Shown here: piece by piece, positions 1 through 64,000 of the stretch
Layout of the letters: every line of letters begins with the position of its first letter
Position numbering within the stretch: the stretch's first letter is position 1
Assembly (NCBI GenBank): GCA_041659785.1
Contig: JBAZXO010000001.1
Location: 177,649 to 241,648 of the forward strand
Origin: Minisyncoccota bacterium
GTDB lineage: Bacteria > Patescibacteriota > Minisyncoccia > Phycocordibacterales > UBA9973
DNA length: 64,000 bases
Direction: 5' to 3'
Notes under the pieces: generated by a model
Told to the model about the DNA's origin: nothing
Database searches by the model: none
What the model saw: the letters and a program-made list of their open reading frames with translations, nothing else
Translations under genes and position numbers: made by a program

Positions 1-87
1 TGCTTTAATATTGTTAACCCAGTTGGGGTTCACGGTTAAGGGCTCAGAAACCAGGGAGTTCAATCCTCTCTTCTCACTCACTGTTCA
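1..87 (+). other. possible 3' portion of a tRNA-like RNA, truncated by the window edge
   Basis: Canonical T-arm GGGAG-TTCAATC-CTCTC followed by a 7-nt acceptor-like strand TTCTCAC plus discriminator. The 5' partner GTGAGAA is not inside the window. The upstream region could be a long variable arm of a class II tRNA. It cannot be folded fully. Confidence 0.25.
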
Positions 88-360
88 TTGATTTTTCTGC
101 GGAGGCAATGTATGAAAGAAAAAAATTTCGTGAAAATAAAAATCACAAAGGTCTCTAAAGATCTTGAAGAAAAAAGTATTTACCACCTTTTTGAGGCAAT
201 AAAAAAAGCATTACCAAACATTAATATCCAGACATATATTTACCCTGGAGTAATCAAGGAATGTTTGCCAATGGTCCTAAAAATTGATGAAATTAATCAC
301 AAGGACCTAAGAAAGTTGCGAAACAGTTTGCGACTTGAGGTGGAAAAACTCAATGATTAG
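88..360 (+). CDS. hypothetical small protein, 90 aa (possible internal start at M9)
   Basis: Open frame followed by a strong intrinsic terminator. No recognisable motif. Confidence 0.35.
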   Translation: MIFLRRQCMKEKNFVKIKITKVSKDLEEKSIYHLFEAIKKALPNINIQTYIYPGVIKECLPMVLKIDEINHKDLRKLRNSLRLEVEKLND

Positions 361-401
361 TCCTTTTACAGCCCATCGGCGCAAGCCAAACAAATCTAAA
401 C

Positions 402-428
402 GCCCCGCGCTCACGCCGGGGCTTTTTT
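402..428 (+). terminator. rho-independent terminator
   Basis: Stem GCCCCG / CGGGGC with a 9-nt loop, followed by TTTTTT. Confidence 0.7.
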
Positions 429-512
429 ATTTATATATTAAAAAAATCTAAATTAAGTAAAATTCTTAACCTATCATATATGATATATTAAGAAAATTAA
501 AAAATTATTATT

Positions 513-1973
513 TTATTCTTTCACCGGACGCATTAGTGGGAAGAGTTGTGTTTCGCGTAAAGGTTTGTCTACAAGAAAAGCAAAGAACCTCTCACCGAAA
601 CCAAAGCCGAAAGCTGGAGGCATACCGTGTTCGAGCATCTCCACGAATTCATCATCTGGCATCATTGCTTCATCGTCCCCTTTCTCTATTAATTTTCTTT
701 GAATTTCAAAACGTTCTCCTTGATCTATCGGATCATTTAATTCAGAAAAACCATTAGTCATTTCTGCCCCTGCGAGAAGAAGCTGCACACGCTCAGTCAA
801 AAGTGGATTCTCAGGTTTTGCTTTTGAAAGCGGAGAAACGAGTTTTGGTAAATCGACGAGCCAAGCCGGACCCACGATTTGCTTGCGACAATGTTTCCAG
901 AGAGAATCAGTCAAACGCTCTTTATTATTTCCTTCGTATTTTACTTTGAGCTCATCAAGCTTAACCATCATTTCTTTTTCTGTCGCAGAGAGTACATCGA
1001 TGCCTACCATCTTTTTTATAGTATCGACATAAAGAATCAATTCCCATTTTTTAGATAAATCTATCTTATGTCCGTGAGTTTCGAATTGTAAAGTGCCGAG
1101 GGTTTCTTGTGTAATTTCTTTTAGCATCCTCTCGGTGAATTCCATGCCCTGTTTGTAATCCATATAACCAGCGTAAAATTCTAAATTGGTAAATTCTTGT
1201 GTATGTTCTGGACTAGATCCTTCATTTCTATAAATTCTCCCAATTTCAAAAACTCTAGGAAAACCTGCCGCAAGGAGCCTCTTCTGCCAAAGCTCTCCAA
1301 CAGAAATACGCATAAAAACATCTATATCAAAATCATTGTGATGAGTTTTGAAAGGTCGTGCTTCTGCACCGCCTGTCGTAACCTCAATCGTCGGAGTCTC
1401 AACTTCCAAGAAGTTTTCTTTCTTTAAAAAATTACGAGTCGCATCCCAAAATTTTGCTTTCTTTTCGAAAAGATCTTTTATCTCTGGATTCATTAAAATA
1501 TCCAAATATCTTTTTCGAAATCTTTCTTCTATATCTACGAGGCCGTGCCATTTCTCAGGAAGTGGACGCAAACTTTTACTAAGCATACGCCAGTCTTTTA
1601 TCTCAAGAGTTTTCTCCCCTCTATTTGTTTTGAAAAATGTTCCTTGTATTTCTACAAAGTCTCCAATGTCTACTGTTTCATTCCAAAAAGAAAATTTATC
1701 GTCACTGATGACATCTTTTTTTAATAAACCTTGAAAGGTTCCTGTGCCGTCATTTAAAGTTGTAAAAACGATTGCACCTTGTCCGCGAATAGACATTATT
1801 CTACCTGCAATCCATTTTGTATCCTTGGCTTTTTCAAGATCGTCAAAATTATCAATAGCATCTTTTAAAGTTAATTCTCTATTAGAACTAGCTGGGTATG
1901 GGTTCATACCTCCCTTTTTTAGAAGTTCAAGTTTTTTTATTCTAGTGTCCCGAATTTCATCAATTGAAGACAT
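513..1973 (-). CDS. lysS: lysyl-tRNA synthetase, class II
   Basis: 486 aa. It has an N-terminal OB anticodon-binding region and a class II core. Length and overall architecture are typical of LysS. Confidence 0.9.
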   Translation of the reverse strand: MSSIDEIRDTRIKKLELLKKGGMNPYPASSNRELTLKDAIDNFDDLEKAKDTKWIAGRIMSIRGQGAIVFTTLNDGTGTFQGLLKKDVISDDKFSFWNETVDIGDFVEIQGTFFKTNRGEKTLEIKDWRMLSKSLRPLPEKWHGLVDIEERFRKRYLDILMNPEIKDLFEKKAKFWDATRNFLKKENFLEVETPTIEVTTGGAEARPFKTHHNDFDIDVFMRISVGELWQKRLLAAGFPRVFEIGRIYRNEGSSPEHTQEFTNLEFYAGYMDYKQGMEFTERMLKEITQETLGTLQFETHGHKIDLSKKWELILYVDTIKKMVGIDVLSATEKEMMVKLDELKVKYEGNNKERLTDSLWKHCRKQIVGPAWLVDLPKLVSPLSKAKPENPLLTERVQLLLAGAEMTNGFSELNDPIDQGERFEIQRKLIEKGDDEAMMPDDEFVEMLEHGMPPAFGFGFGERFFAFLVDKPLRETQLFPLMRPVKE

Positions 1974-1990
1974 TTTTAAATTAAGCTAAT

Positions 1991-2464
1991 TTAGGAAACA
2001 CTGATGATTTTATAATTTACTACACCACCTGGAGTTTTTAGGGAAACATTCTCACCTTTCTTTTTACCAAAAAGTGCAACACCTAAAGGAGAACGGTTAG
2101 AAATTTTTCCTTTTAGCATATCTGCTTCCTCTGATCCTACTATAACATAATTTTTCTCTTCCTTGGTGCCTTCTTTCTGTACGACTACCTTAGATCCGAT
2201 TTCAATGATATCTCCACCTCCACCTTTTACCGTTTGGGAAGATTCTAAAATTTGTTCTATTTTTGCAATGCGTGCTTCGAGTTTACCTTGGTCTTCTCGG
2301 ACTTGATGATATTCTGCATTCTCTGATAAGTCACCCAAGGATTTTGCATACTCTAAATTTTTTAGAATTTCTTTTCTTTTAGGTCCTTTCAAATCTTTCA
2401 ACTCCGCTAAAAGTGCCAATCTTTTTTCTTCTGTTATATAATCTCCTGCTTGTTGCATAATCAC
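1991..2464 (-). CDS. greA: transcription elongation factor GreA
   Basis: 157 aa. It has an N-terminal coiled-coil (LALLAELKDLKG...) and a C-terminal FKBP-like domain typical of GreA. Confidence 0.85.
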   Translation of the reverse strand: MIMQQAGDYITEEKRLALLAELKDLKGPKRKEILKNLEYAKSLGDLSENAEYHQVREDQGKLEARIAKIEQILESSQTVKGGGGDIIEIGSKVVVQKEGTKEEKNYVIVGSEEADMLKGKISNRSPLGVALFGKKKGENVSLKTPGGVVNYKIISVS

Positions 2465-2504
2465 ATTATACTATATTTTTTTACAAAAAAGTCAATAATT
2501 TTAA

Positions 2505-2552
2505 CAAAAAAAAAGAGGGCCCGATGTAGATATGGAGCCCTCTGTCACCGAA
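2505..2552 (-). terminator. intrinsic terminator for the minus-strand small ORF
   Basis: On the minus strand the stem AGAGGGC...GCCCTCT is followed by a T9 run. On the plus strand this reads A9 then the stem. Confidence 0.55.
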
Positions 2553-2563
2553 ATGGTGTGAGA

Positions 2564-2797
2564 TTATTTCTTGTTGGCTTGTTTCTTTTCTTGAAGAGCA
2601 TGATTGATATGAAGCTTAAGATGCCACAAAAAGATGTCAAATTGTGCCAGAGCAACTATATCACCTTTTTTTTCCAAAAATTTATTGATAAAATCTTCGG
2701 TAGCTTCAGGTGGTAAGCGGTGTTTATTGTCTTTCCAGATTCTTTTAAAATTAAACTCAATAGCACCAGCCTGAGCTGCTGTTATTTCCTGGGGCAT
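2564..2797 (-). CDS. hypothetical protein, 77 aa
   Basis: ORF with a downstream terminator. No motif recognised. Confidence 0.35.
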   Translation of the reverse strand: MPQEITAAQAGAIEFNFKRIWKDNKHRLPPEATEDFINKFLEKKGDIVALAQFDIFLWHLKLHINHALQEKKQANKK

Positions 2798-2953
2798 TTC
2801 ATCTCCTTAAGAGAATTAGGGTGACGGAATTGTCACCAAGTTGAAAAGGACGTTCTCCCTTTTTCTACACTTAAACTTGATTTATGTCAAGCTTTATCAC
2901 TTCTCATTCAACGAATATTTGCAAAAAATCTTTTATATGGTAATCTTGTTCAT

Positions 2954-3187
2954 ATGGCAAAAACAGTAATAGAAGTGAAGAAAAATCCAAACGAAAACAA
3001 CGCGAGCGTATTGCGTCGTTTTTCTCGTAGAATTCAAGAATCCGGTATTGTCCGCAAGGTCAAAGGCGCTCGCTACAACTTGAGAAAAGAATCCAAACTT
3101 AAAGTTAAAAAAAGTGCTCTAAAGAGAATGGGCCGAAGAAAGGAAATCGAGAAACTCAAAAAGCTCGGTAAGATGGTAACAAAGTAA
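2954..3187 (+). CDS. rpsU: 30S ribosomal protein bS21
   Basis: 77 aa, very basic. MAKTVIEVKKNP...LRRFSRR...KRMGRRKEIEK matches the S21 pattern. Confidence 0.8.
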   Translation: MAKTVIEVKKNPNENNASVLRRFSRRIQESGIVRKVKGARYNLRKESKLKVKKSALKRMGRRKEIEKLKKLGKMVTK

Positions 3188-3192
3188 ACCAT

Positions 3193-3645
3193 ATGGAGGA
3201 AAAACTTTCTATGATAAACAAAACAAAAACGAAAACTCCTCGTCTACCTTTTCTTGATCTTAAAAATGACATTTTAGGGAAAAACTATTCCCTCTCTATC
3301 GCTTTCGTAGATGAAAAAAAATCTAGAGAAATAAATAAGGAATACAGAAACAAAGATAAATCTACAAATATTTTATCTTTTCTTTTACATAAAAACGAAG
3401 GTGAAATAATTATCTGCCCACCCGTCGTAAAGCGTGAAGCTAAAAATTTTGAAAGAAATTTCGACCAATTTATGGGATTTTTAGTTATCCACGGAATGCT
3501 TCATTTGAAAGGACACGAACATAGTAGTACAATGGAGAGACTAGAAGAAAAATATGATAAGAAATATTTCAGTGGGCATAGACGTGGGATCATCCACGAC
3601 ACGAGTCGTGGTAGGAGAATTTCTAAAAGGAGAAAAAAATCCTAA
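3193..3645 (+). CDS. ybeY: rRNA maturation endoribonuclease YbeY
   Basis: HGMLHLKGHEH zinc-binding motif (H-x3-H-x5-H), about 150 aa. The non-conserved C-terminal tail overlaps the ftsA start. Confidence 0.8.
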   Translation: MEEKLSMINKTKTKTPRLPFLDLKNDILGKNYSLSIAFVDEKKSREINKEYRNKDKSTNILSFLLHKNEGEIIICPPVVKREAKNFERNFDQFMGFLVIHGMLHLKGHEHSSTMERLEEKYDKKYFSGHRRGIIHDTSRGRRISKRRKKS

Positions 3646-4717
3646 GATTATTGGTATGGGTGAAAGTATCACTCTAGGCATGAGGCACGGCTACGTCGTA
3701 AACTCTCCACTGGTCACTGCTTCAGTGAGAAATGCAGTTGCGCTCGCAGAAAAAACTTCTGGCTTAAAAATAAAAAAATGTTTTGTTTCACTTTCTGGCA
3801 CCACGCTCAAAAGTGAGATAAGCGGAGGGAGCACTATCGTTTCAAAAGCTGACGGTGAAGTGACCTCTCTCGATGTGAACAAAGCACTTCAGGATTGTGA
3901 GGACAATTTAAGCTTGGGAAATAAAAAAATTATCCATATATACCCCATTTCTTACCGACTCGATGGGAAAGAAGTCTTGGGTAGATTAGAGGGTATGCGC
4001 GGAACAAAGCTTGAGATTAAAGCACTTTTTGTCACTTATTCCGTTGTACACTTAGAGGATTTACTAGGGGCAATAGCAGAAGCTGGAGTAGAAACTATAG
4101 ACGTGATCGCCTCTCCACTCGCCATCAGCAACATCGCTCTAACCGAAAGACAAAAGATCGTAGGCGTAGCACTCGTAGACATCGGAGACCAGACGACATC
4201 TCTTTCTGTTTTTGAAAATGGATTACTCATGTCAGTCGCTACTTTCTCTATAGGTTCGACTGAAATAACAAATGACATTGCACTCGGTTTTAAAATTTCC
4301 TTAGAAAAAGCAGAAGCTCTAAAGCTTGGAAATAGCACAGAAGAATTTTCAAAGAAAAAACTCGACGAAATCATCGAAGCACGACTATGTGACATCTTTG
4401 AATCAATAGAAAATAATTTAAAGAAAATAAAAAGGTCCGAGCTCTTACCGGCCGGTATAGTATTCGTGGGTGGTGGTGCAAATACTCCAATGCTCGCAGA
4501 ATTATCTAAATCTACACTCAAGCTCCCCTCTAGTATTGGTGCAACAGAAATCTTTGGCAACACAAAAACGAAACTTCGTGACCCAGCTTATTTTAATGCA
4601 ATTGGTTTACTCACCTCCGGAAAAGATACAGGTGGCTATGAAGGCAACTCTTTCAAAAAACTCTTAAAAGACCTAGAAAACACAATAAAATCAAGCATAA
4701 AACAGCTGATGCCATAA
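3554..4717 (+). CDS. ftsA: cell division protein FtsA (actin-like ATPase)
   Basis: The N-terminal VGIDVGSSTTRVVVGE phosphate-1 motif is present. Length is 387 aa. It sits immediately upstream of ftsZ. Confidence 0.9.
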   Translation: MIRNISVGIDVGSSTTRVVVGEFLKGEKNPKIIGMGESITLGMRHGYVVNSPLVTASVRNAVALAEKTSGLKIKKCFVSLSGTTLKSEISGGSTIVSKADGEVTSLDVNKALQDCEDNLSLGNKKIIHIYPISYRLDGKEVLGRLEGMRGTKLEIKALFVTYSVVHLEDLLGAIAEAGVETIDVIASPLAISNIALTERQKIVGVALVDIGDQTTSLSVFENGLLMSVATFSIGSTEITNDIALGFKISLEKAEALKLGNSTEEFSKKKLDEIIEARLCDIFESIENNLKKIKRSELLPAGIVFVGGGANTPMLAELSKSTLKLPSSIGATEIFGNTKTKLRDPAYFNAIGLLTSGKDTGGYEGNSFKKLLKDLENTIKSSIKQLMP

Positions 4718-4865
4718 TATTAGTTTTTAGATACTAGAAGCTAGTAAACTAGAACCCAGAAGCTAGAACCTAATACCTAATCTATGGGTTTGCTTTTTTT
4801 TGCTCTAGTGCTAGTATGATTTCATATAAGTTAAATCTTTAATAAGCCTACGGGCAAGTAAAATT

Positions 4866-6071
4866 ATGCCAAAAATAAATCAAGAAATAGAGAGTTTCGC
4901 TCGAATCATGGTCATCGGAATCGGTGGATCAGGAAAGAATGCAGTCAACCATATGATAAACTCTAAGGTCAAAGGTGTGTCTTTTATTTGTATGAACACT
5001 GACACGCAAGACTTACATCACTCTCTTGCTGAGAAAAAAATTCACATTGGAAAAAATTTAACTAAAGGTCTCGGCGCAGGTATGGATCCAGAAATTGGAA
5101 AGAAGGCTGCCGAAGAAACAAAGTCTGAAATACAAGATGTCATCAAAGGTGCAGACATGATCTTCCTCGCTTGCGGAATGGGTGGAGGTACTGGAACAGG
5201 TGCAGCACCAATCGTCGCTCGTGCAGCGAGAGAACAAGGCATCCTCACTGTCGCTGTCACCACCAAGCCATTTTTCTTCGAAGGAAATCACCGTATGAAA
5301 ATAGCTGAGAAAGGTATTGAAGAATTAGCTAAAGAAGTAGATGCAATAATCATCATTCCAAACGACAAATTGCTTCAATTAGCTGAACAAAACACCAATT
5401 TTAAAGACGCTTTCGTAAAATGCGATGACGTATTACGTCAAGCAGTAGAAGGGATTTCTGACCTTATCACCACTCCTGGCGTCATAAATGTAGACTTTGC
5501 AGACATTAAGGCCATTATGGCAAATGCTGGTAGCGCCCTTATGGGTATCGGTAGTGCTTCTGGTGAAAAGCGTGCAGAAAAGGCAGCCTTGGGAGCTATC
5601 AATTCCCCTCTTCTCGAGGTTTCTATTCATGGTGCTAAAGGAGTGCTCTTCGCTATCTCTGGAGGAGACGACCTAACTATCAATGAAATCCAAGAAGCTG
5701 CAAAAATAATCACTGAATCAATCGACAAAGATGCGAAGGTAATCTTCGGAACAATTCGTGATGAGAAATTAAAAAAGGGAGAAATCAAGGTCACCGTCAT
5801 TGCAACCTCCTTCCCTGCTGATATGCCTCGCAAGAATCTTTTTAGCGCAGCTACTACAGGCCTAATGAAAGATGAAACTCCTGTTGCTGTAAAAAAAGAA
5901 ATACATAATACCATCCAGAACAATATGCAGGGCGTAAATCAAAATAATAATTTGAGCAATAATGACTTCATAAAGAAAATGGATAAAAAGGAAGTCAAAG
6001 AAGAAATTATCGAAGATGATGGCGATGACTGGAGCGCTGTTCCAGCCTTCCTCCGAAGAACTAAAAAATAA
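4866..6071 (+). CDS. ftsZ: cell division GTPase FtsZ
   Basis: Tubulin signature GGGTGTGAAPIVA, the N-terminal GIGGSG motif, and a disordered C-terminal linker. Confidence 0.95.
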   Translation: MPKINQEIESFARIMVIGIGGSGKNAVNHMINSKVKGVSFICMNTDTQDLHHSLAEKKIHIGKNLTKGLGAGMDPEIGKKAAEETKSEIQDVIKGADMIFLACGMGGGTGTGAAPIVARAAREQGILTVAVTTKPFFFEGNHRMKIAEKGIEELAKEVDAIIIIPNDKLLQLAEQNTNFKDAFVKCDDVLRQAVEGISDLITTPGVINVDFADIKAIMANAGSALMGIGSASGEKRAEKAALGAINSPLLEVSIHGAKGVLFAISGGDDLTINEIQEAAKIITESIDKDAKVIFGTIRDEKLKKGEIKVTVIATSFPADMPRKNLFSAATTGLMKDETPVAVKKEIHNTIQNNMQGVNQNNNLSNNDFIKKMDKKEVKEEIIEDDGDDWSAVPAFLRRTKK

Positions 6072-6111
6072 AATAGCCAAAAGCTTGACGGCTAGTGTAT
6101 AATAAACGTAT

Positions 6112-7065
6112 ATGACATACGACCTAATAATTATTGGAGGTGGGCCTGCCGGTGTTGCAGCGGCTGTTTATGCTGCTCGTAAAAGGTTAAAAACACTTTT
6201 TATTACTTCCGAATGGGGCGGGCAAAGCATCGTTTCAGAAAAGATTTTCAACTGGATTGGCACACCAGCCATCTCGGGCAATGACCTAGCAGAAAATTTA
6301 AAGAGTCACGTGTTAGCCAATGCAATAAATGATAAAAACCCAGATTCTACATTAAAAATAAAAGAAGGAGAAAAAGTAACTTCCCTGTCAGGTGTTGGAA
6401 ACCCGACAGAAGGATTTTCAGTAAAAATAGAATCAGGTGAAGAATTTTTAACTAAAACAATTTTAATAGCTACAGGTAGTGTGCGCAGAAAGCTTATTGC
6501 AAAAAATGCAGATGAACTTGAACACAAAGGCCTCACTTATTGTGCTTCTTGCGACGGGCCACTTTTTGAAAATATGGATGTGGCTGTAATTGGTGGAGGA
6601 AATGCCGCATTCGAAACAGCCGCTCAGCTACTAGCCTATTGTAAGTCTGTCATCCTCATAAACAGAAGCGACACTTTCCGGGCAGATGAAATTACTGTGG
6701 AGAGAGTTTCTAAAAATCCTAAAATATCAATAGTAAAAAATGTGGATATTTTAGAGATACAAGGCAGTAAATTTGTAGAAGGCTTAATTTATCAGGACAG
6801 AACTACAAAAGTACAAAAAGAATTAAAAGTATCTGGAATTTTTGTTGAAATTGGACAGATTGCAAATACTGATTTTGTAAAAGAATTAGTACCCCTAGAT
6901 GCAGTAGGGAAAATAAAAATTGATGCTTGGTCACAAAAAACTGAGACGAAAGGCATCTGGGCCGCTGGAGATTGTACCAATATCCTCTACCACCAGAACA
7001 ACATTGCTGCTGGTGATGCTGTGCGTGCTGTGGAAGATATCTATCTAGCAATTCACACAAAATAA
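6112..7065 (+). CDS. trxB: thioredoxin-disulfide reductase (FAD/NAD(P) oxidoreductase)
   Basis: N-terminal GGGPAG FAD motif, redox-active CASCDG (CxxC), and a second GGGNAA dinucleotide motif. Confidence 0.85.
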   Translation: MTYDLIIIGGGPAGVAAAVYAARKRLKTLFITSEWGGQSIVSEKIFNWIGTPAISGNDLAENLKSHVLANAINDKNPDSTLKIKEGEKVTSLSGVGNPTEGFSVKIESGEEFLTKTILIATGSVRRKLIAKNADELEHKGLTYCASCDGPLFENMDVAVIGGGNAAFETAAQLLAYCKSVILINRSDTFRADEITVERVSKNPKISIVKNVDILEIQGSKFVEGLIYQDRTTKVQKELKVSGIFVEIGQIANTDFVKELVPLDAVGKIKIDAWSQKTETKGIWAAGDCTNILYHQNNIAAGDAVRAVEDIYLAIHTK

Positions 7066-7082
7066 ATTTCCTAAACAAAAAA

Positions 7083-7111
7083 ACAGCCCTCACAAAAAAG
7101 GCTGTTTTTTT
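7083..7111 (+). terminator. rho-independent terminator after trxB
   Basis: ACAGCC...GGCTGT stem followed by T7. Confidence 0.6.
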
Positions 7112-7132
7112 ATTTTAATTTAGAAATTATTT

Positions 7133-7195
7133 TTAACTTGAACATGTGCAATCACTGATTGGATTACCACAACCAGGACATTTTGGTTCATCCAT
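7133..7195 (-). CDS. candidate 20-aa Cys-rich zinc-knuckle peptide (MDEPKCPGCGNPISDCTCSS)
   Basis: Short ORF with a CPxCG knuckle plus CxC. Four Cys in 20 residues is unusual for AT-rich DNA. There is no other support. Confidence 0.2.
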   Translation of the reverse strand: MDEPKCPGCGNPISDCTCSS

Positions 7196-7299
7196 ATTCT
7201 TTGAGAAATTAGATGATAATTGTATAAAAAATACGTTGGACTAGAATGTATTTATTGTACATTTAAATTATACCACACTACTATGTATTATACCATTTG

Positions 7300-7371
7300 T
7301 GACCCTACTGGGAATCGCACCCAGATTACCAGCTTGAAAAGCTGATGTCCTAACTATTAGACGATAGGGCC
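7300..7371 (-). tRNA. tRNA-Glu (anticodon UUC)
   Basis: Manual cloverleaf. Acceptor GGCCCTA/TAGGGTC, anticodon stem TCAGC/GCTGG, loop TTTTCAA (anticodon TTC). The T-arm is CTGGG-TGCGATT-CCCAG, with an unusual G at position 55. Confidence 0.75.
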
Positions 7372-7431
7372 AATGTCTTTTATCTTATCTTATTTTTGAA
7401 AAAACTGCAAAAAATGCTAGATTAAAATAAT

Positions 7432-7518
7432 GGAGACGTGGCTGAGTGGTTGAAGGCACCAGTTTCGAAAACTGGCATCGGGGCAACTCGATCGTGAGTT
7501 CAAATCTCACCGTCTCCG
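7432..7518 (+). tRNA. tRNA-Ser (anticodon CGA), class II with long variable arm
   Basis: Acceptor GGAGACG/CGTCTCC. Anticodon stem CCAGT/ACTGG with loop TTCGAAA. Long variable arm. T-arm GTGAG-TTCAAAT-CTCAC. Confidence 0.8.
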
Positions 7519-7531
7519 CAAAAATATGACA

Positions 7532-7936
7532 TTAAATTTTTATTCCTAGTTTATGTTTAATCCTTAAAACTACCTCATCTAAAGATGTGTTGGCTTTTGT
7601 TAAATATTCATAATTTTTCCCAAGGCCGGCAAAACTATTTTGAGCAACCATATCACCAGGGTCACTTACGTTCGTGAGGACAATGACTTTTGCGTTTACT
7701 CCCCATGGATCTTCACTTAATTTTTTAATTACTTCAAAACCATCCATCTTAGGCATCAAAATATCGAGCAATATTAAGTCGGGGTGTCTTTTAAGGGCAA
7801 ATTCTAAACCATCAAGACCATTAAAACTTTCAATAACATCAAACTTTTCTGTGTCCAACTTTTCAGTAAGAGTATCAGCTAAGATTCTTTCGTCTTCAAC
7901 AATTAAAATTAAGAATTTCTTATTAGGTTCATCCAT
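7532..7936 (-). CDS. orphan single-domain response regulator (CheY-like receiver)
   Basis: ILIVEDE...DLILLDILMPKMDGFEV receiver signature with the phospho-acceptor Asp. No kinase lies adjacent. Confidence 0.8.
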   Translation of the reverse strand: MDEPNKKFLILIVEDERILADTLTEKLDTEKFDVIESFNGLDGLEFALKRHPDLILLDILMPKMDGFEVIKKLSEDPWGVNAKVIVLTNVSDPGDMVAQNSFAGLGKNYEYLTKANTSLDEVVLRIKHKLGIKI

Positions 7937-7999
7937 GCATCAATTATACCACTAAAAGATAAATTGAAAAACAAAGGGCTTGGTGTATAATCGAGAAAC

Positions 8000-8764
8000 A
8001 TGGAAAAAGACACAAAAATAAAAATAATAATTCTAGCTGCAGGTAAAGGAAAAAGGATGCGAAGTGAGCTACCAAAAGCTTTAATTCCACTTGGAGGCAA
8101 GCCAATGATTAGATATATATTGGATAAAATCGAAACTCTACCCTTTGGAATACCTCATATTGTTGTAGGACACAATAAAGAAAAAATAATAAAAGATTTG
8201 GGAGATACGTATAACTACGTGGTACAAGAAGAACAGCTAGGCACTGGCCATGCGGTAAATGTAGTTAAAACATATATAAAAGACGGAGCAGAAAGTATAG
8301 TTATTTTATATGGCGACCAGCCTTTCACTAGCGCCGAAACCATAGAAAAATTAGTTGAAAAGCAAAAAAGAACTAAAGCGAAAATTGTTATGGCCACAGT
8401 AAAGGTTCCAAACTTTGATGATTGGCGAGCAAACTTTTTAGGTTTTTCTAAGGTAATTAGAGATCACAATGGAAAGATAATAAGAACAGTAGAGAAAAAA
8501 GATTCAACAGAAGAAGAGAATAAAATCAAGGAAGTGAATCCCTGCTATTTTTGTTTTGATTCTAAATGGCTTTGGTCCCACCTTGAAAAATTGAAAAATG
8601 ACAATGCTCAAAAAGAATATTATCTTACTGATTTAATAAAAATGGTAACGGAAGAAGGTATAGAAATAGAATCAATAGAAATAGACGCAAAAGAAGCCCT
8701 GGGTGCAAATACTAAAGAAGAACTTGAAATATTAGAAAATATACTTCGTAATAAAAATTCATAG
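8000..8764 (+). CDS. sugar-1-phosphate nucleotidyltransferase, GlmU N-terminal (pyrophosphorylase) domain only
   Basis: LAAGKGKRMRS...GGKPM and QEEQLGTGHAV motifs match the GlmU uridyltransferase domain. There is no left-handed beta-helix acetyltransferase domain. Length 254 aa. Confidence 0.6.
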   Translation: MEKDTKIKIIILAAGKGKRMRSELPKALIPLGGKPMIRYILDKIETLPFGIPHIVVGHNKEKIIKDLGDTYNYVVQEEQLGTGHAVNVVKTYIKDGAESIVILYGDQPFTSAETIEKLVEKQKRTKAKIVMATVKVPNFDDWRANFLGFSKVIRDHNGKIIRTVEKKDSTEEENKIKEVNPCYFCFDSKWLWSHLEKLKNDNAQKEYYLTDLIKMVTEEGIEIESIEIDAKEALGANTKEELEILENILRNKNS

Positions 8765-8821
8765 TAAATTCATGTCATAGGGAGTAAAATAAAAACATTA
8801 ACAATAAATAAATTAAAATCA

Positions 8822-10039
8822 ATGCAAAACCCATATCAAAACGCAATGGCACAGTTAGACAAGGTCGCTAAGGTCAAGAATTTAGGTGACGAATTTATTG
8901 CTCGCATGCGAGTACCTGACAGAGATGTCAGAATTTCAATCCCTGTAAAAATGGATGACGGAACACTTAAAATATTTGAAGGATACAGAGTAGAACACAA
9001 CAATGCCCTAGGACCCTACAAAGGAGGAATAAGATACCATCATGATACTGAAATAAATGAAGTGAAGGCACTCGCCTTCTGGATGGCAATAAAATGCGCT
9101 GTAGCTGGCATAGCAATGGGTGGAGGTAAGGGTGGCATAACCGTTGATCCGAAAAGTTTATCTAAAGGAGAACTCGAGAGACTTTCTCGTGGATGGGTAA
9201 AAAGATTAGCAGATATTTTAGGACCAAATAAAGATGTTCCCGCACCAGATGTAAATACAACTCCAGAAATAATGGACTGGATGGCTGATGAATTTGAAAA
9301 AATTACTGGTGACAAGACGAGAGCTACATTTACAGGAAAACCTCTCGGTAAAGGCGGATCAGAAGGTAGAGGTCCAGCTACAGGACTCGGTGGATTTTAT
9401 GTTTTTGATTCTCTTCGTGCACAACTAGGCTTACCAGAGAAATGTGAAGTTGTCGTGCAAGGCTTCGGAAATGTTGGACTAAATGCTGCACAGATCTTCA
9501 TCGAACATGGACACAAAGTTCTCGCAATTTCAGACTCAAAGGGTGGAGTTTATAATGCAAGTGGTCTCGACATAAATAAACTCGTTGAACATAAAAAGGC
9601 TAATGGTTCCCTTTCCGGTTTTGAAGGTAGTAAAAATGTCACAAACGAAGAACTTCTAGAAATACAATGCGATGTCTTAGTCCCTGCTGCTTTTGAAAAC
9701 CAAATAACTGATAAAAATGCAAAGAATATCAAAGCAAAGGTTGTCTTAGAGCTTGCAAATGGCCCGACAACACCAGAAGCTGATGAAATCTTATTTAGTA
9801 AGGGCATAGCTGTGATCCCAGACGTTTTAGCTAACTCTGGAGGAGTCACAGTTTCTTTCTTCGAATGGGAACAAAATTTAAAAAATGAACATTGGACTGA
9901 AAAAGAAGTATTCGACAAACTTCTCGTATTGATGAATGACGCTGCACAAAAAACATTCGCAAAAGCAAAAGAATCAAATACTCATCTTCGCATAGGAGCT
10001 TTTATTTTAGCTCTTGAAAGAATTAAAGCTAAGATGTAA
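8822..10039 (+). CDS. gdhA: glutamate dehydrogenase (Glu/Leu/Phe/Val dehydrogenase family)
   Basis: KGGIRYH catalytic-lysine motif and GFGNVG Rossmann motif. Length 405 aa. Confidence 0.9.
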   Translation: MQNPYQNAMAQLDKVAKVKNLGDEFIARMRVPDRDVRISIPVKMDDGTLKIFEGYRVEHNNALGPYKGGIRYHHDTEINEVKALAFWMAIKCAVAGIAMGGGKGGITVDPKSLSKGELERLSRGWVKRLADILGPNKDVPAPDVNTTPEIMDWMADEFEKITGDKTRATFTGKPLGKGGSEGRGPATGLGGFYVFDSLRAQLGLPEKCEVVVQGFGNVGLNAAQIFIEHGHKVLAISDSKGGVYNASGLDINKLVEHKKANGSLSGFEGSKNVTNEELLEIQCDVLVPAAFENQITDKNAKNIKAKVVLELANGPTTPEADEILFSKGIAVIPDVLANSGGVTVSFFEWEQNLKNEHWTEKEVFDKLLVLMNDAAQKTFAKAKESNTHLRIGAFILALERIKAKM

Positions 10040-10045
10040 TATAAA

Positions 10046-10072
10046 ATTTACGAAGGACAGACCTTCGTAAAT
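10046..10072. repeat. conserved hairpin ATTTACGAAGG-acaga-CCTTCGTAAAT (copy 1 of 2)
   Basis: 11-bp perfect stem directly after the gdhA stop. The same stem occurs at 40159-40183 in inverted orientation. Confidence 0.6.
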
Positions 10073-10098
10073 GCGCGGTTAGCTGTTTTGGTGGATAA
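10073..10098 (+). repeat. degenerate duplicate of the tRNA-Val 5' half (GCGCGGTTAGCTgttttGGTgg)
   Basis: The first 12 nt are identical to the tRNA-Val 5' end located 73 nt downstream. The remainder is similar but decayed. Confidence 0.5.
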
Positions 10099-10145
10099 CG
10101 TTATATTTAGATAGAAAGTCGATTGCATTATAAATAATGCAATTT

Positions 10146-10218
10146 GCGCGGTTAGCTCAGTTGGTAGAGCGTGTCTTTGACGTAGACAAGGTCACAGGTT
10201 CGATCCCTGTATCGCGCA
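10146..10218 (+). tRNA. tRNA-Val (anticodon GAC)
   Basis: Acceptor GCGCGGT/ATCGCGC. D-arm GCTC-AGTTGGTA-GAGC. Anticodon stem TGTCT/AGACA with loop TTGACGT. T-arm ACAGG-TTCGATC-CCTGT. Confidence 0.8.
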
Positions 10219-10240
10219 CATTAAATTTGCAAAAAAATAA

Positions 10241-10268
10241 CCCGCACAAATTTCGTGCGGGCTTTTTT
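10241..10268 (+). terminator. rho-independent terminator after tRNA-Val
   Basis: CCCGCAC-aaatttc-GTGCGGG stem followed by T6. Confidence 0.7.
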
Positions 10269-10301
10269 GTTTGTGGAGTTCATATTCCGAACTCCGAGAT
10301 A

Positions 10302-10910
10302 TTATGACTTCAGGTCGTCCCCAAAATCATCAACTTCTTCTTCAATCTTGGGAGGAATCAGTTTTATATCCCATCCCTCATACCCAGTAGAAAGTATTAT
10401 GTGGACCTTCTCCTGACGAAGGGTGTGGGCTAAAATTGACCCTACGCCATTAAGAAACTCCTCAATGATGTGTCGAGATGCGGTCATGGGATTTACGTAA
10501 CCGCTATAGATTAACTGCGGTTCTCTTTCTGTGGACGCATCCCCACCAGATCCATCCATTTGAGCACTGAGATACGTCTTCGTTGTGAAGTGCCCGTCCA
10601 CGTAGAATTTGTTTTCCAGAACCGATTGCCGAAGGAAAGCTTCAATGAGCCCCATCGCCACTTCGGGATGATGCTCTTCGATCCTTTTGCCAATCCGACA
10701 CCGGACCATGCCGCATTGAACCGAAAATTTCCACACAACATTGCGTGAGCCTTGAGTGTACTCGAAGGCAGGATGTATTCTGCCCCTTGCTATGGCTTGA
10801 ATTTCTTTCTGATGCTCGGTGAGCATGGTGTCCCTTTCATTGTGCGAGGCTGTGCTCGCGTAGGTTGGGGGTTGTGAGCGACTTCTAGGCCACTCGTTGG
10901 AATAAAACAA
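10302..10910 (-). CDS. hypothetical protein with acidic C-terminal tail, encoded by a compositionally foreign (GC-rich) gene. TTG start at 10910, or ATG at 10826.
   Basis: ORF of about 200 aa whose DNA is roughly 50% GC, against about one-third in flanking DNA. It ends ...EEEVDDFGDDLKS. No family recognised. Confidence 0.5.
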   Translation of the reverse strand: MFYSNEWPRSRSQPPTYASTASHNERDTMLTEHQKEIQAIARGRIHPAFEYTQGSRNVVWKFSVQCGMVRCRIGKRIEEHHPEVAMGLIEAFLRQSVLENKFYVDGHFTTKTYLSAQMDGSGGDASTEREPQLIYSGYVNPMTASRHIIEEFLNGVGSILAHTLRQEKVHIILSTGYEGWDIKLIPPKIEEEVDDFGDDLKS

Positions 10911-10933
10911 AGATCAAAATATCACCTTTAGAT

Positions 10934-10962
10934 AATATAGCATTCTAAAACACTACTGTCAA
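10934..10962 (-). promoter_or_regulatory. sigma70-like promoter TTGACA-17-TATATT for the GC-rich ORF
   Basis: On the minus strand: TTGACA (plus coordinates 10957-10962), a 17-nt spacer, then TATATT (10934-10939). Confidence 0.45.
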
Positions 10963-11013
10963 GTTTTGATGCTTGGAAAATAAGGACTAATTTGATACAA
11001 TGGATAAACTTTT

Positions 11014-12159
11014 ATGAAACTTTTAAGCATAGAAACGTCTTGCGATGACACAGCAATAAGTATATTCGAAGTAAATGGAGGCATTCAAAATGCTTCTTTT
11101 AAGGTGCTCGCAAATAATTCAAATTCTCAGATAAACATACACATCCCCTATGGTGGCGTGTACCCAGCACTCGCAAAAAGAGAACATGAGAAAAATCTGC
11201 CAATTCTGCTTGAAGCAAGCTTGCTACAGGCTAAACTTAAAAAAGGTCGAACCTTTTTGAATTCCCAAGGTCCGACCTTGAATCCGGGCATAGATGCCAT
11301 CGCTGTGACTTATGGACCAGGTTTAGAAATGTCTCTTTGGACAGGACTCACTTTTGCAAAAGATTTAGCCAAGAAATGGAAAGTGCCTTTAATTCCCACG
11401 AACCACATGGAGGGTCATGTACTTTCAATTTTTGGAAAAGATAAAGGAAAATTTAAAATATCAAAATTAAAATTGCCCATGCTTACCCTCTTGGTATCTG
11501 GAGGGCATTCACAGCTCGTACTAACAAAAAAATGGATGCAATATGAAATAATCGGAGAATCATTGGATGATGCAGTCGGCGAAGCTTTCGATAAGGTCGC
11601 CAGAATGCTCGACCTCCCCTACCCAGGTGGCCCACAGATCTCAAAACTTGCAGAATCTTCCCGTACACCAGGTGTCCGGGAAAACAAAATAAAGCTTCCT
11701 CGCCCAATGTTGAAATCTAAGGATTTTAATTTCTCTTTTTCTGGACTTAAAACAGCTGTACTTTATTTAATACGAGACTTAGGTGGCATAGAAAAGTTAA
11801 GTGAGAAAACAAAAAGTGAAATAGCTATGGAATTTGAAAATGCTGCTATCGAATGCCTAGTTTATAAAACAGCTAAAGCAATCGAAACGTATAAAATCAA
11901 AACTCTAATCGTAGCTGGAGGAGTAGCTGCAAATAAACATTTAAGAAATGAAATAAAAAAAGTTACCACCGCCAAGGCGGGGCAAGCCGGTAAAAAAGTA
12001 AAACTTCTATTGCCTCTAAATGAACTGAACGGAGACAACTCTCTAATGATTGGCATAGCTGGTTACTTGAATTACATAAAAAATAAAAAGAAAGTCCCTA
12101 AACTAGATAGCATAAAAGCGACTGGTAATTTAAGGCTCGGAGAGTCGCCAAAACAATAG
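11014..12159 (+). CDS. tsaD: tRNA N6-adenosine threonylcarbamoyltransferase TsaD (Kae1/Gcp family)
   Basis: MKLLSIETSCDDTAISI N-terminus and an HMEGH metal-binding motif. Length 381 aa. Confidence 0.9.
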   Translation: MKLLSIETSCDDTAISIFEVNGGIQNASFKVLANNSNSQINIHIPYGGVYPALAKREHEKNLPILLEASLLQAKLKKGRTFLNSQGPTLNPGIDAIAVTYGPGLEMSLWTGLTFAKDLAKKWKVPLIPTNHMEGHVLSIFGKDKGKFKISKLKLPMLTLLVSGGHSQLVLTKKWMQYEIIGESLDDAVGEAFDKVARMLDLPYPGGPQISKLAESSRTPGVRENKIKLPRPMLKSKDFNFSFSGLKTAVLYLIRDLGGIEKLSEKTKSEIAMEFENAAIECLVYKTAKAIETYKIKTLIVAGGVAANKHLRNEIKKVTTAKAGQAGKKVKLLLPLNELNGDNSLMIGIAGYLNYIKNKKKVPKLDSIKATGNLRLGESPKQ

Positions 12160-12172
12160 CGGGTATGATATT

Positions 12173-14320
12173 ATGTCTTATATGAACGAAAAGCTGCTCA
12201 AGCCCTACGACCCTAAAAATACTGAGGAAAGAATCTACAAACTTTGGGAAGAAAGCGGTTTTTTTAATCCCGACAACTTACCTGACGACAGAAAAGAAGC
12301 GTTTACCATAATAATGCCACCAGCAAATGCTAATGGATCACTTCATGCAGGACATGGTTTAGTCATGACTATTGAAGACATCATTGTTCGATATAAAAGA
12401 ATGCAGGGTTTTAAAACACTTTGGCTTCCAGGACTCGACCATGCTGGCTTTGAAACACAAGTAGTTTACGAAAAACAATTAGAAAAAGAAGGACGAACAA
12501 GGTTCGGGATGGATCCAGAATTATTGTATAAAGAAATTTTAAATTTCACTCTTACTAATTCGGTAAATATAAAATCTCAAATAAAACAAATGGGAGCATC
12601 GTGTGACTGGTCACGCGAGAAATTTACCCTAGACGATGATGTAGTAAAAATTGTTTATCAAACATTCAAAAGAATGTATGCAGATGATTTAATATATAGA
12701 GGAAATAGAATTGTTTCTTGGTGTTCAAAACATCAGACTTCTTTTTCTGATTTGGAAATTAAAGATGAAGAACGTATAGATAGTTTATATTATTTAAAAT
12801 ATGGGCCATTCGTTATAGCCACCTCAAGACCAGAAACGAAATTCGGTGACAAATATGTGGTAATGCACCCTGACGATAAAAGATATTTGGAATACAAAGA
12901 TGGTCAAAAAATCGACTTGGAATGGATTAACGGCCCCATAACAGCAACTGTGATAAAAGACGACGCTATTGATATGGAATTCGGAACAGGTGTAATGACC
13001 ATCACTCCTTGGCATGACAATACTGATTTTGAAATTGCAGAAAGGCATAAACTAGACAAAGAACAAATAATAGATGAATTTGGTAAATTGCTTCCAGTTG
13101 CTGGAGAATTTGCTGGACAACATATAAAAAAAGCAAGAGCACTTATAATTGAAAAACTTCAAACAAAAGGATTAGTAGAAAAAATAGAAGAAAACTATAA
13201 ACACGTAGTTAGAACATGCTATAAATGTGGAACTGTAATTGAACCACAAATAAAAAGTCAGTGGTTCGTAAGGATGAAACCATTAGCCGAGAAAGCATTA
13301 GAAAAAATAAATAGCGAAGAAATAAAATATATTCCTGAACATTATAAGAAAATAACAACTTACTGGTTAGAAAATATTATGGATTGGAACATTTCTAGAC
13401 AAATCGTCTGGGGTATTCCTATACCAGCAAAAATCTGCACTAAATGCGGACATGGAATGGTGGATCTTGAAAATAAAATAACAAAATGTACTTCTTGCTC
13501 CGGTGAGGTAATAAAAGATAATGATACTTTTGATACTTGGTTCTCATCTGGACAATGGCCTTATGTAGTACTCGGATATCCTGACAAAAAAGATTTTAAA
13601 ACTTTCTATCCTACTAATGTGATGGAAACTGCCGGAGATCTTGTATTCTTCTGGGTTGCTCGAATGATAATGCTCGGACTTTACGTCACAGGTGAAATTC
13701 CATTTAAAACTATATATATGCACGGAATGGTACTCGATGCCAAGGGACAAAAAATGAGCAAGAGTAAAGGAAATGTGATAAACCCACTAACCCTGACAGA
13801 AAAATATGGCACTGATGCATTTCGAATAGGTATGGTTGTCGGTAACACTCCTGGAACATCTCTTTCTCTCTCTGAGGATAAAATACGAGGTTACAAAAAC
13901 TTCGCAAATAAAATCTGGAATGCGACACGCTTTGTATTAGACAATACGAAAAATTTTATTATTCCCGAAATACCAGAATATGATGAAGAAGATAAAAAGT
14001 CAGATGAAGAGTTAAAAGCTCTGATGCAAGAAATAACAAAAGAGATGGATGAATACAAATTCTACATCGTAGCAGAAAAACTTTACCATTATTTCTGGCA
14101 TACTTTCGCTGATATCATTATTGAACGATCAAAAAAGAAGATTTCAGAAAATAAAAACGCCGACTCTGCAAAAGCTCTACTATATACACAACTCACTACC
14201 CTGCTAAAAGCTCTTCATCCATTTATTCCATTCGTTACAGAAGAAATTTGGTCGATGTTACCTAAAGAAAACAACCAGCAAAATAAAAATCTTTTAATAA
14301 TAGAAAAATGGCCTCAGTAA
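12173..14320 (+). CDS. valS: class I aminoacyl-tRNA synthetase, most likely valyl-tRNA synthetase lacking the C-terminal coiled coil
   Basis: PPANANGSLHAGHG (HIGH) and KMSKSKGN (KMSKS) motifs, with a CP1 editing-domain-sized insert. At 715 aa it is short for ValRS, so an IleRS or LeuRS relative cannot be excluded. Confidence 0.7.
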   Translation: MSYMNEKLLKPYDPKNTEERIYKLWEESGFFNPDNLPDDRKEAFTIIMPPANANGSLHAGHGLVMTIEDIIVRYKRMQGFKTLWLPGLDHAGFETQVVYEKQLEKEGRTRFGMDPELLYKEILNFTLTNSVNIKSQIKQMGASCDWSREKFTLDDDVVKIVYQTFKRMYADDLIYRGNRIVSWCSKHQTSFSDLEIKDEERIDSLYYLKYGPFVIATSRPETKFGDKYVVMHPDDKRYLEYKDGQKIDLEWINGPITATVIKDDAIDMEFGTGVMTITPWHDNTDFEIAERHKLDKEQIIDEFGKLLPVAGEFAGQHIKKARALIIEKLQTKGLVEKIEENYKHVVRTCYKCGTVIEPQIKSQWFVRMKPLAEKALEKINSEEIKYIPEHYKKITTYWLENIMDWNISRQIVWGIPIPAKICTKCGHGMVDLENKITKCTSCSGEVIKDNDTFDTWFSSGQWPYVVLGYPDKKDFKTFYPTNVMETAGDLVFFWVARMIMLGLYVTGEIPFKTIYMHGMVLDAKGQKMSKSKGNVINPLTLTEKYGTDAFRIGMVVGNTPGTSLSLSEDKIRGYKNFANKIWNATRFVLDNTKNFIIPEIPEYDEEDKKSDEELKALMQEITKEMDEYKFYIVAEKLYHYFWHTFADIIIERSKKKISENKNADSAKALLYTQLTTLLKALHPFIPFVTEEIWSMLPKENNQQNKNLLIIEKWPQ

Positions 14321-15009
14321 TAAATGATCCGAAAATTTTAATCATGGCATTCTTGGGAGGAATTATTCCTTCCCTTTTGTGGCTGTGGTTTTGGCTTAAG
14401 GAAGATGAAGAACATCCAGAACCCAAAGGAATGCTCGCTATTGTGTTTATCATGGGAATGATCTCAGTCATAGCAGTTTTACCAATTCAAAAATTTATTC
14501 AAGATCATGTAAGCTCATATGAGGGCCAGCTTGTATTGTGGGCTAGTGCAGAAGAGATATTGAAATATATTGCGGTTTTAGCAATCTTATATGATACGAA
14601 CAATGCCGATGAACCAATAGATTGGCCTATATACATGATCACTGTGGCTTTAGGCTTTGCTGCTCTTGAGAATATGCTATTTTTACTTAAAATTTTTCCT
14701 TTATCAATAGGTACAACCCTAAGCCTAAGCACGGGCAACCTCCGGTTCCTCGGGGCAAACCTATTACACGCTATTTCAAGTGCAATAATAGGAATCTCAA
14801 TAGGAATTTCCTTCTACTTGCAGGAATGGAAAAGAAATATTTTTCTTGTATTTGGGTTTATTGTTGCCATTGCCTTGCATAGTGCCTTTAATTTTTTTAT
14901 AATAAGGAATAATGGAAATGATTTTTTGCAAGTGTTAGCATTTTTGTGGGTCGTCACAATTATAATCATGTTACTTTTTGAAAAAATTAGAAGAATGAGC
15001 GGAGAATAA
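14308..15009 (+). CDS. PrsW/CAAX-family intramembrane protease-like protein
   Basis: Multi-pass membrane protein with EEILKY (EExxK) and ALHSAFNFF (FxxxH-like) motifs of the PrsW family. Its start overlaps the valS 3' end. Confidence 0.5.
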   Translation: MASVINDPKILIMAFLGGIIPSLLWLWFWLKEDEEHPEPKGMLAIVFIMGMISVIAVLPIQKFIQDHVSSYEGQLVLWASAEEILKYIAVLAILYDTNNADEPIDWPIYMITVALGFAALENMLFLLKIFPLSIGTTLSLSTGNLRFLGANLLHAISSAIIGISIGISFYLQEWKRNIFLVFGFIVAIALHSAFNFFIIRNNGNDFLQVLAFLWVVTIIIMLLFEKIRRMSGE

Positions 15010-15051
15010 TTAATAGCCTAAAACCCCAAAGCAATACTTAGGGAAAATATT

Positions 15052-15519
15052 ATGGAAAATAAAAAAAGAAGTTTTTTTGAAAGATTGACTGGTAGTGTTT
15101 CTTCAGAAGAAGAAAACCCTAAAAAGGATTATCCCGGAAAAGGTAATAATGGTGATAAGAAAAATAATTGGATAGAAGAAGAGAACGAAGAAGCAGAATT
15201 GTCCGTTGACCTATATCAAACACCAACTGATATTATCGTGCAGACAATGGTGGCTGGAGTTAAACCAGAAGATCTAGAGCTCTCAATCGCCCGAGACATC
15301 ATAACTATCCGTGGTAAAAGAGAAGAAAATAGAACAATAGATGAAGATAACTATTTTACTAAAGAACTTTATTGGGGTAAGTTTTCCCGTACTATTTCCC
15401 TCCCCGCCGAAGTAGAACCCGAAGAAGTCGAAGCTACAGAGAGACACGGCCTCGTCACTATCAAAATCAAAAAAGTAGATAAAGAAAAGAAAAATACTGT
15501 TAAAGTAAAATCTATCTAA
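15052..15519 (+). CDS. small heat-shock protein, Hsp20/alpha-crystallin family
   Basis: Alpha-crystallin domain. The pattern LSVDLYQT...VQTMVAGVKPEDLELSI...GKFSRTISLPAEVEPEEVEA is typical of Hsp20. Confidence 0.85.
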   Translation: MENKKRSFFERLTGSVSSEEENPKKDYPGKGNNGDKKNNWIEEENEEAELSVDLYQTPTDIIVQTMVAGVKPEDLELSIARDIITIRGKREENRTIDEDNYFTKELYWGKFSRTISLPAEVEPEEVEATERHGLVTIKIKKVDKEKKNTVKVKSI

Positions 15520-15533
15520 ATACAACACAAAAC

Positions 15534-15569
15534 AAAATCCGTCGCTCAGAAGCGACGGATTTTGTTTTG
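15534..15569. terminator. bidirectional intrinsic terminator
   Basis: 13-bp stem AAAATCCGTCGCT-caga-AGCGACGGATTTT flanked by T-rich runs on both strands. Confidence 0.75.
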
Positions 15570-15571
15570 TG

Positions 15572-15643
15572 TGCCTGGGGGCAGAATCGCACTGCCGACC
15601 TATCCCTCTTCAGGGGAGAGCTCTACTACTGAGCTACCCAGGC
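15572..15643 (-). tRNA. tRNA-Phe (anticodon GAA)
   Basis: Acceptor GCCTGGG/CCCAGGC. D-arm GCTC-AGTAGTA-GAGC. Anticodon loop CTGAAGA, with a C-U mismatch at the stem top. T-arm GGCAG-TGCGATT-CTGCC, with G at position 55. Confidence 0.7.
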
Positions 15644-15654
15644 ATATTTTATTT

Positions 15655-15927
15655 TTAAATTCCTATTTTCTTTAAAAGGTCTTGAACAGGGGTATCATTT
15701 AATTTCTGTTGAGTGCCAGAAATTGAATCCCATAAACTTATCGCCTTGTTCATATAAGGCTCTAGAAAATAAAAAGACCCTAATGCAATACCAATTACTA
15801 TAAGAACCTTAAGGCCGGACCAGAAGGTTGCCCATTTTTGGACATTTCTGATTTTGTGGAGCATCTTATTATTCTCCTCTGCAAGGGCATATGTATCCTC
15901 TAATAATTTTTTGGATTCAGGATCCAT
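15655..15927 (-). CDS. hypothetical single-pass membrane protein, 90 aa
   Basis: ORF with one hydrophobic segment (LKVLIVIGIALGSFYFL). No family recognised. Confidence 0.35.
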   Translation of the reverse strand: MDPESKKLLEDTYALAEENNKMLHKIRNVQKWATFWSGLKVLIVIGIALGSFYFLEPYMNKAISLWDSISGTQQKLNDTPVQDLLKKIGI

Positions 15928-15948
15928 ATTTATAATTTAGCATAAAAC

Positions 15949-15981
15949 ATAAAAAAAACCAATTCCAAATTGGTTTTTTTT
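15949..15981. terminator. bidirectional intrinsic terminator
   Basis: A8-ACCAATT-cca-AATTGGT-T8. Confidence 0.7.
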
Positions 15982-16000
15982 ATGTTAGATTGTAGCTATA

Positions 16001-16072
16001 GCCCTCGTAGTTCAATGGATAGAACGAATTCGTCCTAAGAATGAAATGTAGGTTCGATTCCTGCCGAGGGCA
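16001..16072 (+). tRNA. tRNA-Arg (anticodon CCU)
   Basis: Acceptor GCCCTCG/CGAGGGC. D-arm GTTC-AATGGATA-GAAC. Anticodon loop GTCCTAA. T-arm GTAGG-TTCGATT-CCTGC. Confidence 0.7.
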
Positions 16073-16086
16073 CACAAACTGAGAAT

Positions 16087-16113
16087 AAAAACATGCATTT
16101 CTGCATGTTTTTA
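16087..16113. terminator. bidirectional intrinsic terminator
   Basis: 11-bp stem AAAACATGCA-tttc-TGCATGTTTT with a T-run. Confidence 0.7.
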
Positions 16114-16219
16114 TGTTTGTGTGCCGACCACAGTGATGTTTTGCGAGCACGCAAAACCACGAGGGGCGGGCTGCGAAAATTTCGAGCGACGGCGAGAAAT
16201 TATTTGTAGCCACACAATC

Positions 16220-16453
16220 CTACAAACCTAGAAGCTTTGCTATCTTTGGTTTATCGAAGCCGACAGTGAGTTCGTTCCCTATTATGATTACAGGCACGCC
16301 CATTTGTCCGCTTTTTTCCATCATTTCTTTTCTTTTTTCAAGATCAGTCGCTACATTGTAGTCTGTATAGACGATACTATTAGCAGTAAAGAAATCTTTC
16401 GCCATGTGGCAGAAATGACAAGTTGGGGTTGAATAAATAGTTACATTTTGCAT
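16220..16453 (-). CDS. glutaredoxin-like protein (NrdH/Grx family)
   Basis: 77 aa with a CHFC active site near the N-terminus and a GVPVIII thioredoxin-fold motif. Confidence 0.75.
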   Translation of the reverse strand: MQNVTIYSTPTCHFCHMAKDFFTANSIVYTDYNVATDLEKRKEMMEKSGQMGVPVIIIGNELTVGFDKPKIAKLLGL

Positions 16454-16510
16454 ATTCTTTATAAATTATCTTTTAATATTCTAATTATAGCATACGTGTC
16501 AAGTTAACTA

Positions 16511-16581
16511 GTGCGGGATGCGGGAATCGAACCCGCGTTTAATCCTTGGGAAGGACTCGTCATACCACTAAACTAATCCCG
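16511..16581 (-). tRNA. tRNA-Gly (anticodon CCC)
   Basis: Acceptor GCGGGAT/ATCCCGC. Anticodon stem AGTCC/GGATT with loop TTCCCAA. T-arm GCGGG-TTCGATT-CCCGC. Confidence 0.75.
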
Positions 16582-16621
16582 CAACATGTATTTCTAAACT
16601 ATTTTTGTAGACTTAGAAATA

Positions 16622-16649
16622 CTCGCATACCACTAAACTAATCCCGCAA
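16622..16649 (-). repeat. near-perfect duplicate of the 5' 27 nt of tRNA-Gly (one indel), preceded by a 10-bp hairpin at 16586-16620
   Basis: GCGGGATTAGTTTAGTGGTATG-CGAG versus GCGGGATTAGTTTAGTGGTATGACGAG in the intact gene 40 nt away. Confidence 0.6.
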
Positions 16650-16664
16650 ATACATAGGAAGAAC

Positions 16665-19088
16665 CTATGTATTTGTTTTATCACCCAACGCTGTAAGAAT
16701 TTTTATAACTGTATCAGGATTTAATGACATACTTTCTATGCCCTCGGCTACGAGAAATTTTGCAAATTCTGGATAGTCTGATGGTGCTTGACCGCAGATG
16801 CCGATATACTTCCCTTTCTCTTTACATTTATGAATTATTTGAGCCACGAGTTTTTTTACTGCAGGATTATTTTCATTTGCTATGTGTGTGACTATTCCCG
16901 AATCACGATCGAGCCCTAAGGTAAGCTGGGTCAAATCATTTGAGCCGATAGACATACCATCGAAAACTTCTAGAAATTCATCCGCGAGAAGAATGTTTGA
17001 AGGTATTTCACACATTACATATATATGAAGGTCTTTATCCTTCTCTCTATCTAAGCCAAATTCTTTCATCACCTCTACTACCTGCTTCCCTTCTTCGGGA
17101 GTACGACAAAATGGAATCATCGGTACGACATTTGTAAGCCCCATATCCTCCCTGACAATTTTCATTGCTTTACACTCGAGGCTGAAAGCTTCTTTAAACT
17201 TCGGATCATAATAACGAGATGCTCCTCGCCATCCGATCATTGGGTTTTCTTCATGCGGTTCATACATATCTCCTCCCACAAGCGTACGGTATTCATTCGT
17301 CTTGAAATCAGAGAAACGAATAATAACTTTTTCTGGGAAGAAAGTAGCACCGATTTTTGCAATTCCTAATGCGAGGTTGTCTACATAAAATTGTGGTTTA
17401 TCTTTATAAAGGGGCGTTAAGTCATCAATTTTCTTAAGAATTTTATTTATTGCTGGAGTTTTCTTTTCTTTTTTTAATTTTTCATAATTAATTAAAGCAT
17501 TAGGATGCACGCCGATATGTTCAGCGATAATGAATTCTAATCTACCTAGGCCCACTCCTTGTGCAGGAATATTATGATTCTTAAATGCCTCATCTGGGGA
17601 ACCAATGTTCACCATGATTTTCGTTTCTATCTTAGGTATTTTATCTAAACGATGTTCTATTATCTTAAATGGGATAATTCCTTCGTACACATTGCCCACT
17701 TGGCCCCCTGAAGAGTCCACAGTGACTTCCTTGCCATTTTTTAATACCTTCGTGGCATTGTTTGATCCGACGATACAGGGTATGCCAAGCTCACGAGATA
17801 CAATAGCCGCATGAGAAGTACGTCCACCTTTATCTGTAACAATAGCTGATGCTATTTTCATAATAGGCTCCCAATCTGGGTCAGTAATCTCCGTCACCAA
17901 TACTTCCCCTTTCTTGAAAGAATTTATGCTTTTTGCATTGTGCAAAACACGAACTTTTCCTGCGCCAATCTTCGCACCGACGGCAATACCACTCACTAAA
18001 ACCTTACCTTTTTTTTCTAATTTATATTCTTTTAAGATATTTTTATCTTCTCCAGAAACAACTGTCTCGGGACGTGCTTGCACAATAAATAGCTCACCGG
18101 TTTTACCATCTTTAGCCCACTCTATATCCATCGGCTGGTAACGATTGTGTTTTTTAGAAAAATATTTTTCTATTTGGTAACACCATTTTGCAAGCTTTAC
18201 AGCTTCGTCATTTGTGATTGAGAACTTTTGCTGATCGGATACTGAAACCTTTTCTTCTTTTGTACCGTCCTTGGCATAAACAAGCTTTATATTTTTCTTA
18301 CCAATATTTTTACCAATAATTGGATTTTTACTATTGTTATCTAAGCTTGGTTTAAAAATAATAAATTCATCTGGGATAACTTTACCTTGAACGATAAACT
18401 CACCGAGACCGTATATGCCTGTGACTACGATAACTTTATCGAAACCTGTCTCTGTGTCTATAGTAAATGCCACGCCTGAAGAAGAAAGATCTGAACGCAC
18501 CATGCGCTGAATACCTACAGACAATGCAGCATCGAAATGGGAGAAACCTTTATCGGCACGATAAGAGACAGCTCTGTCGGTAAAGAGCGAAGCAATACAT
18601 TTCTTTGTCGCAACGAGAATGTTTTCAATACCATGAACATTTAAGTATGTTTCCTGCTGACCAGCAAAAGAAGCTCCAGGTAGGTCCTCAGCCGTGGCAG
18701 ATGAACGCACTGCGACATCACTGTTCTTCCTATACTTTTCACCTAATTTTTTATATGATTCCGTAATTACATCTTGAAGGTCTTGTGGAAGAGTAGCTTT
18801 CAGAATAGCTTCGCGGCATTTCTTGGCACGAACTTGCAAATTACGAATATCTTTTGTATTTAAATCAGAAAGAATCTTTTTTATTTCTTCATCTAGACCA
18901 GTTTTCTTAAAAAAATGACGATAAGCATCAGCGGTAATAGCAAAACCATCCGGTACATTTACGCCAAGTGGTACTAGGTTTGAATACATTTCTCCTAACG
19001 CAGCATTTTTACCTCCCACAACTGAAACATCATCAATACCTACCTCGGAAAACCACTTTACAAAATTCCCTGCTCTTTCTTCTGCCAT
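16665..19088 (-). CDS. ppsA: phosphoenolpyruvate synthase (pyruvate, water dikinase)
   Basis: 807 aa. It has an N-terminal ATP-grasp region, a central phospho-histidine domain (GGRTSHAAIVSRELGIP) and a C-terminal PEP-utilising TIM barrel. Confidence 0.9.
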   Translation of the reverse strand: MAEERAGNFVKWFSEVGIDDVSVVGGKNAALGEMYSNLVPLGVNVPDGFAITADAYRHFFKKTGLDEEIKKILSDLNTKDIRNLQVRAKKCREAILKATLPQDLQDVITESYKKLGEKYRKNSDVAVRSSATAEDLPGASFAGQQETYLNVHGIENILVATKKCIASLFTDRAVSYRADKGFSHFDAALSVGIQRMVRSDLSSSGVAFTIDTETGFDKVIVVTGIYGLGEFIVQGKVIPDEFIIFKPSLDNNSKNPIIGKNIGKKNIKLVYAKDGTKEEKVSVSDQQKFSITNDEAVKLAKWCYQIEKYFSKKHNRYQPMDIEWAKDGKTGELFIVQARPETVVSGEDKNILKEYKLEKKGKVLVSGIAVGAKIGAGKVRVLHNAKSINSFKKGEVLVTEITDPDWEPIMKIASAIVTDKGGRTSHAAIVSRELGIPCIVGSNNATKVLKNGKEVTVDSSGGQVGNVYEGIIPFKIIEHRLDKIPKIETKIMVNIGSPDEAFKNHNIPAQGVGLGRLEFIIAEHIGVHPNALINYEKLKKEKKTPAINKILKKIDDLTPLYKDKPQFYVDNLALGIAKIGATFFPEKVIIRFSDFKTNEYRTLVGGDMYEPHEENPMIGWRGASRYYDPKFKEAFSLECKAMKIVREDMGLTNVVPMIPFCRTPEEGKQVVEVMKEFGLDREKDKDLHIYVMCEIPSNILLADEFLEVFDGMSIGSNDLTQLTLGLDRDSGIVTHIANENNPAVKKLVAQIIHKCKEKGKYIGICGQAPSDYPEFAKFLVAEGIESMSLNPDTVIKILTALGDKTNT

Positions 19089-19100
19089 AATTAATTCTTT

Positions 19101-20342
19101 TTAACTTAATAATAAATTGCTAATTTTTATTAGCCTTTGATACTTTACCATTCTTTCAGCTTTTTGTGGAGAACCAGCCTTCAATCCAAAACAATTAAAA
19201 GCAAAAGCAAGGTCAGCGATAAAATCATCATCTGTCTCCCCGCTCCTATGGCTCACGATGAGCTCTATGTCATTTTCTCTCGCAAGCTGCATGGTCTCTA
19301 GGGTCTCAGAAAGTGTGCCGATCTGATTGGGTTTGATTATCATCGCATTTATGCTTCCCTTTCCTATCGCTTCTTTTAATAAAACTTTATTGGTGACGGT
19401 CAAATCATCACCGACTACTATTATTTTATTATTTTCCTTCAAATTTTTGAAACTTTCAAAATCTTCTTCATCAAAAGGGTCCTCAATAGAAAGTAAATTA
19501 AACTCAGCAATCAAAGAACTATAAATACTCATCAATTCTTCTTTTGAAATATCTTTTCCATCAACTTTATATGTTCCATTATTGTAGAAAGATGAGCTAG
19601 CTACGTCTAAAGCGAGTCTTACTTTGTCCTCTATATTATTTTCTTTTATCGCTTCAGTTAAATATAAAAGTGGTTTTTTTATGTCACTTACTTTAGGAGC
19701 AAAACCTCCTTCATCACCGAGCACGAGCGAATCTTCCCCTAAATCTTTACCTATAATTTCTTTTAAGCTATTTTGAATTTTATTCCCTATTTCTACTGCT
19801 TCAGCAACATCTTCCGTATCTGGCACAACGTGATATTCCTGAAAAGCTAAATCATTTTTCGCATGCTTCCCTCCATTTATTAAATTCATATACAAAAACG
19901 GGACTTTTCTTGAAGGCTTTATCTCTGCAAGGGTCTGTAAATATTCATATGTTTCTTGATTGGTAACTTTGGCTGCCACCTTCGCACAAGCGACACTAAC
20001 TCCAATCATAGAATTGCTACCCAAATTATCTTTATTGGAAGTGCCATCTAGCTCAATCATAATTCTATCTATTTCTTTCTGATTTAAAACATCTTTACCG
20101 ACTAAAGCTCCTGCAATAATTTTGTTTACTTTTTCAATTGCATTTTGCACACCTTTTCCATCGGGATCCCGCAGTTCATGTGCTTCATGAGCGCCAGTAG
20201 AAGCTCCAGACGGCACAGAAAAGCTATCAGACATATCACCTACCCCCGCCAGAGGCGGGCAAGCATACACAGTAACTTTAATAGTCGGATTCCCTCTTGA
20301 ATCTTTTATCTCTTCGGCTGTTATTTTAGTAATTTGATTCAT
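19101..20342 (-). CDS. eno: enolase
   Basis: N-terminal EIKDSRGNPTIKV, SHRSGETDD and KPNQIGTLSETL motifs. Confidence 0.95.
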   Translation of the reverse strand: MNQITKITAEEIKDSRGNPTIKVTVYACPPLAGVGDMSDSFSVPSGASTGAHEAHELRDPDGKGVQNAIEKVNKIIAGALVGKDVLNQKEIDRIMIELDGTSNKDNLGSNSMIGVSVACAKVAAKVTNQETYEYLQTLAEIKPSRKVPFLYMNLINGGKHAKNDLAFQEYHVVPDTEDVAEAVEIGNKIQNSLKEIIGKDLGEDSLVLGDEGGFAPKVSDIKKPLLYLTEAIKENNIEDKVRLALDVASSSFYNNGTYKVDGKDISKEELMSIYSSLIAEFNLLSIEDPFDEEDFESFKNLKENNKIIVVGDDLTVTNKVLLKEAIGKGSINAMIIKPNQIGTLSETLETMQLARENDIELIVSHRSGETDDDFIADLAFAFNCFGLKAGSPQKAERMVKYQRLIKISNLLLS

Positions 20343-20354
20343 TATTTTTTATTC

Positions 20355-21644
20355 TTAATTTTTTTTGGTTAAAAGAACCATTAAGTCAGAAACATTTGCT
20401 CCTGTGGGACCCGTAATAATCATATCTTTTGTCTTTTGGAAAAGAGTATAAGAATCAAAACGATCTAGGTAGTCGTCTACGTCTAAGCCTAATTTTTCTA
20501 TCTCATTTAAAGTATTTTTATCCACCACAGCACCCGCTACGTCGCTATTATCCATGCCATCAGAGGCAAAGGATATAAAGACAGAATCTTCTCTATCTTT
20601 TTTATTTATCATTTCATCTTTTACCACCTCTAACCCCATATGCAAATTCCTGCCACCACGCCCTCCCTTTTTCATAATCACAATCTTGGGTTCACCGGCG
20701 GCGAGTACTACAGTGCCTTCTTTTTTTGCAGAAAATATTTTTTTAATTGCTTTTTCATCTTCGTCATATAAATTTGTAGAAACAATATTTGTATTAAAAT
20801 TTAACTCTTGCGCTTTTTTAGCCATTGCTTCCACTGCGGTTTTATTTGAAACTAAAACAAAATTATGAACTTTCTCAAAGTATTTATCTTCTTTAGGTGT
20901 TTCAATTAATTCAAAATCTCCTAAATTATTTTCTGCAATAATCTTTTTTACGTCCTCTATCGTAGTGTTGTCTTTATATGTTGCCCCAGAAGCAACATTT
21001 TCAAAAATATCTCCAGGAACATCTGAAAAAATAAGTCCGATAACCGTCGCAGGATAGGCTAATTTCGCTAGTCCGCCACCTTTTAACAAGGATAGATGTT
21101 TTCTAACTGTATTGATCTCAGAAATCGTTTTACCAGACTTTAGAAATGCATCATAAAGCTTCGCCCCCTCCACATATTCACTTTCAGGATAACAAAGTAA
21201 AGCCGAACCCCCACCAGAGACAAGAACAATGATCAAATCAGCAGCATCTGAATCTTTAATTATTTCATATATTTTTTTTCCAGCAGGAACATTTACCTCA
21301 CTTGGCCTAGGGTGTGTACCAGCAAAGGTTTCGATATACTTAGCGTCTACTTTTGAAAGTCCAATGACTGCTCCCATTTTAATTCTAGAACCTAAAATTT
21401 CCTCCAATGCTAGAGCTGCATCACAAGAAGATTTACCAAAACCAACAACTTTTATACTTTTAAATTTATTTAAGTCGAAACTTTCCCCGTCTATAAAAAG
21501 TACGCCATCTTCGAGATTTATTTTATTTTTTATTACCTTTTGGGTATTTATAGCATCCAAACCAGCCTCTACTATTTCTAGCGCATTTTTTCTATTGGGA
21601 GTTGTGGCCAACTCTTCAAAGTTTTTAATCCAACTTCTTTGCAT
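20355..21644 (-). CDS. glycerate 2-kinase (MOFRL family)
   Basis: About 430 aa, with N-terminal DUF4147-like and C-terminal MOFRL-like regions and a Gly-rich GGGSAL segment. Confidence 0.75.
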   Translation of the reverse strand: MQRSWIKNFEELATTPNRKNALEIVEAGLDAINTQKVIKNKINLEDGVLFIDGESFDLNKFKSIKVVGFGKSSCDAALALEEILGSRIKMGAVIGLSKVDAKYIETFAGTHPRPSEVNVPAGKKIYEIIKDSDAADLIIVLVSGGGSALLCYPESEYVEGAKLYDAFLKSGKTISEINTVRKHLSLLKGGGLAKLAYPATVIGLIFSDVPGDIFENVASGATYKDNTTIEDVKKIIAENNLGDFELIETPKEDKYFEKVHNFVLVSNKTAVEAMAKKAQELNFNTNIVSTNLYDEDEKAIKKIFSAKKEGTVVLAAGEPKIVIMKKGGRGGRNLHMGLEVVKDEMINKKDREDSVFISFASDGMDNSDVAGAVVDKNTLNEIEKLGLDVDDYLDRFDSYTLFQKTKDMIITGPTGANVSDLMVLLTKKN

Positions 21645-21650
21645 ATAATT

Positions 21651-22670
21651 TTATTTAACTAAATTTATCGGACTATCATTTAAAAAACCTTGGATATTAT
21701 CAACGGTTGTTTTTTGTATCAAGGCAACCGCCTCACGAGTATAGAAGGCAATATGGGGTGTAATGATAACATTAGGCATTTTCATAAGTTCGTGGTTCAA
21801 GCCAATTATTCTTTTATCTTCATCAGTTGCAAGACCACTAGCTAAAAAGTTCACACCATCTTTTAATGGCTTCTCATCCTCTAATACATCTGCACCAAAA
21901 CCAGCGATGATACCCTCTTTCAAGCCCCATACAAGTGCTTCTGTATCGATGAGTTCTCCACGAGCTGTATTGATAAGGTAAACACCTTTTTTCATTAGAG
22001 ATATTTTTTCTTTGTTTATTAAATGAATATCTTCTTTATTGCAAGGAGCGTGCAAAGTAATAATGTCAGCTTCAGAAACAACCTCTGCCAAACTTTTATA
22101 CATAAAGTTATTTTTGAAATTATTCTCTTTAGCAAAAGCTAAGTCTGGGTGTAGATCATAAGCAATTACTTTCATATTGAAACCTTCGGCAATTTTTACA
22201 ACATTTTTTCCAATTTTCCCAGTACCAATAATTCCAAGTGTCTTACCATTCAAATCAAAACCTTCCATCTCTCCAAAATAATTAAAATCTTCTGACTCTG
22301 TTATGTAATTATTCGCTTTTATAATATTTCTCGAGAGACTCAACATCAAAGTGAAAGCAAATTCAGCGACTGTGTGAGAACCATAAGCGGGCACATTGGA
22401 AACTTTTATTCCTTTACTTGCCGCATATGCACAATCAATATGATCAAAACCTGTAGAACGAGTGGCAATAAACTTCAAATTTGGTAATGCATCGATAACC
22501 TTTTTATTTATAGTAGAAGTAACAAAGATACAGACCACATCAGCATCTTTTGCTTTTTCTGCACTATTTTCATTTAGTTTTTCCTCAAAATAAGTAACAT
22601 CTGCACCACCTAAATATCCTGCAAAAACAGACTGTTCTATTTTCAGCACATCAAAAAATACTATTTTCAT
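21651..22670 (-). CDS. D-isomer-specific 2-hydroxyacid dehydrogenase (glycerate/hydroxypyruvate or D-lactate dehydrogenase-like)
   Basis: GIIGTGKIGKNVVKIA NAD-binding motif and the catalytic R/E/H arrangement of the family. Confidence 0.8.
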   Translation of the reverse strand: MKIVFFDVLKIEQSVFAGYLGGADVTYFEEKLNENSAEKAKDADVVCIFVTSTINKKVIDALPNLKFIATRSTGFDHIDCAYAASKGIKVSNVPAYGSHTVAEFAFTLMLSLSRNIIKANNYITESEDFNYFGEMEGFDLNGKTLGIIGTGKIGKNVVKIAEGFNMKVIAYDLHPDLAFAKENNFKNNFMYKSLAEVVSEADIITLHAPCNKEDIHLINKEKISLMKKGVYLINTARGELIDTEALVWGLKEGIIAGFGADVLEDEKPLKDGVNFLASGLATDEDKRIIGLNHELMKMPNVIITPHIAFYTREAVALIQKTTVDNIQGFLNDSPINLVK

Positions 22671-22701
22671 AGATATATTATAACATATTTTAAAAGACTA
22701 T

Positions 22702-23979
22702 TTACCAAGTAGTAATAGCTGATCTTTTCCAAGTATTCGTGGCTACACAAACATAAACGTAGCCGGAATCCCAAGCTATTGAACCAGTAATACAAGCAGA
22801 TGCAGCAGTGGCTGGAGTCTGGGCTGTTTCTAAAATAAAAGAATTTGAATTTATATCAAGCTTTGCTTGTGGTGCTTTTGTACCTATTCCAATATTCCCA
22901 GTTGAAATTGTTGCTCCTGTGCCATCGAGTGCTGTGCCGTAAATTAAATTACCTATGTCTAACTGATTTGATGCAGTTGCACTTGCTACAGCTACATCGT
23001 TACCTATTGATATATTGTTTGAACCAGTGGTGATTTGATTTTGTGATGCAGATATAGTCGAATTTCCAACAACAACATTACGAGCACCCGATGTAACTCC
23101 ATAACCAGACTGATAACCAATTAGGGTATTATAATCCGATCCAGTAAGTGCCTTATAGCCTGACTGATAGCCAAGATAGACTCCACCTTGATTAGAAAAA
23201 TGTGTTACGTTACCACTTCCAGCATTATAACCAACTGCCGTGTTAGATGTAGCTACATCACTAAAATATAAAGCATTTCCCCCAATAACGGTATTTTTTG
23301 AACCCGTAGTGTTGTAGACTAATCCCTCAAATCCTACAATAGTATTATCACTACCTGTGGTATTTGTAGCTAAAACATTGTGCCCTATTGCAGTATTATC
23401 AATACCAGTTGTATTTAACAAAAAGGAATATGAACCAATCCCAATATTAAAAGAGCCTGTGGTATTGGCACTAAGAGTATAGTCACCAATTGCAATATTG
23501 CTAGTTCCTGTGGTATTTGCGTTAAGTGCAAATGAACCCAAGGCAGTATTTTCTAATCCTGTGGTATTTGAAGATAGTGCACTATCTCCCACTGCTGTAT
23601 TATAACTTCCTTGTGATCCAGTACTTCCTGTCATTGTAAAGTTACCTGCATTTATTCCAACAAAAGTATTTTGTCCATCAGTTCCAGCTAGCGCAAAATT
23701 ATGGATAAAACGATTTGCTCCTTTGAAAATAACTCCGGTAGTTGAACTTGTGGTCGTAGGAATAGTAAGACTACTACCCAAAGTAACCATCCCTGTTCCT
23801 GTGGTTATCGCTCCGTTGTTCGTAGTCTGTAATGACAAAGCATTCCCTGCACCTACATCTATCGTAGAAGCAGCATCTCCTGTAATAGCAGCTGAGCTGA
23901 AGGTTAGAGAGGCAAATGCTTTTGTTGCACCTAAGACAATTACTAATAATACAAACAAACTTAATATTTTTTTATTCAT
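22702..23979 (-). CDS. secreted repeat protein resembling phage tail fibre shafts (NTxxG / NTTGxxN tandem motifs)
   Basis: Signal peptide MNKKILSLFVLLVIVLGATKAFA. More than 15 tandem copies of an approximately 15-aa motif (xNTAxGxxALxSNTTG). The C-terminus is Cys-containing. Confidence 0.6.
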   Translation of the reverse strand: MNKKILSLFVLLVIVLGATKAFASLTFSSAAITGDAASTIDVGAGNALSLQTTNNGAITTGTGMVTLGSSLTIPTTTSSTTGVIFKGANRFIHNFALAGTDGQNTFVGINAGNFTMTGSTGSQGSYNTAVGDSALSSNTTGLENTALGSFALNANTTGTSNIAIGDYTLSANTTGSFNIGIGSYSFLLNTTGIDNTAIGHNVLATNTTGSDNTIVGFEGLVYNTTGSKNTVIGGNALYFSDVATSNTAVGYNAGSGNVTHFSNQGGVYLGYQSGYKALTGSDYNTLIGYQSGYGVTSGARNVVVGNSTISASQNQITTGSNNISIGNDVAVASATASNQLDIGNLIYGTALDGTGATISTGNIGIGTKAPQAKLDINSNSFILETAQTPATAASACITGSIAWDSGYVYVCVATNTWKRSAITTW

Positions 23980-24017
23980 AATATACTTAAAAAGTTAATT
24001 ATTAATTCAACTCTTTA

Positions 24018-24047
24018 AGTTTACCCCCCCCCCCGAAATTTTGTTAA
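24018..24047 (-). promoter_or_regulatory. candidate promoter for the tail-fibre-like gene, with the C11/G11 tract forming most of the -35/-10 spacer
   Basis: On the minus strand: TTAACA (24042-24047), 18-nt spacer AAATTTC+G11, then TAAACT (24018-24023). The ATG is 39 nt further downstream. Confidence 0.4.
24024..24034. repeat. homopolymeric tract C11 (G11 on the coding strand of the downstream gene)
   Basis: Direct read of ttaCCCCCCCCCCCgaaa. This is very unlikely by chance in DNA that is roughly one-third GC. Confidence 0.9.
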
Positions 24048-24093
24048 GTGAAAATGGGGATAACTCAAATAACAAGGTTAAACCTTGTAATTT

Positions 24094-24468
24094 TTATTTA
24101 AACCAACTTGTTAAAAATGACCAAAAGCCCGAAGACGCAGGCTTGGGCGCCATGGGTGGATTTTTATCTTCTACTACTACCGTCAGGTCTTCTCCTTCTT
24201 TTACTAGACCTAGATTTTCTCTAAAGAACTTCTCCTTACCTGCATCAGTGTTTAAATTATTTATCTCGGATGAGATATTTTTCTGTTGTTGTTTTAAGGC
24301 AGCTACTTTATCTTCTGCAATTTTTCTATTTTTACTAGTTTCCTCCATTCTGCCCCAAAGCTCCCAAACATTCCAAGCAAAAAATAACAAAACAATACCA
24401 AAAAATATTAAAAATGGTTTTGACTCTACAATATTCCTCCAGCCCCTTTTTTCTTGAAAATTTCTCAT
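24094..24468 (-). CDS. FtsB/DivIC-like septum formation initiator (bitopic coiled-coil protein)
   Basis: N-terminal transmembrane segment (FLIFFGIVLLFFAWNVW) followed by a coiled coil (IAEDKVAALKQQQKNISSEINNL). Length 124 aa. Confidence 0.5.
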   Translation of the reverse strand: MRNFQEKRGWRNIVESKPFLIFFGIVLLFFAWNVWELWGRMEETSKNRKIAEDKVAALKQQQKNISSEINNLNTDAGKEKFFRENLGLVKEGEDLTVVVEDKNPPMAPKPASSGFWSFLTSWFK

Positions 24469-24725
24469 AGTATGCTACCCGGTTAGTAGATTTTGGCAAT
24501 GTAATTTACAATTACGCGCCTTGCGCCTTGCCAAAACTCACTACCGGGTGCTATGCTCATTGTATGCTTTTCAACAAAAAACATCAAAAGAAAATACAAA
24601 TTGCTTGGGCAGTAATTAGCGTACTCATCATCGTCAGTATGCTCGTTCTTTATTCTCCAATTTTTAGGCAATAAGACTTAAGCCGACGTTTCAGTCGGCT
24701 CCCCGACCCAAAAAAGGCGTCGGGG

Positions 24726-26564
24726 TTATTCCCCCGTACGCATCATCTTCAAAAATACATCTTGAGGGATATTTACTCGTCCCCTTTCTTTCATTTTCTT
24801 CTTACCTTTCTTTTGTTTCTCGCGAAGTTTCATTTTACGAGTGATGTCACCTCCATACATATGCTGAGTGACATCTTTTTTCATACCAGAAAGAGTGCGT
24901 GAAGAAATAATTCTACCAAGAGCTTGGCCTTGCACCTTCAAAGTAAACATCTGACGAGGTAATATCTTTGCGAGCTTTTCCACTGCTTCTTCTGCTTCAC
25001 TCTCTGCCCTCTTTCTAGAAACAACCCTAGAGAAAGCTGGCACAATTTCATCAGCTACTAAGATATCGAGTCTAGTCACATCCGCTACTCGCATATCACC
25101 TATCTCATAAGAAATAGACCCATAACCAGAAGAAGTGCTTTTTAATTCATCAAAGAAATTTCGCATCAATTCACGCAGTGGCATCTGTACAGAGATAGTC
25201 GAACGATTGTCTCCGAAGTTTTCCGTATCACCCACTTCTCCCTCATGATCAAAAAGAAGCTGCATAATATTTCCGACATATTGCACTGGAGTAATTATTT
25301 TTAATTTTACCCATGGTTCAAAGACTGTATCTATGTTTCCATCATCTGGAAAATGGTATGGGGAATAAACTTTCTCTTTTTTACCATTTTTCATTAAAAC
25401 TTCGTAAGTGATAGAAGGCATCGTAATCACTAATTCCAGATTAAATTCCCTTTTTAATCTCTCAGTAATAATTTCCAAATGAAGCATTCCAAGAAATCCA
25501 CATCTAAATCCTCGGCCCAAGGATCCGCTCGATTCTTCTTCGTATGAAAAAGCTGAGTCAGAAAGTTTTAATTTTCCTAAAGAAAGTTTTAATTCTGAAA
25601 AATCATCTGCATCTTCTGGAAAAACTGAAGCCCAGACCACCGGCATTGGCTGCATGTATCCAGGGAAGGCCGGTAGTGGATTTTTCGCCATTGTGATAGT
25701 ATCTCCGACTGATGCAATGCCGGGCTTTTTTATTCCAGTCACAATGTAGCCCGTATCTCCAGGAGAAAGAAAATCACGCGGAGTTTCTTCGGGAGAAAAA
25801 GTCCCCACTTCAAGAGCAGTAAATTTTTCCCCAGAAACTGCAAAGACTAAACTGTCACCCTTAGAAACCTTACCATCAAATACTCGCACAAAAACTATCA
25901 CCCCTCGATGATTTGAATATTTAAAATCAAAAACGAGAGCACGTAAATTATTGTCACCTTGATATTTTTCAATTGGTGCTGGAATACGTTTTACGACTTC
26001 TTGTAAGAGTTCTTCTACCCCTTCTCCCGTACGCCCTGAGACCAAAAGTATATCTTCTGAACTACAATCTAATAAGTTCATCACCTCTTCCTTTATGTCA
26101 TTTATCCGAGCTAGAGGAGAATCAATTTTAGAGAGTACAGGGATGATTTTAAGCCCTCCCTGACGCGCCATAGCAAGCGTAGTAAGCGTTTGAGCCTGGA
26201 CTCCCTGAGTTGAGTCTACCAGCAAAATAGACCCTTCTACGGCCTTTAATGCTCGAGAAACTTCATAGGAAAAGTCTATGTGCCCCGGGGTATCTATCAA
26301 ATTAAGTACAAAAACCTCACCCCCAGCCCCTCTCCTGTCAGGAGAGGGTGGCCAAAGGTCGGGTGAGGTATATTCCATTCGGACTGGCTGCATCTTGATA
26401 GTGATACCCCTTTCGCGTTCGATGTCCATAGAGTCTAGTACTTGGTCACGCATTTTACGCACCTCTATTGTGTGTGTAATCTCAAGCATTCTGTCCGCCA
26501 AGGTACTCTTGCCGTGGTCGATGTGCGCTATGATTGAAAAATTTCTAATGTGTTTTAAATCCAT
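24726..26564 (-). CDS. lepA: elongation factor 4 (LepA) carrying an in-frame insert of about 12 aa encoded by a GC-rich palindromic element
   Basis: G-domain motifs AHIDHGKST, DTPGH and SKID. LepA-specific C-terminal domain. Length 612 aa. Confidence 0.9.
   Translation of the reverse strand: MDLKHIRNFSIIAHIDHGKSTLADRMLEITHTIEVRKMRDQVLDSMDIERERGITIKMQPVRMEYTSPDLWPPSPDRRGAGGEVFVLNLIDTPGHIDFSYEVSRALKAVEGSILLVDSTQGVQAQTLTTLAMARQGGLKIIPVLSKIDSPLARINDIKEEVMNLLDCSSEDILLVSGRTGEGVEELLQEVVKRIPAPIEKYQGDNNLRALVFDFKYSNHRGVIVFVRVFDGKVSKGDSLVFAVSGEKFTALEVGTFSPEETPRDFLSPGDTGYIVTGIKKPGIASVGDTITMAKNPLPAFPGYMQPMPVVWASVFPEDADDFSELKLSLGKLKLSDSAFSYEEESSGSLGRGFRCGFLGMLHLEIITERLKREFNLELVITMPSITYEVLMKNGKKEKVYSPYHFPDDGNIDTVFEPWVKLKIITPVQYVGNIMQLLFDHEGEVGDTENFGDNRSTISVQMPLRELMRNFFDELKSTSSGYGSISYEIGDMRVADVTRLDILVADEIVPAFSRVVSRKRAESEAEEAVEKLAKILPRQMFTLKVQGQALGRIISSRTLSGMKKDVTQHMYGGDITRKMKLREKQKKGKKKMKERGRVNIPQDVFLKMMRTGE
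26315..26368. repeat. GC-rich nested inverted-repeat element (copy 1), in-frame within lepA
   Basis: Outer arms cctcaccc/gggtgagg and inner 10-bp arms ccctctcctg/caggagaggg. The outer and inner arm sequences are shared with the element at 45716-45787. Confidence 0.65.
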
Positions 26565-26566
26565 AA

Positions 26567-28342
26567 TTAAATTATATTTTTAAATCCGCCTGCTTGTAAG
26601 TCCCAAAGTTTTTTATACAAACCGTCTTTTTTGTTTACCAATTCATAATGAAGTCCGTCCTCAGTAATCTTTCCTTTTTCCAAAACAATAATTCGATCCA
26701 TTTCTCGAATAGTTGAAAGTCGATGTGCGATAACTATTGTCGTCTTACCTTTGATGAGTGTACGTAGAGCATCTTGAATTAAAGATTCAGAATGAGAATC
26801 AAGAGAAGATGTCGCTTCATCGAGAACAAGAATTGGAGCATTTTTAAGAATGGCCCGAGCAATAGCTACACGCTGACGTTCTCCACCCGAAAGCTTTACT
26901 CCTCGCTCGCCGACGTATGTCTCATAACCTTTAGGCAATGCATCGATAAATTCATCACAGTGTGCTAAGTGTGCAGCTATTAATACTTCTTCGTCTGTAG
27001 CGTCTCGCCTTCCGTAACGAATGTTTTCCATAAGAGTACGATGAAAGAGTACTGGATCTTGTGGCACGAAAGCTATATGTTCTCGAAGATTTTTCTGGGA
27101 AATATTTTTTATATCAACTCCATCAATCATTACTTTACCAGAAGTAATGTTGAACAATCTCATAAGGAGACGTACGAAAGTCGTCTTACCTGCCCCTGAT
27201 GAACCAACAATAGCAATCTTTTGTGAAGCTGGAATCGTCAAAGAAAAATGATCTAATACTTTAGAATTATTATTCTCATATATATAACTAACATCATCAA
27301 ATACGACTTCCCCTTTAACTTTATTTAAAGCTTGTGTCGAATTATCAATAATTTCATAAGGTGTATCGAGGATGATAGTCATTTCTTGCGCGTTGGCAAA
27401 ACTTTCATAATATGCACGCACAATAGCACCAAAACTCCATAAACCATCAACTAAACGAACAAAATAAAGCTGTAATAAAACAATCACGGGTAAAGTTACT
27501 AAGCCAAGTTTCCAATCATCAATAACCAACCAGAAAATAATAAATTCAGCACAAAAAGTATAGAAACTTTCTACAGTATTAAGCCCTTCCCAGAGATACC
27601 AGTTGAATGCTGTTTTGTTTTTTTGATCTTTAACAACTTCATCTATCTGGCTTTTTTCGTATTCATGTCCTGTGAACAACTGAATTGCTGAATGATTACC
27701 AATTGAATCAGACAAAGCACCAGTAGTTTTCGAATCAGCTTCTGAGGCGATGATATCGTATTTCAATTTATAGCGAATATAAATAAATGCTGTAATTAAA
27801 AATATAATACAGAAAATCCCTAAAATATAAGAATACTTTGGTACCAGTGTATAAAAAGCAATTATTATTCCTATTCCACGAACAAAAAGCGGTATGCCGT
27901 CAGCCATCATTCTGTCAGTTAATTTTTCGAAGGCGTTAGCGTATTTATTTATTTTTCTTACGAGAGAACCACCAAAATTATTTGCAAAAAAGGAATGCGA
28001 ATTTCCGATCATATAAGAAAATGCCTGCTTGCGCAGACCAGCAATAGTATTAGCTTCAAAATATGCAAGTGAAAATCCTGAAGTTCTGCGGATTATCCAA
28101 CGAATAAAGTTTAACAATAAAATAAAAAGAATTACAGACTTAGCGACAGAAACTACTGAAAAATTATTGGCGCTTAAAACATTCCAAAGTTTTAAGTATT
28201 GAAATGGTATATAGACATCAAGGATAGAAGCAATTGTTGTACAAACAACAACAGAAAAAAATGACACCTTGAAGCGTTTTACTACTTGCCAATAATATTT
28301 AAGCACCAAACCTCGGTGCAGATTTGAGTAATCTTTTTCCAT
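26567..28342 (-). CDS. ABC transporter, fused permease and ATPase (MsbA-like exporter)
   Basis: Six-helix transmembrane domain followed by Walker A (GSSGAGKTT), the LSGGERQRVAIARA signature and Walker B (ILVLDEATS). Confidence 0.85.
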   Translation of the reverse strand: MEKDYSNLHRGLVLKYYWQVVKRFKVSFFSVVVCTTIASILDVYIPFQYLKLWNVLSANNFSVVSVAKSVILFILLLNFIRWIIRRTSGFSLAYFEANTIAGLRKQAFSYMIGNSHSFFANNFGGSLVRKINKYANAFEKLTDRMMADGIPLFVRGIGIIIAFYTLVPKYSYILGIFCIIFLITAFIYIRYKLKYDIIASEADSKTTGALSDSIGNHSAIQLFTGHEYEKSQIDEVVKDQKNKTAFNWYLWEGLNTVESFYTFCAEFIIFWLVIDDWKLGLVTLPVIVLLQLYFVRLVDGLWSFGAIVRAYYESFANAQEMTIILDTPYEIIDNSTQALNKVKGEVVFDDVSYIYENNNSKVLDHFSLTIPASQKIAIVGSSGAGKTTFVRLLMRLFNITSGKVMIDGVDIKNISQKNLREHIAFVPQDPVLFHRTLMENIRYGRRDATDEEVLIAAHLAHCDEFIDALPKGYETYVGERGVKLSGGERQRVAIARAILKNAPILVLDEATSSLDSHSESLIQDALRTLIKGKTTIVIAHRLSTIREMDRIIVLEKGKITEDGLHYELVNKKDGLYKKLWDLQAGGFKNII

Positions 28343-28397
28343 TAGTCCCTATTATATCACAAAAACCCTTTATTACAAAGCTTTAATTGAAATATTT

Positions 28398-30851
28398 TTA
28401 TAATGCTGGAGCTGGGGTGGATGTAGGAGTAGGTGCTGGGTCTGGGGCTGGAGAACCACCTCCCCCACTTACTGTGGGGACTCCTCCTCCGGAAGGAGGA
28501 GAGGAAGTCGTGCTTTCCCCTCCTTGTGGAGGAGGGGTGCCTCCGCCAGACGGAGGCGGGGTGGTAGTAGTTGTTGGTGCAGGTGTAGGCGTAGAAATTA
28601 ATGCTGTGGGTGGAGGTGTATTATTTTGCAAAAATGTTTGCAACTCTGTTTCAGTCACACAGGTATTGTTAATACATATTTTATCTTTTGCATGGAAACT
28701 TCCTGCAAACACATCCCCTATCCCATTTGTAACATCTGCGAGCCATGCACCCACTTTCGTATAAACATTATTAAAGAAGGCTGTCACGAAAGATTCAGTA
28801 GCGGGTGAAATGGTCTGCCCTGAACTTAGCTGAAGGGTGCCAGAAACTGCGTTTATGTTTAGATTAAGTTCTTGTAAAGCTTTAGTTAATATTGGAATAA
28901 CACCAGTAGTATTTAGAGATTTCATTCCTTCTACATCAGTCGCTACTAATTTAGGAACTACAGTTTCGACTTCTTGAGCGATAAAACCTAAATTTTTAAT
29001 AGAACCATCTACTTCATAATTCCAATTATAAACAACTGGTCTTAACTTCATTATTGTATCTAATCCATAATTAATATCTTCAATATTTTTCTTCATTCTT
29101 ACATCTGAAGTACAAGATATAGTTCCTCCAGTAGCTAAGGTACATCCTGTGGTATTTACATCGGTAAATTTTGCAATTATAGCTCCAGTTCCAGTGCCTT
29201 TTACCTCCAAAGGAATAGTCGTACCAGTTATTCCAATACCCACATTCCCCGTACTCCCTACTTGTAATCCTGTATATGCAATATTGTAAGCTTGAGAGGC
29301 GACAGTTTGAGAAGTTGAAACAGTGAGGCTTGTGGTTGAGCCAAATGCAGTAATTGTTCCTGCATTCGTACCATCCGCAAATACGAATTGCGAACCTACC
29401 ATTGCGGAAGTGAATGTCGTACCTACACCAGTGATTGTAGTCAAAGATTGAGATGCTGTGCCTGTGCTGTATTGAGTAGGGGTGACGGAGAGGATACCAG
29501 CAGGTACAAGTGTTCCAATGCCAAGATTTCCATTAATTGTTAATTTTTGTCCTGTAAGAGATCCTGCTGTGCCTGAAAAGGTTCCATAAAGGAGAGAGTA
29601 GTTTTTGTCATTCGCAAGCGTAGTCTGAAGCACATTATTTACATAAAAAGCGTTAGAATCAATTTCATTATAACCAGCTGAATATCCTAAGGCGACATTA
29701 TTGTTTCCTGTGGAGTTTGTATAAAGAGCATTAGCACCATTCGCGGTATTATAATAACCTATAGTGTTTAAATAGAGAGATTTATAACCATTTGCGGTAT
29801 TTTCCGATCCTGTGACAAAAATAGAATCATCCATGTTAATAGCCGTACCAGTATTAGAGTAAAGAGCATCTTTGCCATTCGCAGTGTTGCCATCTCCTAT
29901 AATATTTGAATAAAGAGCATTAGCACCATTCGCGGTATTACTATCGCCACTGAATCCTATAAAACAACCAGGTTCTAAAGGATTACAAGTACGAGTTATT
30001 GAAGCGTTAGAATAAAGAGAACTTAAACCAATAGCAGTGTTATTGCCACCAGAAGTATTCGAATATAAAGCTGAGTCACCAATTGCCACGTTGGAGGAAC
30101 CTGTAGTATTACTAAAAAGTGCTTCTGTTCCGCTTGCTAAATTGGCAGAACCAGTTGTATTAGAAAATAAAGCAGACTCACCTTGTGCAATATTATACAA
30201 TCCAGTCATTGTTAAATTTCCACCATCACCAAAAAAATAATTACTTAGGGAAGGATCAGCTGTAACAATATTAACACCCGCATATTTATAAGCAGAGCCT
30301 GAAGAAATATTTATATTCCCCACAACGTCAAGTTTTTGTGAAGGAGTAGTCGTCCCGATTCCAATATTTCCATTCCCTAATACTGAAAATCTTGTTCCCC
30401 CAACTAAAGTGTAAGCTACACCAGAGTTTGCAAGGGTAATAGCATCTGTGGTCATGGAAGTATCTGAAGCAATGGCAGAAATAGTTACAGTCTGACCTGT
30501 GGTTGCTGGTATTGTAATTGTGTCTCCAACTTTAAATGTATTGGTAAATTTTGTACCTACACCCGTGACTGTGGTACCGCCAGCATCATTTGAAACTGTT
30601 CCTATTCCTGTTGTTTCTTGAGCGACTTGAAATTTCGCAGTCGGTGCATTTGTACCGATACCATAAAAAAGTGTCGTTGGGTTTACATAAATTTGATCAA
30701 CCGCGCAGTTTGTATCTGTGGGACCACAAGTAGGATTCAATGTCTCTCCTGGTGCAAAGCGGGTACTAGGTGGAGAAGCAAAAACAAAAGTCGTGACCGT
30801 AAAAAAAGATGCAAATATAAATAACCCGATAAGAAAGAAATTTTTATGCAT
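28398..30851 (-). CDS. very large secreted tail-fibre-like protein with a peptidase-S74 intramolecular-chaperone domain and a Pro/Thr/Gly-rich C-terminus. Likely start is M27 (MHKNFF...) at 30851.
   Basis: Signal peptide. NTxxG/NTTGxxN repeats as in 22702-23979. SDVRMKKNIEDINYGLDTIMKLRPVVYNW...GFIAQEVETVVPKLV matches the S74 chaperone-of-endosialidase domain consensus (SDxRxKxNI ... GFIAQEV). Tail is TPPPSGGGTPPPQGG... Confidence 0.7.
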   Translation of the reverse strand: MHKNFFLIGLFIFASFFTVTTFVFASPPSTRFAPGETLNPTCGPTDTNCAVDQIYVNPTTLFYGIGTNAPTAKFQVAQETTGIGTVSNDAGGTTVTGVGTKFTNTFKVGDTITIPATTGQTVTISAIASDTSMTTDAITLANSGVAYTLVGGTRFSVLGNGNIGIGTTTPSQKLDVVGNINISSGSAYKYAGVNIVTADPSLSNYFFGDGGNLTMTGLYNIAQGESALFSNTTGSANLASGTEALFSNTTGSSNVAIGDSALYSNTSGGNNTAIGLSSLYSNASITRTCNPLEPGCFIGFSGDSNTANGANALYSNIIGDGNTANGKDALYSNTGTAINMDDSIFVTGSENTANGYKSLYLNTIGYYNTANGANALYTNSTGNNNVALGYSAGYNEIDSNAFYVNNVLQTTLANDKNYSLLYGTFSGTAGSLTGQKLTINGNLGIGTLVPAGILSVTPTQYSTGTASQSLTTITGVGTTFTSAMVGSQFVFADGTNAGTITAFGSTTSLTVSTSQTVASQAYNIAYTGLQVGSTGNVGIGITGTTIPLEVKGTGTGAIIAKFTDVNTTGCTLATGGTISCTSDVRMKKNIEDINYGLDTIMKLRPVVYNWNYEVDGSIKNLGFIAQEVETVVPKLVATDVEGMKSLNTTGVIPILTKALQELNLNINAVSGTLQLSSGQTISPATESFVTAFFNNVYTKVGAWLADVTNGIGDVFAGSFHAKDKICINNTCVTETELQTFLQNNTPPPTALISTPTPAPTTTTTPPPSGGGTPPPQGGESTTSSPPSGGGVPTVSGGGGSPAPDPAPTPTSTPAPAL

Positions 30852-30888
30852 TTTTTGAATTGTTAATTTTTTGAGATACATATATTTA

Positions 30889-32649
30889 TTATAACAAAAA
30901 ATTCTGATTAATGATCCCCCTCTTTGCATTAATTATACCAGAAGTATAAACAGTAGTATATGATTCATCTGGATTCTTGCGGTCTATGGTAATGTGATAT
31001 TCGCCTTTAGCAAGCAGACAATAATAATGACCATATTTATCAGCAACACGGTGGAATATCTCTTGCGGAAAACCTTTTCTAAACACGCGGACAATAGCAA
31101 AGGACATTGGTGTTTTGGTTTTAGCATCCATAATCGTCCCTAGAGTTTTAGGTTTTAAAAATAGCCGAATGATAAGAAGTAAAACGTAAATAGCAATAAT
31201 TATAAGATTCAACTTATTAGGATTAATAGCCAACAGAACAGTAGCAGAAATAAATCCAAGATAAAAAAGATTGGTTGAAATAATATTAATTATCCTTGCG
31301 TTTTTTGAATAAAATACCATGAGTTTCTTGTCACGTTTTGCAAACTCATTCCAGTCGAAGGCAAGGGGGTCCATTGGGATGTTTTTAGTGATGACTGTAT
31401 TTTCATTTAGAATAACTTCTCCACCGAAGTATAGATTGTCATAAAGTTCATCTCTAGTCTTTCCAGCAAGTTTTATGGAAGGTGCTTGATAGTTTGTTTT
31501 TCTTGTTGTAATTTCGTACGGACCTGGAGGTGCCAGAAAACCAAAACGTCCATCTAAGTCTGTTATGGCTGTGCCCACTTCTTTTCCTTCTTTATTTTTT
31601 AGAACTACATAGACTGGATCGAGTGGTTGCTTGGTAACACTATCATAAACCGTCCCCCAGGGTGCACGTTTTTTCCTTAAACCAAGTGATACCAGAAGAA
31701 CACTCCAAAGACGAAAAATTAAAAGGGGTACATCGGCAAAAGAAAATACATTCCCAGCAAGGGAAATTGCGACGACAGAACTTCCACCAAGAACACCGAC
31801 ACCGGAGACAGTTTTTGAAGCGATGGAACCAGCAGAAGTATTAACAAATCTAACAACATTTTTTCTTATTGTCCTAGTTGTTTTATCTACAAGAGTTACT
31901 CCTTTTTTAAAAGACTCAAAAATTGTTGTAGTAACTGAAGGTAATGATTGAGTGCCGCCACTGACTCCACCCCCAACATTTCCCGTAAATCCTGGGGTTG
32001 GTGTTGGACTCGGAATCGGAGTAGGTGTGGGATTAGGAGTCGGGGTTGGGGTTGGGGTAGGAGTTGGTGTTGGTGTAGGAGTTGGTGTCGGGGTCGGGGT
32101 TGGGGTTGGGGTTGGTGTAGGATGACCTCCCCCACCACTTTCGCTAGGACGTAAACTAAATGGTTTCCAATCAGTTTGCAAATAGAAATTATCAGTTCCG
32201 CATGAATTATCATCTAAACAATTAAAACTAATCCATCCTAAATTTTGACTCCATGCATAACCATGAAAAATTCCTAAATTATCAATAGTAACTCCTCCTC
32301 GTGTGGGCGCAAAATTAATCCAACCAGTATTTTGCCCCCAAGCATAACCAGCGAGATGACCTTCCGCATCATTAGTCACACCTCCATTCGTTGGTGCTAA
32401 ATTGATCCACCCAGCTAATTCACTCCATGCATTACCTGTAAGTCTAGAATCTGTAACATGTACATTTCCTAAAACAAGAGCAAAATTAATTTTCCCGACA
32501 TTACTATCTAAACCTTTTGCGTATTTATGAACACCATCTATCGTCCCATCAGTAGCGGAAGCATATGCAAAAAGTGGTACTGAAAACACAAAAAGACCTA
32601 AAAGTAACAAATTTTTTAGATATAAACTAAAAATTTTTTTATTTAACAT
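30889..32649 (-). CDS. secreted multi-domain protein: three GWINF/GYAW repeats, a (PT)n linker, transmembrane segments and two carboxypeptidase-regulatory-like (DxDGxF) domains
   Basis: Signal peptide. Repeats GWINLAPTNGGVT..GYAWGQNTGWINF x3. A PTPTPT... linker of about 35 aa. LKNKEGKEVGTAITDLDGRFGF motif. Confidence 0.55.
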   Translation of the reverse strand: MLNKKIFSLYLKNLLLLGLFVFSVPLFAYASATDGTIDGVHKYAKGLDSNVGKINFALVLGNVHVTDSRLTGNAWSELAGWINLAPTNGGVTNDAEGHLAGYAWGQNTGWINFAPTRGGVTIDNLGIFHGYAWSQNLGWISFNCLDDNSCGTDNFYLQTDWKPFSLRPSESGGGGHPTPTPTPTPTPTPTPTPTPTPTPTPTPTPNPTPTPIPSPTPTPGFTGNVGGGVSGGTQSLPSVTTTIFESFKKGVTLVDKTTRTIRKNVVRFVNTSAGSIASKTVSGVGVLGGSSVVAISLAGNVFSFADVPLLIFRLWSVLLVSLGLRKKRAPWGTVYDSVTKQPLDPVYVVLKNKEGKEVGTAITDLDGRFGFLAPPGPYEITTRKTNYQAPSIKLAGKTRDELYDNLYFGGEVILNENTVITKNIPMDPLAFDWNEFAKRDKKLMVFYSKNARIINIISTNLFYLGFISATVLLAINPNKLNLIIIAIYVLLLIIRLFLKPKTLGTIMDAKTKTPMSFAIVRVFRKGFPQEIFHRVADKYGHYYCLLAKGEYHITIDRKNPDESYTTVYTSGIINAKRGIINQNFLL

Positions 32650-32744
32650 TTTATTTACGCTAACCCTTGTATTATATCAATATATATTTTGAAATAAAAG
32701 ATATTTGTGGATAACTTTCTAAAGAAGTAAGCTCTTAACAAAGA

Positions 32745-34211
32745 TTACTCATCTAAAATTTCAAAATCATTACCATCTTCTGGTATAACCTTTTTCCGAC
32801 GAATAAAATAAACCGCGCCTGCCGAAGCTCCTATAAAAATAACTGAGGTAATTATGGGTAAATATGAATTACTGGGACTATTTTCTGGTGTATTACTTTG
32901 GATTGCTGAAGAAGTCAAATCCTCTGGAATAGAACTAAGATTAGTATCAATAACCCCTCCTAACCTCCCCTTATCAAGGGAGGAAAAAGATCCAGAACGT
33001 CCCCCTGATAAGGGGGATTTAGGGGGTTGCACTACTGCCAGGTCTTGCCTAACGGTATAATCAAATACAACTCCTCCTTCTCTATTTATTAATTTTAAAG
33101 TATCTTTATCGGTAATTGAAAAATTTGTAATTCTAGGAGAAATAATCATCTTCTTTTTTGATACCAAAATTGTATTCTTTGGAATCATAAAACTTTTTCC
33201 ATCACTTACTAAAAACCAATTTGAAATGTCAGCATTGTAAAGAGTATTATTCGAAAGCTCTACAAAAAAATCTTTTTCATCACCCACGCTAGATATCGAG
33301 ATGTCTGCTCCAACTATTTTTATATTAATTTCATCTATAGCATCCGGAATGTCCGAATAATTATTAGAATAATAAGAAAGAGACACAACATATTCTCCAG
33401 GGTAAAAATATGCATGAGTAAATTTACTACTATTTATCATTTGTATTTCTTTGGAATCTCCATCACCAAAATTCCAAAAATACTTTCCGTAATGCAACTG
33501 CTCTCCGCCATATCCTAATGTCGTAGCATCAAAAGGTAGTGGTAAATTAACAAAACCAAAAGTCTTGCTTATAATTTTAGTTTTAATTTTAGGTATTTCG
33601 GATACTTTCTTCTGTTCTGGTATTGTATTTGAACTTAAAGGAACAGAAGAAATTGGATTTCCGCCACCAGTTGTAGAAGTTGATGTAGTAGATGTTCCAC
33701 CATTTATTTCTCCAGGTGTGGGAGTAGACCCTACCCAAGAGCCTGATATTTTTTGTAAAGAATTTCCATCACCCGCTCCGCCTAAGGATGTTGTATAAGA
33801 AACTTCATCAATAACACTTCCATCTTGATCTAAAATTTTTAATGTTGTACCAGTATTATTTAAACTTGTAAAACCTGTGTCATACACAGAGCCAGCAAAA
33901 GAAGAGTGCTCTGCCAAGAAAGTATCTTTGTCTCCAGTAAAAATTACATAACCATTAGCCGGAATAGAGAAATTCACTTCACCGTTTATTGTTCTGTTCC
34001 CTCCTCCATCATAAAACCTCCATTTCGAAGCATCGACAGAAACTTCGTTAGATCCAGAATTGTAAATTTCTACCCATTCTCTACTTTTTCCGTTTATCGA
34101 ATCAGAACCCGATAAATCATAGTTTATTTCATTGATACTTAAACCAGCAAAAGCTAAACGACACGCTGAAAAGAAAAAAACCAACACAAAAACTGAAATT
34201 GATTTCTTCAT
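32745..34211 (-). CDS. secreted protein with lamin-tail-domain (LTD)-like modules and a C-terminal membrane anchor
   Basis: Signal peptide. INEINYD...EWVEIYNSG...VDASKWRFYDGGG matches the LTD pattern (INE...EWVEL.N.G...L.GW.L.D). A C-terminal hydrophobic helix is followed by RRKK. Confidence 0.55.
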   Translation of the reverse strand: MKKSISVFVLVFFFSACRLAFAGLSINEINYDLSGSDSINGKSREWVEIYNSGSNEVSVDASKWRFYDGGGNRTINGEVNFSIPANGYVIFTGDKDTFLAEHSSFAGSVYDTGFTSLNNTGTTLKILDQDGSVIDEVSYTTSLGGAGDGNSLQKISGSWVGSTPTPGEINGGTSTTSTSTTGGGNPISSVPLSSNTIPEQKKVSEIPKIKTKIISKTFGFVNLPLPFDATTLGYGGEQLHYGKYFWNFGDGDSKEIQMINSSKFTHAYFYPGEYVVSLSYYSNNYSDIPDAIDEINIKIVGADISISSVGDEKDFFVELSNNTLYNADISNWFLVSDGKSFMIPKNTILVSKKKMIISPRITNFSITDKDTLKLINREGGVVFDYTVRQDLAVVQPPKSPLSGGRSGSFSSLDKGRLGGVIDTNLSSIPEDLTSSAIQSNTPENSPSNSYLPIITSVIFIGASAGAVYFIRRKKVIPEDGNDFEILDE

Positions 34212-34254
34212 CGTAAAAATTTTTTAATATTTTATAATATGCTACAATATTACC

Positions 34255-35256
34255 ATGACTACTAATGAAAATAAAATAGATTTTTTGGCAATTGGGGATA
34301 TTGTTATAGATTGTTTTATAAAATTAAAACAGGCAAACATACAAGGTACCCCAGACAGTAAAAATTATGAGATTTGTATGCCTTATGCTGACAAGGTTCC
34401 CTATGAAGAAGTTTTTATCTTACCTGCTGTCGGCAACGCAGGAAATGTTGCGGTCGCAGCTTCTAGGCTCGGACTTCAAACAAAACTCATTTCCAACGTT
34501 GGTGATGATAAAGAAGGTGTAGACTGTTTGAATTCACTTAAAAAAGACAGGGTCGGCACAGAGTTTATTAAAATAAATACTGGAATAAAAACAAATTATC
34601 ATTATGTATTATGGTATGAAGCTGATCGAACTATTTTAATTAAACATGAAATTTATCCTTACAGTTTGCCAGAAGTTGCTCCACCAAAGTGGATTTATTT
34701 TAGTTCGGTAAACGAAACAGCTTTTCCTTTTCATTACGCTATTGCCGACTATTTAGATGCTCATCCAGAAACAAAATTTGCATTTGAGCCAGGTAAATTT
34801 GAAATAAAATTAGGTAAAGAAAAATTACAAAGACTTTATAAACATGCAGATATGTTTTTCTGTAATGTAGAAGAAGCAAGAAAAATATTGGGATTAGATA
34901 GTGGAGAAATAAAGAAACTTCTCACGAAAATAAATGAACTAGGACCAAAAACAGTAGTCATCACCGACGGACCCAAGGGTGCTTATGCTTATGACGGAAG
35001 TGACACTTGGTTTATTGAACCTTACCCAGATCCAAAGCCTCCCTACGAACGCACTGGTGCCGGAGATGCTTTTTCTTCTACTGTGGTAGCTGCAATTATT
35101 TTAGGAAAAACTTTACCAGAAGCTCTTGCTTGGGCAGGAATCAATTCAATGTCTGTAGTCCAAGAAGTTGGTGCGCAAAAAGGACTCCTCTCAAAAGAAA
35201 AACTAGAAGAATATCTAAAAAACGCTCCTGCAGACTACAAAGCAGAAAAAATATAG
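34255..35256 (+). CDS. PfkB-family carbohydrate/nucleoside kinase (ribokinase-like)
   Basis: N-terminal GDIVIDCF, GNAGNVAVAASRLG, and a C-terminal GAGDAFSS anion-hole/DTxGAGD motif. Confidence 0.8.
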   Translation: MTTNENKIDFLAIGDIVIDCFIKLKQANIQGTPDSKNYEICMPYADKVPYEEVFILPAVGNAGNVAVAASRLGLQTKLISNVGDDKEGVDCLNSLKKDRVGTEFIKINTGIKTNYHYVLWYEADRTILIKHEIYPYSLPEVAPPKWIYFSSVNETAFPFHYAIADYLDAHPETKFAFEPGKFEIKLGKEKLQRLYKHADMFFCNVEEARKILGLDSGEIKKLLTKINELGPKTVVITDGPKGAYAYDGSDTWFIEPYPDPKPPYERTGAGDAFSSTVVAAIILGKTLPEALAWAGINSMSVVQEVGAQKGLLSKEKLEEYLKNAPADYKAEKI

Positions 35257-35267
35257 AAAAAAGTTTT

Positions 35268-36266
35268 TTATATTTTTCTCTTTAGCACTTTTTTCACTGC
35301 TTCTTTTATAGAATTTTTTCCCATGCTGTAATGTTCTATAAGTTCATCTGGAGTACCTGACTGACCAAATTTATCTTTTATCCCAATGAATTCTATGGGT
35401 GTTGGGGAATTTTGCGCTAGGACTTCTGCCACAGCCGAACCCATTCCTCCCGATATCTGATGCTCCTCTACTGTTACTATTGCTTTGCATTCTTTTGCTA
35501 AAGATATTATTGCTTCAGTATCTATCGGCTTAATGGAAGCTAAATTCATTACTTTACTTTTTATTCCTTCAACTTCTAACTCTTTCGCAGCGAGTAATGC
35601 ACGATGCATCAAACCACCAGTAACAATTATCCCCACCTCTGCAAGACCCACATCTGGCATCCAGTAAATTTCTGCTTTATTTATATTAAAAGGAGTTTCT
35701 TCTGTAGTTATGATTGGTGTCTTCTCGCGAACTAAACGCAAATATGCTGGTTCTTTCGTTTTTGCTAATGCGAGCGTAGCCTTTTTCGCTTCTATCGCAT
35801 CGCAAGGAGAAATGACATCCATATTCGGCATCACACGCATAAGAGCAATATCTTCTAATGCTTGATGTGTACCTCCGTCAGGACCCACAGAAATACCAGA
35901 ATGTGAGCCGACGATTACAACTTTTCTATCGTTATAAGCTATCGTCGTTCTTATCTGTTCCCAATTTCTACCCGGAGAGAACATCGCATAAGAAGAACAA
36001 AAAGGAATTTTACCCATCGCAGCTAAACCTGAAGAAACTGTTGCAAGATTTTGTTCAGCAACTCCTACTTGGATAAATCTCCCCGGAAACTTATCAGCAA
36101 ATAAATTCATCTGCGTGCTTTCTGTAAGATCAGCGCAAAGCCCTACGACATTCTCATTTATTTCCCCTGCTGCAAGTAAACCTTGTCCGAAACCTTTTCG
36201 GATTGGAACCTGTTCAACGTCATCGTTGAAAATTTTTGAATTTAATTTTAATTTTGGATTAAGCAT
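35268..36266 (-). CDS. transketolase, C-terminal subunit (pyrimidine-binding plus C-terminal domains)
   Basis: 332 aa, collinear with the C-terminal half of full-length transketolases. It lies adjacent to the N-terminal subunit gene. Confidence 0.85.
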   Translation of the reverse strand: MLNPKLKLNSKIFNDDVEQVPIRKGFGQGLLAAGEINENVVGLCADLTESTQMNLFADKFPGRFIQVGVAEQNLATVSSGLAAMGKIPFCSSYAMFSPGRNWEQIRTTIAYNDRKVVIVGSHSGISVGPDGGTHQALEDIALMRVMPNMDVISPCDAIEAKKATLALAKTKEPAYLRLVREKTPIITTEETPFNINKAEIYWMPDVGLAEVGIIVTGGLMHRALLAAKELEVEGIKSKVMNLASIKPIDTEAIISLAKECKAIVTVEEHQISGGMGSAVAEVLAQNSPTPIEFIGIKDKFGQSGTPDELIEHYSMGKNSIKEAVKKVLKRKI

Positions 36267-36287
36267 TTTTTGTTTCTTTGCTAAAGC

Positions 36288-37130
36288 CTAGGGCCTAAAA
36301 TTTCTTAATTCTTTTAATGCCATTTCCCCTTCTTCTTTTGTTGGTGGTTTACCATGCCATTTATAATTTCTCTCAAATTCTTTTACTCCTTTGCCAGGTA
36401 TTGTATGTGCGATGATAATTGTAGGCTTTTCATAAATAGCTTGCGCTTCCTCTACTACCTCATTTAAAGATCTAAAATCATGCCCAGAAACTTCTATCAC
36501 ATGCCAATTGAAAGATTTCCACTTTGCATGAAAGGGCTCTAGGGGCATTACGTCTTCGGTCACTCCTTCTATCTGAATATTATTTCTATCCACAACTGCT
36601 ATCAAATTTCTTAATTTATTTTTCCCTGCGAGCATGGCTGCTTCCCAAGTATTTCCCTCATCCATTTCCCCGTCAGACATAAAACAATAAATAAATCTAT
36701 CGTTTTCTTTTTTATCCATTTTGTCGGCGAGAGCCATGCCGACAGCTTGTGAAAGTCCAGAGCCTAGTGGGCCAGAAGAATTTTCTATATAAGGCAAATA
36801 TTCTCGATGAGGGTGACCTTGAAGTCTGGTGCCAAATTTTCTTAAAGTTTTTAATTCTTCTATTGGGAAATATCCTGCATGTGCCATCGTAGAATAAAGT
36901 ACCGGACAAATGTGGCCATTGGAAAGGACTAATCTATCTCTCTCTGGCCAAGATGGATTTTTCGGATCGTGTTTTAGAATATGAAAATAAAAAAGTGTAA
37001 AAATATCTGCCATACCGAGAGGTCCTGCAGTGTGTCCAGACTTTGCTTCTACGAGCATCTCAATAATAGAGATACGAATATCATTCGCTTTCTTTTCTAG
37101 CTCTAAAATTTTTTCTTCAGTTAAAAGCAT
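36288..37130 (-). CDS. transketolase, N-terminal subunit (TPP-binding)
   Basis: GHTAGPLGMADI and GDGEMDEGNTWEA (GDG-x-N thiamine-diphosphate motif). Length 280 aa. Confidence 0.85.
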   Translation of the reverse strand: MLLTEEKILELEKKANDIRISIIEMLVEAKSGHTAGPLGMADIFTLFYFHILKHDPKNPSWPERDRLVLSNGHICPVLYSTMAHAGYFPIEELKTLRKFGTRLQGHPHREYLPYIENSSGPLGSGLSQAVGMALADKMDKKENDRFIYCFMSDGEMDEGNTWEAAMLAGKNKLRNLIAVVDRNNIQIEGVTEDVMPLEPFHAKWKSFNWHVIEVSGHDFRSLNEVVEEAQAIYEKPTIIIAHTIPGKGVKEFERNYKWHGKPPTKEEGEMALKELRNFRP

Positions 37131-37134
37131 AATA

Positions 37135-37836
37135 TCATTGTACCAAACTTTTAAAAGTTTCGAGAGTGTCTATAGGGTCTCCACTTTTCCAAATAGCAGA
37201 ACCCACAGTAAGCCTGTCTGCATCGACATCTAGAAGCACGGGAGCATTTTCTAAATTAACACCACCATCCACGGATATAACCACTCCAGGCAATTCTTCC
37301 TTAAGATATTTTATATTTTCTACCACATTTTTATCAAATTCTTGCCCTTGAAAACCAATTTCATCTATTCCCATGCATTGCAAGAAATCAACTTTATTGG
37401 AAAGCTTGGATACAATAGACAAATCATCACTGGGCTTGAATGCAATACCTATTTCTACATTGTCTCGTGTGTACATATCTAAACCATCAAGAAAATGTTC
37501 AAATTCTTTTAAATCTTTTTGCGCATCTAGATGAAAGATAATTCTCTTGGGCCCGAGCTTCATATAGATTTCAAAATTTTCTACTGCATCTATCACCATC
37601 ATATCTAATTCGAAATCAAAATCTGTCCAAAATGGCAAACCTTCTTCTTCGTTTAAAATTTTAACAAAATCCTGATCGTCAAAGCCACCAGAGGCAAAAG
37701 GCCAAGTTTTATTTTTAACAAAAATTCCATCACAAATATCAATCTGCACGGTTTTCACTCGCCCCCGCAAAAAGGTAAGCTTATTTTTTATTTCACCATA
37801 ATCTTTTTCTAAAATTGCAGGAGTTATGCTAGCCAT
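37135..37836 (-). CDS. rpe: ribulose-phosphate 3-epimerase-like TIM-barrel protein
   Basis: ITPAILEKDYGEIKNKL...VQIDICDGIFV parallels the Rpe N-terminal pattern (SIL.AD...L....GADWIHVDVMDGHFV). It sits in a pentose-phosphate context. Confidence 0.55.
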   Translation of the reverse strand: MASITPAILEKDYGEIKNKLTFLRGRVKTVQIDICDGIFVKNKTWPFASGGFDDQDFVKILNEEEGLPFWTDFDFELDMMVIDAVENFEIYMKLGPKRIIFHLDAQKDLKEFEHFLDGLDMYTRDNVEIGIAFKPSDDLSIVSKLSNKVDFLQCMGIDEIGFQGQEFDKNVVENIKYLKEELPGVVISVDGGVNLENAPVLLDVDADRLTVGSAIWKSGDPIDTLETFKSLVQ

Positions 37837-37839
37837 AAA

Positions 37840-38328
37840 TTAGAATTTATTAATTCTTCGAACGTGTCTTTCCTCACCTTCAAATTTTGTAGACATGAAA
37901 AGTTCTATAGCAAATTTTATTTCATCTTCGGACAAGAACCGTACAGCTAAAGATAAAATATTTGCATTATTATGAACTCGAGTAAGTTTTATAATTTCAA
38001 AGGGGTCTATACTTTTTCTACCTTTTACGTCGATAGCATCCTTTGGTAAAGCTTCTCCATAAAATACAGCTGCTCGTGCACCATGCACTCTATTTGCACA
38101 CATTGCCTCCCCTTGACCCGAACCACCAAGTATAATTCCGAAACTTTCAGCATCCCCTGCCACAGCTTGCGCTACAGGAGTTATAAAGTCTGGATAATCA
38201 TCAGCTTCGTCATAGATAAAAGCGCCTTTGTCTTCTACGACATTTCCAAGTTCAGTAAAATATGTTTTTAATTTTTTTTTCAATTCATACCCTACATGAT
38301 CCGAGCCAATATAGATTTTCATAAACAT
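37840..38328 (-). CDS. rpiB: ribose-5-phosphate isomerase B (RpiB/LacAB family)
   Basis: MKIYIGSDHVGYELKKKL... N-terminus typical of RpiB. The 5' extension in the ORF track is AT-rich filler, so the start was chosen at MFMKIYIG. Confidence 0.75.
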   Translation of the reverse strand: MFMKIYIGSDHVGYELKKKLKTYFTELGNVVEDKGAFIYDEADDYPDFITPVAQAVAGDAESFGIILGGSGQGEAMCANRVHGARAAVFYGEALPKDAIDVKGRKSIDPFEIIKLTRVHNNANILSLAVRFLSEDEIKFAIELFMSTKFEGEERHVRRINKF

Positions 38329-38364
38329 ATTATAGCATTTTAAAAAATATAGTATAATCAAAAT

Positions 38365-39165
38365 ATGCTTAAATTTTACAAATATCACGGTGCCGGAAAT
38401 GACTTTATTTTCATAGATAATCGTGATAAAAAATTTGATATTAAAGATACGGAAAATATCAAATTGCTCTGCCATAGACGTTTTGGCATTGGGGCTGATG
38501 GACTAATCCTCTTAGAAAAAGAGAAAGGTTATGACTTTAGAATGGTCTTTATAAACAATGATGGCTCTATGGGGAGTATGTGCGGGAATGGCGGACGCTG
38601 TATAGTGCATTTTGCCAATAGTATTTTAAAAATTATTAAACCTGCCCGCCGTGGAGGGAGTCCTAAAAAAGTTAAATTCATAGCAGTGGATGGTGAGCAT
38701 GAGGCTGAAGTATTGAAAGATGGCCGAATAAAACTAAAAATGCAAGATGTAAAAGACATCGGAGAAAGAGATGGGCTAGCTTTCTTGTTTTCTGGAACCA
38801 CTCCACATCATATTCAATATGTGGTAAATGTAGAAAGTTTTCCAATTTGCGAAGAGGCTCGTAAAATTCGTGATAATGGTAAAAATCCTAAGGGTGTAAA
38901 TGTTAACTATGTAGAATATAAAAATGGAATCTTTTATGTACGCACTTATGAACGTGGTGTAGAGGATGAGACTCTCGCTTGTGGCACGGGAGCTACTTCT
39001 GTCGCCATCGCTTCACATCATCTAGGTATTTTAAAAGAAAATATTTGTCATATAAAAATGCCTGGCGGGGACCTCACTGTTGAATTCGAAAAAACAAAAG
39101 ACGGTTCTTATAAAAATGTCTGGCTCACTGGACCCGCTGTGTGCGTATTTCAGGGTGTGTTATAA
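38365..39165 (+). CDS. dapF: diaminopimelate epimerase
   Basis: HGAGNDFIFID N-terminal motif, with catalytic Cys in the GNGGRC and ACGTGATS contexts. Confidence 0.85.
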   Translation: MLKFYKYHGAGNDFIFIDNRDKKFDIKDTENIKLLCHRRFGIGADGLILLEKEKGYDFRMVFINNDGSMGSMCGNGGRCIVHFANSILKIIKPARRGGSPKKVKFIAVDGEHEAEVLKDGRIKLKMQDVKDIGERDGLAFLFSGTTPHHIQYVVNVESFPICEEARKIRDNGKNPKGVNVNYVEYKNGIFYVRTYERGVEDETLACGTGATSVAIASHHLGILKENICHIKMPGGDLTVEFEKTKDGSYKNVWLTGPAVCVFQGVL

Positions 39166-39172
39166 TCCCAGG

Positions 39173-40156
39173 ATGCTTCAAAAGAAAAATATATTCAACG
39201 GCGAAAAAGCTATATTTAATTACTTAACCCCAAGATCCACAGGCCCAACACCAATAATTGAGCTTCCTTCTCGCCTCAATCCATACCTTAAAGATGGCGT
39301 GCATATTTATATAAAATTAGTTCAGAGTTTACCACTCGCCAACATCAAATCTCTCCCCGCTTATTTTATGCTTGATGCGATTCCTAAAAAGGAATTGGGT
39401 AAAATAAAACACCTCGTAGAATATTCATCTGGCAATACTGTAATGTCTTTAACTATTTTGGCACGGCATTTCGGCATACCAAATATTCATGCAATTATCA
39501 CACCTGAAGTTCCTAAAAATAAACAAAATTTATTACGTCTTTTAGGCACTGACCTCATCATCTCGCACGGTCCCTCTTCACCAGATGTAAAAAGTAATAA
39601 GGGTGGTATCTGGGATGCAGCGCAAATGGGCAAAAAGCCAGGCTGGAAAAATTTACAACAATACATAAATCCAAACAGTCCAAAAGCATCAAATGAAATA
39701 ATTGGTAAAGAACTTTTCGAACAATTAGGTAAAAAAATAAATATCCTCTGTGCAGCTTTGGGTACAGGTGGGACGATTACCGGCAGTGCGACTTATTTAA
39801 AAAAGAAAATTCCAAATCTTTATGTGATAGCTACGTCGATAAAAAAAGGTAGCTCCATCCCTGGAGCTCGTGGAGAAGATGCAGTAAAAAAACTTTTCTT
39901 CCCCTGGGAAAAAGTAGTGGACTTAGAGTTTCCTGTAGCTACTCGGCCAGCATTTGAAATGAGCCTCAAGCTTATTCGTGAAGGAATCTTCGTCGGCCCT
40001 TCGACAGGTATGCAACTCGCAGGAATCTTAGAAACTTTGGCAAGATTAAAGAAAGAGAAAAAACTTAAGAAAAACACAAACGCTGTCTTAATAGCCTGCG
40101 ACACAATGTTCCCTTATATAGAGGATTATTTTACTGTGTTACCTGAACTTAAATAG
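39173..40156 (+). CDS. PLP-dependent enzyme of the tryptophan-synthase-beta / cysteine-synthase (PALP) fold
   Basis: TPIIELP...EYSSGNTVMSL...GTGGTITG pattern of fold-type II PLP enzymes. The start was moved to M32, directly after the dapF stop. Confidence 0.55.
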   Translation: MLQKKNIFNGEKAIFNYLTPRSTGPTPIIELPSRLNPYLKDGVHIYIKLVQSLPLANIKSLPAYFMLDAIPKKELGKIKHLVEYSSGNTVMSLTILARHFGIPNIHAIITPEVPKNKQNLLRLLGTDLIISHGPSSPDVKSNKGGIWDAAQMGKKPGWKNLQQYINPNSPKASNEIIGKELFEQLGKKINILCAALGTGGTITGSATYLKKKIPNLYVIATSIKKGSSIPGARGEDAVKKLFFPWEKVVDLEFPVATRPAFEMSLKLIREGIFVGPSTGMQLAGILETLARLKKEKKLKKNTNAVLIACDTMFPYIEDYFTVLPELK

Positions 40157-40158
40157 CC

Positions 40159-40183
40159 TTTACGAAGGGCTGTCCTTCGTAAA
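40159..40183. repeat. conserved hairpin TTTACGAAGG-gctgt-CCTTCGTAAA (copy 2, inverted relative to copy 1)
   Basis: Same 10-11-bp stem as at 10046-10072. The loop is approximately the reverse complement. Confidence 0.6.
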
Positions 40184-40189
40184 CTAGGT

Positions 40190-40218
40190 TTGACAAAAGT
40201 GTTATGAGGTGGTACTAT
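40190..40218 (+). promoter_or_regulatory. sigma70-like promoter TTGACA-17-TACTAT
   Basis: TTGACA at 40190-40195, a 17-nt spacer, then TACTAT at 40213-40218. A GGAG Shine-Dalgarno lies 6 nt upstream of the ATG at 40311. Confidence 0.45.
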
Positions 40219-40310
40219 TCAGGTTGAATGTGCACTTCTTCGACAAATTGATCCCTTGGCATCTCGCCAAATGGACCACATCTTTTTCTCAAAAAAAACT
40301 GGAGATTCCG

Positions 40311-40742
40311 ATGAGACAAGAAACCAAATCATCTCAAGAAGCATTTCATGACACAACCCTTTGGATACTCTTTTTTCTAGTTTTGTTTACGGTGTCAAGT
40401 TTTTGGACATTTGTGACATCCGAACAAATACCGAAACCGAAACAAGAAGGGGTCGTTCTCCGCATGGAGGGATGGGCAAAGCTGATGAAGAAACCCATTC
40501 CCATTGTTCGTTCTGATATTTCCATCCAACCAACCATTGGGCTCACGCAGGTGGAGATTGAGATGGGCAGGGTCCAGATGACTGCATTTTATCCAGGAAG
40601 ACTTGGAGATATCGGTTTCTGGAAAGTGGGAGATGAGGTTATGGTGACATCGTTCCAATGTAAGGGTACAGGAACGCTAAGCCAGACTTCTCCGCCTTCA
40701 ACAATCTATATCGTGATCGGATATCGCCCTCAAAAGCAATAA
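40311..40742 (+). CDS. hypothetical membrane-anchored protein, 143 aa, encoded by a compositionally foreign (GC-rich) gene
   Basis: One N-terminal transmembrane helix (LWILFFLVLFTVSSFWTFV) and a beta-rich C-terminal domain. GC is well above flanking DNA. It has a canonical Shine-Dalgarno and promoter. Confidence 0.5.
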   Translation: MRQETKSSQEAFHDTTLWILFFLVLFTVSSFWTFVTSEQIPKPKQEGVVLRMEGWAKLMKKPIPIVRSDISIQPTIGLTQVEIEMGRVQMTAFYPGRLGDIGFWKVGDEVMVTSFQCKGTGTLSQTSPPSTIYIVIGYRPQKQ

Positions 40743-40761
40743 TCCTTTCACTATCCGCACA

Positions 40762-40794
40762 AAAGCCGCATGGTTCGCCCAGCGGCTTTTTTTA
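40762..40794 (+). terminator. rho-independent terminator
   Basis: AAAGCCGC-12 nt-GCGGCTTT stem followed by T7. Confidence 0.65.
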
Positions 40795-40816
40795 TTTGTA
40801 AAATTTTGAGAAAGTT

Positions 40817-41854
40817 TTATTTTATCGTACTCCCTGTTTTAATAACATGATCTACTAGGGTGTATGTATACCCCATTTCGTTGTCATACCAGCCCATGAC
40901 TTTTACTAAATTTCCATCTACCACACGAGTCATTTTTAAGTCTGCGATAGAACCATATCTACTTCCCAGAATATCACTCGAGACGAGATCTTCATTCGTA
41001 ATAGAGAAAATGCCTTCCCATCTTTTATCTTTCGATGCTTTTTCCAAAATTTCATTTACTTCTTCTTTTGAAGTATTTTTCTTTGAAATAAAAGTGACGT
41101 CCACGATAGACCCAGCTGGCACAGGTACTCTCATCGATACACCATCAAAAAGTCCTTCTAATTTTGTAAACGCTTTTGTCACAGCGATAGCTGCTCCAGT
41201 AGAACTAGGCACAATGTTTTGTGCAGCTGCACGCCCTTCACGAAAATCTTTTTTATTTGGTCCATCGACAATTGCTTGAGAAGCAGTATATCCATGCACT
41301 GTGTTTAAAATTGCTTTCTCTATACCAAGAGCTTCATCTAGTATTGCGATAAGTGGTGAGGCAGCATTTGTGGTACAAGATGCATTGGAAGTAATATCAC
41401 AAGTACCGAATTTTTCTTCATTCACACCCATTAAAATTGTTTCCCCTTCAACTGTTCCGTCTCCATCTTTCGCGGGGGCAGAAATCACAACTTTTTTAGC
41501 GCCAGCATCCAAGTGAACTTTCGCTTTGTCATAAGAAGTGAAAAGTCCAGTGGACTCTACGACTACGTCAATGTCTAAATCTTTCCAAGGAAGAAGTGTT
41601 GGATCTTTTTGAGCAAGAACCTTAACTCTCTTTTCGCCAATAATAATATCACTTGTCCCGTTAGAAATTTCAGTTCTAATGGGATGATTCCACTGCCTAT
41701 AAACCGTGTCATATTTAAGTAAATAAGCCATATTCGCAATGTCACCTAGGTCATTCACAGCCACGACTTCAATTTCTGGACGTTCATATGCAATCTTTAA
41801 AAAAGCCCTACCTATTCTGCCGAAACCATTAATTCCTACTCGTATTTTTTTCAT
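40817..41854 (-). CDS. gap: glyceraldehyde-3-phosphate dehydrogenase, type I
   Basis: KIRVGINGFGRIGR NAD motif and catalytic SNASCTTN. The start was set at MKKIRVGINGFG. Confidence 0.9.
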   Translation of the reverse strand: MKKIRVGINGFGRIGRAFLKIAYERPEIEVVAVNDLGDIANMAYLLKYDTVYRQWNHPIRTEISNGTSDIIIGEKRVKVLAQKDPTLLPWKDLDIDVVVESTGLFTSYDKAKVHLDAGAKKVVISAPAKDGDGTVEGETILMGVNEEKFGTCDITSNASCTTNAASPLIAILDEALGIEKAILNTVHGYTASQAIVDGPNKKDFREGRAAAQNIVPSSTGAAIAVTKAFTKLEGLFDGVSMRVPVPAGSIVDVTFISKKNTSKEEVNEILEKASKDKRWEGIFSITNEDLVSSDILGSRYGSIADLKMTRVVDGNLVKVMGWYDNEMGYTYTLVDHVIKTGSTIK

Positions 41855-41915
41855 AATTTTTCGATAAAATTTTAATACCCTTATTATATCAAAAAAATAA
41901 ACAAAATGTGCTATT

Positions 41916-44900
41916 ATGCAAAGAACAAAAGATATGGAAAAAGACACCGAACCAAAATTTATACACCTCCATACCCACAGCCACTATTCACTATTGGATG
42001 GGCTTTCTAAGCTCGAAGATTTAGTTGATCTAGCCAAGAAATTCGAAATGCCGGCGATAGCCATCACTGATCATGGCAATATGTACGGAGCTATTGAATT
42101 TTATAAATTAGCAAAAAAAGCTGGCATCAAACCAATCATCGGAGTAGAGGCTTATGTAGCAAATCGTAGCAGGCTAAATAAAGATCCTGGTATAGACAAC
42201 AAAAGATATCACCTCACTTTGCTCGCAAAAAATATGCAAGGTTATAAAAATTTAATGAGGCTGGTAACAATTTCTAACATCGAAGGGTTTTATTACAAAC
42301 CTAGAATGGATAAAGAGATATTGAAAAAATACAGTGATGGCATTATCGCCCTCTCTGGATGTCTCGGCGGAGAATTATCTCGTGCGCTCTCTAATAAAAA
42401 TATTGAACTCGCTGAAGAAATAATAAAGGAACATCAAGAAATTTTCGGTAAAGAAAATTATTTTTTAGAAATAATGAAACACAGTACTGTACCAGGTGAC
42501 GAAGAAGTGCGAACAGAAATTATTAAACTTGGAAAGAAATTTAATATTCCACTCGTGGGTACGATCGACTCACATTATCCCTGTTCCGATGACAACAAAG
42601 CTCATGAGACATTGCTCGCAATACAAACAAACTCTGACATTAAGGATGAAAACAAATTTTCTTTTGGTGAAGATGATTATTCTTTTATAGACACAAAAAA
42701 GGCACAGGAAATTTTCAAAGATACACCAGAAGCTGTTACCAATACAGCGAAGATAGCAGACATGTGTAATGTAGAGCTAGAATTGGGCCGTTGGGTTTTC
42801 CCTGATTTTAAAATAGAAGATGGAAAGACTGCCGATGCAAAGTTGCGCGAGCTTGCTTATGCCGGTTTTGAAAGACTTGGTTTAAAAGAAACTCCAGAGA
42901 TAAAAGAACGAGTAGAATATGAACTAAAAATTATTTGCGATAAAGGATATTCTCCTTACTTCTTGGTGGTGGGAGATCTTCTGCGTTTTGCGAAAGAAAA
43001 CGGCATCCTAAGTGCCATTAGAGGCTCAGTCGCAGGATCCATGGTCACTTATCTTTTAGGAATTACGAATATAAACCCTATTGAGTACAAGCTCCCCTTC
43101 GAAAGATTCTTAAATCCATTTCGTCCTTCACCTCCCGATATCGATATGGATTACGCCGACAACAGACGCGATGAAATGATTGAATATGTAAAAAGTAAAT
43201 ACGGTGAAGATAAAGTCGCGCAGATCGGAACTTTCGGTACAATGATGGCCAAAGGTGCCGTGCGTGATGTGGCCCGAGCCCTTGCTTATCCTTACACTAT
43301 CGGAGACAGAATTTCGAAAATGATTCCAATGGGTTCACAAGGTATGCCCATGACCATAGACCATGCTATGGAAATAGTTCCAGAGTTAAAAGATGCTTAT
43401 GAAAAAGAAAAAGACACAAGGGAGATAATAGACTTAGCAAAAAAGCTCGAAGGCTGTGTTAGACACATCTCCGTGCATGCCGCTGGAGTGGTCATTGCTC
43501 CTCGCCCAATCTATGAATACATGCCAACCCAGCTCGACCCTAAGGGCGGAAAAATAATTACTCAGTACGATATGTATAGTGCTGAAGATGCAGGACTACT
43601 AAAATTCGACTTCTTGGGAATTAGAAACTTAGCAATCCTCTCTGATGCGATAACTTTAGTTAAGAAATTTTATAATACAGATATAGATATCGAACGTATA
43701 CCGCTTGATGATAAAAAGACTTTCGAACTACTCGCAAATGGTCAGACTGAAGGTCTGTTTCAACTAAATGGTAGTGGTATGACCAGATACTTAAAGGAGC
43801 TCAAACCTACTTCAATCCATGACATAAACGCGATGGTGGCCCTTTATCGTCCGGGCCCGATGGAATCAATACCAGAATATATCAAGCGCAAGCACAACCC
43901 AAGACTCGTAAAATATTTAGATCCAAGAATGAAAAAGTTCCTTGGGGAATCATACGGGCTTATAGTCTACCAAGACGACCTGCTCTTTTGTGCGATAGAC
44001 CTAGCCGGCTACAACTGGGAAGAAGCGGATAAATTCCGTAAGGCTGTCGGTAAAAAAATTCCTAAAGAAATGGCTGCGCAGAGAGAGAAATTTACGGAAG
44101 GTATAATAACAAACGGTCAGACTCCAGAATTTGCTGAAAAACTATGGAAACTCTTCGAGCCGTTTCAGGCTTATGGTTTTAATAAAGCACATGCAGCCTC
44201 ATATGGAAGAGTGGCGTACCACACAGCCTATATGAAAGCCCACTACCCTGTGGAATATATGACAGCAATCCTCACTGCTGAGTCCGGTGATGTAGAAAAA
44301 ATTTCTGAAATTATCGAAGAGTGTAAGAAAATGAATATTCTGATTCTTCCACCAAACATCAATGAAAGTTACGGAGGCTTTACTTGCTTACCTCATGAAA
44401 AAGATACAAAAATAAGTAATGAAAACAAAAGTGAGAAAATTAGATTTGGTTTCTATACTATTAAAAATCTTGGCACCGATATTTCCGACGCAATCATCGC
44501 GGAGAGAAAGTTAAATGGTAAATTTACCTCTATTACAAATTTCTTAGATAGAATTAAGCATAAAAATTTAAACAAGAAATCAATTGAAGCGTTAATTAAG
44601 TCTGGATGTATGGATGACTGGGAAGATCGAGGAATACTCCTAGCCAATGAAGAAGCAATGCTCGAATACAATCATGAAAATTCTAAACAAAATGAAAACC
44701 AAGTTTCTCTTTTTGGTGGCACTTCCTTAACCAAAGCCCCAGAATTCAAATTACAACCTGGGAAAGCTGCAAATCAAGCAGAAAAGTTGCTTTGGGAAAA
44801 GGAACTTTTGGGACTTTATATTTCTGGACATCCTCTCGACCGCTTACGTGAGAAACTAGAAAAACGAGATATAAACATCAAAAAGATAAAAGAAGAACTC

Positions 44901-45152
44901 GGCAATGGCATGCCCGTAACTATCGCCGGAATAATAGAAAACTCACGACAAGTCGTAACGAAAAATAATGAACGTATGGCATTCCTAAAGATTGCTGACC
45001 TGACCGACTCCATCGAAGCTGTATGCTTCCCTTCTATATTTAAAGAATGTGTAGATATCCTAGTCGCTGAAAAGTGCATAGCCCTTTCTGGAAAAGTCTC
45101 CTTCAAAAACGGCGAAAAGAGCATCATCATCGAAGCAGTAAAGGAAATTTAA
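41916..45152 (+). CDS. dnaE: DNA polymerase III alpha subunit (DnaE)
   Basis: PHP domain [13 protein letters not shown] at the N-terminus, polymerase core, and an OB-fold C-terminus. Length 1078 aa. Confidence 0.9.
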
Positions 45153-45155
45153 TAT

Positions 45156-45695
45156 TTAATTATAGAGAGACATCGCTTTTTCTTTACTCTCAGAAAAAAC
45201 AGTTTCTACTATTTCGGCGACTTTTTTAGATAATTTTTTAAGTGTTTCTAATTCTGGTTTCTTAAATTCACCAAGCAAAAAATTTAATACGGCCTTCTCC
45301 CCTGTTGGCTTTTTTAATTTTCCAGATGGTGTCGCGGGTGATATCCCAACTCTAATACGCAAAAATTCTTCACTCTTTACAGATTTGATGACAGAAGCGA
45401 GGCCATTGTGTCCACCCGAAGAACGATTAAAGGAAATTTTAATCTTCCCTAAAGGCAAATCAATGTCATCATATATAACTATCAGATCTTTCAAATCTTT
45501 ATTTGTCTTTATCAAAGGAGCGACAGCTTTCCCAGAATTATTCATAAAGGTATCTGGAGTAAGAAATTTAATTTTCTTTTTTTCTCCTTCTTTTTCGAGT
45601 TTCTTCTCAACCATGCCCACTAAAATACGCCCGGTATTATGCCTTGTGTTTTCGTATTCTTTTCCAGGATTTCCTAAGCCAACTACTAATTTCAT
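45156..45695 (-). CDS. pth: peptidyl-tRNA hydrolase
   Basis: MKLVVGLGNPGKEYENTRHNTG N-terminal signature. Length 179 aa. Confidence 0.9.
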   Translation of the reverse strand: MKLVVGLGNPGKEYENTRHNTGRILVGMVEKKLEKEGEKKKIKFLTPDTFMNNSGKAVAPLIKTNKDLKDLIVIYDDIDLPLGKIKISFNRSSGGHNGLASVIKSVKSEEFLRIRVGISPATPSGKLKKPTGEKAVLNFLLGEFKKPELETLKKLSKKVAEIVETVFSESKEKAMSLYN

Positions 45696-45715
45696 AAATA
45701 CATAGTAACATAGAA

Positions 45716-45787
45716 CCTCACCCCTGTCTGCCTAAGGCAGACTTCCCCTCTCCAAACAAAATGCTTGGAGAGGGGTTAGGGGTGAGG
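45716..45787. repeat. GC-rich nested inverted-repeat element (copy 2), intergenic
   Basis: Outer arms cctcacccc/ggggtgagg. Inner hairpins gtctgcc-taa-ggcagac and cccctctcc-13 nt-ggagagggg. Confidence 0.65.
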
Positions 45788-45848
45788 TAATTTATTACAA
45801 AACAAATTCCCCTACCCTGTCAAGGATTTTTTATGTTATATTGTAGCA

Positions 45849-46454
45849 ATGGAAGACATTAAACAAGATATGCCTATAAAGGCAATAGAGAAAACACAAG
45901 AAAAGACAAAGATGCAGTCATTTTGGGAGCTTGTACGCTTTGCTTTTATCGCATTAATAATAGTAGTCCCAATACGCGTATTAATAGCTGAACCATTCAT
46001 TGTGTCTGGAAGTTCTATGGTCCCCACCTTTACAAATGGGGATTATTTAATAATAGACAAAATATCTTATAGATTGAGCGATCCTAAAAGGGATGACGTA
46101 GTAGTCTTCCGATACCCAGGTGACACAACAAAATTCTTTATTAAAAGAATTATTGGTCTACCAAATGAAACAGTAGATATAAAAGGTAATGATGTAACGA
46201 TAACCAAAGGAGACAAAACTACCACACTCAAAATTGACCAGCCTTTCGTAAAAAATCCTGCAAACAATGAAACACATTTTGAATTAAAGGGAGATGAGTA
46301 TTTCGTAATGGGCGACAATAGAGGCGCTAGCTCTGACTCAAGATATTGGGGAGCAGTAAAAAGAAATCTCTTAACGGGTAGAGCTTTCTTACGCTTGTTA
46401 CCAATAAATAAAATAGATGTATTGCCTGGCAATTATAAACAAATAGAACAATAA
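45849..46454 (+). CDS. lepB: signal peptidase I
   Basis: Catalytic SGSSMVPTF (Ser) and IKRIIGLPNE (Lys box) motifs, and GDNRGASSDSRYWG. Confidence 0.85.
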   Translation: MEDIKQDMPIKAIEKTQEKTKMQSFWELVRFAFIALIIVVPIRVLIAEPFIVSGSSMVPTFTNGDYLIIDKISYRLSDPKRDDVVVFRYPGDTTKFFIKRIIGLPNETVDIKGNDVTITKGDKTTTLKIDQPFVKNPANNETHFELKGDEYFVMGDNRGASSDSRYWGAVKRNLLTGRAFLRLLPINKIDVLPGNYKQIEQ

Positions 46455-46455
46455 T

Positions 46456-47763
46456 ATGAAAAAATCATCAAACGCAAACAAAGCTAAGATGTCAGAAGTT
46501 TCTTCACCCAAGGGAATGAGAGATTTGATGAATGAAGATTATTATTCTTTTCAAGGATTTTTTGAAAAAGCACAAGAAGTGGCAGTGTATTATGGTTTCA
46601 AACCAATTGATACTCCAATGCTTGAACAAGAAGAAATATTTACCACGACCATAGGAGAAGGTACAGATATCATAGATAAAGAGATGTACACTCTAAAAAC
46701 TAAAGGCGGAGATCACCTAGCTCTTCGTCCAGAACACACTGCTCCCCTCATGCGTGCTTATATCGAACACGGAATGCAGACAATGCCTCAGCCTGTAATG
46801 TTTTATCAGTATGGTCCAGTCTTTAGACATGATAAACCTCAGCGCGGACGTTACCGACAATTTTGGCAATTTGATTTAGACTGTTTGGGAAATGACAAAA
46901 GCATTATGGATGCGCTTGTTATCAAAACAGGAATGACTATATTAGAAGAAGCTGGAGCAACCAACTTAACAATTGATGTAAACTCAATAGGAGACAAAGA
47001 GTGTAGAAATGTATATTTAAAAGAACTCACGAGTTATTACAAAAAACACATTAATAGCTTACCAGCAGTGGATCGTGAAAGATTAAAAACAAACCCACTT
47101 CGCGTATTGGACTCAAAAGAAGAAAAGACAAAAGAAATTAATGAGAATGCTCCAGATTCTGTATCTTTCCTGTGTGCTTCTTGTAAAAAACACTTTAAAG
47201 AGGTATTGGAATACTTAGAAGAAATGGGTATACAATATAATGTAAATAAAAACTTAGTACGTGGACTTTCTTATTACACTCGTACTGTTTTTGAAATAAT
47301 AGAACAAGCGGGTGGAGAAGATGGTACTCCATTAACTCTCGCCGGTGGCGGACGTTATGACTATCTAGCTCGTCAAATCGGGAGCAAGCGTGATGTACCA
47401 GCGATAGGAATATCTATTGGTGTAGATCGAATAGTTGCATCAGCTTGGTATAAAAAACTCTCCCCTCGTATATTGAAGAAGCCAAAAATTTACTTTATTC
47501 AATTGGGCTCTGAAGCAAAATTAAAAAGCCTAAACATTATCGAAATATTACGCAAAGCACACATGCCTATTGCTCAATCCCTATCAAAAGACAGCCTAGG
47601 ATCTCAGCTCGCTATCGCTGAAAAGCTTTCTATCCCCTACGCAATAATCTTCGGACTAAAAGAAGCTCTCGATAATTCTGTTATTGTACGAGATATGTCC
47701 AATAGATCACAAGAAACTGTAAAATTAAGTAAACTTCTAGAATACTTAAAAGAACTAAAATAA
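46456..47763 (+). CDS. hisS: histidyl-tRNA synthetase
   Basis: Class II motifs (MYTLKTKGGDHLALRPEHTAP, QFDLDCLG, GGGRYD). Length 435 aa. Confidence 0.9.
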   Translation: MKKSSNANKAKMSEVSSPKGMRDLMNEDYYSFQGFFEKAQEVAVYYGFKPIDTPMLEQEEIFTTTIGEGTDIIDKEMYTLKTKGGDHLALRPEHTAPLMRAYIEHGMQTMPQPVMFYQYGPVFRHDKPQRGRYRQFWQFDLDCLGNDKSIMDALVIKTGMTILEEAGATNLTIDVNSIGDKECRNVYLKELTSYYKKHINSLPAVDRERLKTNPLRVLDSKEEKTKEINENAPDSVSFLCASCKKHFKEVLEYLEEMGIQYNVNKNLVRGLSYYTRTVFEIIEQAGGEDGTPLTLAGGGRYDYLARQIGSKRDVPAIGISIGVDRIVASAWYKKLSPRILKKPKIYFIQLGSEAKLKSLNIIEILRKAHMPIAQSLSKDSLGSQLAIAEKLSIPYAIIFGLKEALDNSVIVRDMSNRSQETVKLSKLLEYLKELK

Positions 47764-47804
47764 TCGCCAGAACGGCGATCCGCCGAAGAGGCGGAAAAAT
47801 AAAG

Positions 47805-48368
47805 ATGAAAAAAATATTGCAACAAAAAGAGAAGGTCCTACACCAAATAGCAGAAGAGGTGAATATTTCTGATATTAAGACTAAAAAAATACAGACTGTG
47901 ATAAAAGAGATGTCTGCATCTCTCAAAAGCCAAGATGATGGTGTAGCCATAGCCGCACCACAAATAGGATACAAGTTGCGAATTTTTGTTGTATCTGGGA
48001 AAATATTCGCGAAAGATTTTGCTAAAAGTAGAGAAGAACGATTATTAAATGAAAACAACATAATAAAATCAACTTATAAAAAAGAAATATTAAAAGATTT
48101 AATATTTATTAACCCTAAAATTTCCAAACTTTCTCGCGAAAAAGAATGGGTTCCAGAAGGTTGCCTTTCAGTAAGATGGCTCTATGGAAAAACCTTTAGA
48201 TCTAAAAAAGTAATAATCACTGCTTATGATGAAAATGGCAAGAAATTCCAACGAGGAGCATCTGGATTGCTTGCTCAAATTTTTCAACATGAGACTGACC
48301 ACTTAAACGGCATACTCTTCATCGACCATGCCAAAGACATAAAAGAAGAGCTTCCTGAAAGGAAATAA
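47805..48368 (+). CDS. def: peptide deformylase
   Basis: EGCLS and QHETDHLNG (HExxH) motifs. Confidence 0.9.
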   Translation: MKKILQQKEKVLHQIAEEVNISDIKTKKIQTVIKEMSASLKSQDDGVAIAAPQIGYKLRIFVVSGKIFAKDFAKSREERLLNENNIIKSTYKKEILKDLIFINPKISKLSREKEWVPEGCLSVRWLYGKTFRSKKVIITAYDENGKKFQRGASGLLAQIFQHETDHLNGILFIDHAKDIKEELPERK

Positions 48369-48369
48369 T

Positions 48370-49287
48370 ATGAATACACAAAATAATAAATTAAATTTTG
48401 TATTTTGGGGTACACCAGATGTAGCAAGAGAGACATTAGAGATATTAAAAGACTCTGGTTATGTACCGTCACTAATTGTAATCTCACCTGACAAGCCTCA
48501 AGGACGTAAAATGGTTATTACTCCCCCACCAGCAAAAGTTTGGGCTATAGAAAATAATATTCCATATGTTCAACCAGAAAAAAATACGGATCTTTTTTCT
48601 ATTTTTTCGAGCGAGGAATTCAGCTCGGCTGTACGTAGTGAGAAAAAATTGGAAAAAGTGAAGTATGATTTATTTATTGTTGTCGCTTATGGAAAAATAA
48701 TACCAGAAAATATATTAAATATACCTAGATTAGGCTCCATAAATATACATTATTCTCTACTTCCTAAATATCGTGGTGCTTCACCCGTAGAATCCGCTAT
48801 TTTAAACGGTGACACAGAAACAGGTGTTACTATACAAAAAATGGAATACCAGATGGATTCTGGCCCCATTCTCAGTGAGGAAAAAGTAGAAATACTTCCT
48901 AATGAAAAAGCTTCGGAATTACGAAAACGCTTAATAAAGCTCGGCGGAGAACTCTTGATAAAAACTCTGCCAGAATTTATCGCTCATAATATTACAGAAA
49001 TTAAACAGGATGAAAGTAAAGCAACTTTTTGTAAAAAAATAAAAAAAGAAGACGGTTTGATAGATTTAAAAGATGATGCTATGAAAAATTACAATAAATT
49101 TAGAGCTTACGCAGCTTGGCCTAGAACTTTCTTTTTTCAAAATGATAAAAGAATCATTATTACGGAAGCTATTCTAGAAGATAATCCCATCGATAAAACT
49201 CAGGGCAAGCAATTTATAATCAAAAAAGTATTACCCGAAGGTAAAAAAGAAATAAAATATGAAGATTTTATTAAAACTATTATTTAG
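48370..49287 (+). CDS. fmt: methionyl-tRNA formyltransferase
   Basis: N-terminal formyltransferase domain (FWGTPDVA...SLLPKYRGASPVESAIL) plus a C-terminal domain. It lies immediately downstream of def. Confidence 0.9.
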   Translation: MNTQNNKLNFVFWGTPDVARETLEILKDSGYVPSLIVISPDKPQGRKMVITPPPAKVWAIENNIPYVQPEKNTDLFSIFSSEEFSSAVRSEKKLEKVKYDLFIVVAYGKIIPENILNIPRLGSINIHYSLLPKYRGASPVESAILNGDTETGVTIQKMEYQMDSGPILSEEKVEILPNEKASELRKRLIKLGGELLIKTLPEFIAHNITEIKQDESKATFCKKIKKEDGLIDLKDDAMKNYNKFRAYAAWPRTFFFQNDKRIIITEAILEDNPIDKTQGKQFIIKKVLPEGKKEIKYEDFIKTII

Positions 49288-49675
49288 AGGTAAAAGGATT
49301 TCTATCGGAAAGCCCTTTTAGCATTTTTTTGACGCTTGATGCACCACGCTTGAAGAGCGTTTGTTTTCGGTCTTTATTTTTACTTATATCGTTGAAAAGG
49401 GTTTCTTTCACTTGATCGATCGCACTATATAAATCTTCATGGTCACTTTCTCCATAAAAATTTCTGCCATCTAAGTTAATCTTACAGCTCGCATGGAAAA
49501 TCTCCCCTGCTTTGTGGTGATTTGTGGTTTTAACAACTTCAAAATTTGCATTTACTTCTCCTCCTCTTTTCTCAATTCCAGAAAGTAATTTGTCTAAATT
49601 AGTAACTCTTTTAAGAACGTAATCTTTAATAGCCTCTGTTAATTCCATACCCTTTCCTTGTAAATTTATTTGCAT
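49280..49675 (-). CDS. hpf: ribosome hibernation promoting factor (RaiA/HPF family)
   Basis: MQINLQGKGMELTEAIKDYV N-terminus typical of HPF. Length 131 aa. Confidence 0.8.
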   Translation of the reverse strand: MQINLQGKGMELTEAIKDYVLKRVTNLDKLLSGIEKRGGEVNANFEVVKTTNHHKAGEIFHASCKINLDGRNFYGESDHEDLYSAIDQVKETLFNDISKNKDRKQTLFKRGASSVKKMLKGLSDRNPFTSK

Positions 49676-49687
49676 ATTTTTATTATA

Positions 49688-51619
49688 TCACTTTTTTATA
49701 TCACGAGTAAGGGCTCGGAGAAGTATGTCGAGCTCTATCGTAGCCACTCCGACGACAGTATCAGCCCCGCCATAATATATATAAAGTATCCCTTCTCTTT
49801 CAGTCATACCACATGGAAAAACAACATTATTTACTACTCCAACTTTTTCATATGGTTCCGCTGGTTCAAATATAGGATCAGAAAGACGAGCTAGCACTAT
49901 CGCCGGGTCATTTAAGTCAAGCAAGGCAGCTCCTAGACGATAAGTATGATGATTCTTCGAAATACCATGATAAAGAAGGAGCCATCCGTATTTCGTCTTT
50001 AAGGGCGGAGCAGAAATTCCAACTTTTTCACTATCCCACTTATTTATTCTTGGCCCCATAATCCGAATACATTTTCGGATAGTTTCTTTTGTAAAATCTA
50101 GAGATTTTAAATAATCTCCACAAATTTCACTGCCAACTCGATGCAAAATAAAATATTTTCCTTTTGTTTTCTCAGATAAAATACAAGTATCTTTATCGTC
50201 AAATCCTGCTGGAGTAATTAGAACTGGTTTTTCCCATTGCCATTTTTTTGTTAGAAAATTTTTCTCCGTGATAGATGTAACTGCAACTCGCGGTGGACCT
50301 ATGCCATCAAATGCTGTATAACACATATAAATATTCTTTCCTACTTTTGTTAAACGTGGGTCTTCGCAACCTGAATTCCCTCCAGCAATCTTTTTCAATT
50401 CAAAACTTTCTCTGGGAATATATACAGGAGAATCTAATCTTTCATTGATAAAAAAACCATCTTTAGAAGAGGCATAACCTATAGTGGAAGTATTATCTCC
50501 TGAAAGCGCTCGATATAGTATGTGTGTTGTATTTCGTATCCTTAAGGCTGCTGGGTTGAATGTCGCTTGTGCTTCCCATGGATGATTTTTATCTGGCACA
50601 ATAATGGGATTATTTAAAGAACGTAAGAAATGCCATCTCGTACTTGTCTCTGGGCGCATAGTAGAAACAAGGTCGGTTATGTTCACATGAGCGAGGCATG
50701 AAGTCGTATCAGCCGCTCCATAATAAATGGAAAGTACATCTTTTTCTAAAATTGCACCGGAAGGAAAAACGATATTGGGTACATGTCCTATAAGTTCATA
50801 TGGCTCATTGGGTACTAAAATAGGACCACGTGTATGCCCTAAAATCTTTAATGGATTATTGAAATCAAGAAGTACTGCTTCAATACCAAAAATACGGTCA
50901 TGGTCTCCCCCTCCCGCAAAATAATGTTGAATATGAGAATACAGTATAAGCCAACCATGGGTAGTCTTTACAGGTGGGGCTCCAACTTCAGTATGGTCAA
51001 AGGGTGACCTTTTAAAATCTACAACATGTTCATCAATATTTGCATACCATTTTTCCCAAAACTTTTGATTCCATAATTCTTCTATTTTATTTACTTGAGC
51101 TATCGCAATCTTGGAAGGAGGCATATCTGTATTTACTGTTACTATTACTGTAATCTTTCCATTAATACGTTCAGGAAAAAGCGTCATAGCTTTCGCGTTG
51201 AAAGGCGTCACCAAGTGTCGCTCATGAACCTTTTTCAAATCTTTTGAAACTGCTACAGCAACTTTTATCCCACTAGCCTCAAATGGATATTTAGAAAGCG
51301 CTGTATAAAATATATAGTACTCACCTTCAAAGAAAGTAATGCGAGGATCCTCACAGCCAAACTTTTCCCACTCTTCCTTCGGAGTAATAAACGGCATACG
51401 TTCTTCGAAATGCCTGCCGTCTTTTGATTTTCCTAAACCTATTATGGACATTTGGCTAGGTGTGATAAATTTATCTTCCGCTCCGATAGCACGATATACT
51501 CCATAAAGAGTCTTCCCTTTTTTCACAACACTCATATTGAAAGTCGCAAAAGACTCCCAATAGTTATCTCTATAGGGGTCAAGGACTGGGTTATGGTGGG
51601 ACCGTTTTGCTACATACAT
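49688..51619 (-). CDS. glycoside hydrolase family 130 protein with two tandem GH130 domains (beta-mannoside phosphorylase-like)
   Basis: Two repeats of the pattern NP(V/I)(L/I)...W(E)..A.FN....(G..YL.YRA)....IG.A.S.DG..F.....P...P......GCEDPR(I/L)T. Confidence 0.7.
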   Translation of the reverse strand: MYVAKRSHHNPVLDPYRDNYWESFATFNMSVVKKGKTLYGVYRAIGAEDKFITPSQMSIIGLGKSKDGRHFEERMPFITPKEEWEKFGCEDPRITFFEGEYYIFYTALSKYPFEASGIKVAVAVSKDLKKVHERHLVTPFNAKAMTLFPERINGKITVIVTVNTDMPPSKIAIAQVNKIEELWNQKFWEKWYANIDEHVVDFKRSPFDHTEVGAPPVKTTHGWLILYSHIQHYFAGGGDHDRIFGIEAVLLDFNNPLKILGHTRGPILVPNEPYELIGHVPNIVFPSGAILEKDVLSIYYGAADTTSCLAHVNITDLVSTMRPETSTRWHFLRSLNNPIIVPDKNHPWEAQATFNPAALRIRNTTHILYRALSGDNTSTIGYASSKDGFFINERLDSPVYIPRESFELKKIAGGNSGCEDPRLTKVGKNIYMCYTAFDGIGPPRVAVTSITEKNFLTKKWQWEKPVLITPAGFDDKDTCILSEKTKGKYFILHRVGSEICGDYLKSLDFTKETIRKCIRIMGPRINKWDSEKVGISAPPLKTKYGWLLLYHGISKNHHTYRLGAALLDLNDPAIVLARLSDPIFEPAEPYEKVGVVNNVVFPCGMTEREGILYIYYGGADTVVGVATIELDILLRALTRDIKK

Positions 51620-51625
51620 AGATTA

Positions 51626-52837
51626 TTATTCAAATTTAAGTATTTTATTTTTTTCTAATTTTACTGATCCATTCTTCTTCATACTATCGATCAAATCATT
51701 AAGTGGTATAGAAGCTACTCCAATATATTTATCTCCACCACCATAATATACAAAAAGCTTATCTTTTATCATAATTGCACCACTCGCATATATTATCCCT
51801 GGCTTCCAATCATTTTCATACCATGCATCTGGTTCAAGGATGGGATGAGCTGCTCGATAAAGAACTTTTCTTGGGTCTTTCAAATCAAGCAAGAGTGCCC
51901 CTAATTTATAGCGGTTCCCATCGTCTTTATCCATAGCATGATACAACAAAAGCCAACCATCTTTAGTTTTAATTGGAGGAGCAGCAGCACTACGGGTACG
52001 CTTATGCCAAGCTACAACATGGTCAGGTAAAATTTGAGGATCTGGCGCTTCGCTTCCGACACCACTTCCCATAGGGGTTTCAGAATTATCGAGTTTATTT
52101 ACAAAAGCAACACCAACTTGTGATGGATCACCTTTATCTAAATTGTGGAAAATTGCAAATTTACCATTTATTTTCTCTGGAAATAAAACCCAATTTTTCT
52201 GCCTATCTCCAAGACGAGAAAGGTAAGAGAAATTTTTCCAAATCCATTTCTTGTTAAATAAATCTTCTTCCTTAATAGAAATCACTGCCACTCGCATAGA
52301 ATTCCAGCCACTAAAAACATTAAAAGTCATATGTACATTACCATCCATAAGTACAGTTCTAGGATCCTCACAACCACCCCATCCCCCACCCGAAGCATAA
52401 AGCATCGCATCATAGATAGGACGTGAAGGTGATGTAAAAGGCCAGTGTTCTTTTATTTCTTCAGCATTTTTTAAAAAATAAACTGGGTAAAAAAGTCTAT
52501 CATCAAAATTAATACCATCTTTACTAGAAGCATATCCAATACGAGAAATTCCATCATTTCCAAGTGCCCGATAAAAAAGATGTATTCGTCCGCCTGAAGA
52601 TACGACAGCTGGATTAAAGACAGCCTGAGATTCCCAAGCATAAGACGTTGGTTTAAAGATTGGGTTGTGTAAAGACTTAGAAAGTTTTAAAGTTTTTACT
52701 ATTTTCTTTACAACTTTTTTTCTTTTTACAGCTACTTTTTTACCTACTGTCTTTTTTTTAACAGTAATCTTTTTTAAAGTCTTTTTAGTTACTTTCTTTT
52801 TTAAAGTAACTTTCTTCTTTTTTTTAGATACGGCCAT
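51626..52837 (-). CDS. GH130 family protein with a Lys-rich N-terminal extension of about 55 aa
   Basis: HNPIFKP..WESQAVFNPAV...IGYASSKDG..F...GGCEDPR matches GH130. The N-terminus is MAVSKKKKKVTLKKKVTKKTLKKITVKKKTVGKKVAVKRKKVVKKIVK. Confidence 0.7.
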   Translation of the reverse strand: MAVSKKKKKVTLKKKVTKKTLKKITVKKKTVGKKVAVKRKKVVKKIVKTLKLSKSLHNPIFKPTSYAWESQAVFNPAVVSSGGRIHLFYRALGNDGISRIGYASSKDGINFDDRLFYPVYFLKNAEEIKEHWPFTSPSRPIYDAMLYASGGGWGGCEDPRTVLMDGNVHMTFNVFSGWNSMRVAVISIKEEDLFNKKWIWKNFSYLSRLGDRQKNWVLFPEKINGKFAIFHNLDKGDPSQVGVAFVNKLDNSETPMGSGVGSEAPDPQILPDHVVAWHKRTRSAAAPPIKTKDGWLLLYHAMDKDDGNRYKLGALLLDLKDPRKVLYRAAHPILEPDAWYENDWKPGIIYASGAIMIKDKLFVYYGGGDKYIGVASIPLNDLIDSMKKNGSVKLEKNKILKFE

Positions 52838-53165
52838 ATTTATCTTTTATTCTAACAATGTCTTCTTCGTCAAAATTTCCATAAGCTATCTCTAAAACTT
52901 GTACGTCATCATTTAGGGCTTCTAGTTGATGTGGTTGTAATTTTTCTATAGTAAACTCATCTCCAGGGTTTGCATTCTTTATATCTTCGCCTACTGTCAC
53001 AACAGGATGACCAGAAATAATTCTCCAAAATTCAGTTCGATGACCGTGGTCTTGTAAACTCAAAGAACCACCACGGTTAACAGAAAGAATTTTTACTGTA
53101 GTTATTTCATTATGGGTAAATTGATCAAATTGCCCCCATGGCTTTTTTACTGTAAGAGTTTTCAT
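52824..53165 (-). CDS. cupin, type II phosphomannose-isomerase-like (ManC C-terminal domain type)
   Basis: KKPWGQFDQF...SLQDHGHRTEFWRIISGHPVVTVGED matches the PMI-type cupin pattern (KPWG...SLQ.H.HR.E.W.V..G...V). Confidence 0.55.
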   Translation of the reverse strand: MKTLTVKKPWGQFDQFTHNEITTVKILSVNRGGSLSLQDHGHRTEFWRIISGHPVVTVGEDIKNANPGDEFTIEKLQPHQLEALNDDVQVLEIAYGNFDEEDIVRIKDKYGRI

Positions 53166-53204
53166 ATAAAAATTGCTGTCCTAATTATACAACTAAACAA
53201 TTTT

Positions 53205-53972
53205 TTAGCCAATCCAATTCTTTATAATTGTTTCAGTTTCTTGTGGGTTTTTTACAGCGATTGTATCAAAACCAGCTTCGTATACAGAATAATCATTCCC
53301 CCCGGGGAAAAGGCCATCTCCAACAAAAAGTACATCAGATTTATCAAAACCTGCTTTTTTAAGATACCTTGCAAGCCCCACCGCTTTGTTAAACCCTTTT
53401 GGTAAAATATCAATACTTGAGGTGCCGTTAATTAAGAAAGTTAATTCTGGTAATTTAGGCTCGAGCATCGCTACTATCTTTTCTCTCTTTTTACGATTTG
53501 GATCAAAAGCGAGCTTTACAGCGATGGGTGCTTGTTGTCCATTGGGAGTAAAAGTAATTTGGGTATCGCGGTCTTCAATAATTTTTCCAAAAGGGTTTGG
53601 CGGTATTTCATATTGTGGGTCAGTGATAACTCCTTCTAATAATTCTATAGCGAGTTTTTTAGCTTCTACCGGCATTGGTTCTTTGTCAGTCATTTCCCAT
53701 CTATTGTCTTTTTCATTGTATTCATATCTCTGACTACCACTCGTTGGTAAGAGAGTAAAATTTTTTATAAAAGGCAACATAGATTTGTCATTTAAAAAAG
53801 GTGGTAAAAACTGCGTCTCGAGCTGATGAAAACTTCCACCAGCAATAGAAATAACCATCTTTTTTTGAATAAGTTTTTTTATCAAATTTGCCATGCTTTC
53901 TGTTATAAGAGTTTTACTGGCGGTAAGCGTCCCATCAACATCAAAAGCAATAATTTTTTTATCTGGTAACAT
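53205..53972 (-). CDS. eukaryotic-type phosphomannomutase-like HAD hydrolase
   Basis: FDVDGTLT ... ISIAGGS ... FVGDGLFPGGNDYSVY parallels PMM2 (FDVDGTLT ... GVVGGSD ... FFGDKTMPGGNDHEIF). Confidence 0.65.
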   Translation of the reverse strand: MLPDKKIIAFDVDGTLTASKTLITESMANLIKKLIQKKMVISIAGGSFHQLETQFLPPFLNDKSMLPFIKNFTLLPTSGSQRYEYNEKDNRWEMTDKEPMPVEAKKLAIELLEGVITDPQYEIPPNPFGKIIEDRDTQITFTPNGQQAPIAVKLAFDPNRKKREKIVAMLEPKLPELTFLINGTSSIDILPKGFNKAVGLARYLKKAGFDKSDVLFVGDGLFPGGNDYSVYEAGFDTIAVKNPQETETIIKNWIG

Positions 53973-54490
53973 TACATTTTTTTCTTTTTGGTAATTTTTA
54001 ATTTCTGGGCTTGTTTAACTAAATCAGAAGAACTACGAACCTTTCCGCCATGTCCAACATTAAAAACCATTTCAATTCCTAATTTTTTACACATTTCAAT
54101 ATCTTTATATAACGAAGACTCAGGATTGCTTGCATTTTTTTCATCACGATCTCCCCCGTTAGCAAACACATGCGGACGTAAAAATTCTATGTCTTTGCTA
54201 ATACTAAAATCTTTAGTATTTTTTTTATGACTACTTAAAAAAACTTGATCCACAGATTTGATTGCTTCAATAATTTCCTTGCGATCAAAGTCTGGCATAA
54301 AAGCATAACCTTTCTTTGAACGTAGCCAATGATCATTATTTATCACCACCACAAGTTCATCACCAAGTTTTTTAGCGTCATTAAAGAGCCTTACATGGCC
54401 AATGTGTACCGGGTCAAAACCGCCACTAACCATGACTATTTTCTTTCCTCTTTTTTTAGATAGAGATTTTTTTTTCATAACTATATCCAC
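53972..54490 (-). CDS. cytidylyltransferase-fold nucleotidyltransferase (RfaE domain II / TagD-like)
   Basis: VMVSGGFDPVHIGHVRL (HxGH motif), 172 aa. Confidence 0.6.
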   Translation of the reverse strand: MDIVMKKKSLSKKRGKKIVMVSGGFDPVHIGHVRLFNDAKKLGDELVVVINNDHWLRSKKGYAFMPDFDRKEIIEAIKSVDQVFLSSHKKNTKDFSISKDIEFLRPHVFANGGDRDEKNASNPESSLYKDIEMCKKLGIEMVFNVGHGGKVRSSSDLVKQAQKLKITKKKKM

Positions 54491-57108
54491 TCATATTTTC
54501 TAATAAAATACATTTTCAGGAATTGAGTGATTAGGAAATACAATATTAGTCCTATAAATAATAACACGAAATAAAATGGCGGCAAAGGCAAGAATTGAAA
54601 GGCTTTGGCAAATGGAGAAAATGGTAGATAAATTCCAACTGAGATTACGGCGAGAGTGGAAACCAAGAGTGGCCAGCTTGCCCAACTCTGGAAGAATGGG
54701 ATTTTACTAGTTCTAATGATATGCACAATAAAAGTCTGAGTGAGGAGAGATTCTACGAACCAGCCGGTATGAAAGAGCGCAGGGTTGTTCCATGCATGGA
54801 ATATGTAAAGCATCACAAAAAACGTAGCATAATCAAACAACGAACTAATAGGCCCAAAAAATAAAATAAATCTCTTAATATTTTTAAAATCCCATTTTTT
54901 AGGCTTTGATAAATGATCTTCATCGACATTGTCTGTGGGGATAGTCATTTGAGAAAAATCGTAAAGCATATTGTTTGTGAGTATTTGTATCGGCAACATC
55001 GGCAAAAATGGTAAGAAAATACTTCCACCTACCACACTAAACATATTTCCGAAATTGGAGCTAGCCGCCATTTTTATATATTTAATTATGTTATCAAATA
55101 TTCTTCTACCTTCTATTATTCCGTCTTTTAGAACGAGTAAACTTTTCTCAAGTAGGATTAAGTCTGAGGATTCTTTCGCTATGTCTGCTGCGGTGTCTAC
55201 AGAAATACCCACGTCTGCTGCAATAAGGGAAAGAGAATCATTTATACCATCACCTAAAAATCCAACTACATGATTTTTGGAACGCAGGCTTTTTATTATT
55301 CTCTCTTTGTCATATGGAGATAATTTTGCAAATACAACAACTTCTTCTACCTCTTTTGATAATTCTTCATCACTTAATTTTTCAATATCACTACCGAGTA
55401 ATATCCTAGAGACCACAATACCGACGTCTTCACATATTTTTTTTGTCACAATTTCATTATCCCCTGTCAAAATCTTTACTCTTACTCCTATTTCTTCTAA
55501 ATCTTTAATGGTCTCTTTCACGCTTTGCTTAGGAGGATCGAAAAATGCTAAAAATCCAACAAATGTAAGTTCATTTTCATCTTTTGTATCAAAAACTTTT
55601 TTATTAATATCAGTTTCTTTATATGCTACAGCTACCACTCTAAAACCTTCTCTATTTAATTCTTTTTCTATAACTAATTTCTTCTCATCACTAAAATCTT
55701 TAAGAGAAAATACCTTGCCATTTACTAATGCATTTGTGCAAGAAATAATTATTTCTTCGACTGCTCCTGAACAAACTAAAAGTGATCTACTCTCACCCTC
55801 CTTTATAATTACAGACATCTTTCTCCTGTTGTAGTCAAAAGGTATTTCATCTATCTTTACATAATTTTTTATCCCAACTTTTTCTTTTGCTTCTTCGTGT
55901 TTTAAAATAGTCTGGTTGATTATATTACTCACCCCAGTCTGGAAATAACTATTTAAAAATGCATAATGCAAAGACTCAAGATTATCTTTACCATAAATAT
56001 CTAAATGTTTTTCTAAGATAATTCTTCCTTCTGTGAGTGTACCTGTTTTATCTGTACACAATATATTCATTACCCCTAAGTTTTCTATAGCATCTAGGTG
56101 TTTTACTATTACTTTATTTTTTGATAAAACTATAGCTCCTTTTGATAAATTTACAGCCACAATCGTCGGGATCATTTCAGGAGCTACTCCGACAGCCACA
56201 GCAATTGCAAACAAAAATGCTTCAAACCAATCCCCCTTAAAAAATCCGTTTAACAAGAAAACGGCTGGCACCATAATTGCCATAAATTTTAAAATTAGAA
56301 GAACAAATTGCCTTAATTCCTTATTGAAATCTGAAACATGATCATTTTTATTTATATCAGAAGCAATACTTCCTAAATAAGTATTTTTACCAGTTGAGAG
56401 AACTAAGGCTTCTGCTACACCAGACTCGACACTTGTACCCAAAAAACATAAATTGCAAAATTCTAATGCACCTTTTTCATCTAATGAAGAGTCGACTACA
56501 TGCTTCTCCACTGGCAGTGATTCTCCAGTAAGCATTGCCTGATTTATAAATAAATCTTTAGAAGATATCAGCCTCACATCACCAGGGATGATCGTACCTG
56601 AATATAAATAGATGACATCACCCGGAACAACATTCCTCAGAAGGATCTCTTGTTTAACATTATTTCTAATTACTGTTGTTTTAGTATGAATTATTGCTTT
56701 AAGTTTGTCGGCTGCGATGGATGCTTTCGTTTCTTGATAAAAATTTAAAATTATACTAAGAGACACCATTAAAATAATGACCCCGAATGATTTCATGTCA
56801 CCAACAAAAAAAGAAACAACGGCTAGCCCTAGGAGTAGTAAATTTAAGGGACTTTTTGCAATCTCAAATAATTTAAAAAAATGATTAGTTTTCTTTTCAT
56901 CAGCAATATCATTGGAACCATATATTTTTAATCTATTTTTTGCTTCTTTTTCACTCAATCCTTCTGCTCTTGATTTTAATTCGTTAAAAGCAAAATCTGG
57001 ATCCCCTTTTGCAAATTTGTATAACTTTTCAAAAAGATTCTTTTTTAAGGAATCAATCAGTTCACTGTCTTTTTTACTTTTTATAAAAATATGCTTTAAC
57101 CAATTCAT
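54481..57108 (-). CDS. P-type cation-transporting ATPase, MgtA-like
   Basis: DKTGTLT phosphorylation motif, TGESLPVEK, GDGINDSLSL hinge motif and ten predicted transmembrane helices. Length 875 aa. Confidence 0.8.
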   Translation of the reverse strand: MNWLKHIFIKSKKDSELIDSLKKNLFEKLYKFAKGDPDFAFNELKSRAEGLSEKEAKNRLKIYGSNDIADEKKTNHFFKLFEIAKSPLNLLLLGLAVVSFFVGDMKSFGVIILMVSLSIILNFYQETKASIAADKLKAIIHTKTTVIRNNVKQEILLRNVVPGDVIYLYSGTIIPGDVRLISSKDLFINQAMLTGESLPVEKHVVDSSLDEKGALEFCNLCFLGTSVESGVAEALVLSTGKNTYLGSIASDINKNDHVSDFNKELRQFVLLILKFMAIMVPAVFLLNGFFKGDWFEAFLFAIAVAVGVAPEMIPTIVAVNLSKGAIVLSKNKVIVKHLDAIENLGVMNILCTDKTGTLTEGRIILEKHLDIYGKDNLESLHYAFLNSYFQTGVSNIINQTILKHEEAKEKVGIKNYVKIDEIPFDYNRRKMSVIIKEGESRSLLVCSGAVEEIIISCTNALVNGKVFSLKDFSDEKKLVIEKELNREGFRVVAVAYKETDINKKVFDTKDENELTFVGFLAFFDPPKQSVKETIKDLEEIGVRVKILTGDNEIVTKKICEDVGIVVSRILLGSDIEKLSDEELSKEVEEVVVFAKLSPYDKERIIKSLRSKNHVVGFLGDGINDSLSLIAADVGISVDTAADIAKESSDLILLEKSLLVLKDGIIEGRRIFDNIIKYIKMAASSNFGNMFSVVGGSIFLPFLPMLPIQILTNNMLYDFSQMTIPTDNVDEDHLSKPKKWDFKNIKRFILFFGPISSLFDYATFFVMLYIFHAWNNPALFHTGWFVESLLTQTFIVHIIRTSKIPFFQSWASWPLLVSTLAVISVGIYLPFSPFAKAFQFLPLPPFYFVLLFIGLILYFLITQFLKMYFIRKYEWI

Positions 57109-57144
57109 ATTTTTATATTATAACAAATTTATCCAACAAAAATA

Positions 57145-57843
57145 TTAGTTTAAAAGAAATCTGAGTGTAGAAACTACCCGGATCTTCTTGTATTCAGGAG
57201 AACCTGGATCTTTATCTGTTATATCAAACACGCCTTGATTTCCGCGTGACACCCCACCCAAGTGAGATCCGGACTCTTTTGCGAATTGTGTTGCTGCATC
57301 TTTTGCGTTTTTAATAGCTTCAGCAAGCATCTCTGGTTTAACACTATTGATATCCGAAAATTCAAAAGCGATAGAATTTTGATTTAGGGTAACCCCTTCT
57401 TTTACCAACATCAAAGTATCCTTGGAGGCAGACCTAACTGCATCGACTTTCTTTGTATAGACAGACAATTGAGTGTTTGCATTGTATCTAAACAAAGAAT
57501 CTTTGTATGTATCCTGATAAATATTTACTGGAGCTACATTTATCTCTGACGTCTCAAATCCTTTTGCTAAAAGAAATTTATTTATTGCCGTAGTATTTTT
57601 TTCAATATCAGCATAAAGTGAATCAATATTGTTTGACTTAACATCAAAATTGATTGACCATATCGCCACATCAGCTTTGACTATTTTTTCTGATAGACCT
57701 TTCACCTCTACATAAGACTGTTGCTTAGAAAAATTCTGTGCCGCAGCAAAAGAAAGAAATGAAAAAACTAATAATACTGCTCCAATAATCCACATACTGC
57801 TATTTTTTATATTTTCCATAAATTTATTATAACACAAATACAC
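57145..57843 (-). CDS. SIMPL/BP26-family (DUF541) secreted protein
   Basis: Signal anchor. YVEVKGLSEKIVKADVAIWSINF pattern typical of SIMPL-domain proteins. Confidence 0.45.
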   Translation of the reverse strand: MYLCYNKFMENIKNSSMWIIGAVLLVFSFLSFAAAQNFSKQQSYVEVKGLSEKIVKADVAIWSINFDVKSNNIDSLYADIEKNTTAINKFLLAKGFETSEINVAPVNIYQDTYKDSLFRYNANTQLSVYTKKVDAVRSASKDTLMLVKEGVTLNQNSIAFEFSDINSVKPEMLAEAIKNAKDAATQFAKESGSHLGGVSRGNQGVFDITDKDPGSPEYKKIRVVSTLRFLLN

Positions 57844-57864
57844 TGACTAAATAAATTAATAAAA

Positions 57865-59034
57865 TTAAACAAGGCGTTTAAAAAGATAAATAAATACAGT
57901 CATTGCAGTAAATGCTACCAAGGCAGCGAAAACAAAAGCATAAATGGGATTTAAGACCCACAAAATTCCTGCTATCACTGAAGCGAGAAGATATATTAAG
58001 CCTGTAGTAAAGTTATATGCGCCGATGGCTGTAGCTCTCCTGTCCTTCTCTATGTCAGAAATAAATGCTTTACTCTGAGCTTCGTCAATACTATAAAAGA
58101 TTCCAAATAATATGAACAAAATAATTACCTCCCATTTTTCTTTTGCAAAAATAAAACCTAAAGACATAATGATATAAGTTATATATCCTAAAATAATTAT
58201 GTATCTTCGTCCGATAAAGTCACCGAGCTTGCCTATAGGTATAGATATAAAGACAAAAGAGATATTGAAAAGCGCGTAAAGCAAGACCACATCTTTGATA
58301 GCAAAGCCGACAGCATATGCTCTAAGAAGTAAAAATCCAAAACTAAAATAAGCTAAAGAAAAAATTCCCGCAGGAATAAGAAAAAGTCTAAAACTAGGAC
58401 TCAATGTCCCCCAGGCCTTAAAAATATTTTCTCTTTCATGAGGAATACCTGGACGATCCTTCATTAAAGCGAGAACGAGCACAGCGAGTAATGCTCCGAT
58501 GATTGCTATAACAAAGATAATATGAAAAGTACTCCTGGTAGTACCCAAATAAAGAAGTAAGAAATATGCAACAAGAGGCCCTAAGATAGCACCTGCTTTA
58601 TCCATCGCCTTATGTACTCCAAATGTGTATCCCCTAGTAGATTCTTGTGCTACAGCAGAAAGCCATGCATCTCTAGGTGGACCACGAAAACTTTTTCCTA
58701 CACGTTCAATAATTCTAAATGATGCTAGAGATGCCACAGAGCTCGATACGAGAAGAATCACTTTCGCAACAGTTGAAAAACCATAACCAAAAATAGCTAA
58801 TTGTTTCCTCTTACCCGTTTTATCTGAAAGCCAACCAGCAAAATAATCTAGAGAAGACGCGGAAAAATCTGAAAAACCTTCTACTAAACCTAGAAGTGAT
58901 GCAGGCGCACCAACGATTACTGTAAAGAATATAGAAAAAACTGAAAAAATAGCCTCCGAGCTAATGTCAGTCAAAAAACTCACAATACCCAATTTGAAAA
59001 CATCAGGGTGAATATTTAAAAATCTTTTTTCCAT
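57865..59034 (-). CDS. MFS transporter
   Basis: Twelve predicted transmembrane helices and a GxLaDrxGrR-like loop (LSDKTGKRKQLA). Confidence 0.75.
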   Translation of the reverse strand: MEKRFLNIHPDVFKLGIVSFLTDISSEAIFSVFSIFFTVIVGAPASLLGLVEGFSDFSASSLDYFAGWLSDKTGKRKQLAIFGYGFSTVAKVILLVSSSVASLASFRIIERVGKSFRGPPRDAWLSAVAQESTRGYTFGVHKAMDKAGAILGPLVAYFLLLYLGTTRSTFHIIFVIAIIGALLAVLVLALMKDRPGIPHERENIFKAWGTLSPSFRLFLIPAGIFSLAYFSFGFLLLRAYAVGFAIKDVVLLYALFNISFVFISIPIGKLGDFIGRRYIIILGYITYIIMSLGFIFAKEKWEVIILFILFGIFYSIDEAQSKAFISDIEKDRRATAIGAYNFTTGLIYLLASVIAGILWVLNPIYAFVFAALVAFTAMTVFIYLFKRLV

Positions 59035-59056
59035 TACAAGCTAAATATACTAGTTA

Positions 59057-59188
59057 TTAAGCAAACTTTGTTTTGTTTCTAGCAGCTTTTTTAGTAAGCA
59101 TGATACTCTTGACTGCGAGTCTTTTTGCAGTCTTGTGTGAGCGTCTTGATTTCTTTTTGGGACTAAGTGTTGTTCCTCTTTTTGCCAT
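59057..59188 (-). CDS. small basic protein, 43 aa, possibly ribosomal (bL35-like?)
   Basis: MAKRGTTLSPKKKSRRSHKTAKRLAVKSIMLTKKAARNKTKFA. The ...ILTKKA.R.K segment resembles bL35, but the protein is much shorter. Confidence 0.25.
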   Translation of the reverse strand: MAKRGTTLSPKKKSRRSHKTAKRLAVKSIMLTKKAARNKTKFA

Positions 59189-59272
59189 ATAATTCTTGTT
59201 ATTTATTATTAATAAGTTATTTTCTATTATACTTTATAATGATAAATAATTCAATAAAATTAATTCTTATTT

Positions 59273-59557
59273 TTATTCCTTAGTTTTTAGCCATCTTTGT
59301 AATTCAATTACGGCATTTAATTTTTCTTTATTTTCTTCTACCCTTTTTAAATCTTCTAGCCATCCTTCAACCATAGGTTTCATATCTTTTCCATCTGATT
59401 TACCATTTTCCATTATTACTTCTAAATGTTTTTTAGCTAGATCTAGCTTACCCATATCTAACAAATGCTTTGTAACGCTAGTCGCAGAAAGCCATGCCGC
59501 ATTTCCAATTTTATGTTTAAGGTTTTCGTGAAGATTTTTGTGAACAAGTTTATCCAT
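59273..59557 (-). CDS. hypothetical all-helical protein, 94 aa, co-directional with and downstream of the nuclease gene
   Basis: ORF only. No motif recognised. Confidence 0.35.
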   Translation of the reverse strand: MDKLVHKNLHENLKHKIGNAAWLSATSVTKHLLDMGKLDLAKKHLEVIMENGKSDGKDMKPMVEGWLEDLKRVEENKEKLNAVIELQRWLKTKE

Positions 59558-59615
59558 ATAGATTATAAAAAATTAAAAATATTAATAAAACCATTATAGC
59601 ATGTTTATTATTATA

Positions 59616-60368
59616 CTACTTTTCTTCTGCCTCACTAACTGCTTTCCTATAGGCGCACCAATCACAATTTTCTCCTGTTTCTGGAATTTTATCACTATCT
59701 AAACATTCTTTTATTTTAAATAAAGTCTTTTCCACCCATGAGTCATCACCCTCATACGCAATTAGATTTACATCAAAATCAATCCTTTTATCGAAGGCTT
59801 CTCGGTCCATTATACCTGTACAATAAACAAAATAGCCTGTATTAGAAACCTTTAAACCATTATGCCTGACTAGCCACTGATATACCTCCATTTGGCGTTT
59901 ATAGCCATCCTGCCACTCTTTATCGAGCTCTTTTACTGCTTCATCCTTTGCAGTAGCTTTGTAGTCTACGACCATATATTGACCCTTACCATCAATCCAT
60001 AAATCATCGATGGCTCCAGTGACGAGTAAACCTGTGGGTTCATGCAAATATTTAACCCCACCGAAATTTCTTCTCCATTCATCAAGTTCTTCATGAGGAG
60101 CTGGTTTCGCATCTATGCCATATTCTTTCTGCAATGGGTGCTGTTGATTCTTCGCGCGATGAATATCAAATTCTTGTTTAAGCAAATGATCGACTGCGCT
60201 GTTGATAGAAAACGGAAATCCTGGCACTCTTTTTATGCCCAATTTATTATCTATATAAAAACACCTTGGGCATTCCAAAAATAAATCAATCTTGGAACGG
60301 CTAAGTTTCCAATTTCCTCCTCCGTAATTCCAAGCTCTCCCCCTGTTTGGTTTGTAATATTCAGACAT
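59616..60368 (-). CDS. PD-(D/E)xK nuclease, Cas4/RecB-like, with a four-Cys cluster
   Basis: D...VVDYKA (D-x(n)-D/E-x-K) core. Cys pair CPRC near the N-terminus and CDWC at the C-terminus, the Cas4/AddB-type arrangement. Confidence 0.6.
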   Translation of the reverse strand: MSEYYKPNRGRAWNYGGGNWKLSRSKIDLFLECPRCFYIDNKLGIKRVPGFPFSINSAVDHLLKQEFDIHRAKNQQHPLQKEYGIDAKPAPHEELDEWRRNFGGVKYLHEPTGLLVTGAIDDLWIDGKGQYMVVDYKATAKDEAVKELDKEWQDGYKRQMEVYQWLVRHNGLKVSNTGYFVYCTGIMDREAFDKRIDFDVNLIAYEGDDSWVEKTLFKIKECLDSDKIPETGENCDWCAYRKAVSEAEEK

Positions 60369-60403
60369 AAACTATTTTACCATTTTTTTATAATTCTCTA
60401 TAG

Positions 60404-60436
60404 CAAAAAAAAGGTCATCTTACGATGACCTTTTTT
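60404..60436. terminator. orphan bidirectional terminator-like hairpin in a divergent intergenic region
   Basis: A9-GGTCATC-ttac-GATGACC-T6. There is no upstream gene on either strand to terminate. Confidence 0.5.
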
Positions 60437-60446
60437 CCTCGTGGAC

Positions 60447-60457
60447 ATTATATCACA
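60447..60457 (-). promoter_or_regulatory. extended -10 element TGaTATAAT on the minus strand, upstream of the hairpin and the nuclease gene
   Basis: Minus-strand read TGTGATATAAT. No good -35 is needed for extended -10 promoters. Confidence 0.4.
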
Positions 60458-60633
60458 AAGTTGGAACCAATGGGAAAGCTGGGTTTTCGGAGCATACGAC
60501 ACCCTTATCGGAAATTATCGGTCTGAAAATAGCCTTGTTTGTTAAGTATAAATAGATATCTAGTATCACAAGAATAGAATTAAATAGCTTATATTGTGGA
60601 CAACTTTATTAAATAATATGATACAATTATTCC

Positions 60634-61119
60634 ATGAATAAATTAGCAGTAAGTGTGCCTGCTAGCTCAATAGCAGAATACTTTATTCAAAAATCTAATC
60701 TTTCATCTCCGCGAAGGGTTATAACTAATAAGAAAATTCAAAAACTTGTCTATTATGCTCAAGCATGGTCTTTGGCTATAAACAAACGTCCTCTTTTTGA
60801 AGAAAAGATTGAAGCGTGGGTGCATGGACCTGCAATAAAAAGTGTCTATGATAGATATAAAAAATTTGGTTTTAGTGTAATAAAAAAAGAACCTGATTTA
60901 GCTTTAATCAAGGTTATATCTGAGAATGATAAAAATATTTTAGAACAAGTATGGGATGTTTATGGTAAATACGATTCTTCTTACTTAGAAATGCTTACTC
61001 ATTCCGAACTCCCTTGGCAAAAAGCGAGAGAAGGACTTACTGTTGATGAAAGTTCTGAAAATGAAATAAGTATTGCTTCTATGCAAGAGTTTTACTCATC
61101 TAAACTTAAAAAAAATTAA
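60634..61119 (+). CDS. Panacea-domain (DUF4065, SocA/GepA-like) protein, putative antitoxin
   Basis: KLVYYAQAWSLAINKRPLFEEKIEAWVHGPAIKSVYDRYKKFG matches the DUF4065 consensus as I recall it (KLqKLlYyaqgw.La..g.pLf.e.feAW.hGPV.p.vY..yk.yG). Confidence 0.65.
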   Translation: MNKLAVSVPASSIAEYFIQKSNLSSPRRVITNKKIQKLVYYAQAWSLAINKRPLFEEKIEAWVHGPAIKSVYDRYKKFGFSVIKKEPDLALIKVISENDKNILEQVWDVYGKYDSSYLEMLTHSELPWQKAREGLTVDESSENEISIASMQEFYSSKLKKN

Positions 61120-61128
61120 TTTAAGTTT

Positions 61129-61548
61129 ATGTCTATTCCAGAAGAAGCAAGTAAGTTGGCAGTAAGTGACTCTTTAATTCCAGAAAATATCACCCAGCTT
61201 CCACAACGAGAAGATGACCCTGAGTCTTCGCCATTTATGATTTCATTGGCTAGGTATAACGAAAAAGAGTGTGGTATAGACAACATAGATAAAAAAAGAG
61301 CTGTAAAAGCCTTAAAACTAATACGAGAAATAGGAGTTAATACGTATTCCGAATCAGATTTAAGGAGTTTGAAATTAAAACCTGTTTATCCAAATGGAGA
61401 TTATAAAAAATTATACAAAGGATTACCCTTAGACATTGAGATAAAGGAATTATTTATTGACTCAGACAAAGGAAGGATTTTCTTTTTTACTCTTCAGAAA
61501 ATTTTTTATCTTATATCAATAACAGATTCTCATTACAATACCCATTGA
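61129..61548 (+). CDS. uncharacterised 139-aa protein 9 nt downstream of the Panacea gene, a candidate cognate toxin
   Basis: Tight operonic spacing. Helix-then-beta pattern with a C-terminal ...SHYNTH, reminiscent of RelE/YoeB-fold toxins (speculative). Confidence 0.4.
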   Translation: MSIPEEASKLAVSDSLIPENITQLPQREDDPESSPFMISLARYNEKECGIDNIDKKRAVKALKLIREIGVNTYSESDLRSLKLKPVYPNGDYKKLYKGLPLDIEIKELFIDSDKGRIFFFTLQKIFYLISITDSHYNTH

Positions 61549-61720
61549 ACCATAATTTGAAAGTTTTCTGACCATATAAAAATATCGATTAAAATGGTGG
61601 AAAACGGAGGAAATCGGTGGTTTTCGGACATCGTGGAAGTGTTGCCTGATAAACAGGGTAATAACAGGAAAGAACAAGACGGCCTATATAGATAAACTGT
61701 ACAATAACTGCATGAAACAG

Positions 61721-61734
61721 CCAGTTATAACTGG
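61721..61734. promoter_or_regulatory. perfect 14-bp palindrome CCAGTTATAACTGG (operator-like) upstream of the zinc-ribbon membrane protein gene
   Basis: Direct read, followed by a TTGACA hexamer at 61746-61751. Confidence 0.35.
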
Positions 61735-61781
61735 TAGTTTACTGGTTGACACTTAGGATAATAAGAGTAGCATTTAAGTAT

Positions 61782-62585
61782 ATGAAAAAATGTCAAAAAT
61801 GTTTTGAAGAACTTTCTGATGATGCTAAATTTTGTGGAAAATGTGGAGAAAAGATGAGTGAAGTTGTTACAAGTAATTTTTCAGAAAATAATCATGAAAA
61901 TATTACCAAAACACCACTTATAAAAACATTAGTGGCATATGTTGTAGGAATTTTCGCATGTATTCTTGTTATTGGTCTTGTTAATTCAATAATGACTGGA
62001 ATCATCCCTGTAATGATAGGAGTAATTTTAGGAGTATCTGTAGCAGATAAAATAATTGTTAAAATAACTGGAAAACCAGTAAAAAAATTTTATTTTGGAA
62101 AACATAAAGACGGTGAAGAAAAAAAGGGGGTAAGTAAAACTTTAATTTACGTTATTATTGGTTTTGTTGTTCTTGTAATTATTTCTTCTATAATACTTTA
62201 TTACCCAAGTTTTACTAAAGAAATAAATAAGGAAACAGGGAACGCAGGTAATACAGAACTTACATATGAGGTTATGCAAGAAGTAGCAAATGGTATGAAT
62301 AAGGAATATCCACAAATGATAGATTCTGACACTAGGTTAGATTCTGTTACTGGAGCAGAAAATACTCTTTCTTATCACTATACACTTGTAAATTATAGTC
62401 TTGCTGACATAGATGTCTCTAAGCTTAACGATATACTAAGAGGAGATATTGTAAATTTAGTTTGTACAACTCCAGAAATGAAAATTTACGTTAAAAATAA
62501 AGCTGTTTTGAATTATACTTATTATGATAAAAGTGGTTTGTTTTTAATAAATATTCCAGTAAATACTGGAACTGATTGTAAATAA
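61782..62585 (+). CDS. zinc-ribbon (CxxC...CxxC) membrane protein with a C-terminal extracytoplasmic domain
   Basis: MKKCQKCFEEL...KFCGKCGEKM, then two to three transmembrane helices. The ATG at 61782 is preferred over the TTG at 61746. Confidence 0.5.
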   Translation: MKKCQKCFEELSDDAKFCGKCGEKMSEVVTSNFSENNHENITKTPLIKTLVAYVVGIFACILVIGLVNSIMTGIIPVMIGVILGVSVADKIIVKITGKPVKKFYFGKHKDGEEKKGVSKTLIYVIIGFVVLVIISSIILYYPSFTKEINKETGNAGNTELTYEVMQEVANGMNKEYPQMIDSDTRLDSVTGAENTLSYHYTLVNYSLADIDVSKLNDILRGDIVNLVCTTPEMKIYVKNKAVLNYTYYDKSGLFLINIPVNTGTDCK

Positions 62586-62591
62586 AAATTT

Positions 62592-62963
62592 ATGTTTTGT
62601 GAAAATTGTGGAGATAAAATTAAAAAAGAGGAAAAATTTTGCACAAAATGTGGTAAAAGTATCAATTTGCAAGAAATAAAAAATGAAAGGTGGTGGCATC
62701 GTCTACTTAAAGTTTTGTATATAATTGCATATTTTCCATTGATTGGTATTGTTTCATTAACATGGAGTGAAAATTTTCCACATTGCTATACTTATACATA
62801 TTCAACCCCCGATTGTTATGGGTCTTATGGTGAAGCATTTTTATATTCACTTTTAGCCTTGGTAATTTATATGACAATTCTTAGGTTGGCAAAAATTGCC
62901 GTGCTTTATATTGTACTTGGTCGTAGACCAGAATGGGGGAAGGAATTTAAAAGATTTTTTTAG
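62592..62963 (+). CDS. zinc-ribbon membrane protein (paralogous N-terminus)
   Basis: MFCENCGDKI...KFCTKCGKSI, then two transmembrane helices. Confidence 0.5.
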   Translation: MFCENCGDKIKKEEKFCTKCGKSINLQEIKNERWWHRLLKVLYIIAYFPLIGIVSLTWSENFPHCYTYTYSTPDCYGSYGEAFLYSLLALVIYMTILRLAKIAVLYIVLGRRPEWGKEFKRFF

Positions 62964-62974
62964 ATTAATAACTT

Positions 62975-63160
62975 ATGTTTATACCTTGGTGGTTAATAAT
63001 TATAGGAATAATATTTATTGCTAGGATGGCAAGTAGTGGTAAAGATGTATTACGAAGAAGGATTAATGAATTAGAAGAACAAGTTGAAGAACTTGAAGAA
63101 AAAACCAAAGAGGAATCTATTCCTGATTATGGTTATGGAATAAATGATGATAGTTTATAA
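62975..63160 (+). CDS. small single-pass membrane protein with an acidic coiled-coil tail
   Basis: MFIPWWLIIIGIIFIARM, then RRRINELEEQVEELEEK. Confidence 0.3.
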   Translation: MFIPWWLIIIGIIFIARMASSGKDVLRRRINELEEQVEELEEKTKEESIPDYGYGINDDSL

Positions 63161-63515
63161 AATAATATAAATAATTTTTTACACTTTACTTTTCTAAAAT
63201 ATTAGAGTATAATTATTTTAGTGTTCTTTAGTTTTAAATAAAAAGTTTTTGAGAGGTATTATATGCGAAAATAGTTTTTGCGATTAGAATAATATTCTTA
63301 AAAACAAATCAACGAATGTATTTAATTTAATGATGTTCAATCAAAATCTAGTGGAGGTACACGGAGAGACGGGCCAATATGGAAATGCCACTATGATAAT
63401 TAGTACCCGATATAATAATATTATTCATTAAAAATAAATGTGTGGAGTTGGTAATTTGATAGGCTTGCCTAGTTAATTACCAATTCTTCATATTTTTAAA
63501 TAGAAAGGTAATAAA

Positions 63516-63545
63516 AAGGCGACCATCAAGGTCGTTTTTTTGTTT
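63516..63545. terminator. terminator-like hairpin CGACC-atcaa-GGTCG flanked by A5 and T7 runs
   Basis: Direct read. The stem is short (5 bp), so this is weak. Confidence 0.4.
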
Positions 63546-63650
63546 GTGCAAAAAGGCGACATTACTAAGGATGTCCACCTAAAGTCTATTTATTAATCGA
63601 CAGGTCGAAGTGGACATCGCCTGTTGATTGATAAGTAGATTTTTTAATTT

Positions 63651-63908
63651 ATGCGAAGCATAGAAGCAAATTATAAAAAAGTTCAAGCTCGAAATCCTAA
63701 TCTTGGAACTCATCCTTGTTTGTGTAGGGCGGTTAGATATAAAAAGTTTTCACGAAAATCCATAGTGAAAGCTTTTAATGAATTGATGCCAGAAAGTGAA
63801 TATGAACAAGATGAGAAAAAAGAGCTGATTGACTATCTAGAGAATCAAACGAACCTAGCTGAGGAGGGCGAAATTAGGGGTAAAAATGCGTTTAGAGCAA
63901 CGAAATAA
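63651..63908 (+). CDS. hypothetical protein, 85 aa
   Basis: ORF preceded by an imperfect long inverted repeat (63560-63625). Confidence 0.3.
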   Translation: MRSIEANYKKVQARNPNLGTHPCLCRAVRYKKFSRKSIVKAFNELMPESEYEQDEKKELIDYLENQTNLAEEGEIRGKNAFRATK

Positions 63909-63913
63909 CAACA

Positions 63914-64000
63914 TGATAAGCATTGAGAGGTGTAAAGAAATATTGGGCGAGAATATGCCAGACTCTGAGGTTGAGAGACTTCGGGAGGTTCTTTACACTA
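63914..64000 (+). CDS. 5' end of an ORF running off the window (MISIERCKEILGENMPDSEVERLREVLYT...)
   Basis: Open frame starting 5 nt after the previous stop. Confidence 0.3.

Follow-up and report, generated by a model that had tools for sequence, protein, structure and literature searches.

A predicted SAM/SAM-AMP-lyase-like gene is the sole cargo of an old insertion directly behind tRNA-Val in a Patescibacteria genome

A 174-aa open reading frame (ORF) between tRNA-Val and tsaD of a Minisyncoccota bacterium is probably, judged from its sequence relatives and its modelled structure, a domesticated and horizontally spread SAM/SAM-AMP-lyase-like gene of predicted activity, and the only gene of an old insertion that starts where the tRNA gene ends. 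We examined this locus in a stretch of 64,000 nucleotides, referred to below as the window.

Results

Layout of the locus

A first-pass annotation had described, in this order, gdhA, a hairpin, a tRNA fragment, tRNA-Val, a terminator and an ORF on the minus strand. All of these features were found in place, and the locus is made up as follows.

8822-10039: gdhA, by ORF call
10046-10096, plus strand: gdhA-side hairpin and tRNA-Val 5' fragment, outside the cassette
10146-10219, plus strand: tRNA-Val(GAC), with the left junction of the insertion at its 3' end
10220-11013, no strand: inserted cassette of ~794 bp, from the tRNA-Val 3' end to the tsaD ATG, missing in empty-site relatives
10229-10272, stem 10241-10261, both strands: bidirectional intrinsic terminator, CCCGCAC/GTGCGGG between an A-run and a T-run
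10275-10295, minus strand: 3' hairpin, GGAGTTC-GGAATAT-GAACTCC, right after the ORF stop codon
10302-10826, minus strand: ORF of 174 aa, from a conserved SD and ATG
10302-10910, minus strand: longer form of the ORF, 202 aa from a TTG
10827-10927, minus strand: 5' leader of ~100 nt
10832-10838, minus strand: SD of the ORF, part of the invariant leader element AAUGAAAGG
10844-10859, minus strand: leader hairpin P2, GCGAG/CUCGC
10860-10875, minus strand: C-rich linker of the leader
10876-10895, minus strand: leader hairpin P1, GAGUGGC/GUCGCUC
10934-10962, minus strand: ORF promoter, -35 TTGACA, 17-nt spacer, TGn extended -10, -10 TATATT
10973-11001, plus strand: tsaD promoter, TTGGAA-17(TGn)-TACAAT, inside the inserted DNA

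The 174-aa gene is the single ORF in the 794-bp insert, whose flanks are gdhA and tsaD. The terminator at 10229-10272 serves tRNA-Val as well as the ORF, and in the relative L001 its stem has changed in sequence with the pairing kept by compensatory substitutions.

A small protein family in Patescibacteria

Comparison of the ORF with its counterpart in L001 gave 43, 40 and 96 differences at the first, second and third codon positions, respectively, with a dN of 0.285 and a dN/dS of 0.08, showing that the gene is under purifying selection; the L001 copy has a frameshift. The NCBI annotation of the ORF covers only a 99-aa piece. The protein had initially been described as having no recognisable family, which is true of the standard libraries, since searches of Pfam, PHROGs, PADLOC and NCBIfam with the ORF returned zero matches at E<=10, and only noise for all 57 family members. 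Remote homology tells a different story and leads to SAM and SAM-AMP lyases (see below). The acidic C-terminal tail that had been pointed out is present but is not conserved in the orthologs.

Close homologs of the protein numbered only 2 among 5.8 billion proteins. A full HMMER scan yielded 6 distant relatives, and a profile search then yielded 55 clusters. A search for related loci with the 2-sequence alignment found nothing in genome or viral contigs, and in metagenome contigs it found only the same organism. By sequence, the ORF protein is thus assigned to an unannotated family of ~150-aa proteins in about 55 protein clusters, as a divergent member: it keeps 17 of the 51 strongly conserved family columns and is without the EGYG, VYAW and NPLY motifs. 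The genome loci recovered for the family belong to Patescibacteria MAGs in every case (14/14).

Resemblance to SAM and SAM-AMP lyases

When the family profile (A4) was searched against the PDB, the only solved protein reached was 9lqd_A, a "SAM lyase", at an E-value of 0.0018 and over nearly the full length. Alignment of the family with the lyase by hhalign gave an E-value of 0.003 in the same register, but a probability of 10%. The core-only profile (A5) gave no lyase match in the PDB and missed 9lqd, and hhalign detected no similarity between the family and T3 SAMase.

The AF2 model reached a pLDDT of 46 with the 2-sequence alignment and of 86.8 (monomer) with the 57-sequence alignment. Its elements (E32-51, H54-70, E79-90, E97-111, H118-135 and E141-156) follow the order beta-alpha-beta-beta-alpha-beta, which is that of a ferredoxin-like monomer of the PII superfamily. 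In a Foldseek search of the PDB with this model, ranks 1, 2, 3, 5 and 7 were SAM or SAM-AMP lyases (top entries 6zm9, 6znb, 9gab and 9lqd); the best match was the phage SAM lyase 6zm9 (E 2.4e-5, probability 1.0), although TM-scores were only 0.46-0.58 and generic PII/CutA folds came next at E about 1e-2. In BFVD, 13 small phage proteins matched the model at E<1e-3. A tblastn search of 50,697 phage genomes with the core member P0011 gave zero matches.

In known lyases the T-loop carries the catalytic Glu at its C-terminal end (Svi3-3 E69, Cbo E71, T3 E68). Both hmmsearch and hhalign aligned E102 of the window protein to this residue (Cbo E71/Svi3-3 E69). Furthermore, Q138, which sits between H118-135 and E141-147, aligned to the B-loop Gln (Cbo Q108/Svi3-3 Q104), and the spacing from E to Q is 36 in the window protein as compared with 35 and 37 in the lyases. 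The Q138 position is invariant in 57/57 family sequences and in the syntenic ortholog of L026, and Glu occupies the E102 position in 96% of the family; the L026 ortholog has Lys there. On these profile and model matches, the family is probably homologous to the trimeric PII-fold lyases (phage SAM lyases and CRISPR or phage SAM-AMP lyases), although its sequence similarity to the solved lyases is borderline.

The family shares the PII-like ferredoxin fold with the SAM-AMP lyase of Clostridium botulinum (from a CorA-associated type III-B CRISPR system; 9gab, 9gad, 9lqd-h) and with the phage candidate AcrIIIB4. The T-loop-end catalytic Glu and the B-loop Gln of the C. botulinum enzyme align with the window protein, whereas its identity to the window protein or the family is only about 10-12%. 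The window protein differs in that its beta2-beta3 hairpin (T-loop) is longer and that it is extended by a helix at the N-terminus and a tail at the C-terminus. Conservation does not include W64, C66 and T112 of the C. botulinum enzyme, and the window protein has no aromatic equivalent of F84. The closest structural match, phage SAM lyase Svi3-3 (6zm9, 6znb), has the equivalents of its E69 and Q104 kept at the same spacing. T3 SAMase acts against restriction and BREX. Like T3 gene 0.3, the window gene encodes a small single-domain protein and has a strong promoter and a structured leader; unlike the genes of Svi3-3 and T3 SAMase, it is chromosomal, has been retained for long and is under purifying selection.

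Gene neighbourhoods

SAM-AMP signalling was first described in 2023, and to our knowledge, apart from a single phage candidate, NrN and the SAM-AMP lyase have so far come only from type III CRISPR loci of the CorA type. In three other lineages (L003, L019 and L020), a homolog of NrN lies directly downstream of the family gene. It matched the PADLOC model DHH_CorA (3e-33 and 1e-30) and the PDB entry of NrN, 9lq9 (6e-24), and as a partner it is limited to L003/L004, L019 and L020. Its N-terminal 160 aa were considered as a second copy of the family domain, which proved not to be so. In L005 only, a STIV_B116-like/Csx16 (DUF1874-like) gene lies 10 nt downstream of the family gene.

Neither a CRISPR array nor any gene for Cas, CorA, NrN, another defence protein or a phage protein lies close to the window gene, and the 6 kb around the NrN-linked loci yielded neither Cas nor CorA. 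PADLOC analysis of the neighbours detected no Cas10 or CorA, only a weak similarity to a Cas3-like helicase and a QatD/TatD-like match. The family thus differs from the C. botulinum lyase in having no nearby CRISPR or CorA locus and in its confinement, over all 14 genome loci, to Patescibacteria. Two degraders of SAM-AMP are known, the phosphodiesterase NrN and the SAM-AMP lyase; a CRISPR locus has either one in place of the other (PMC10600005), whereas lyase-like and NrN genes stand together here.

It is possible, if somewhat unlikely, that the protein binds a ligand in the manner of PII proteins but catalyses nothing, and acts on a nucleotide or SAM-derived signal as a sponge or sensor; in this divergent clade the fold would then have been kept and the chemistry lost or altered. 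Proteins of the PII fold often use their trimer interfaces to bind ATP, c-di-AMP or MTA (PMC12255297). The Lys in place of the catalytic Glu in the L026 ortholog and the loss of most family motifs from the window protein are in accord with such a role, and fast evolution of the protein beneath a highly conserved promoter and leader would fit an arms-race binder. However, E102 and Q138, the sole residues structurally conserved among known lyases, are kept in the window protein and in P0002, the dN/dS of 0.08 shows a constrained function, and the genes next to the family at other loci (NrN, ring-nuclease-like) encode degradative enzymes. The lyase reading, which we prefer, meets a difficulty of its own. 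Toxicity would be expected from a SAM-destroying enzyme under a strong constitutive promoter, and this counts against it; T3 SAMase is toxic when highly expressed (PMC7877911).

Empty and occupied sites at tRNA-Val

In L028 and L027, whose TsaD is 75-76% identical to that of the window, the tsaD ATG directly abuts the 3' end of tRNA-Val (CGCGCACC followed immediately by ATGAAACTTTT), and this abutment is identical in the two independent relatives. In the window, L001, L025 and L026, a cassette of ~794 bp is present between tRNA-Val and tsaD. The synteny comparison proposed with the first-pass annotation therefore supports an insertion at the tRNA, as gdhA, tRNA-Val and tsaD are contiguous without the ORF in L028. 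The gene is foreign to the tRNA-Val/tsaD site.

Among the lineages sharing the cassette, TsaD identity falls to 80% and tsaD dS is about 0.88-1.15. Lineages this far apart (dS ~1) have the cassette in common, and selection on the ORF is purifying, so that the insertion must be old and cannot be called recent. Of the recent horizontal acquisition put forward earlier, insertion at a tRNA and atypical composition remain, but the word "recent" does not, since the cassette is found also in L001, L025 and L026.

A direct repeat of the tRNA 3' end (attR) at the distal border was absent from window positions 9000-12500, and no integrase or recombinase gene was found in the 794-bp insert or its flanks (gdhA, tsaD). 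The suggestion of an integrative-element remnant that has lost its integrase is consistent with the tRNA site, but neither a tRNA 3' repeat nor an integrase flanks the insert. In L026, an exact, att-like 15-nt repeat of the tRNA 3' end lies 117 nt downstream and borders a different 117-nt segment; this repeat indicates that tRNA-Val is an active integration site in the clade. The original vehicle was probably an integrative element. At the left junction, a match to the start of tsaD (10/16 positions) was also considered as a possible target-site duplication and was too weak for use.

The locus resembles decayed integrative elements and genomic islets targeted to tRNAs in several ways: judged against the empty sites, the inserted DNA starts precisely where the tRNA ends, its composition is atypical, one relative (L026) has an att-like repeat of this tRNA, and the cargo is one gene with its own promoter and terminator. 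Unlike tRNA-integrated elements, the insert lacks an integrase and is not flanked by a repeat of the tRNA 3' end; it is only 794 bp long, ancient and fixed. Adjacency to a tRNA is not a trait of the other family members, which lie away from tRNAs.

The hairpin on the gdhA side (10046-10072) reads ATTTACGAAGG-ACAGA-CCTTCGTAAAT with an 11-bp stem and has a second copy at 40158-40184. The tRNA-Val 5' fragment next to it is exact over 12 nt at 10073-10084, against 0.08 such matches expected by chance; a longer match of 24 nt (10072-10095) has 83% identity. The first-pass annotation had called the hairpin conserved; hairpin and fragment are both present in the window, but both are missing in strain L002, which is 98.8% identical and has the ORF. 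Nor do they serve as traces of the event, since they are located on the gdhA side and do not border the ORF. Because the fragment is found also in the empty-site relative L028, it is unrelated to the insertion. The pair was accordingly rejected as scars of an element.

The first-pass interpretation, in which the gene was acquired recently as the last remnant of a tRNA-integrated element with fragment and hairpin as its scars, is for these reasons decidedly unlikely. The precise position at the tRNA-Val 3' end, the outlying GC3 of the ORF and the repeat in L026, a sign of integrase traffic at tRNA-Val, would all agree with it. It is opposed by the spread of the cassette over lineages at 80% TsaD identity, by a fragment that is separated from the ORF by the tRNA and whose presence does not follow that of the ORF, by a tsaD-side border devoid of integrase and 3' repeat, and by a gene GC that is raised in every host examined.

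Base composition

The ORF had been described as 50% GC against about one-third in its surroundings. It is indeed an outlier, but the figures are 47-48% against 36.2% for the window. Its GC content is in the top 0.3% of the 525-bp windows of the stretch, in GC3 it ranks first among 56 ORFs with 0.49 (mean 0.274, sd 0.06), and the GC of the insert is 0.442. At every locus measured, the GC of the family gene was equal to or higher than that of the locus, with an excess of up to +0.25, and in L011 its GC3 is 0.79 as compared with 0.26 for the neighbours. The GC excess is a family-wide trait, not a sign of fresh arrival here. Nucleotide similarity between family loci ends at the ORF borders, and the best reading of the sequences is that the gene spread horizontally.

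We also considered a vertically inherited housekeeping gene, with a GC3 due to high expression or codon selection and with empty sites that are secondary deletions, and judge it very improbable. The strong promoter, the purifying selection, the synteny of the ORF (stable in four lineages) and the position of the family gene within an rpsP-khpA-trmD operon in L005 and L016 would be expected of such a gene. However, the adjacent ribosomal protein S16 gene has a GC3 of 0.36 in L005 and 0.25 in L016 as compared with 0.66 for the family gene, and window enolase and GAPDH have values of 0.27-0.28, so that expression-driven codon bias was rejected as the source of the high GC3. Moreover, the family is patchy (55 clusters in varied contexts), the protein is 19% identical between lineages in which TsaD is 80% identical, and the same tRNA/tsaD abutment occurs in two independent relatives.

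Conservation of the regulatory regions

The TTGACA-17-TATATT promoter noticed at first pass was confirmed at 10962-10934, with a TGn extended -10; at 11/12 it is a joint-best promoter-like match in the first 20 kb, in a region in which the count of such matches is no higher than in shuffles. Its hexamers and TG are invariant in the window, L001, L025 and L026, and the spacer varies in L025 and L026. Identity to L001 is 91% in the leader and 66% in the ORF body, and the protein is much less conserved than the promoter and the 5' leader.

A 1-nt indel indicates that the leader is non-coding. Its stems persist in four lineages, in which all stem changes are one-sided; the loop of P2 is variable. 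The fold z-score is about -2.1 to -2.4, and the leader is single copy within the window. No Rfam covariance model of a known cis-regulatory RNA matched the leader at E<=10. Rfam searches at the gathering threshold (window) and at E<=10 (9950-11100) gave the tRNA and otherwise weak, terminator-driven matches at ~10230-10340.

The 3' hairpin (10275-10295) is identical in the window, L001 and L002, while the adjacent terminator varies; it has a related form in L026 and is single copy in the window. The hexamers and TG of the tsaD promoter are kept in L001, L025 and L026 where covered. In the empty-site relatives, tsaD is without such upstream promoter DNA.

That the ORF is not a real gene and its transcript is a structured non-coding RNA, as its high GC amid an AT-rich genome, its strong promoter, its terminator, the 99-aa NCBI call and the L001 frameshift might suggest, is scarcely credible, being refuted by the codon-position pattern (substitutions mostly at third positions, dN/dS 0.08) and opposed by protein homologs in distant lineages, a confident predicted fold and the lack of an Rfam hit.

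Discussion

On the reading we prefer, 10220-11013 is a self-contained expression cassette consisting of a strong sigma-70 promoter, the conserved and structured leader, the 174-aa ORF, the conserved hairpin and the shared terminator, and it also gives tsaD, now set apart, its own promoter. The protein would form a trimer that binds SAM or SAM-AMP at its subunit interfaces, where E102 at the T-loop end and Q138 in the B-loop are predicted to cleave SAM/SAM-AMP into methylthioadenosine(-AMP) and homoserine lactone. Such cleavage may remove a cofactor or signal needed by defence systems.

A wider proposal, which we regard as rather unlikely, is that the family marks hitherto unrecognised, CRISPR-independent signal-degrading modules in Patescibacteria. 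In these, a lyase-like gene, with or without an NrN or ring-nuclease-like partner, would spread as a GC-rich single gene and become domesticated, and in the window's clade the two-hairpin leader would act as a new ligand- or protein-responsive translational switch that restrains a toxic lyase. If this were true, candidate-phyla-radiation (CPR) bacteria or their mobile elements would make or counter sulfonium-nucleotide signals of the SAM-AMP type.

If the protein is instead an inactive PII-like binder, the finding shrinks to an unusual but ordinary orphan gene. The locus remains a clean case of empty and occupied sites for a single-gene insertion at a tRNA, and the insertion re-wired an essential gene, as tsaD gained its own promoter. 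The conservation of the regulatory region (promoter, leader and 3' hairpin) far beyond that of the fast-evolving coding sequence makes the leader a concrete target in the search for an RNA switch. Under the lyase reading, the family would provide candidate anti-defence or off-switch enzymes. A lyase-like family found here only in CPR genomes, sometimes placed before NrN and with no CRISPR nearby, would extend SAM-AMP chemistry to a huge and poorly understood radiation.

Features of the tRNA-Val/tsaD locus

The hairpin, tRNA fragment, tRNA-Val, terminator, ORF and promoter reported in the first-pass annotation were all found where it had placed them.

Features of the locus (window positions)
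10039, end of gdhA
10046-10072, hairpin with an 11-bp stem, on the gdhA side
10073-10084, exact 12-nt repeat of the tRNA-Val 5' end, extending to 24 nt (10072-10095) at 83% identity
10146-10219, tRNA-Val(GAC)
10241-10261, stem of a bidirectional intrinsic terminator
10302-10910, minus strand, ORF of 202 aa counted from TTG
10962-10934, ORF promoter TTGACA-17-TATATT with a TGn extended -10 (score, 11/12)
10973-11001, conserved tsaD promoter TTGGAA-17(TGn)-TACAAT, within the insert

Comparison backed the ATG at 10826, which follows an invariant GAAAGG, as the ORF start, giving a protein of 174 aa. The NCBI annotation covers only the last 99 codons (P0001, 10302-10601), starting at an internal GTG. 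The GC content of the ORF, previously put at about 50%, was 47-48% versus 36.2% in the window; the ORF was nonetheless an outlier (top 0.3% among equal-size windows), and its GC3 (0.49) was the highest among 56 ORFs (mean 0.274, sd 0.06).

Insertion at the 3' end of tRNA-Val

Relatives for the synteny comparison were fetched through TsaD homologs. In L028 and L027 (TsaD 75% and 76% identical, respectively), the tsaD ATG directly follows the tRNA-Val 3' end (CGCGCACC, then ATGAAACTTTT). In contrast, L026 (TsaD 80% identical, 239-kb contig) showed the order gdhA, tRNA-Val, terminator, hairpin, 166-aa minus-strand ORF, leader, TTGACA promoter and tsaD; L025 (TsaD 84%) carried the promoter and leader up to the contig end; and L001, a 1164-bp metagenomic contig, was collinear with the window (tsaD, promoter, leader, ORF, hairpin, terminator, tRNA-Val). 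The abutment of tRNA-Val and tsaD in the empty-site relatives indicates that 10220-11013, a segment of 794 bp with a GC of 0.442, was inserted precisely at the tRNA 3' end. gdhA lies just upstream of tRNA-Val in L028, where gdhA, tRNA-Val and tsaD are contiguous without the ORF, the arrangement that the first-pass annotation had proposed to look for. Its view of the gene as foreign to the site and inserted at the tRNA was thus borne out, whereas the supposed recency was not: the cassette entered before the lineages of the window, L001, L025 and L026 split, in their ancestor, and the acquisition is ancient.

Because its conserved promoter lies inside the insert, tsaD gained a promoter of its own. 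Both hexamers and the TG motif were invariant in each of the divergent promoters in all lineages covering them, which the gained tsaD promoter may partly explain. In L026, 15 nt of the tRNA-Val 3' end (TCCTCTATCGCGCAC) recur unchanged as a direct repeat (copies at 3124-3138 and 3241-3255, 117 nt apart) between tRNA-Val and the cassette terminator. This att-like scar was left by a different integration event at tRNA-Val and shows that integrating elements use this tRNA. In the window, neither a tRNA 3' repeat at the tsaD border nor an integrase was found. In all cassette-bearing loci, AAACTTTTA immediately precedes the tsaD start and recurs within it (ATAAACTTTTATGAAACTTTTAAG; window 10220-10235, 10990-11030). 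The left junction (ATTAAATTTGCAAAAA) shares 10 of 16 nucleotides with the tsaD start (ATGAAACTTTTAAGCA), a weak similarity that may represent a decayed target duplication.

The gdhA-side hairpin and tRNA 5' fragment had also been taken as signs of insertion. Both lie towards gdhA rather than bordering the ORF. The chance expectation for the exact 12-nt repeat was 0.08. The fragment was present upstream of tRNA-Val in the ORF-less L028 (exact 14 nt, 3824-3837), and both elements were missing, with a 61-nt indel, from L002, a 98.8% identical strain with the ORF, indicating that they are unrelated to the insertion. In several relatives, a copy of the tRNA-Val 5' end precedes the intact tRNA by 70-100 nt (window 10072-10095; L028 3824-3837; L026 ~3040-3060); in L028 the 14 exact nucleotides are followed by a 66-nt GC-rich hairpin-forming insert, after which the copy resumes as TTGGTAGA.

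The gdhA-side hairpin (TACGAAGG-N5-CCTTCGTA) had a second copy at 40158-40184, directly followed by a TTGACA-17-TACTAT promoter, a ~90-nt leader, a 143-aa membrane-anchored ORF (40311-40742; GC3 0.44, second highest in the window; no Pfam match) and a terminator. Window 40158-40790 thus has the appearance of another GC-rich cassette, complete in itself. One other GC-rich region coincided with a GGGGTT-type tandem repeat (31994-32121; periods 6, 18, 24 and 48) within a large ORF (30889-32649) with a signal-peptide-like N-terminus.

Coding status and conservation of the regulatory parts

Comparison of the window and L001 ORFs showed 43, 40 and 96 differing sites at codon positions 1, 2 and 3, respectively, with a dN of 0.285 and a dN/dS of 0.08. 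The dS of tsaD was 0.88-1.15, indicating that the two genomes are well diverged. The L001 ortholog had a +1 frameshift in its N-terminal part after the RIHP codons (L001 544-550), which may be an assembly error or mark a pseudogene. A non-coding RNA reading of the ORF was rejected; an Rfam scan recovered tRNAs alone. The ORF is a genuine protein-coding gene, and it is old at the tRNA-Val site.

Between the window and L001, the promoter was identical at 35 of 35 positions and the GC-rich leader at 64 of 70, with a 1-nt indel indicating that the leader is non-coding. Identity was 66% in the ORF body, 27/30 in the post-stop hairpin and 69% in the terminator, the last with compensatory stem changes. 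The L026 and window proteins were only 19% identical, as against 80% for TsaD of the same pair. The promoter and leader are therefore more conserved than the protein. Four lineages kept a P1 hairpin (GRGYGGC/GUCGCUC, with one-sided changes only, A-U to G-U and U-G to C-G), a C-rich linker, a P2 hairpin (GCGAG/CUCGC, variable loop) and an invariant AAUGAAAGG that includes the SD. No double compensatory changes were found in the leader stems among these lineages, and the folding z-score was only about -2.1 to -2.4; a two-hairpin leader structure is thus plausible but unproven.

A protein family found in Patescibacteria

The ORF matched nothing in standard libraries, and a word-indexed search recovered no sequences beyond those of the same organism and L001. 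When 1.84 billion representatives were scanned in full with HMMER, six distant relatives (147-169 aa) emerged, and a subsequent profile search yielded 55 clusters, all named 'hypothetical' (alignment A4), so that the protein is no longer without a recognisable family. A genome scan with core members gave 14 loci, all in Patescibacteria MAGs (Saccharibacteria, Nomurabacteria, Falkowbacteria, Staskawiczbacteria, Gracilibacteria, Peribacteria and Paceibacterota). The window protein was a divergent member, 25-30% identical, keeping 17 of 51 strongly conserved columns.

The GC content of the family gene equalled or exceeded that of its locus wherever measured (L011, 0.61 vs 0.36, with GC3 0.79 vs 0.26, z=8; L013, 0.63 vs 0.39; L016, 0.56 vs 0.40; L030, 0.53 vs 0.36; L026, 0.47 vs 0.37), and the excess was gone in the GC-rich hosts L010 and L020. 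Expression-linked codon bias is unlikely to underlie the high GC3, because neither the rpsP adjoining the family gene nor the window enolase and GAPDH genes were GC3-rich. Nucleotide similarity between loci stopped at the ORF borders, and contexts varied, with synteny common to some lineages (e.g., rpsP-family gene-khpA-trmD in L005 and L016); neighbours were GC-rich too in places (islands in L003, L005 and L013). These patterns fit a small GC-rich unit that repeatedly spread horizontally and was then kept for a long time; alternatively, the nucleotide composition of the gene may itself be under selection.

Probable relationship to SAM and SAM-AMP lyases

Against PDB, the A4 profile matched one sequence, 9lqd_A 'SAM lyase' (E 0.0018), along almost all of its length, and hhalign gave the same register (E 0.003, low probability). 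The residues of the 9lqd_A chain, W64, C66, E71, F84, Q108 and T112, are the ones given for the SAM-AMP lyase of Clostridium botulinum (PMC12255297). An AF2 model from a 57-sequence alignment (pLDDT 86.8) had a beta-alpha-beta-beta-alpha-beta core, for which Foldseek ranked the phage SAM lyase Svi3-3 top in PDB (6zm9, E 2.4e-5; then 6znb), followed by SAM-AMP lyase entries (9gab, 9lqd/e) and generic PII and CutA proteins (E ~1e-2). Thirteen small uncharacterised phage proteins in BFVD also matched (E<1e-3).

The structurally conserved residues of known lyases are only the catalytic Glu at the T-loop end and the B-loop Gln (PMC7877911; PMC12255297). Their equivalents in the window protein, E102 and Q138, were 96% conserved and invariant in the family, respectively, and are spaced 36 residues apart versus 35 and 37 in known enzymes. 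Motif loss in the window clade and a Lys at the catalytic position in the L026 ortholog suggest instead a non-catalytic PII-like ligand binder, the main rival, which we regard as rather improbable.

Gene neighbourhoods elsewhere support the lyase link. The gene 10 nt downstream of the family gene in L005 was STIV_B116-like (Pfam 1e-23) and Csx16-like (PADLOC 1e-18), of the DUF1874 family, which includes the AcrIII-1/Crn2 ring nucleases. In L003/L004, L019 and L020, the next gene downstream encodes an NrN homolog whose DHH motif is intact (PADLOC DHH_CorA, 3e-33 and 1e-30; PDB 9lq9 'NrN', 6e-24). In CorA-type type III CRISPR systems, two enzymes are known to degrade SAM-AMP, NrN and SAM-AMP lyase, and one normally replaces the other (PMC10600005). 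No Cas or CorA genes were detected within 6 kb of the NrN-linked loci, and the window contained no CRISPR array and no NrN.

Other recurrent neighbours were unknown proteins or DEAD/HA2 helicases. Another unknown protein of ~440-510 aa adjoined the family gene in two loci (L030 6573-7886; L023 1346-2311), and an NYN-domain RNase lay upstream in L030 and L031 (L030 4777-5265) and more distantly in L006. In L003, successive genes in the neighbourhood of the family gene and its NrN-like partner are preceded by three direct repeats of 80-140 nt (4142-4280, 4922-5011 and 5632-5779; 82-86% identical), which may be repeated copies of a promoter or leader. The L005 island is a ~4-kb GC-rich stretch of small ORFs (2400-6600; 0.50-0.60 vs 0.36-0.40) between rpsP and khpA/trmD that includes the family gene and the DUF1874/Csx16-like gene; the related L016 has the family gene alone at that site.

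As the best explanation, we consider it reasonably likely that the ORF product has been domesticated and belongs to a branch of the SAM/SAM-AMP lyase superfamily confined to Patescibacteria; it would be expressed from the strongly conserved promoter and leader.

Follow-up and report, generated by a model that had tools for sequence, protein, structure and literature searches.

The surface-protein gene and its genomic setting

The locus analyzed here lies on the minus strand of a 64-kb stretch of DNA (the window; G+C content 36%), in which a gene for a secreted, tail-fiber-like surface protein, P0001, is embedded in a co-directional run of housekeeping genes: lepA, a divIC/ftsB-like gene, the surface gene itself, and the genes for a 2-hydroxyacid dehydrogenase, glycerate kinase and enolase. 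The intergenic region between divIC and the surface gene is 114 nt long and contains an uninterrupted homopolymer of 11 G, together with the putative promoter elements collected in Table 1.

Table 1. Features of the surface-protein locus (coordinates refer to the window)
Feature	Coordinates	Strand	Remarks
Dehydrogenase promoter, extended -10 TGTTATAAT	22677-22685	-	6 nt before the ATG of the 2-hydroxyacid dehydrogenase gene; leaderless type
P0001, 425-aa secreted protein	22702-23979	-	NCBI MFA5931973.1, WC793_01185
Segment between -10 and ATG	23980-24017	-	38 nt, AT-rich; predicted 5' UTR of about 31 nt
-10 element TAAACT	24018-24023	-	4/6 match to TATAAT; keeps -12T, -11A and -7T
G11 homopolymer (C11 on the plus strand)	24024-24034	-	candidate slippage tract
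-35-like TTAACA	24042-24047	-	5/6 match, 18 nt upstream of the -10; tentative
GTTATCCCCA, DnaA-box-like conserved box	24055-24064	-	8/9 match to TTATCCACA
7-bp hairpin with T-rich tails on both strands	24072-24088	both	weak intrinsic terminator of the upstream divIC/ftsB-like gene
DivIC/FtsB-like septum formation initiator	24094-24468	-	upstream gene

P0001 is identical to a database protein from a Candidatus Paceibacterota MAG (Table 1). It begins with a Sec-type signal peptide (MNKKILSLFVLLVIVLGATKAFA followed by S, with a cleavage site, read by eye, between AFA and S) and continues with a family-specific N-terminal domain, NTxxG-type repeats and a C-terminal domain of about 65 aa that is present in many phyla. 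The repeats are homologous to thousands of proteins annotated as “tail fiber domain-containing” (E down to 1e-76) and match PHROG virion-structural and tail-spike families. P0001 resembles the PF13884 group of such proteins in this repeat region and differs from it in its Sec signal peptide, its C-terminal domain and the absence of the PF13884 (Peptidase_S74) chaperone domain in a Pfam search; P0001 as a whole has no sequence match in Pfam, NCBIfam or PDB. A beta-helix or tail-spike fold is not established on structural grounds, as the AlphaFold (AF2) model is poor (pLDDT 62) and a Foldseek search of PDB with this model returned no match with E below 0.7. The original prediction of a surface-exposed, tail-fiber-like product thus agrees with the signal peptide and the virion-like repeats, and the label is supported by sequence, not by structure.

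A paralog encoded outside the window in the same genome, P0044 (WC793_00250, NCBI MFA5931797.1), is nearly identical to P0001 over the first 65 or so residues and different in the remainder, a pattern suggestive of a shared 5' cassette that undergoes recombination or gene conversion. More distant relatives are harder to trace by protein sequence. A scan of genome contigs with the full protein gave only distant relatives, mostly through the repeats or the C-terminal domain and lacking the tract, and a search with the N-terminal 131 residues gave four weak matches, one of which (L168) is unrelated. Exact look-ups of the surface protein, its paralog and DivIC found no second copy of the genome on record.

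The gene appears to be mobile on a short evolutionary scale. The Logan contig L164, with a DivIC of 92% identity, has neither the surface gene nor the G tract: 22 nt separate divIC from the dehydrogenase, after which comes a MOFRL kinase. About 1.4 kb (window positions ~22690-24093, comprising the surface gene, its promoter and the divIC terminator) is absent at L164 626-649. As the dehydrogenase keeps its own promoter and the L164 junction lacks the surface gene, these comparisons indicate that surface gene and promoter form a unit of their own, about 1.4 kb long, present in some close relatives and absent from others. A third, different sequence follows divIC in L163 (97% DivIC identity), and the divIC/2-hydroxyacid dehydrogenase junction is a hotspot of gene gain and loss. 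Other members of the family occupy unrelated contexts: after obg (L001), map (L083) and rplU (L166), and divergent from rpsB (L169).

A homopolymer of 11 G in the promoter region

The original prediction had proposed a C11/G11 run 45 nt before the start codon, and both the run and its position are as proposed: the tract is uninterrupted, its length is that of the assembly consensus (+/-1), and it ends with a G at -45, counted from the A of the ATG. With a transcription start predicted at about 24011, some 7 nt downstream of TAAACT, the tract spans approximately positions -13 to -23. Read on the gene strand, the order is TTAACA (24047-24042), AAATTTC plus G11 (18 nt, 24041-24024), TAAACT (24023-24018), 38 nt, and the ATG (23979). 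The hexamers and the 18-nt stretch between them accordingly stand as first described, and the distance from the -10 to the ATG is corrected from 39 to 38 nt.

With 11 nt the tract falls in the range of slippage-prone homopolymers (about 8 or more G/C). It is the sole G/C run longer than 6 in the window, and the only other run of at least 6 is a C6 at 53298. Runs of 11 or more G/C are expected 8e-4 times per 64 kb under independent bases and 3.8e-3 times under a first-order Markov model, which bears out the earlier assertion that such a tract hardly ever arises by chance in this DNA. Shorter runs are, if anything, depleted, with 2 runs of at least 6 observed against 4-8 expected. No second contingency-like tract was found within the 64-kb window.

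Core promoter elements and homologous promoters

Comparison with homologous promoters from other Paceibacteria contigs identifies the downstream neighbor of the tract. TAAACT aligns with a perfect TATAAT in L001, L083, L134, L136, L165 and L166 and with TATTAT in L167, and the aligned hexamers precede the ATG by 34-42 nt throughout. The family comparison makes a good case for TAAACT as the -10 element and for a G tract that directly adjoins it. The alignment with the family TATAAT would place the tract within the core promoter of the surface-protein gene, in keeping with its earlier assignment to the intergenic promoter region of a secreted tail-fiber-like gene. The window -10 is degenerate and lacks the T of a TGn extension.

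The upstream side is less clear. A -35-like hexamer (at least 4/6) occurs at 17-20 nt in 5 of 9 family promoters, namely TTAACA at 18 nt in the window, TTGCTA at 18 nt in L167, TTGTGA at 18 nt in L165, TTGTCA at 17 nt in L166 and TTTACA at 20 nt in L134. A simple sigma-70 scan around the tract, which returns TTAACA-18-TAAACT, yields 8 matches against 8.2 expected in shuffled sequence, i.e., it is at chance level. As the promoters of this genome lack a -35 signal (see below), the call of TTAACA rests on the family comparison. Of the earlier claim that the tract makes up most of a -35/-10 spacer, the -10 side is therefore upheld by the family alignment; the -35 side is tentative, given the chance-level scan and the promoter style of the genome, though 5 of the 9 family promoters do have such a hexamer.

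The sequence immediately 5' of the -10 varies widely among the homologous promoters: G9 in L167 and L169, G5 in L166, G5 plus T in L136, G4 plus T in L083, G4 in L134, GAG in L001 and TGT in L165. Same-position tract lengths across the diverged family members are thus G1, G4, G4, G5, G5, G9 and G11, and of the roughly ten members sampled, two have a long tract. A search through 771 kb of related loci turned up no G/C run of at least 9 other than the G9 tracts of L167 and L169, which stand at the homologous position. Over the first 240 coding nt the window gene is 93% identical to L083, 80% to L001 and only 76% to L167, and since its nearest relatives carry G4 plus T and GAG, the G11 and G9 tracts are most simply explained as independent expansions of an ancestral short G run.

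The distance from the TTnnnA hexamer to the -10 is 18 nt in both the window and L167, with a non-G part of 7 nt in the former and 9 nt in the latter. That this distance is kept despite the difference between G11 and G9 suggests constraint. The original prediction held that the loss of one G would create an optimal 17-nt spacing. This idea is not borne out, because the G9 homolog likewise has an 18-nt spacing (9 non-G plus 9 G), and 18 nt is probably the preferred or retained state and not one nucleotide too many.

Length differences are seen between diverged family members. The copies in L167 and L169, from the sister JGI samples 3300027923 and 3300027924, have genes of 99.7% identity and both carry G9, so that the tract-length heterogeneity expected of a switch was not seen between them (n = 2, consensus sequences). 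A single invariant tract length in reads, together with relatives that retain the gene and lack the tract, had been named beforehand as what would refute a switch. Half of this picture was found: the nearest coding relatives carry G4 plus T or GAG, and the closest syntenic relative lacks the gene itself.

Downstream of the -10, the leader is 71-76% identical to those of L167, L083 and L001, and no clear Shine-Dalgarno sequence was found in it (23980-24017). A leaderless promoter at TATTAT/TATATT overlapping the ATG was ruled out, since its start would fall inside the ORF. Because the divIC terminator is weak, read-through from upstream could express the surface gene whatever the tract. An Rfam search of the intergenic region gave no match. 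The corresponding RNA (window 23960-24100, minus strand) is predicted to fold better than shuffled sequences (z = -3.46); in the predicted fold TTATCCCC pairs with GGGGGTAA, which comprises the end of the tract and the start of the -10, and a 14-bp hairpin (ACTTAAAGAGTTGA/TTAACTTTTTAAGT) covers the -10 and the leader. An intramolecular G-quadruplex was considered as a function shared by the long tracts and, by reasoning only, appears unlikely, as G9 is too short for even a two-tetrad fold.

The promoter style of the genome

The promoters that can be recognized in the window are of the extended -10 type (TGnTAnAAT), often leaderless and without a -35 signal. A TGn extension precedes TAnAAT at 21 of 88 intergenic sites (24%), compared with 12 of 292 coding sites (4%). 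Many TAnAAT hexamers lie 4-8 nt before an ATG, which points to widespread leaderless transcripts. In the 21 clear extended -10 promoters, TTGACA-like hexamers at 16-18 nt are not enriched (mean best match 2.67 versus 2.41 at control offsets; none reaches 5/6). Examples of this promoter type lie at 7937-7999, 22677-22685, upstream of 26567-28342, at 57820-57830 and at 60620-60633. GGG-TAnAAT was considered as a general promoter form of this genome and rejected: a scan for upstream G found no other such promoter, and the region 5' of TG is AT-rich in the 21 clear ones. A pure extended -10 promoter might be indifferent to the spacing of elements further upstream.

A conserved box upstream of the tract

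The homology between the promoters of the window, L001, L083 and L166 starts at a box, GTTATCC(C/A)C(A/C), whose window version TTATCCCCA matches the DnaA-box 9-mer TTATCCACA at 8 of 9 positions. A perfect TTATCCACA is present at 32706-32714, and matches to TTATCCNCA in the window are not above chance (4 versus 2.5 expected). The spacing between the end of GTTATCC and the -10 is not strictly fixed: it is 32 nt in L001, L083, L166 and a second window promoter, that of the gene for a 586-aa surface protein (box at 32709-32715, minus strand), 33 nt in L137, and 34 nt in L134 and the G11 promoter (24058-24064, minus strand). Counted from the box, G9, and not G10, in place of G11 would restore the common 32-nt distance in the window. 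The box may be a regulator site.

Boxes of the form GTTATCC(A/C)C(A/C) precede several secreted or surface protein genes in different Paceibacteria contigs (L001 4920, L083 2220, L166 ~1417, L137 2343, L134 2409). A similar sequence, AGTTATCCACG (~3480, plus strand), lies 37 nt upstream of the -10 of ftsA (3554-4717) in the window. In L137, L138 and L144 a C7 run (2353-2359) directly follows the GTTATCCACA box, in an arrangement box-N33-TGGTATAAT that is identical in the three contigs.

Comparison with known promoter switches

Several known systems use a homopolymer within a promoter to vary surface proteins. The vlp lipoprotein promoters of Mycoplasma hyorhinis, a host-dependent organism with a small genome, use a poly-A tract in the -35/-10 spacer as a switch, and the vlp genes form a multigene surface family that is conserved at the 5' ends (promoter and signal peptide) and variable in the 3' parts. 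The locus described here shares with vlp the surface-protein family, the conserved 5' ends with variable 3' parts and the promoter homopolymer; it differs in that the tract is poly-G and not poly-A, that the family is dispersed and not clustered, and that a long tract occurs in two of about ten sampled members.

The closest precedent is the porA promoter of Neisseria meningitidis, where expression is high with 11G, intermediate with 10G and low with 9G (PMC3639595). The likeness to porA, and also to the poly-C tract of opc, lies in a G homopolymer of 9-11 nt between a -35-like element and the -10 of a surface-protein gene. In contrast to porA, the -35 of the window promoter is tentative, the promoters of the genome generally lack one and the spacing is 18 nt; moreover, the organism is a Paceibacteria MAG and not a host-adapted pathogen.

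An architectural parallel may be drawn with the fim promoters of Bordetella, in which an activator box, a C-stretch and the -10 follow one another (PMC1891110). As in fim2, fim3 and fimX of B. pertussis, the promoter at 24 kb of the window has an upstream box (GTTATCC(A/C)CA, 32-34 nt from the -10 in six promoters), a G/C homopolymer filling the gap and a -10, a resemblance of architecture only. Unlike its Bordetella counterpart, to which an activator binds, the GTTATCC box resembles a DnaA box and is a putative site, and relatives of the window promoter carry the box without a long tract.

Explanations of the tract

The reading that we tentatively favor, and to which we would give somewhat less than an even chance, is that G11 serves a variable, laterally mobile surface-protein gene as a promoter contingency locus. 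The tract fills the DNA between TAAACT and the elements upstream of it, TTAACA at 18 nt and the GTTATCCCCA box at 34 nt. Replication slippage that adds or removes a G would alter both the distance and the helical phase between these elements and would thereby turn transcription up or down in a stochastic, heritable and reversible manner, i.e., as phase or “volume” variation of the porA, opc or fim type. The present length, with an 18-nt spacing as in the G9 homolog, would more likely represent the expressed state than one that is “off by one”. We infer that slippage is frequent, that the upstream elements take part and that tract length affects expression.

Several lines of evidence argue for such a locus. 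The first concerns the tract itself, its rarity (about 1e-3 expected per window), the otherwise depleted G/C runs and its abutment on the -10. The second is comparative and includes the same-site length differences, the restriction of G9 to the homologous site, the apparently independent expansions, the retained 18-nt geometry and the GTTATCC box at 32-34 nt. The third concerns the gene: its tail-spike-like product has a signal peptide, and it shows two traits typical of contingency or surface-variation genes, a paralog that shares about 65 near-identical N-terminal residues and absence from the L164 junction. To these the meningococcal precedent adds graded expression by 11G, 10G and 9G. Arguing against it are the two near-identical copies that both carry G9, the lone occurrence of the tract in 64 kb, the promoter scan at shuffled level, the 21 clear promoters without -35 enrichment, the degenerate -10, the weak divIC terminator and the box distance that varies from 32 to 34 nt. 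A promoter contingency locus is thus plausible, yet unproven, and would be a known kind of switch in a new phylum.

The alternative that fares best is a neutral by-product, in our view only somewhat less likely than the switch: an ancestral element of G4-G5 beside the -10 would have drifted, through slippage or substitution, to a length of 9-11 G that plays no part in regulation. The gene would be expressed constitutively, by read-through or weakly, and tract length would be selectively irrelevant. The G4-G5 seeds at the same position in four relatives agree with this scenario, and the spacers of the window and L167 can be aligned without indels, so that the tract could have grown by T/C-to-G substitutions. 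The identical consensus length in the two sister samples, the promoters of the genome without a -35, for which spacing may not matter, and the lack of other contingency-like tracts in the window point the same way. However, an uninterrupted G11 should decay quickly in a genome of 36% G+C with depleted G/C runs, two apparently independent long tracts coincide precisely in their promoter position and have no counterpart elsewhere in 771 kb, and the 18-nt distance is preserved across different tract lengths, which suggests constraint.

It is improbable that the tract is instead transcribed, with an upstream promoter placing the G run at or near the 5' end of the mRNA, where its effect could come about by reiterative transcription at initiation or by way of 5'-UTR structure. 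Such an arrangement is brought to mind by L167 and L169, in which a perfect extended -10, TGCTAAAAT, of the dominant type in this genome lies 5 nt upstream of G9, so that the start would fall inside the tract, and by the better-than-shuffled folding of the window region with its pairing of TTATCCCC and GGGGGTAA. The window counterpart TAACAAAAT, however, is degenerate and lacks both TG and the -12 T; in six other members a perfect TATAAT follows the G run, and most show no good element ahead of it; and some members (L083, L134) do not conserve the pairing partner CCCC.

A sequencing or assembly artifact, e.g., two-color Illumina poly-G or a collapsed or miscalled homopolymer, is very improbable: homopolymer lengths are error-prone and a single assembly of this genome is present in the collections, but the tract is interior to a 318-kb contig with both flanks homologous to G-run promoters of other assemblies, independent assemblies of these promoters show G4, G5 and G9 at the same place, and two-color poly-G errors affect read ends and not contig interiors.

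Significance for the Candidate Phyla Radiation

CPR/Patescibacteria are regarded as organisms attached to host cells; to our knowledge, almost nothing is known about how they regulate their surface structures. No report linking these bacteria with phase variation by simple sequences was found in the literature searched, in which the nearest case is a hypervariable repeat gene in a Gracilibacterium (PMC6851277). A contingency locus at G11, if true, would be the first evidence of such loci in reduced CPR genomes and would mark this protein family as a likely determinant of host or phage interaction. As the mechanism of homopolymer switches is textbook knowledge, the value of the case would lie in the organism and the gene family and not in the principle; if confirmed, it would attach a well-known type of switch, in a new lineage, to a mobile family of surface fibers.

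It is intriguing to extend this to a broader scenario, which we regard as rather unlikely in its entirety: a first contingency locus in the Candidate Phyla Radiation, in which a dispersed, mobile family of secreted fibers shares a 5' cassette whose G run has repeatedly expanded (G9, G11) into a slippage switch, randomizing the display of an attachment or receptor-binding fiber. The cassette would comprise the GTTATCC box, the G run, the -10, the signal peptide and the N-terminal domain, and a clonal population of ultrasmall, probably host-attached cells would thereby randomize which of them display the fiber.

Other features of the window

The cumulative GC skew has a minimum near 60 kb (~58000-62000), where gene orientation switches. 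The minimum hinted at a replication origin, for which the gene content gives no support: the genes nearby encode an MFS transporter, a nuclease of the PD-(D/E)XK type and a protein with a SocA/Panacea antitoxin domain, and they are not dnaA or dnaN.

A cluster of three large secreted proteins of 843, 586 and 488 aa is encoded at 28398-34211 on the minus strand. The 843-aa protein (28398-30929) has tail-fiber repeats, PF13884 and a Pro/Thr/Gly-rich tail and is a partial paralog of P0001; the 586-aa protein has a CarboxypepD_reg domain, and the 488-aa protein combines Lamin-tail and PKD domains. The gene of the 586-aa protein contains a (GGGGTT)n tandem array (31994-32121) with a 48-nt higher-order repeat, which encodes a (TP)n linker, and this in-frame repeat could vary in length.

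Follow-up and report, generated by a model that had tools for sequence, protein, structure and literature searches.

How does a GC-rich palindrome come to lie, in frame, within lepA (EF4), and to what kind of repeat does it belong? The question is raised by a stretch of 64 kb (hereafter the window) from a MAG of Candidatus Paceibacterota, part of the Candidate Phyla Radiation (CPR), bacteria whose ribosomes are unusual. A sequence-only reading of the window had described a GC-rich nested palindrome inside the gene, a second copy in the pth–lepB spacer, and a likeness to Rickettsia palindromic elements (RPEs). Here we examine the architecture of the element, its occurrence among relatives, the family to which it may belong, and the processes by which it might have reached its present position.

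Results

Architecture of the lepA-borne element

The protein encoded by the host gene matches, at 100%, a protein from Candidatus Paceibacterota named ‘translation elongation factor 4’, and aligns to solved EF4 structures with E = 1.7e-173. The palindrome reported within it is indeed present and in frame: it spans 56 nt, has a G+C content of 68% (vs 36% for the genome) and leaves the ORF intact (Table 1). Over 50-nt windows G+C reaches its maximum, 0.68, at the element; the value for the entire window is 0.36.

Table 1. Coordinates of the lepA-borne element, its component parts and other repeats within the 64-kb window.
Feature	Position	Strand	Remarks
lepA (EF4) CDS	24726–26564	−	host gene of the element; intact ORF, 612 aa
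Complete compact element, 56 nt, A...T termini	26314–26369	−	in-frame translation, mRNA sense, TSPDLWPPSPDRRGAGGE(V)
Complete class II triplex-motif unit, ACCCTCTCC-TGACA-GGAGAGGG-GCT-GGGGGTGAGGT	26314–26349	−	mRNA sense; triplex-motif finder
Left outer arm / pyrimidine tail CCTCACCCCC	26315–26324	+	pairs with 26361–26368; mirror repeat of Y block
Y block CCCCTCTCC, 5' arm of hairpin 1	26327–26335	+	
R block GGAGAGGG, 3' arm of hairpin 1	26341–26348	+	
Mini-hairpin 2, GGCC-AAA-GGTC, 4-bp stem	26350–26360	+	missed in the sequence-only reading
Right outer arm GGGTGAGG	26361–26368	+	
Weaker triplex-type inverted repeat (CTCCTCCTCC-GGAA-GGAGGAG-AGGAAG ...)	28477–28541	+	palindrome reported at 28481–28507
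Inverted pair, different triplex-type motif	32953–33028	−	in frame in 488-aa LTD-domain ORF 32745–34211 (Pfam LTD)
pth	45156–45695	−	flanks second copy
Second, intergenic copy in pth/lepB spacer	45715–45788	+	motif finder, fold
lepB	45849–46454	+	flanks second copy

Read on the plus strand, the element is A-CCTCACCCCC-AG-CCCCTCTCC-TGTCA-GGAGAGGG-T-GGCC-AAA-GGTC-GGGTGAGG-T. Outer arms (26315–26322 and 26361–26368) enclose inner arms of 10 bp (26328–26337 and 26339–26348), together with the mini-hairpin, a module that recurs across phyla as T-GGCCAAAGGCC. Compensatory changes in the stem of this second hairpin are found among copies (GACC/GGTC, GTCC/GGAC, GCCC/GGGC and GTCTGCC/GGCAGAC). Secondary structure prediction gives a stable fold in either sense: −35.5 kcal/mol for the mRNA sense (z −3.4) and −35.4 kcal/mol for the antisense (z −5.2).

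On the mRNA-sense strand, comparison with the table of TMECO sequences identifies GGGGGTGAGG, at 26315–26324, as the purine third strand of a triplex motif. The complete unit detected by the triplex-motif finder consists of 10-nt blocks with one mismatch overall; in total the finder returned five motifs in the window, against ~0.1 in Markov simulations. CCTCACCCC occurs three times in the window (0.10 expected) and CCCTCTCC four times (0.8 expected). The element preserves the reading frame and contains no stop codon, and four of its six frames are open.

The element interrupts a variable loop of LepA

Within the G domain of LepA the insert occupies the beta2–beta3 hairpin turn, immediately ahead of the DTPGH (G3) motif. 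The suggestion that this loop is some 12 residues longer than usual was borne out: alignment to Thermus thermophilus EF4 (PDB 5imq/4w2e) shows a 12-residue gap precisely at the insert, and in the closest LepA (92% identical) the loop, EY-STGNE-KYI, is 13 residues shorter, has no insert, and is encoded by non-palindromic DNA. From these alignments the element appears to be an insertion and not an ancestral loop. An AF2 model – built from an alignment of 64 close homologues and, with a mean pLDDT of 53.7, used for strand-coil-strand topology only – places the insert as a low-confidence coil (67–83) between strands 61–66 and 84–93.

Presence of the insert varies among relatives. Among the 120 closest LepAs, 74 (nearest relative included) have a short loop of 8 residues, and 40 have at least five extra residues in the beta2–beta3 loop, derived from several element types. 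The extra residues range in number from 5 to 32 and the inserted peptides are unrelated in sequence; insert-bearing tips are dispersed over the LepA tree, such that at least 22 gain/loss events are needed. The relatives thus share no conserved long loop, the DNA encoding the insert is palindromic in those that have one, and further copies of the repeat exist: on each point the opposite of what had been named in advance as speaking against the sequence-only reading.

A lineage whose LepA is 85% identical (loci L003 and L004) carries the same element at the same codon in inverted orientation. The two copies of the element are identical at 55 of 56 nt, whereas the flanking lepA DNA is only 68–84% identical and third positions 32–61%. 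L003 (ENA) and L004 (JGI) are independent assemblies with identical lepA sequence. The two orientations specify different peptides, PDLWPPSPDRRGAGGE and PPAPLLSGEGGQRPGE. In the LepA of a further locus (L125) a variant with a loop 2 nt longer is inserted two codons downstream. Across Paceibacterota, such elements, of several sequence types and lying either way round, have been gained repeatedly in this LepA loop.

The net gain in loop length (~39 nt, about 13 residues) is smaller than the 56-nt palindrome, and so either codons of the native loop were replaced by the element, or ancestral codons for T and G-E happen to match its ends (ACC..., ...GGTGAG). Simple transposition would not usually produce either outcome.

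Relationship to the BoxC/PIT/TMECO family

Block by block, the element matches the TMECO arrangement of Holder et al., CCCTCTCC-loop-GGAGAGGG-NNN-GGGGTGAGG, when set against the 23 listed TMECO sequences, and it also matches the published G/C-rich TM consensus (CCCTCTCCC ... GGGAGAGGG ... GGGGTGAGGG). The layout, judged from base order, is that expected of an intrastrand triplex: a Y block, a loop, an R block, a loop and a third block capable of antiparallel reverse-Hoogsteen pairing (G.G, A.A or T.A) with the R block. Blocks and their order are those of BoxC/PIT/TMECO (Bachellier; Hoyne and Maher; Holder et al. 2015, PMC4666352), the third strand obeys the same reverse-Hoogsteen rules, and in many phyla copies are likewise found alone, in tandem or as inverted pairs. 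We take the lepA element to be, most plausibly, a compact, non-autonomous copy of this pan-bacterial G/C-rich triplex repeat family, for which BoxC, PIT and TMECO are the E. coli names.

There are nonetheless differences from the E. coli repeats. In E. coli K-12 the motif is ‘always located intergenically’, has no known mobiliser, showed no promoter or terminator activity in earlier work, and was linked by Holder et al. neither to a mobile element nor to a triplex in vivo (PMC4666352). Unlike these, the lepA copy and the element at 32953–33028 reside inside ORFs. In this CPR genome of 36% G+C the motif lies in frame within essential genes, and its form is compact and closed, with a complementary CCTCACCC tail and the mini-hairpin. 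An Rfam scan of the entire window at the gathering threshold returned tRNAs only; permissive scans of the lepA and pth/lepB copies gave only sub-threshold eukaryotic snoRNA/miRNA hairpins, which we attribute to chance.

Further repeats in the window

The second copy that had been noticed in the pth–lepB spacer was recovered. It comprises CCTCACCCC, a hairpin 2 of 7 bp, and then CCCCTCTCC-loop-GGAGAGGGG-TTA-GGGGTGAGG, lies in the same orientation as the reverse complement of the lepA copy, and has a predicted fold of −53 to −58 kcal/mol (z ~ −9). A promoter/terminator scan around it found nothing tied to the element.

A different motif of triplex type, CCCCTCC-TAA-CCTCCCC-loop-GGGAGG ... CCCCC-loop-GGGGG-ATTTA-GGGGG, is found within the LTD-domain ORF, where it encodes PPKSPLSGGRSGSFSSLDKGRLGG; the orthologue in L001 is without this peptide (net gaps 12 aa). 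The weaker repeat at 28477–28541 lies within the P/G-rich C-terminal tail of an 843-aa Peptidase_S74 ORF (28398–30929, minus strand; Pfam), and its membership of the triplex family is uncertain. The LepA insert of L128 resembles this repeat. In total, the 64 kb hold two copies of the lepA sequence type and two related motifs; related Paceibacterota loci of ~20 kb hold one copy each.

Copies in other genes and genomes

Copies of the CPR type lie in frame in genes for RNase R (L142) and Dus (L050), and a membrane protein (L205) also carries one; in L220 a second LepA site is occupied, and there are two more inserts. All inserts observed keep frame and lack stop codons. A scan of the sequence collection for the 18-nt core recovered at least 120 loci, spread over almost every bacterial phylum, with the complementary GGAGAGGGG nearly always downstream. 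Since a pattern of 18 nt is not negligibly rare – around 10^2 chance occurrences are estimated in 596 Gb if all sequence were GC-rich – we give weight to the presence of the complementary block downstream and to loci with several copies, and not to raw counts. A 56-nt sequence matching at 53–55 positions is present in other genes and lineages, among them mid-GC soil bacteria and a viral contig (L148, L193 and L283).

Flanks were inspected by eye for target-site duplications. The sole example is a 9-bp direct repeat, GGTAGAAAA, around the L205 copy; none was seen at either of the two window copies, or at L142, L220 or L125.

Association with DUF559 endonuclease genes

Among 240 loci selected by the pattern, nine, from several phyla, have an ORF for a DUF559 (Vsr-like) endonuclease directly between inverted repeat units; DUF559 loci flanked by repeats include an all-G sequence variant. 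In E. coli, ycjD has at its 3' end a BoxC copy and a hairpin of the repeat type. Some of the DUF559 cassettes lie in frame inside LeuRS or a Type ISP restriction enzyme, an arrangement that suggests a mobiliser. A tblastn search for DUF559 gave no match, either within the window or across ~180 kb from related Paceibacterota loci. The only Y1_Tnp gene seen (L125, 20694–21350) is without triplex-type flanks, and a Y1 transposase was accordingly set aside as a candidate mobiliser.

Discussion

Our preferred reading, to which we assign a probability of about 0.7, is that a compact BoxC-family copy occupies the LepA loop, where it would be tolerated and translated. The element would simply be translated as a tolerated extension of a surface loop. 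Its in-frame status may reflect survivorship: there is little intergenic space, four of the six frames of the element are open, and only frame-keeping insertions in permissive loops would persist. With lower confidence, we suggest that copies are made or moved by a process operating on DNA at the hairpin- or triplex-forming ends; DUF559 (Vsr-like PD-(D/E)XK) endonuclease genes might provide it in trans, much as REPs are paired with RAYT. The mechanism of mobility is in this sense conjectural, and no transposition or copying event was seen in the data examined. Low density (one copy per related locus of ~20 kb), the scarcity of target-site duplications, a net gain short of the full 56 nt, the lack of DUF559 matches in the window and related loci, and the failure of Holder et al. 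to find a link with mobile elements in E. coli count against the proposal.

If the hairpin or triplex were instead kept by selection for a function in cis – ribosome pausing between beta2 and beta3 while the G domain folds, mRNA stabilisation, or a replication/recombination signal in DNA – it would be no parasite, and the near-identity of the element beside third positions that agree at only 32–61%, the compensatory changes in hairpin 2 and the strong predicted folds would follow. Yet the nearest relative and 74 of 120 close LepAs lack the element, which occurs in both orientations (hence as different RNAs and peptides), is found as the same DNA in unrelated genes and spacers, has no Rfam family near threshold, and belongs to a motif without promoter or terminator activity in E. 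coli (PMC4666352): we regard a cis function as unlikely. Rather less probable still is that the extra residues form an adaptive extension of the G domain, for example a new contact with the ribosome or a partner, the palindrome being incidental. That the ORF is intact, that inserts are kept in several lineages and that CPR ribosomes are unusual (PMC12641178) accord with such a role; against it stand the unrelated peptides, of 5 to 32 extra residues, that relatives place in the same loop, the two different peptides from the two orientations, and the patchy distribution.

About equally improbable is a repeated local origin, with G-E codons (GGT GAG) as sites of template switching or of hairpin-primed repair whose products would converge on triplex-prone sequences and never move between sites. 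The overlap between the ends of the element and typical ancestral loop codons (T ... G-E), a net gain smaller than the element, and the general lack of target-site duplications are compatible with it, but local convergence is far too weak to account for a 56-nt sequence identical at 53–55 positions in different genes and lineages, soil bacteria and a viral contig included. A very stable hairpin inside a coding sequence also brings to mind removal from the mRNA or ribosome skipping, as in T4 gene 60 bypassing and mitochondrial byp elements; however, all inserts are in frame and free of stops, which bypassing does not require, and no intron or ribozyme matches were obtained, making an untranslated element very improbable. 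Finally, the source is a MAG, and a chimeric join through assembly or binning might be suspected. The recurrence of this architecture in numerous independent assemblies that differ in sample and pipeline, the identical lepA of L003 and L004, and the presence of the family in isolate genomes (E. coli K-12 among them) leave this the least credible of the alternatives.

The preferred reading – a translated BoxC-type copy – can be placed against known systems. As with RPEs, palindromes of the lepA type lie in frame in housekeeping ORFs unrelated to one another, in a reduced genome, would extend loops in a manner compatible with the protein fold, and are patchy among relatives. RPEs (Ogata et al. 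2000, 2002) were ~150 bp in the first report, and the account in PMC10969869 describes them only from Rickettsia genomes; by that description the present element, of 56 nt and of a pan-bacterial family, would stand apart. Of the likeness first drawn to RPEs, the behaviour (in-frame colonisation of ORFs, presence/absence in relatives) holds, and the family is most plausibly BoxC/PIT/TM instead; a repeat with RPE-like residence in coding sequence is supported, and its selfish, mobile nature is what the distribution suggests. We consider the RPE-like in-gene life of triplex palindromes in CPR bacteria to be supported as a real feature.

With REPs and REPINs the family shares short GC-rich hairpins, a conserved single-stranded tail, occurrence as singlets or inverted doublets, and a candidate enzyme gene between inverted copies. 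REPs, however, bear a GTAG or CGTC tetranucleotide tag at one hairpin end (PMC3733652), whereas the lepA element has no such tag and ends in ACCTCACCC and GGGTGAGGT; the gene between repeats encodes a DUF559 PD-(D/E)XK endonuclease and not a Y1 transposase; and REPs are species-specific, whereas the BoxC-type sequence is common to many phyla. Like MITEs (Nezha, ERIC, Correia and others; PMC10969869), the element is small, non-coding by itself, occasionally fused to ORFs, and bounded by terminal inverted repeats – here the outer arms of 9–10 bp – but target-site duplication is not consistent and a related IS transposase was not identified. The larger DUF559 cassettes in LeuRS and the Type ISP enzyme resemble inteins and homing endonucleases in essential genes, and the endonuclease domain would be expressed within the host protein; unlike inteins, the two host ORFs gave no intein or splicing domain in a Pfam scan, and the lepA element encodes no enzyme.

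A bolder possibility, which we put forward tentatively and consider doubtful, is that BoxC/triplex repeats are non-autonomous partners of an unrecognised mobile element with a DUF559 endonuclease. The cassette (repeat–DUF559–inverted repeat) would enter leuS, aroC and restriction enzyme genes in frame, be translated by the host as an internal domain and spread across phyla, with miniature derivatives of it represented by the 56-nt palindromes in LepA, RNase R and Dus of CPR bacteria. If true, BoxC, an orphan family for 30 years, would gain a mobiliser, and DUF559/YcjD a function. The association offers a concrete hypothesis for the propagation of BoxC-type repeats, and one testable in E. coli via ycjD.

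The BoxC/PIT/TMECO family itself was already known; what is new is a BoxC-type repeat in frame within essential genes of CPR bacteria. A search of the open-access literature, extended to work after 2015 on bacterial intrastrand triplexes, gave no earlier report of in-frame palindromes in CPR or of a link between DUF559 and the repeats. A repeat family thought strictly intergenic can reside within genes, and protein-coding, probably selfish palindromes are not confined to Rickettsia but reach the Candidate Phyla Radiation, whose genomes offer little room between genes. That one family is near-identical from E. coli to CPR needs explaining, whether by horizontal spread or by a shared mobiliser. 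Loops of universal proteins would time and again gain insertions from such palindromes, which matters when CPR proteins are aligned, used in phylogenies or submitted to structure prediction.

Structure of the element in lepA

The inverted repeat that the sequence-only reading had placed in frame within lepA is indeed GC-rich and nested, with a 50-nt G+C peak of 0.68 against 0.36 window-wide, and it lies within an intact ORF. On the plus strand it reads A-CCTCACCCCC-AG-CCCCTCTCC-TGTCA-GGAGAGGG-T-GGCC-AAA-GGTC-GGGTGAGG-T: outer arms (CCTCACCC / GGGTGAGG), an inner hairpin (CCCTCTCCTG / CAGGAGAGGG) and a 4-bp mini-hairpin (hairpin 2) that the earlier reading had overlooked. In the ORF it is read in frame as TSPDLWPPSPDRRGAGGE(V). 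Two of its words are over-represented in the window: CCTCACCCC (3 observed, 0.10 expected) and CCCTCTCC (4 observed, 0.8 expected). The fold prediction that had been proposed gives approximately -35 kcal/mol on either strand, better than 200 of 200 shuffles. The second element reported from the pth-lepB spacer is likewise present (copy 2): it has the blocks of the lepA copy, a longer second hairpin, and the orientation of the reverse-complemented lepA copy.

Positions of the lepA element, related repeats and neighboring features
Sequence	Feature	Position	Strand
Window	lepA (LepA/EF4), 612-aa ORF containing the element	24726-26564	minus
Window	lepA element	26314-26369	minus (in lepA)
Window	mini-hairpin of lepA element	26350-26360	
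Window	copy 2, between pth and lepB	45715-45788	
Window	triplex-type inverted pair	32953-33028	
Window	triplex-type motif	28481-28507	
Window	AT-rich palindrome, 22-nt arms	15525-15572	
Window	tRNA gene	15572-15643	minus
Window	AT-rich palindrome, 19-nt arms	15946-15986	
Window	tRNA gene	16001-16072	plus
Window	two surface-protein ORFs	28398-32649	minus
L142	RNase R, two in-frame inserts	2260-4224	plus
L050 (Nomurabacteria MAG)	tRNA-dihydrouridine synthase, in-frame copy		
L205	membrane protein, in-frame copy	~271-326 (element)	
L220 (Paceibacterota)	LepA, in-frame copy at second site (G domain/domain II linker)	6144-8210	minus
L002	class-I tRNA synthetase (Paceibacterota)	1-392	
L003	class-I tRNA synthetase (Paceibacterota)	1417-4392	
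L125	class-I tRNA synthetase (Paceibacterota)	1279-4257	
L127	class-I tRNA synthetase (Paceibacterota)	1432-4287	
L128	class-I tRNA synthetase (Paceibacterota)	1742-4627	
L125	IS200-like Y1 transposase gene (PF01797, 218 aa)	20694-21350	minus
L085 (Prolixibacteraceae MAG)	DUF559 cassette in Type ISP enzyme	2013-5573	plus
L100 (Chitinophagaceae MAG)	DUF559 cassette in LeuRS	5722-7983	minus
L130 (E. coli K-12)	ycjD 3' region	NC_000913.3 1351204-1351760	

Insertion into a variable loop

The window LepA matches exactly a protein from a Candidatus Paceibacterota (Patescibacteria/CPR) MAG (318-kb contig). Among the 120 closest LepAs (81-92% identical), 74 have the short loop RMEY-x-x-G-E/Q-x-Y/F-I/V-LNLIDTPGH, while 40 carry five or more extra residues at exactly the loop of the element, these being of several unrelated sequence types. 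P0002, the nearest relative at 92% identity, is 'empty', reading GAA TAC TCT ACC GGT AAT GAA AAG TAT without a palindrome, so that the presence/absence variation proposed for close LepAs does exist. On a rough neighbor-joining tree for which the loop was masked, the LepAs with inserts are scattered over the tips and at least 22 gain or loss events are required; the main point holds independently of the tree, as the element is missing from the closest LepA and present in more distant ones. Compared with its nearest relative, lepA of the window has thus received the element by insertion.

Going by the standard GTPase fold, the insertion site is the turn of the beta2-beta3 hairpin leading into the G3 motif. 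The loop had been estimated to exceed the canonical one by about 12 residues, and alignment with T. thermophilus EF4 (PDB 5imq/4w2e) shows a 12-residue gap at the insert: solved EF4 structures have a gap where the element, with the frame preserved, extends the loop. As to its conformation, an AF2 model of low confidence (mean pLDDT 53.7) has coil at residues 67-83 between strands 61-66 and 84-93. The net gain at the loop (~39 nt) is less than the length of the element, and therefore either the element took the place of native loop codons or such codons coincide with its ends.

Two independent assemblies (L003 and L004), whose LepA is 85% identical to that of the window, contain ACCTCACCCCCAGCCCCTCTCCTGTCAGGAGAGGGTGGCCAAAGGCCGGGTGAGGT, encoding TSPPAPLLSGEGGQRPGEV, directly after the same Tyr codon. 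Since this is the plus-strand sequence of the window, the element is inverted relative to lepA; reverse-complemented, it is identical to the window copy at 55 of 56 positions. The flanking lepA DNA is 68-84% identical, and third codon positions 32-61%. A variant in L125 (LepA 87% identical) has a loop 2 nt longer, is inserted two codons later, and is read partly in another phase, returning to the common one at GGT GAG GT. The copy in L002 (82%) has the window orientation and decayed arms, and its hairpin 2 has changed in a compensatory way from GACC...GGCC to GGCT...AGCC. Other LepA loop inserts, too, are palindromes rich in G+C: for the loop DNA of L126, L127 and L128 the fold energies are -35 to -58 kcal/mol, with CCCCTCC/GGAGGGG-type hairpins.

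Palindrome-like short peptides occur at other LepA positions (e.g. SDVGRPxxGRPTS, NPSTGSGQAGK); alignment columns 318-335 and 520-580 hold other such families in relatives (e.g. KETISDVGRQDFGRPTSE and again NPSTGSGQAGK). These peptides suggest colonisation of CPR genes by several families of small repeats.

Elements in frame in further CPR genes

Several CPR genes contain low-GC copies with A...T termini, in frame and in both orientations. Four of the six frames of the element are open, and the phase ACC TCA CCC ... GGT GAG GTN (T-S-P...G-E-V) is used in 7 of 8 CPR copies. In the RNase R of L142 two triplex-type families are represented by in-frame inserts, TSPGLWPPSPDRRGAGGEV ahead of the cold-shock domain and NPLKSPLSGGNHLPPLIRGGQEG within the RNB domain; besides the copy with A...T termini, this ORF thus has an insert of the 'PLKSPLSGG...' type. 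Three separate GC-rich inserts lie in frame in the LepA of L220: the beta2-beta3 loop holds one of 26 aa, the linker between G domain and domain II TSPPAPLLTGEGGQRPGEV, and a later domain NPSTSSGQAGKK. Equivalent elements have, as these copies show, arisen repeatedly and in both orientations, at the LepA loop and at other sites.

Identity and distribution of the family

A full-text literature search with sequence words of the element pointed to TMECO, the triplex motif of E. coli (Holder et al. 2015, PMC4666352), equivalent to BoxC and PIT (example CCCTCTCCCTGTGGGAGAGGGCCGGGGTGAGGGC). TMECO runs from a pyrimidine block through a loop to a purine block, and from there through a 3-nt loop to a purine third strand. 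In mRNA sense the lepA copy, CCCTCTCC-TGACA-GGAGAGGG-GCT-GGGGGTGAGG, has the same layout in nearly the same letters, showing it to be a member of the BoxC/PIT/TM family. In E. coli K-12 TMECO is always intergenic and has no link to transposons, phages or plasmids; its triplex formed in vitro and was not detectable in vivo, and it is associated with local hypervariability (PMC4666352).

Our own motif finder, based on reverse-Hoogsteen rules with Markov simulations as baseline, returned five triplex-type motifs at four loci of the window (the two copies and two others), compared to ~0.1 in simulations; three of the four loci lie inside ORFs. The inverted pair is of a different sequence type and lies in frame within an LTD-domain protein of 488 aa, the L001 orthologue of which lacks that peptide; the remaining motif is weak.

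A scan of one genome per species for CCTCACCCCNNNCCCCTCTCC gave at least 151 matches at 120 or more loci. Those listed span nearly every bacterial phylum and G+C from 0.33 to 0.73, include isolates and other CPR lineages, and are not attributable to chance, since almost all have a downstream complementary block. The same pattern matched at least 120 loci in viral contigs, with up to 7 copies in 4 kb among the matches listed; three IMG/VR contigs (L296, L259, L326) hold dense core arrays (up to 7 copies in ~1.1 kb, spacing ~72-75 nt). A subfamily-specific pattern, GGAGAGGGTGGCCAAAGG, matched at least 120 metagenome loci. Units are single, tandem, in inverted pairs, or, as in lepA, of the compact closed form; this 56-nt form recurs almost unchanged, as CCCTCACCCCCAGCCCCTCTCCC-loop-GGGAGAGGGTGGCCAAAGGCCGGGTGAGGG, in mid-GC soil contigs and a viral contig (L148, L193, L283). 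Across copies the hairpin 2 stem varies in a compensatory way.

Other features of the window and related loci

Of two perfect AT-rich palindromes in the window, one abuts a tRNA gene and one lies ~15 nt upstream of another; neither is related in sequence to the GC-rich elements. The two large surface-protein ORFs (843 aa with Peptidase_S74; 586 aa), which overlap by ~40 nt, have long tracts of low complexity, (TP)n or P/G-rich; in L001 one ORF of 1673 aa takes up the orthologous region. In all five related loci the class-I tRNA synthetase in the neighborhood of lepA, which by a tRNA-synt_1_2 match is probably LeuRS, has NUDIX between two tRNA-synt_1 matches (precomputed Pfam); NUDIX may be an inserted domain, the Pfam list not being a domain architecture. 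The Y1 transposase gene of L125 lies ~9 kb from lepA, with no triplex-type repeats beside it.

DUF559 genes flanked by repeats

In L085 (Bacteroidota) a DUF559 domain lies between two inverted repeat units, the cassette being in frame in the C-terminal specificity domain of a Type ISP restriction-modification enzyme. With this domain as tblastn query (120 loci listed per collection), DUF559 ORFs directly flanked by inverted units were found at 6 of 120 genome and 3 of 120 metagenome loci; the 120 viral loci gave no DUF559. Hosts include Bacteroidota, a betaproteobacterium and Melainabacteria. The link is with repeat architecture rather than one sequence, as the flanks in L174 are an all-G variant of the same architecture. 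The L100 cassette is in frame within LeuRS; in a protein search, relatives turned up at this leuS site and also in aroC and ispF. Pfam revealed no intein or splicing domain in the L085 and L100 host ORFs.

The DUF559 gene of E. coli K-12, ycjD, ends in a repeat-type hairpin (...NRRSPSP-stop), 3' of which come first a partial duplicate of the ycjD 3' end and then TMECO no. 9 (BoxC). At the other end of the gene, a separate 15-bp palindrome (CACCTCATTCTGACA / TGTCAGAATGAGGTG) overlaps sequence immediately before the ycjD start.

We found no earlier report of this association in a literature search, and no DUF559 gene in the Paceibacterota sequence examined. The data, being correlative, suggest a relation between DUF559 genes and inverted triplex-type repeats similar to that of RAYTs and REPs, with DUF559 as a candidate mobiliser; the association is a lead separate from, and more novel than, the lepA element.

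Proposed mode of spread

That copies are nearly identical amid diverged flanks would mean that a conserved pool has been their recent source of copying, or has kept them alike by concerted evolution. The copying machinery would recognise the ends of the element, which could form hairpins or triplexes on single-stranded DNA. Target-site duplications are mostly absent at the copies examined; the only clear candidate seen is in L205, where 9-bp direct repeats (GGTAGAAAA) bound a compact element. Opposite orientations may stem from in-place inversion between the inverted arms or from independent insertion, and the LepA loop could be a hotspot through tolerance or through microhomology with GGT GAG (Gly-Glu) codons. 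The lepA element is presumably translated and tolerated, and that elements lie in frame would reflect survivorship where the genome offers little non-coding space.

From the sequence-only reading, which had likened the repeat to Rickettsia palindromic elements, the in-frame colonising behavior stands; the sequence family is instead the BoxC/triplex type, matching the TMECO layout. The lepA element is a real feature whose sequence family is ordinary and whose lifestyle is unusual: a BoxC/triplex-type repeat that in CPR bacteria behaves like the Rickettsia elements.
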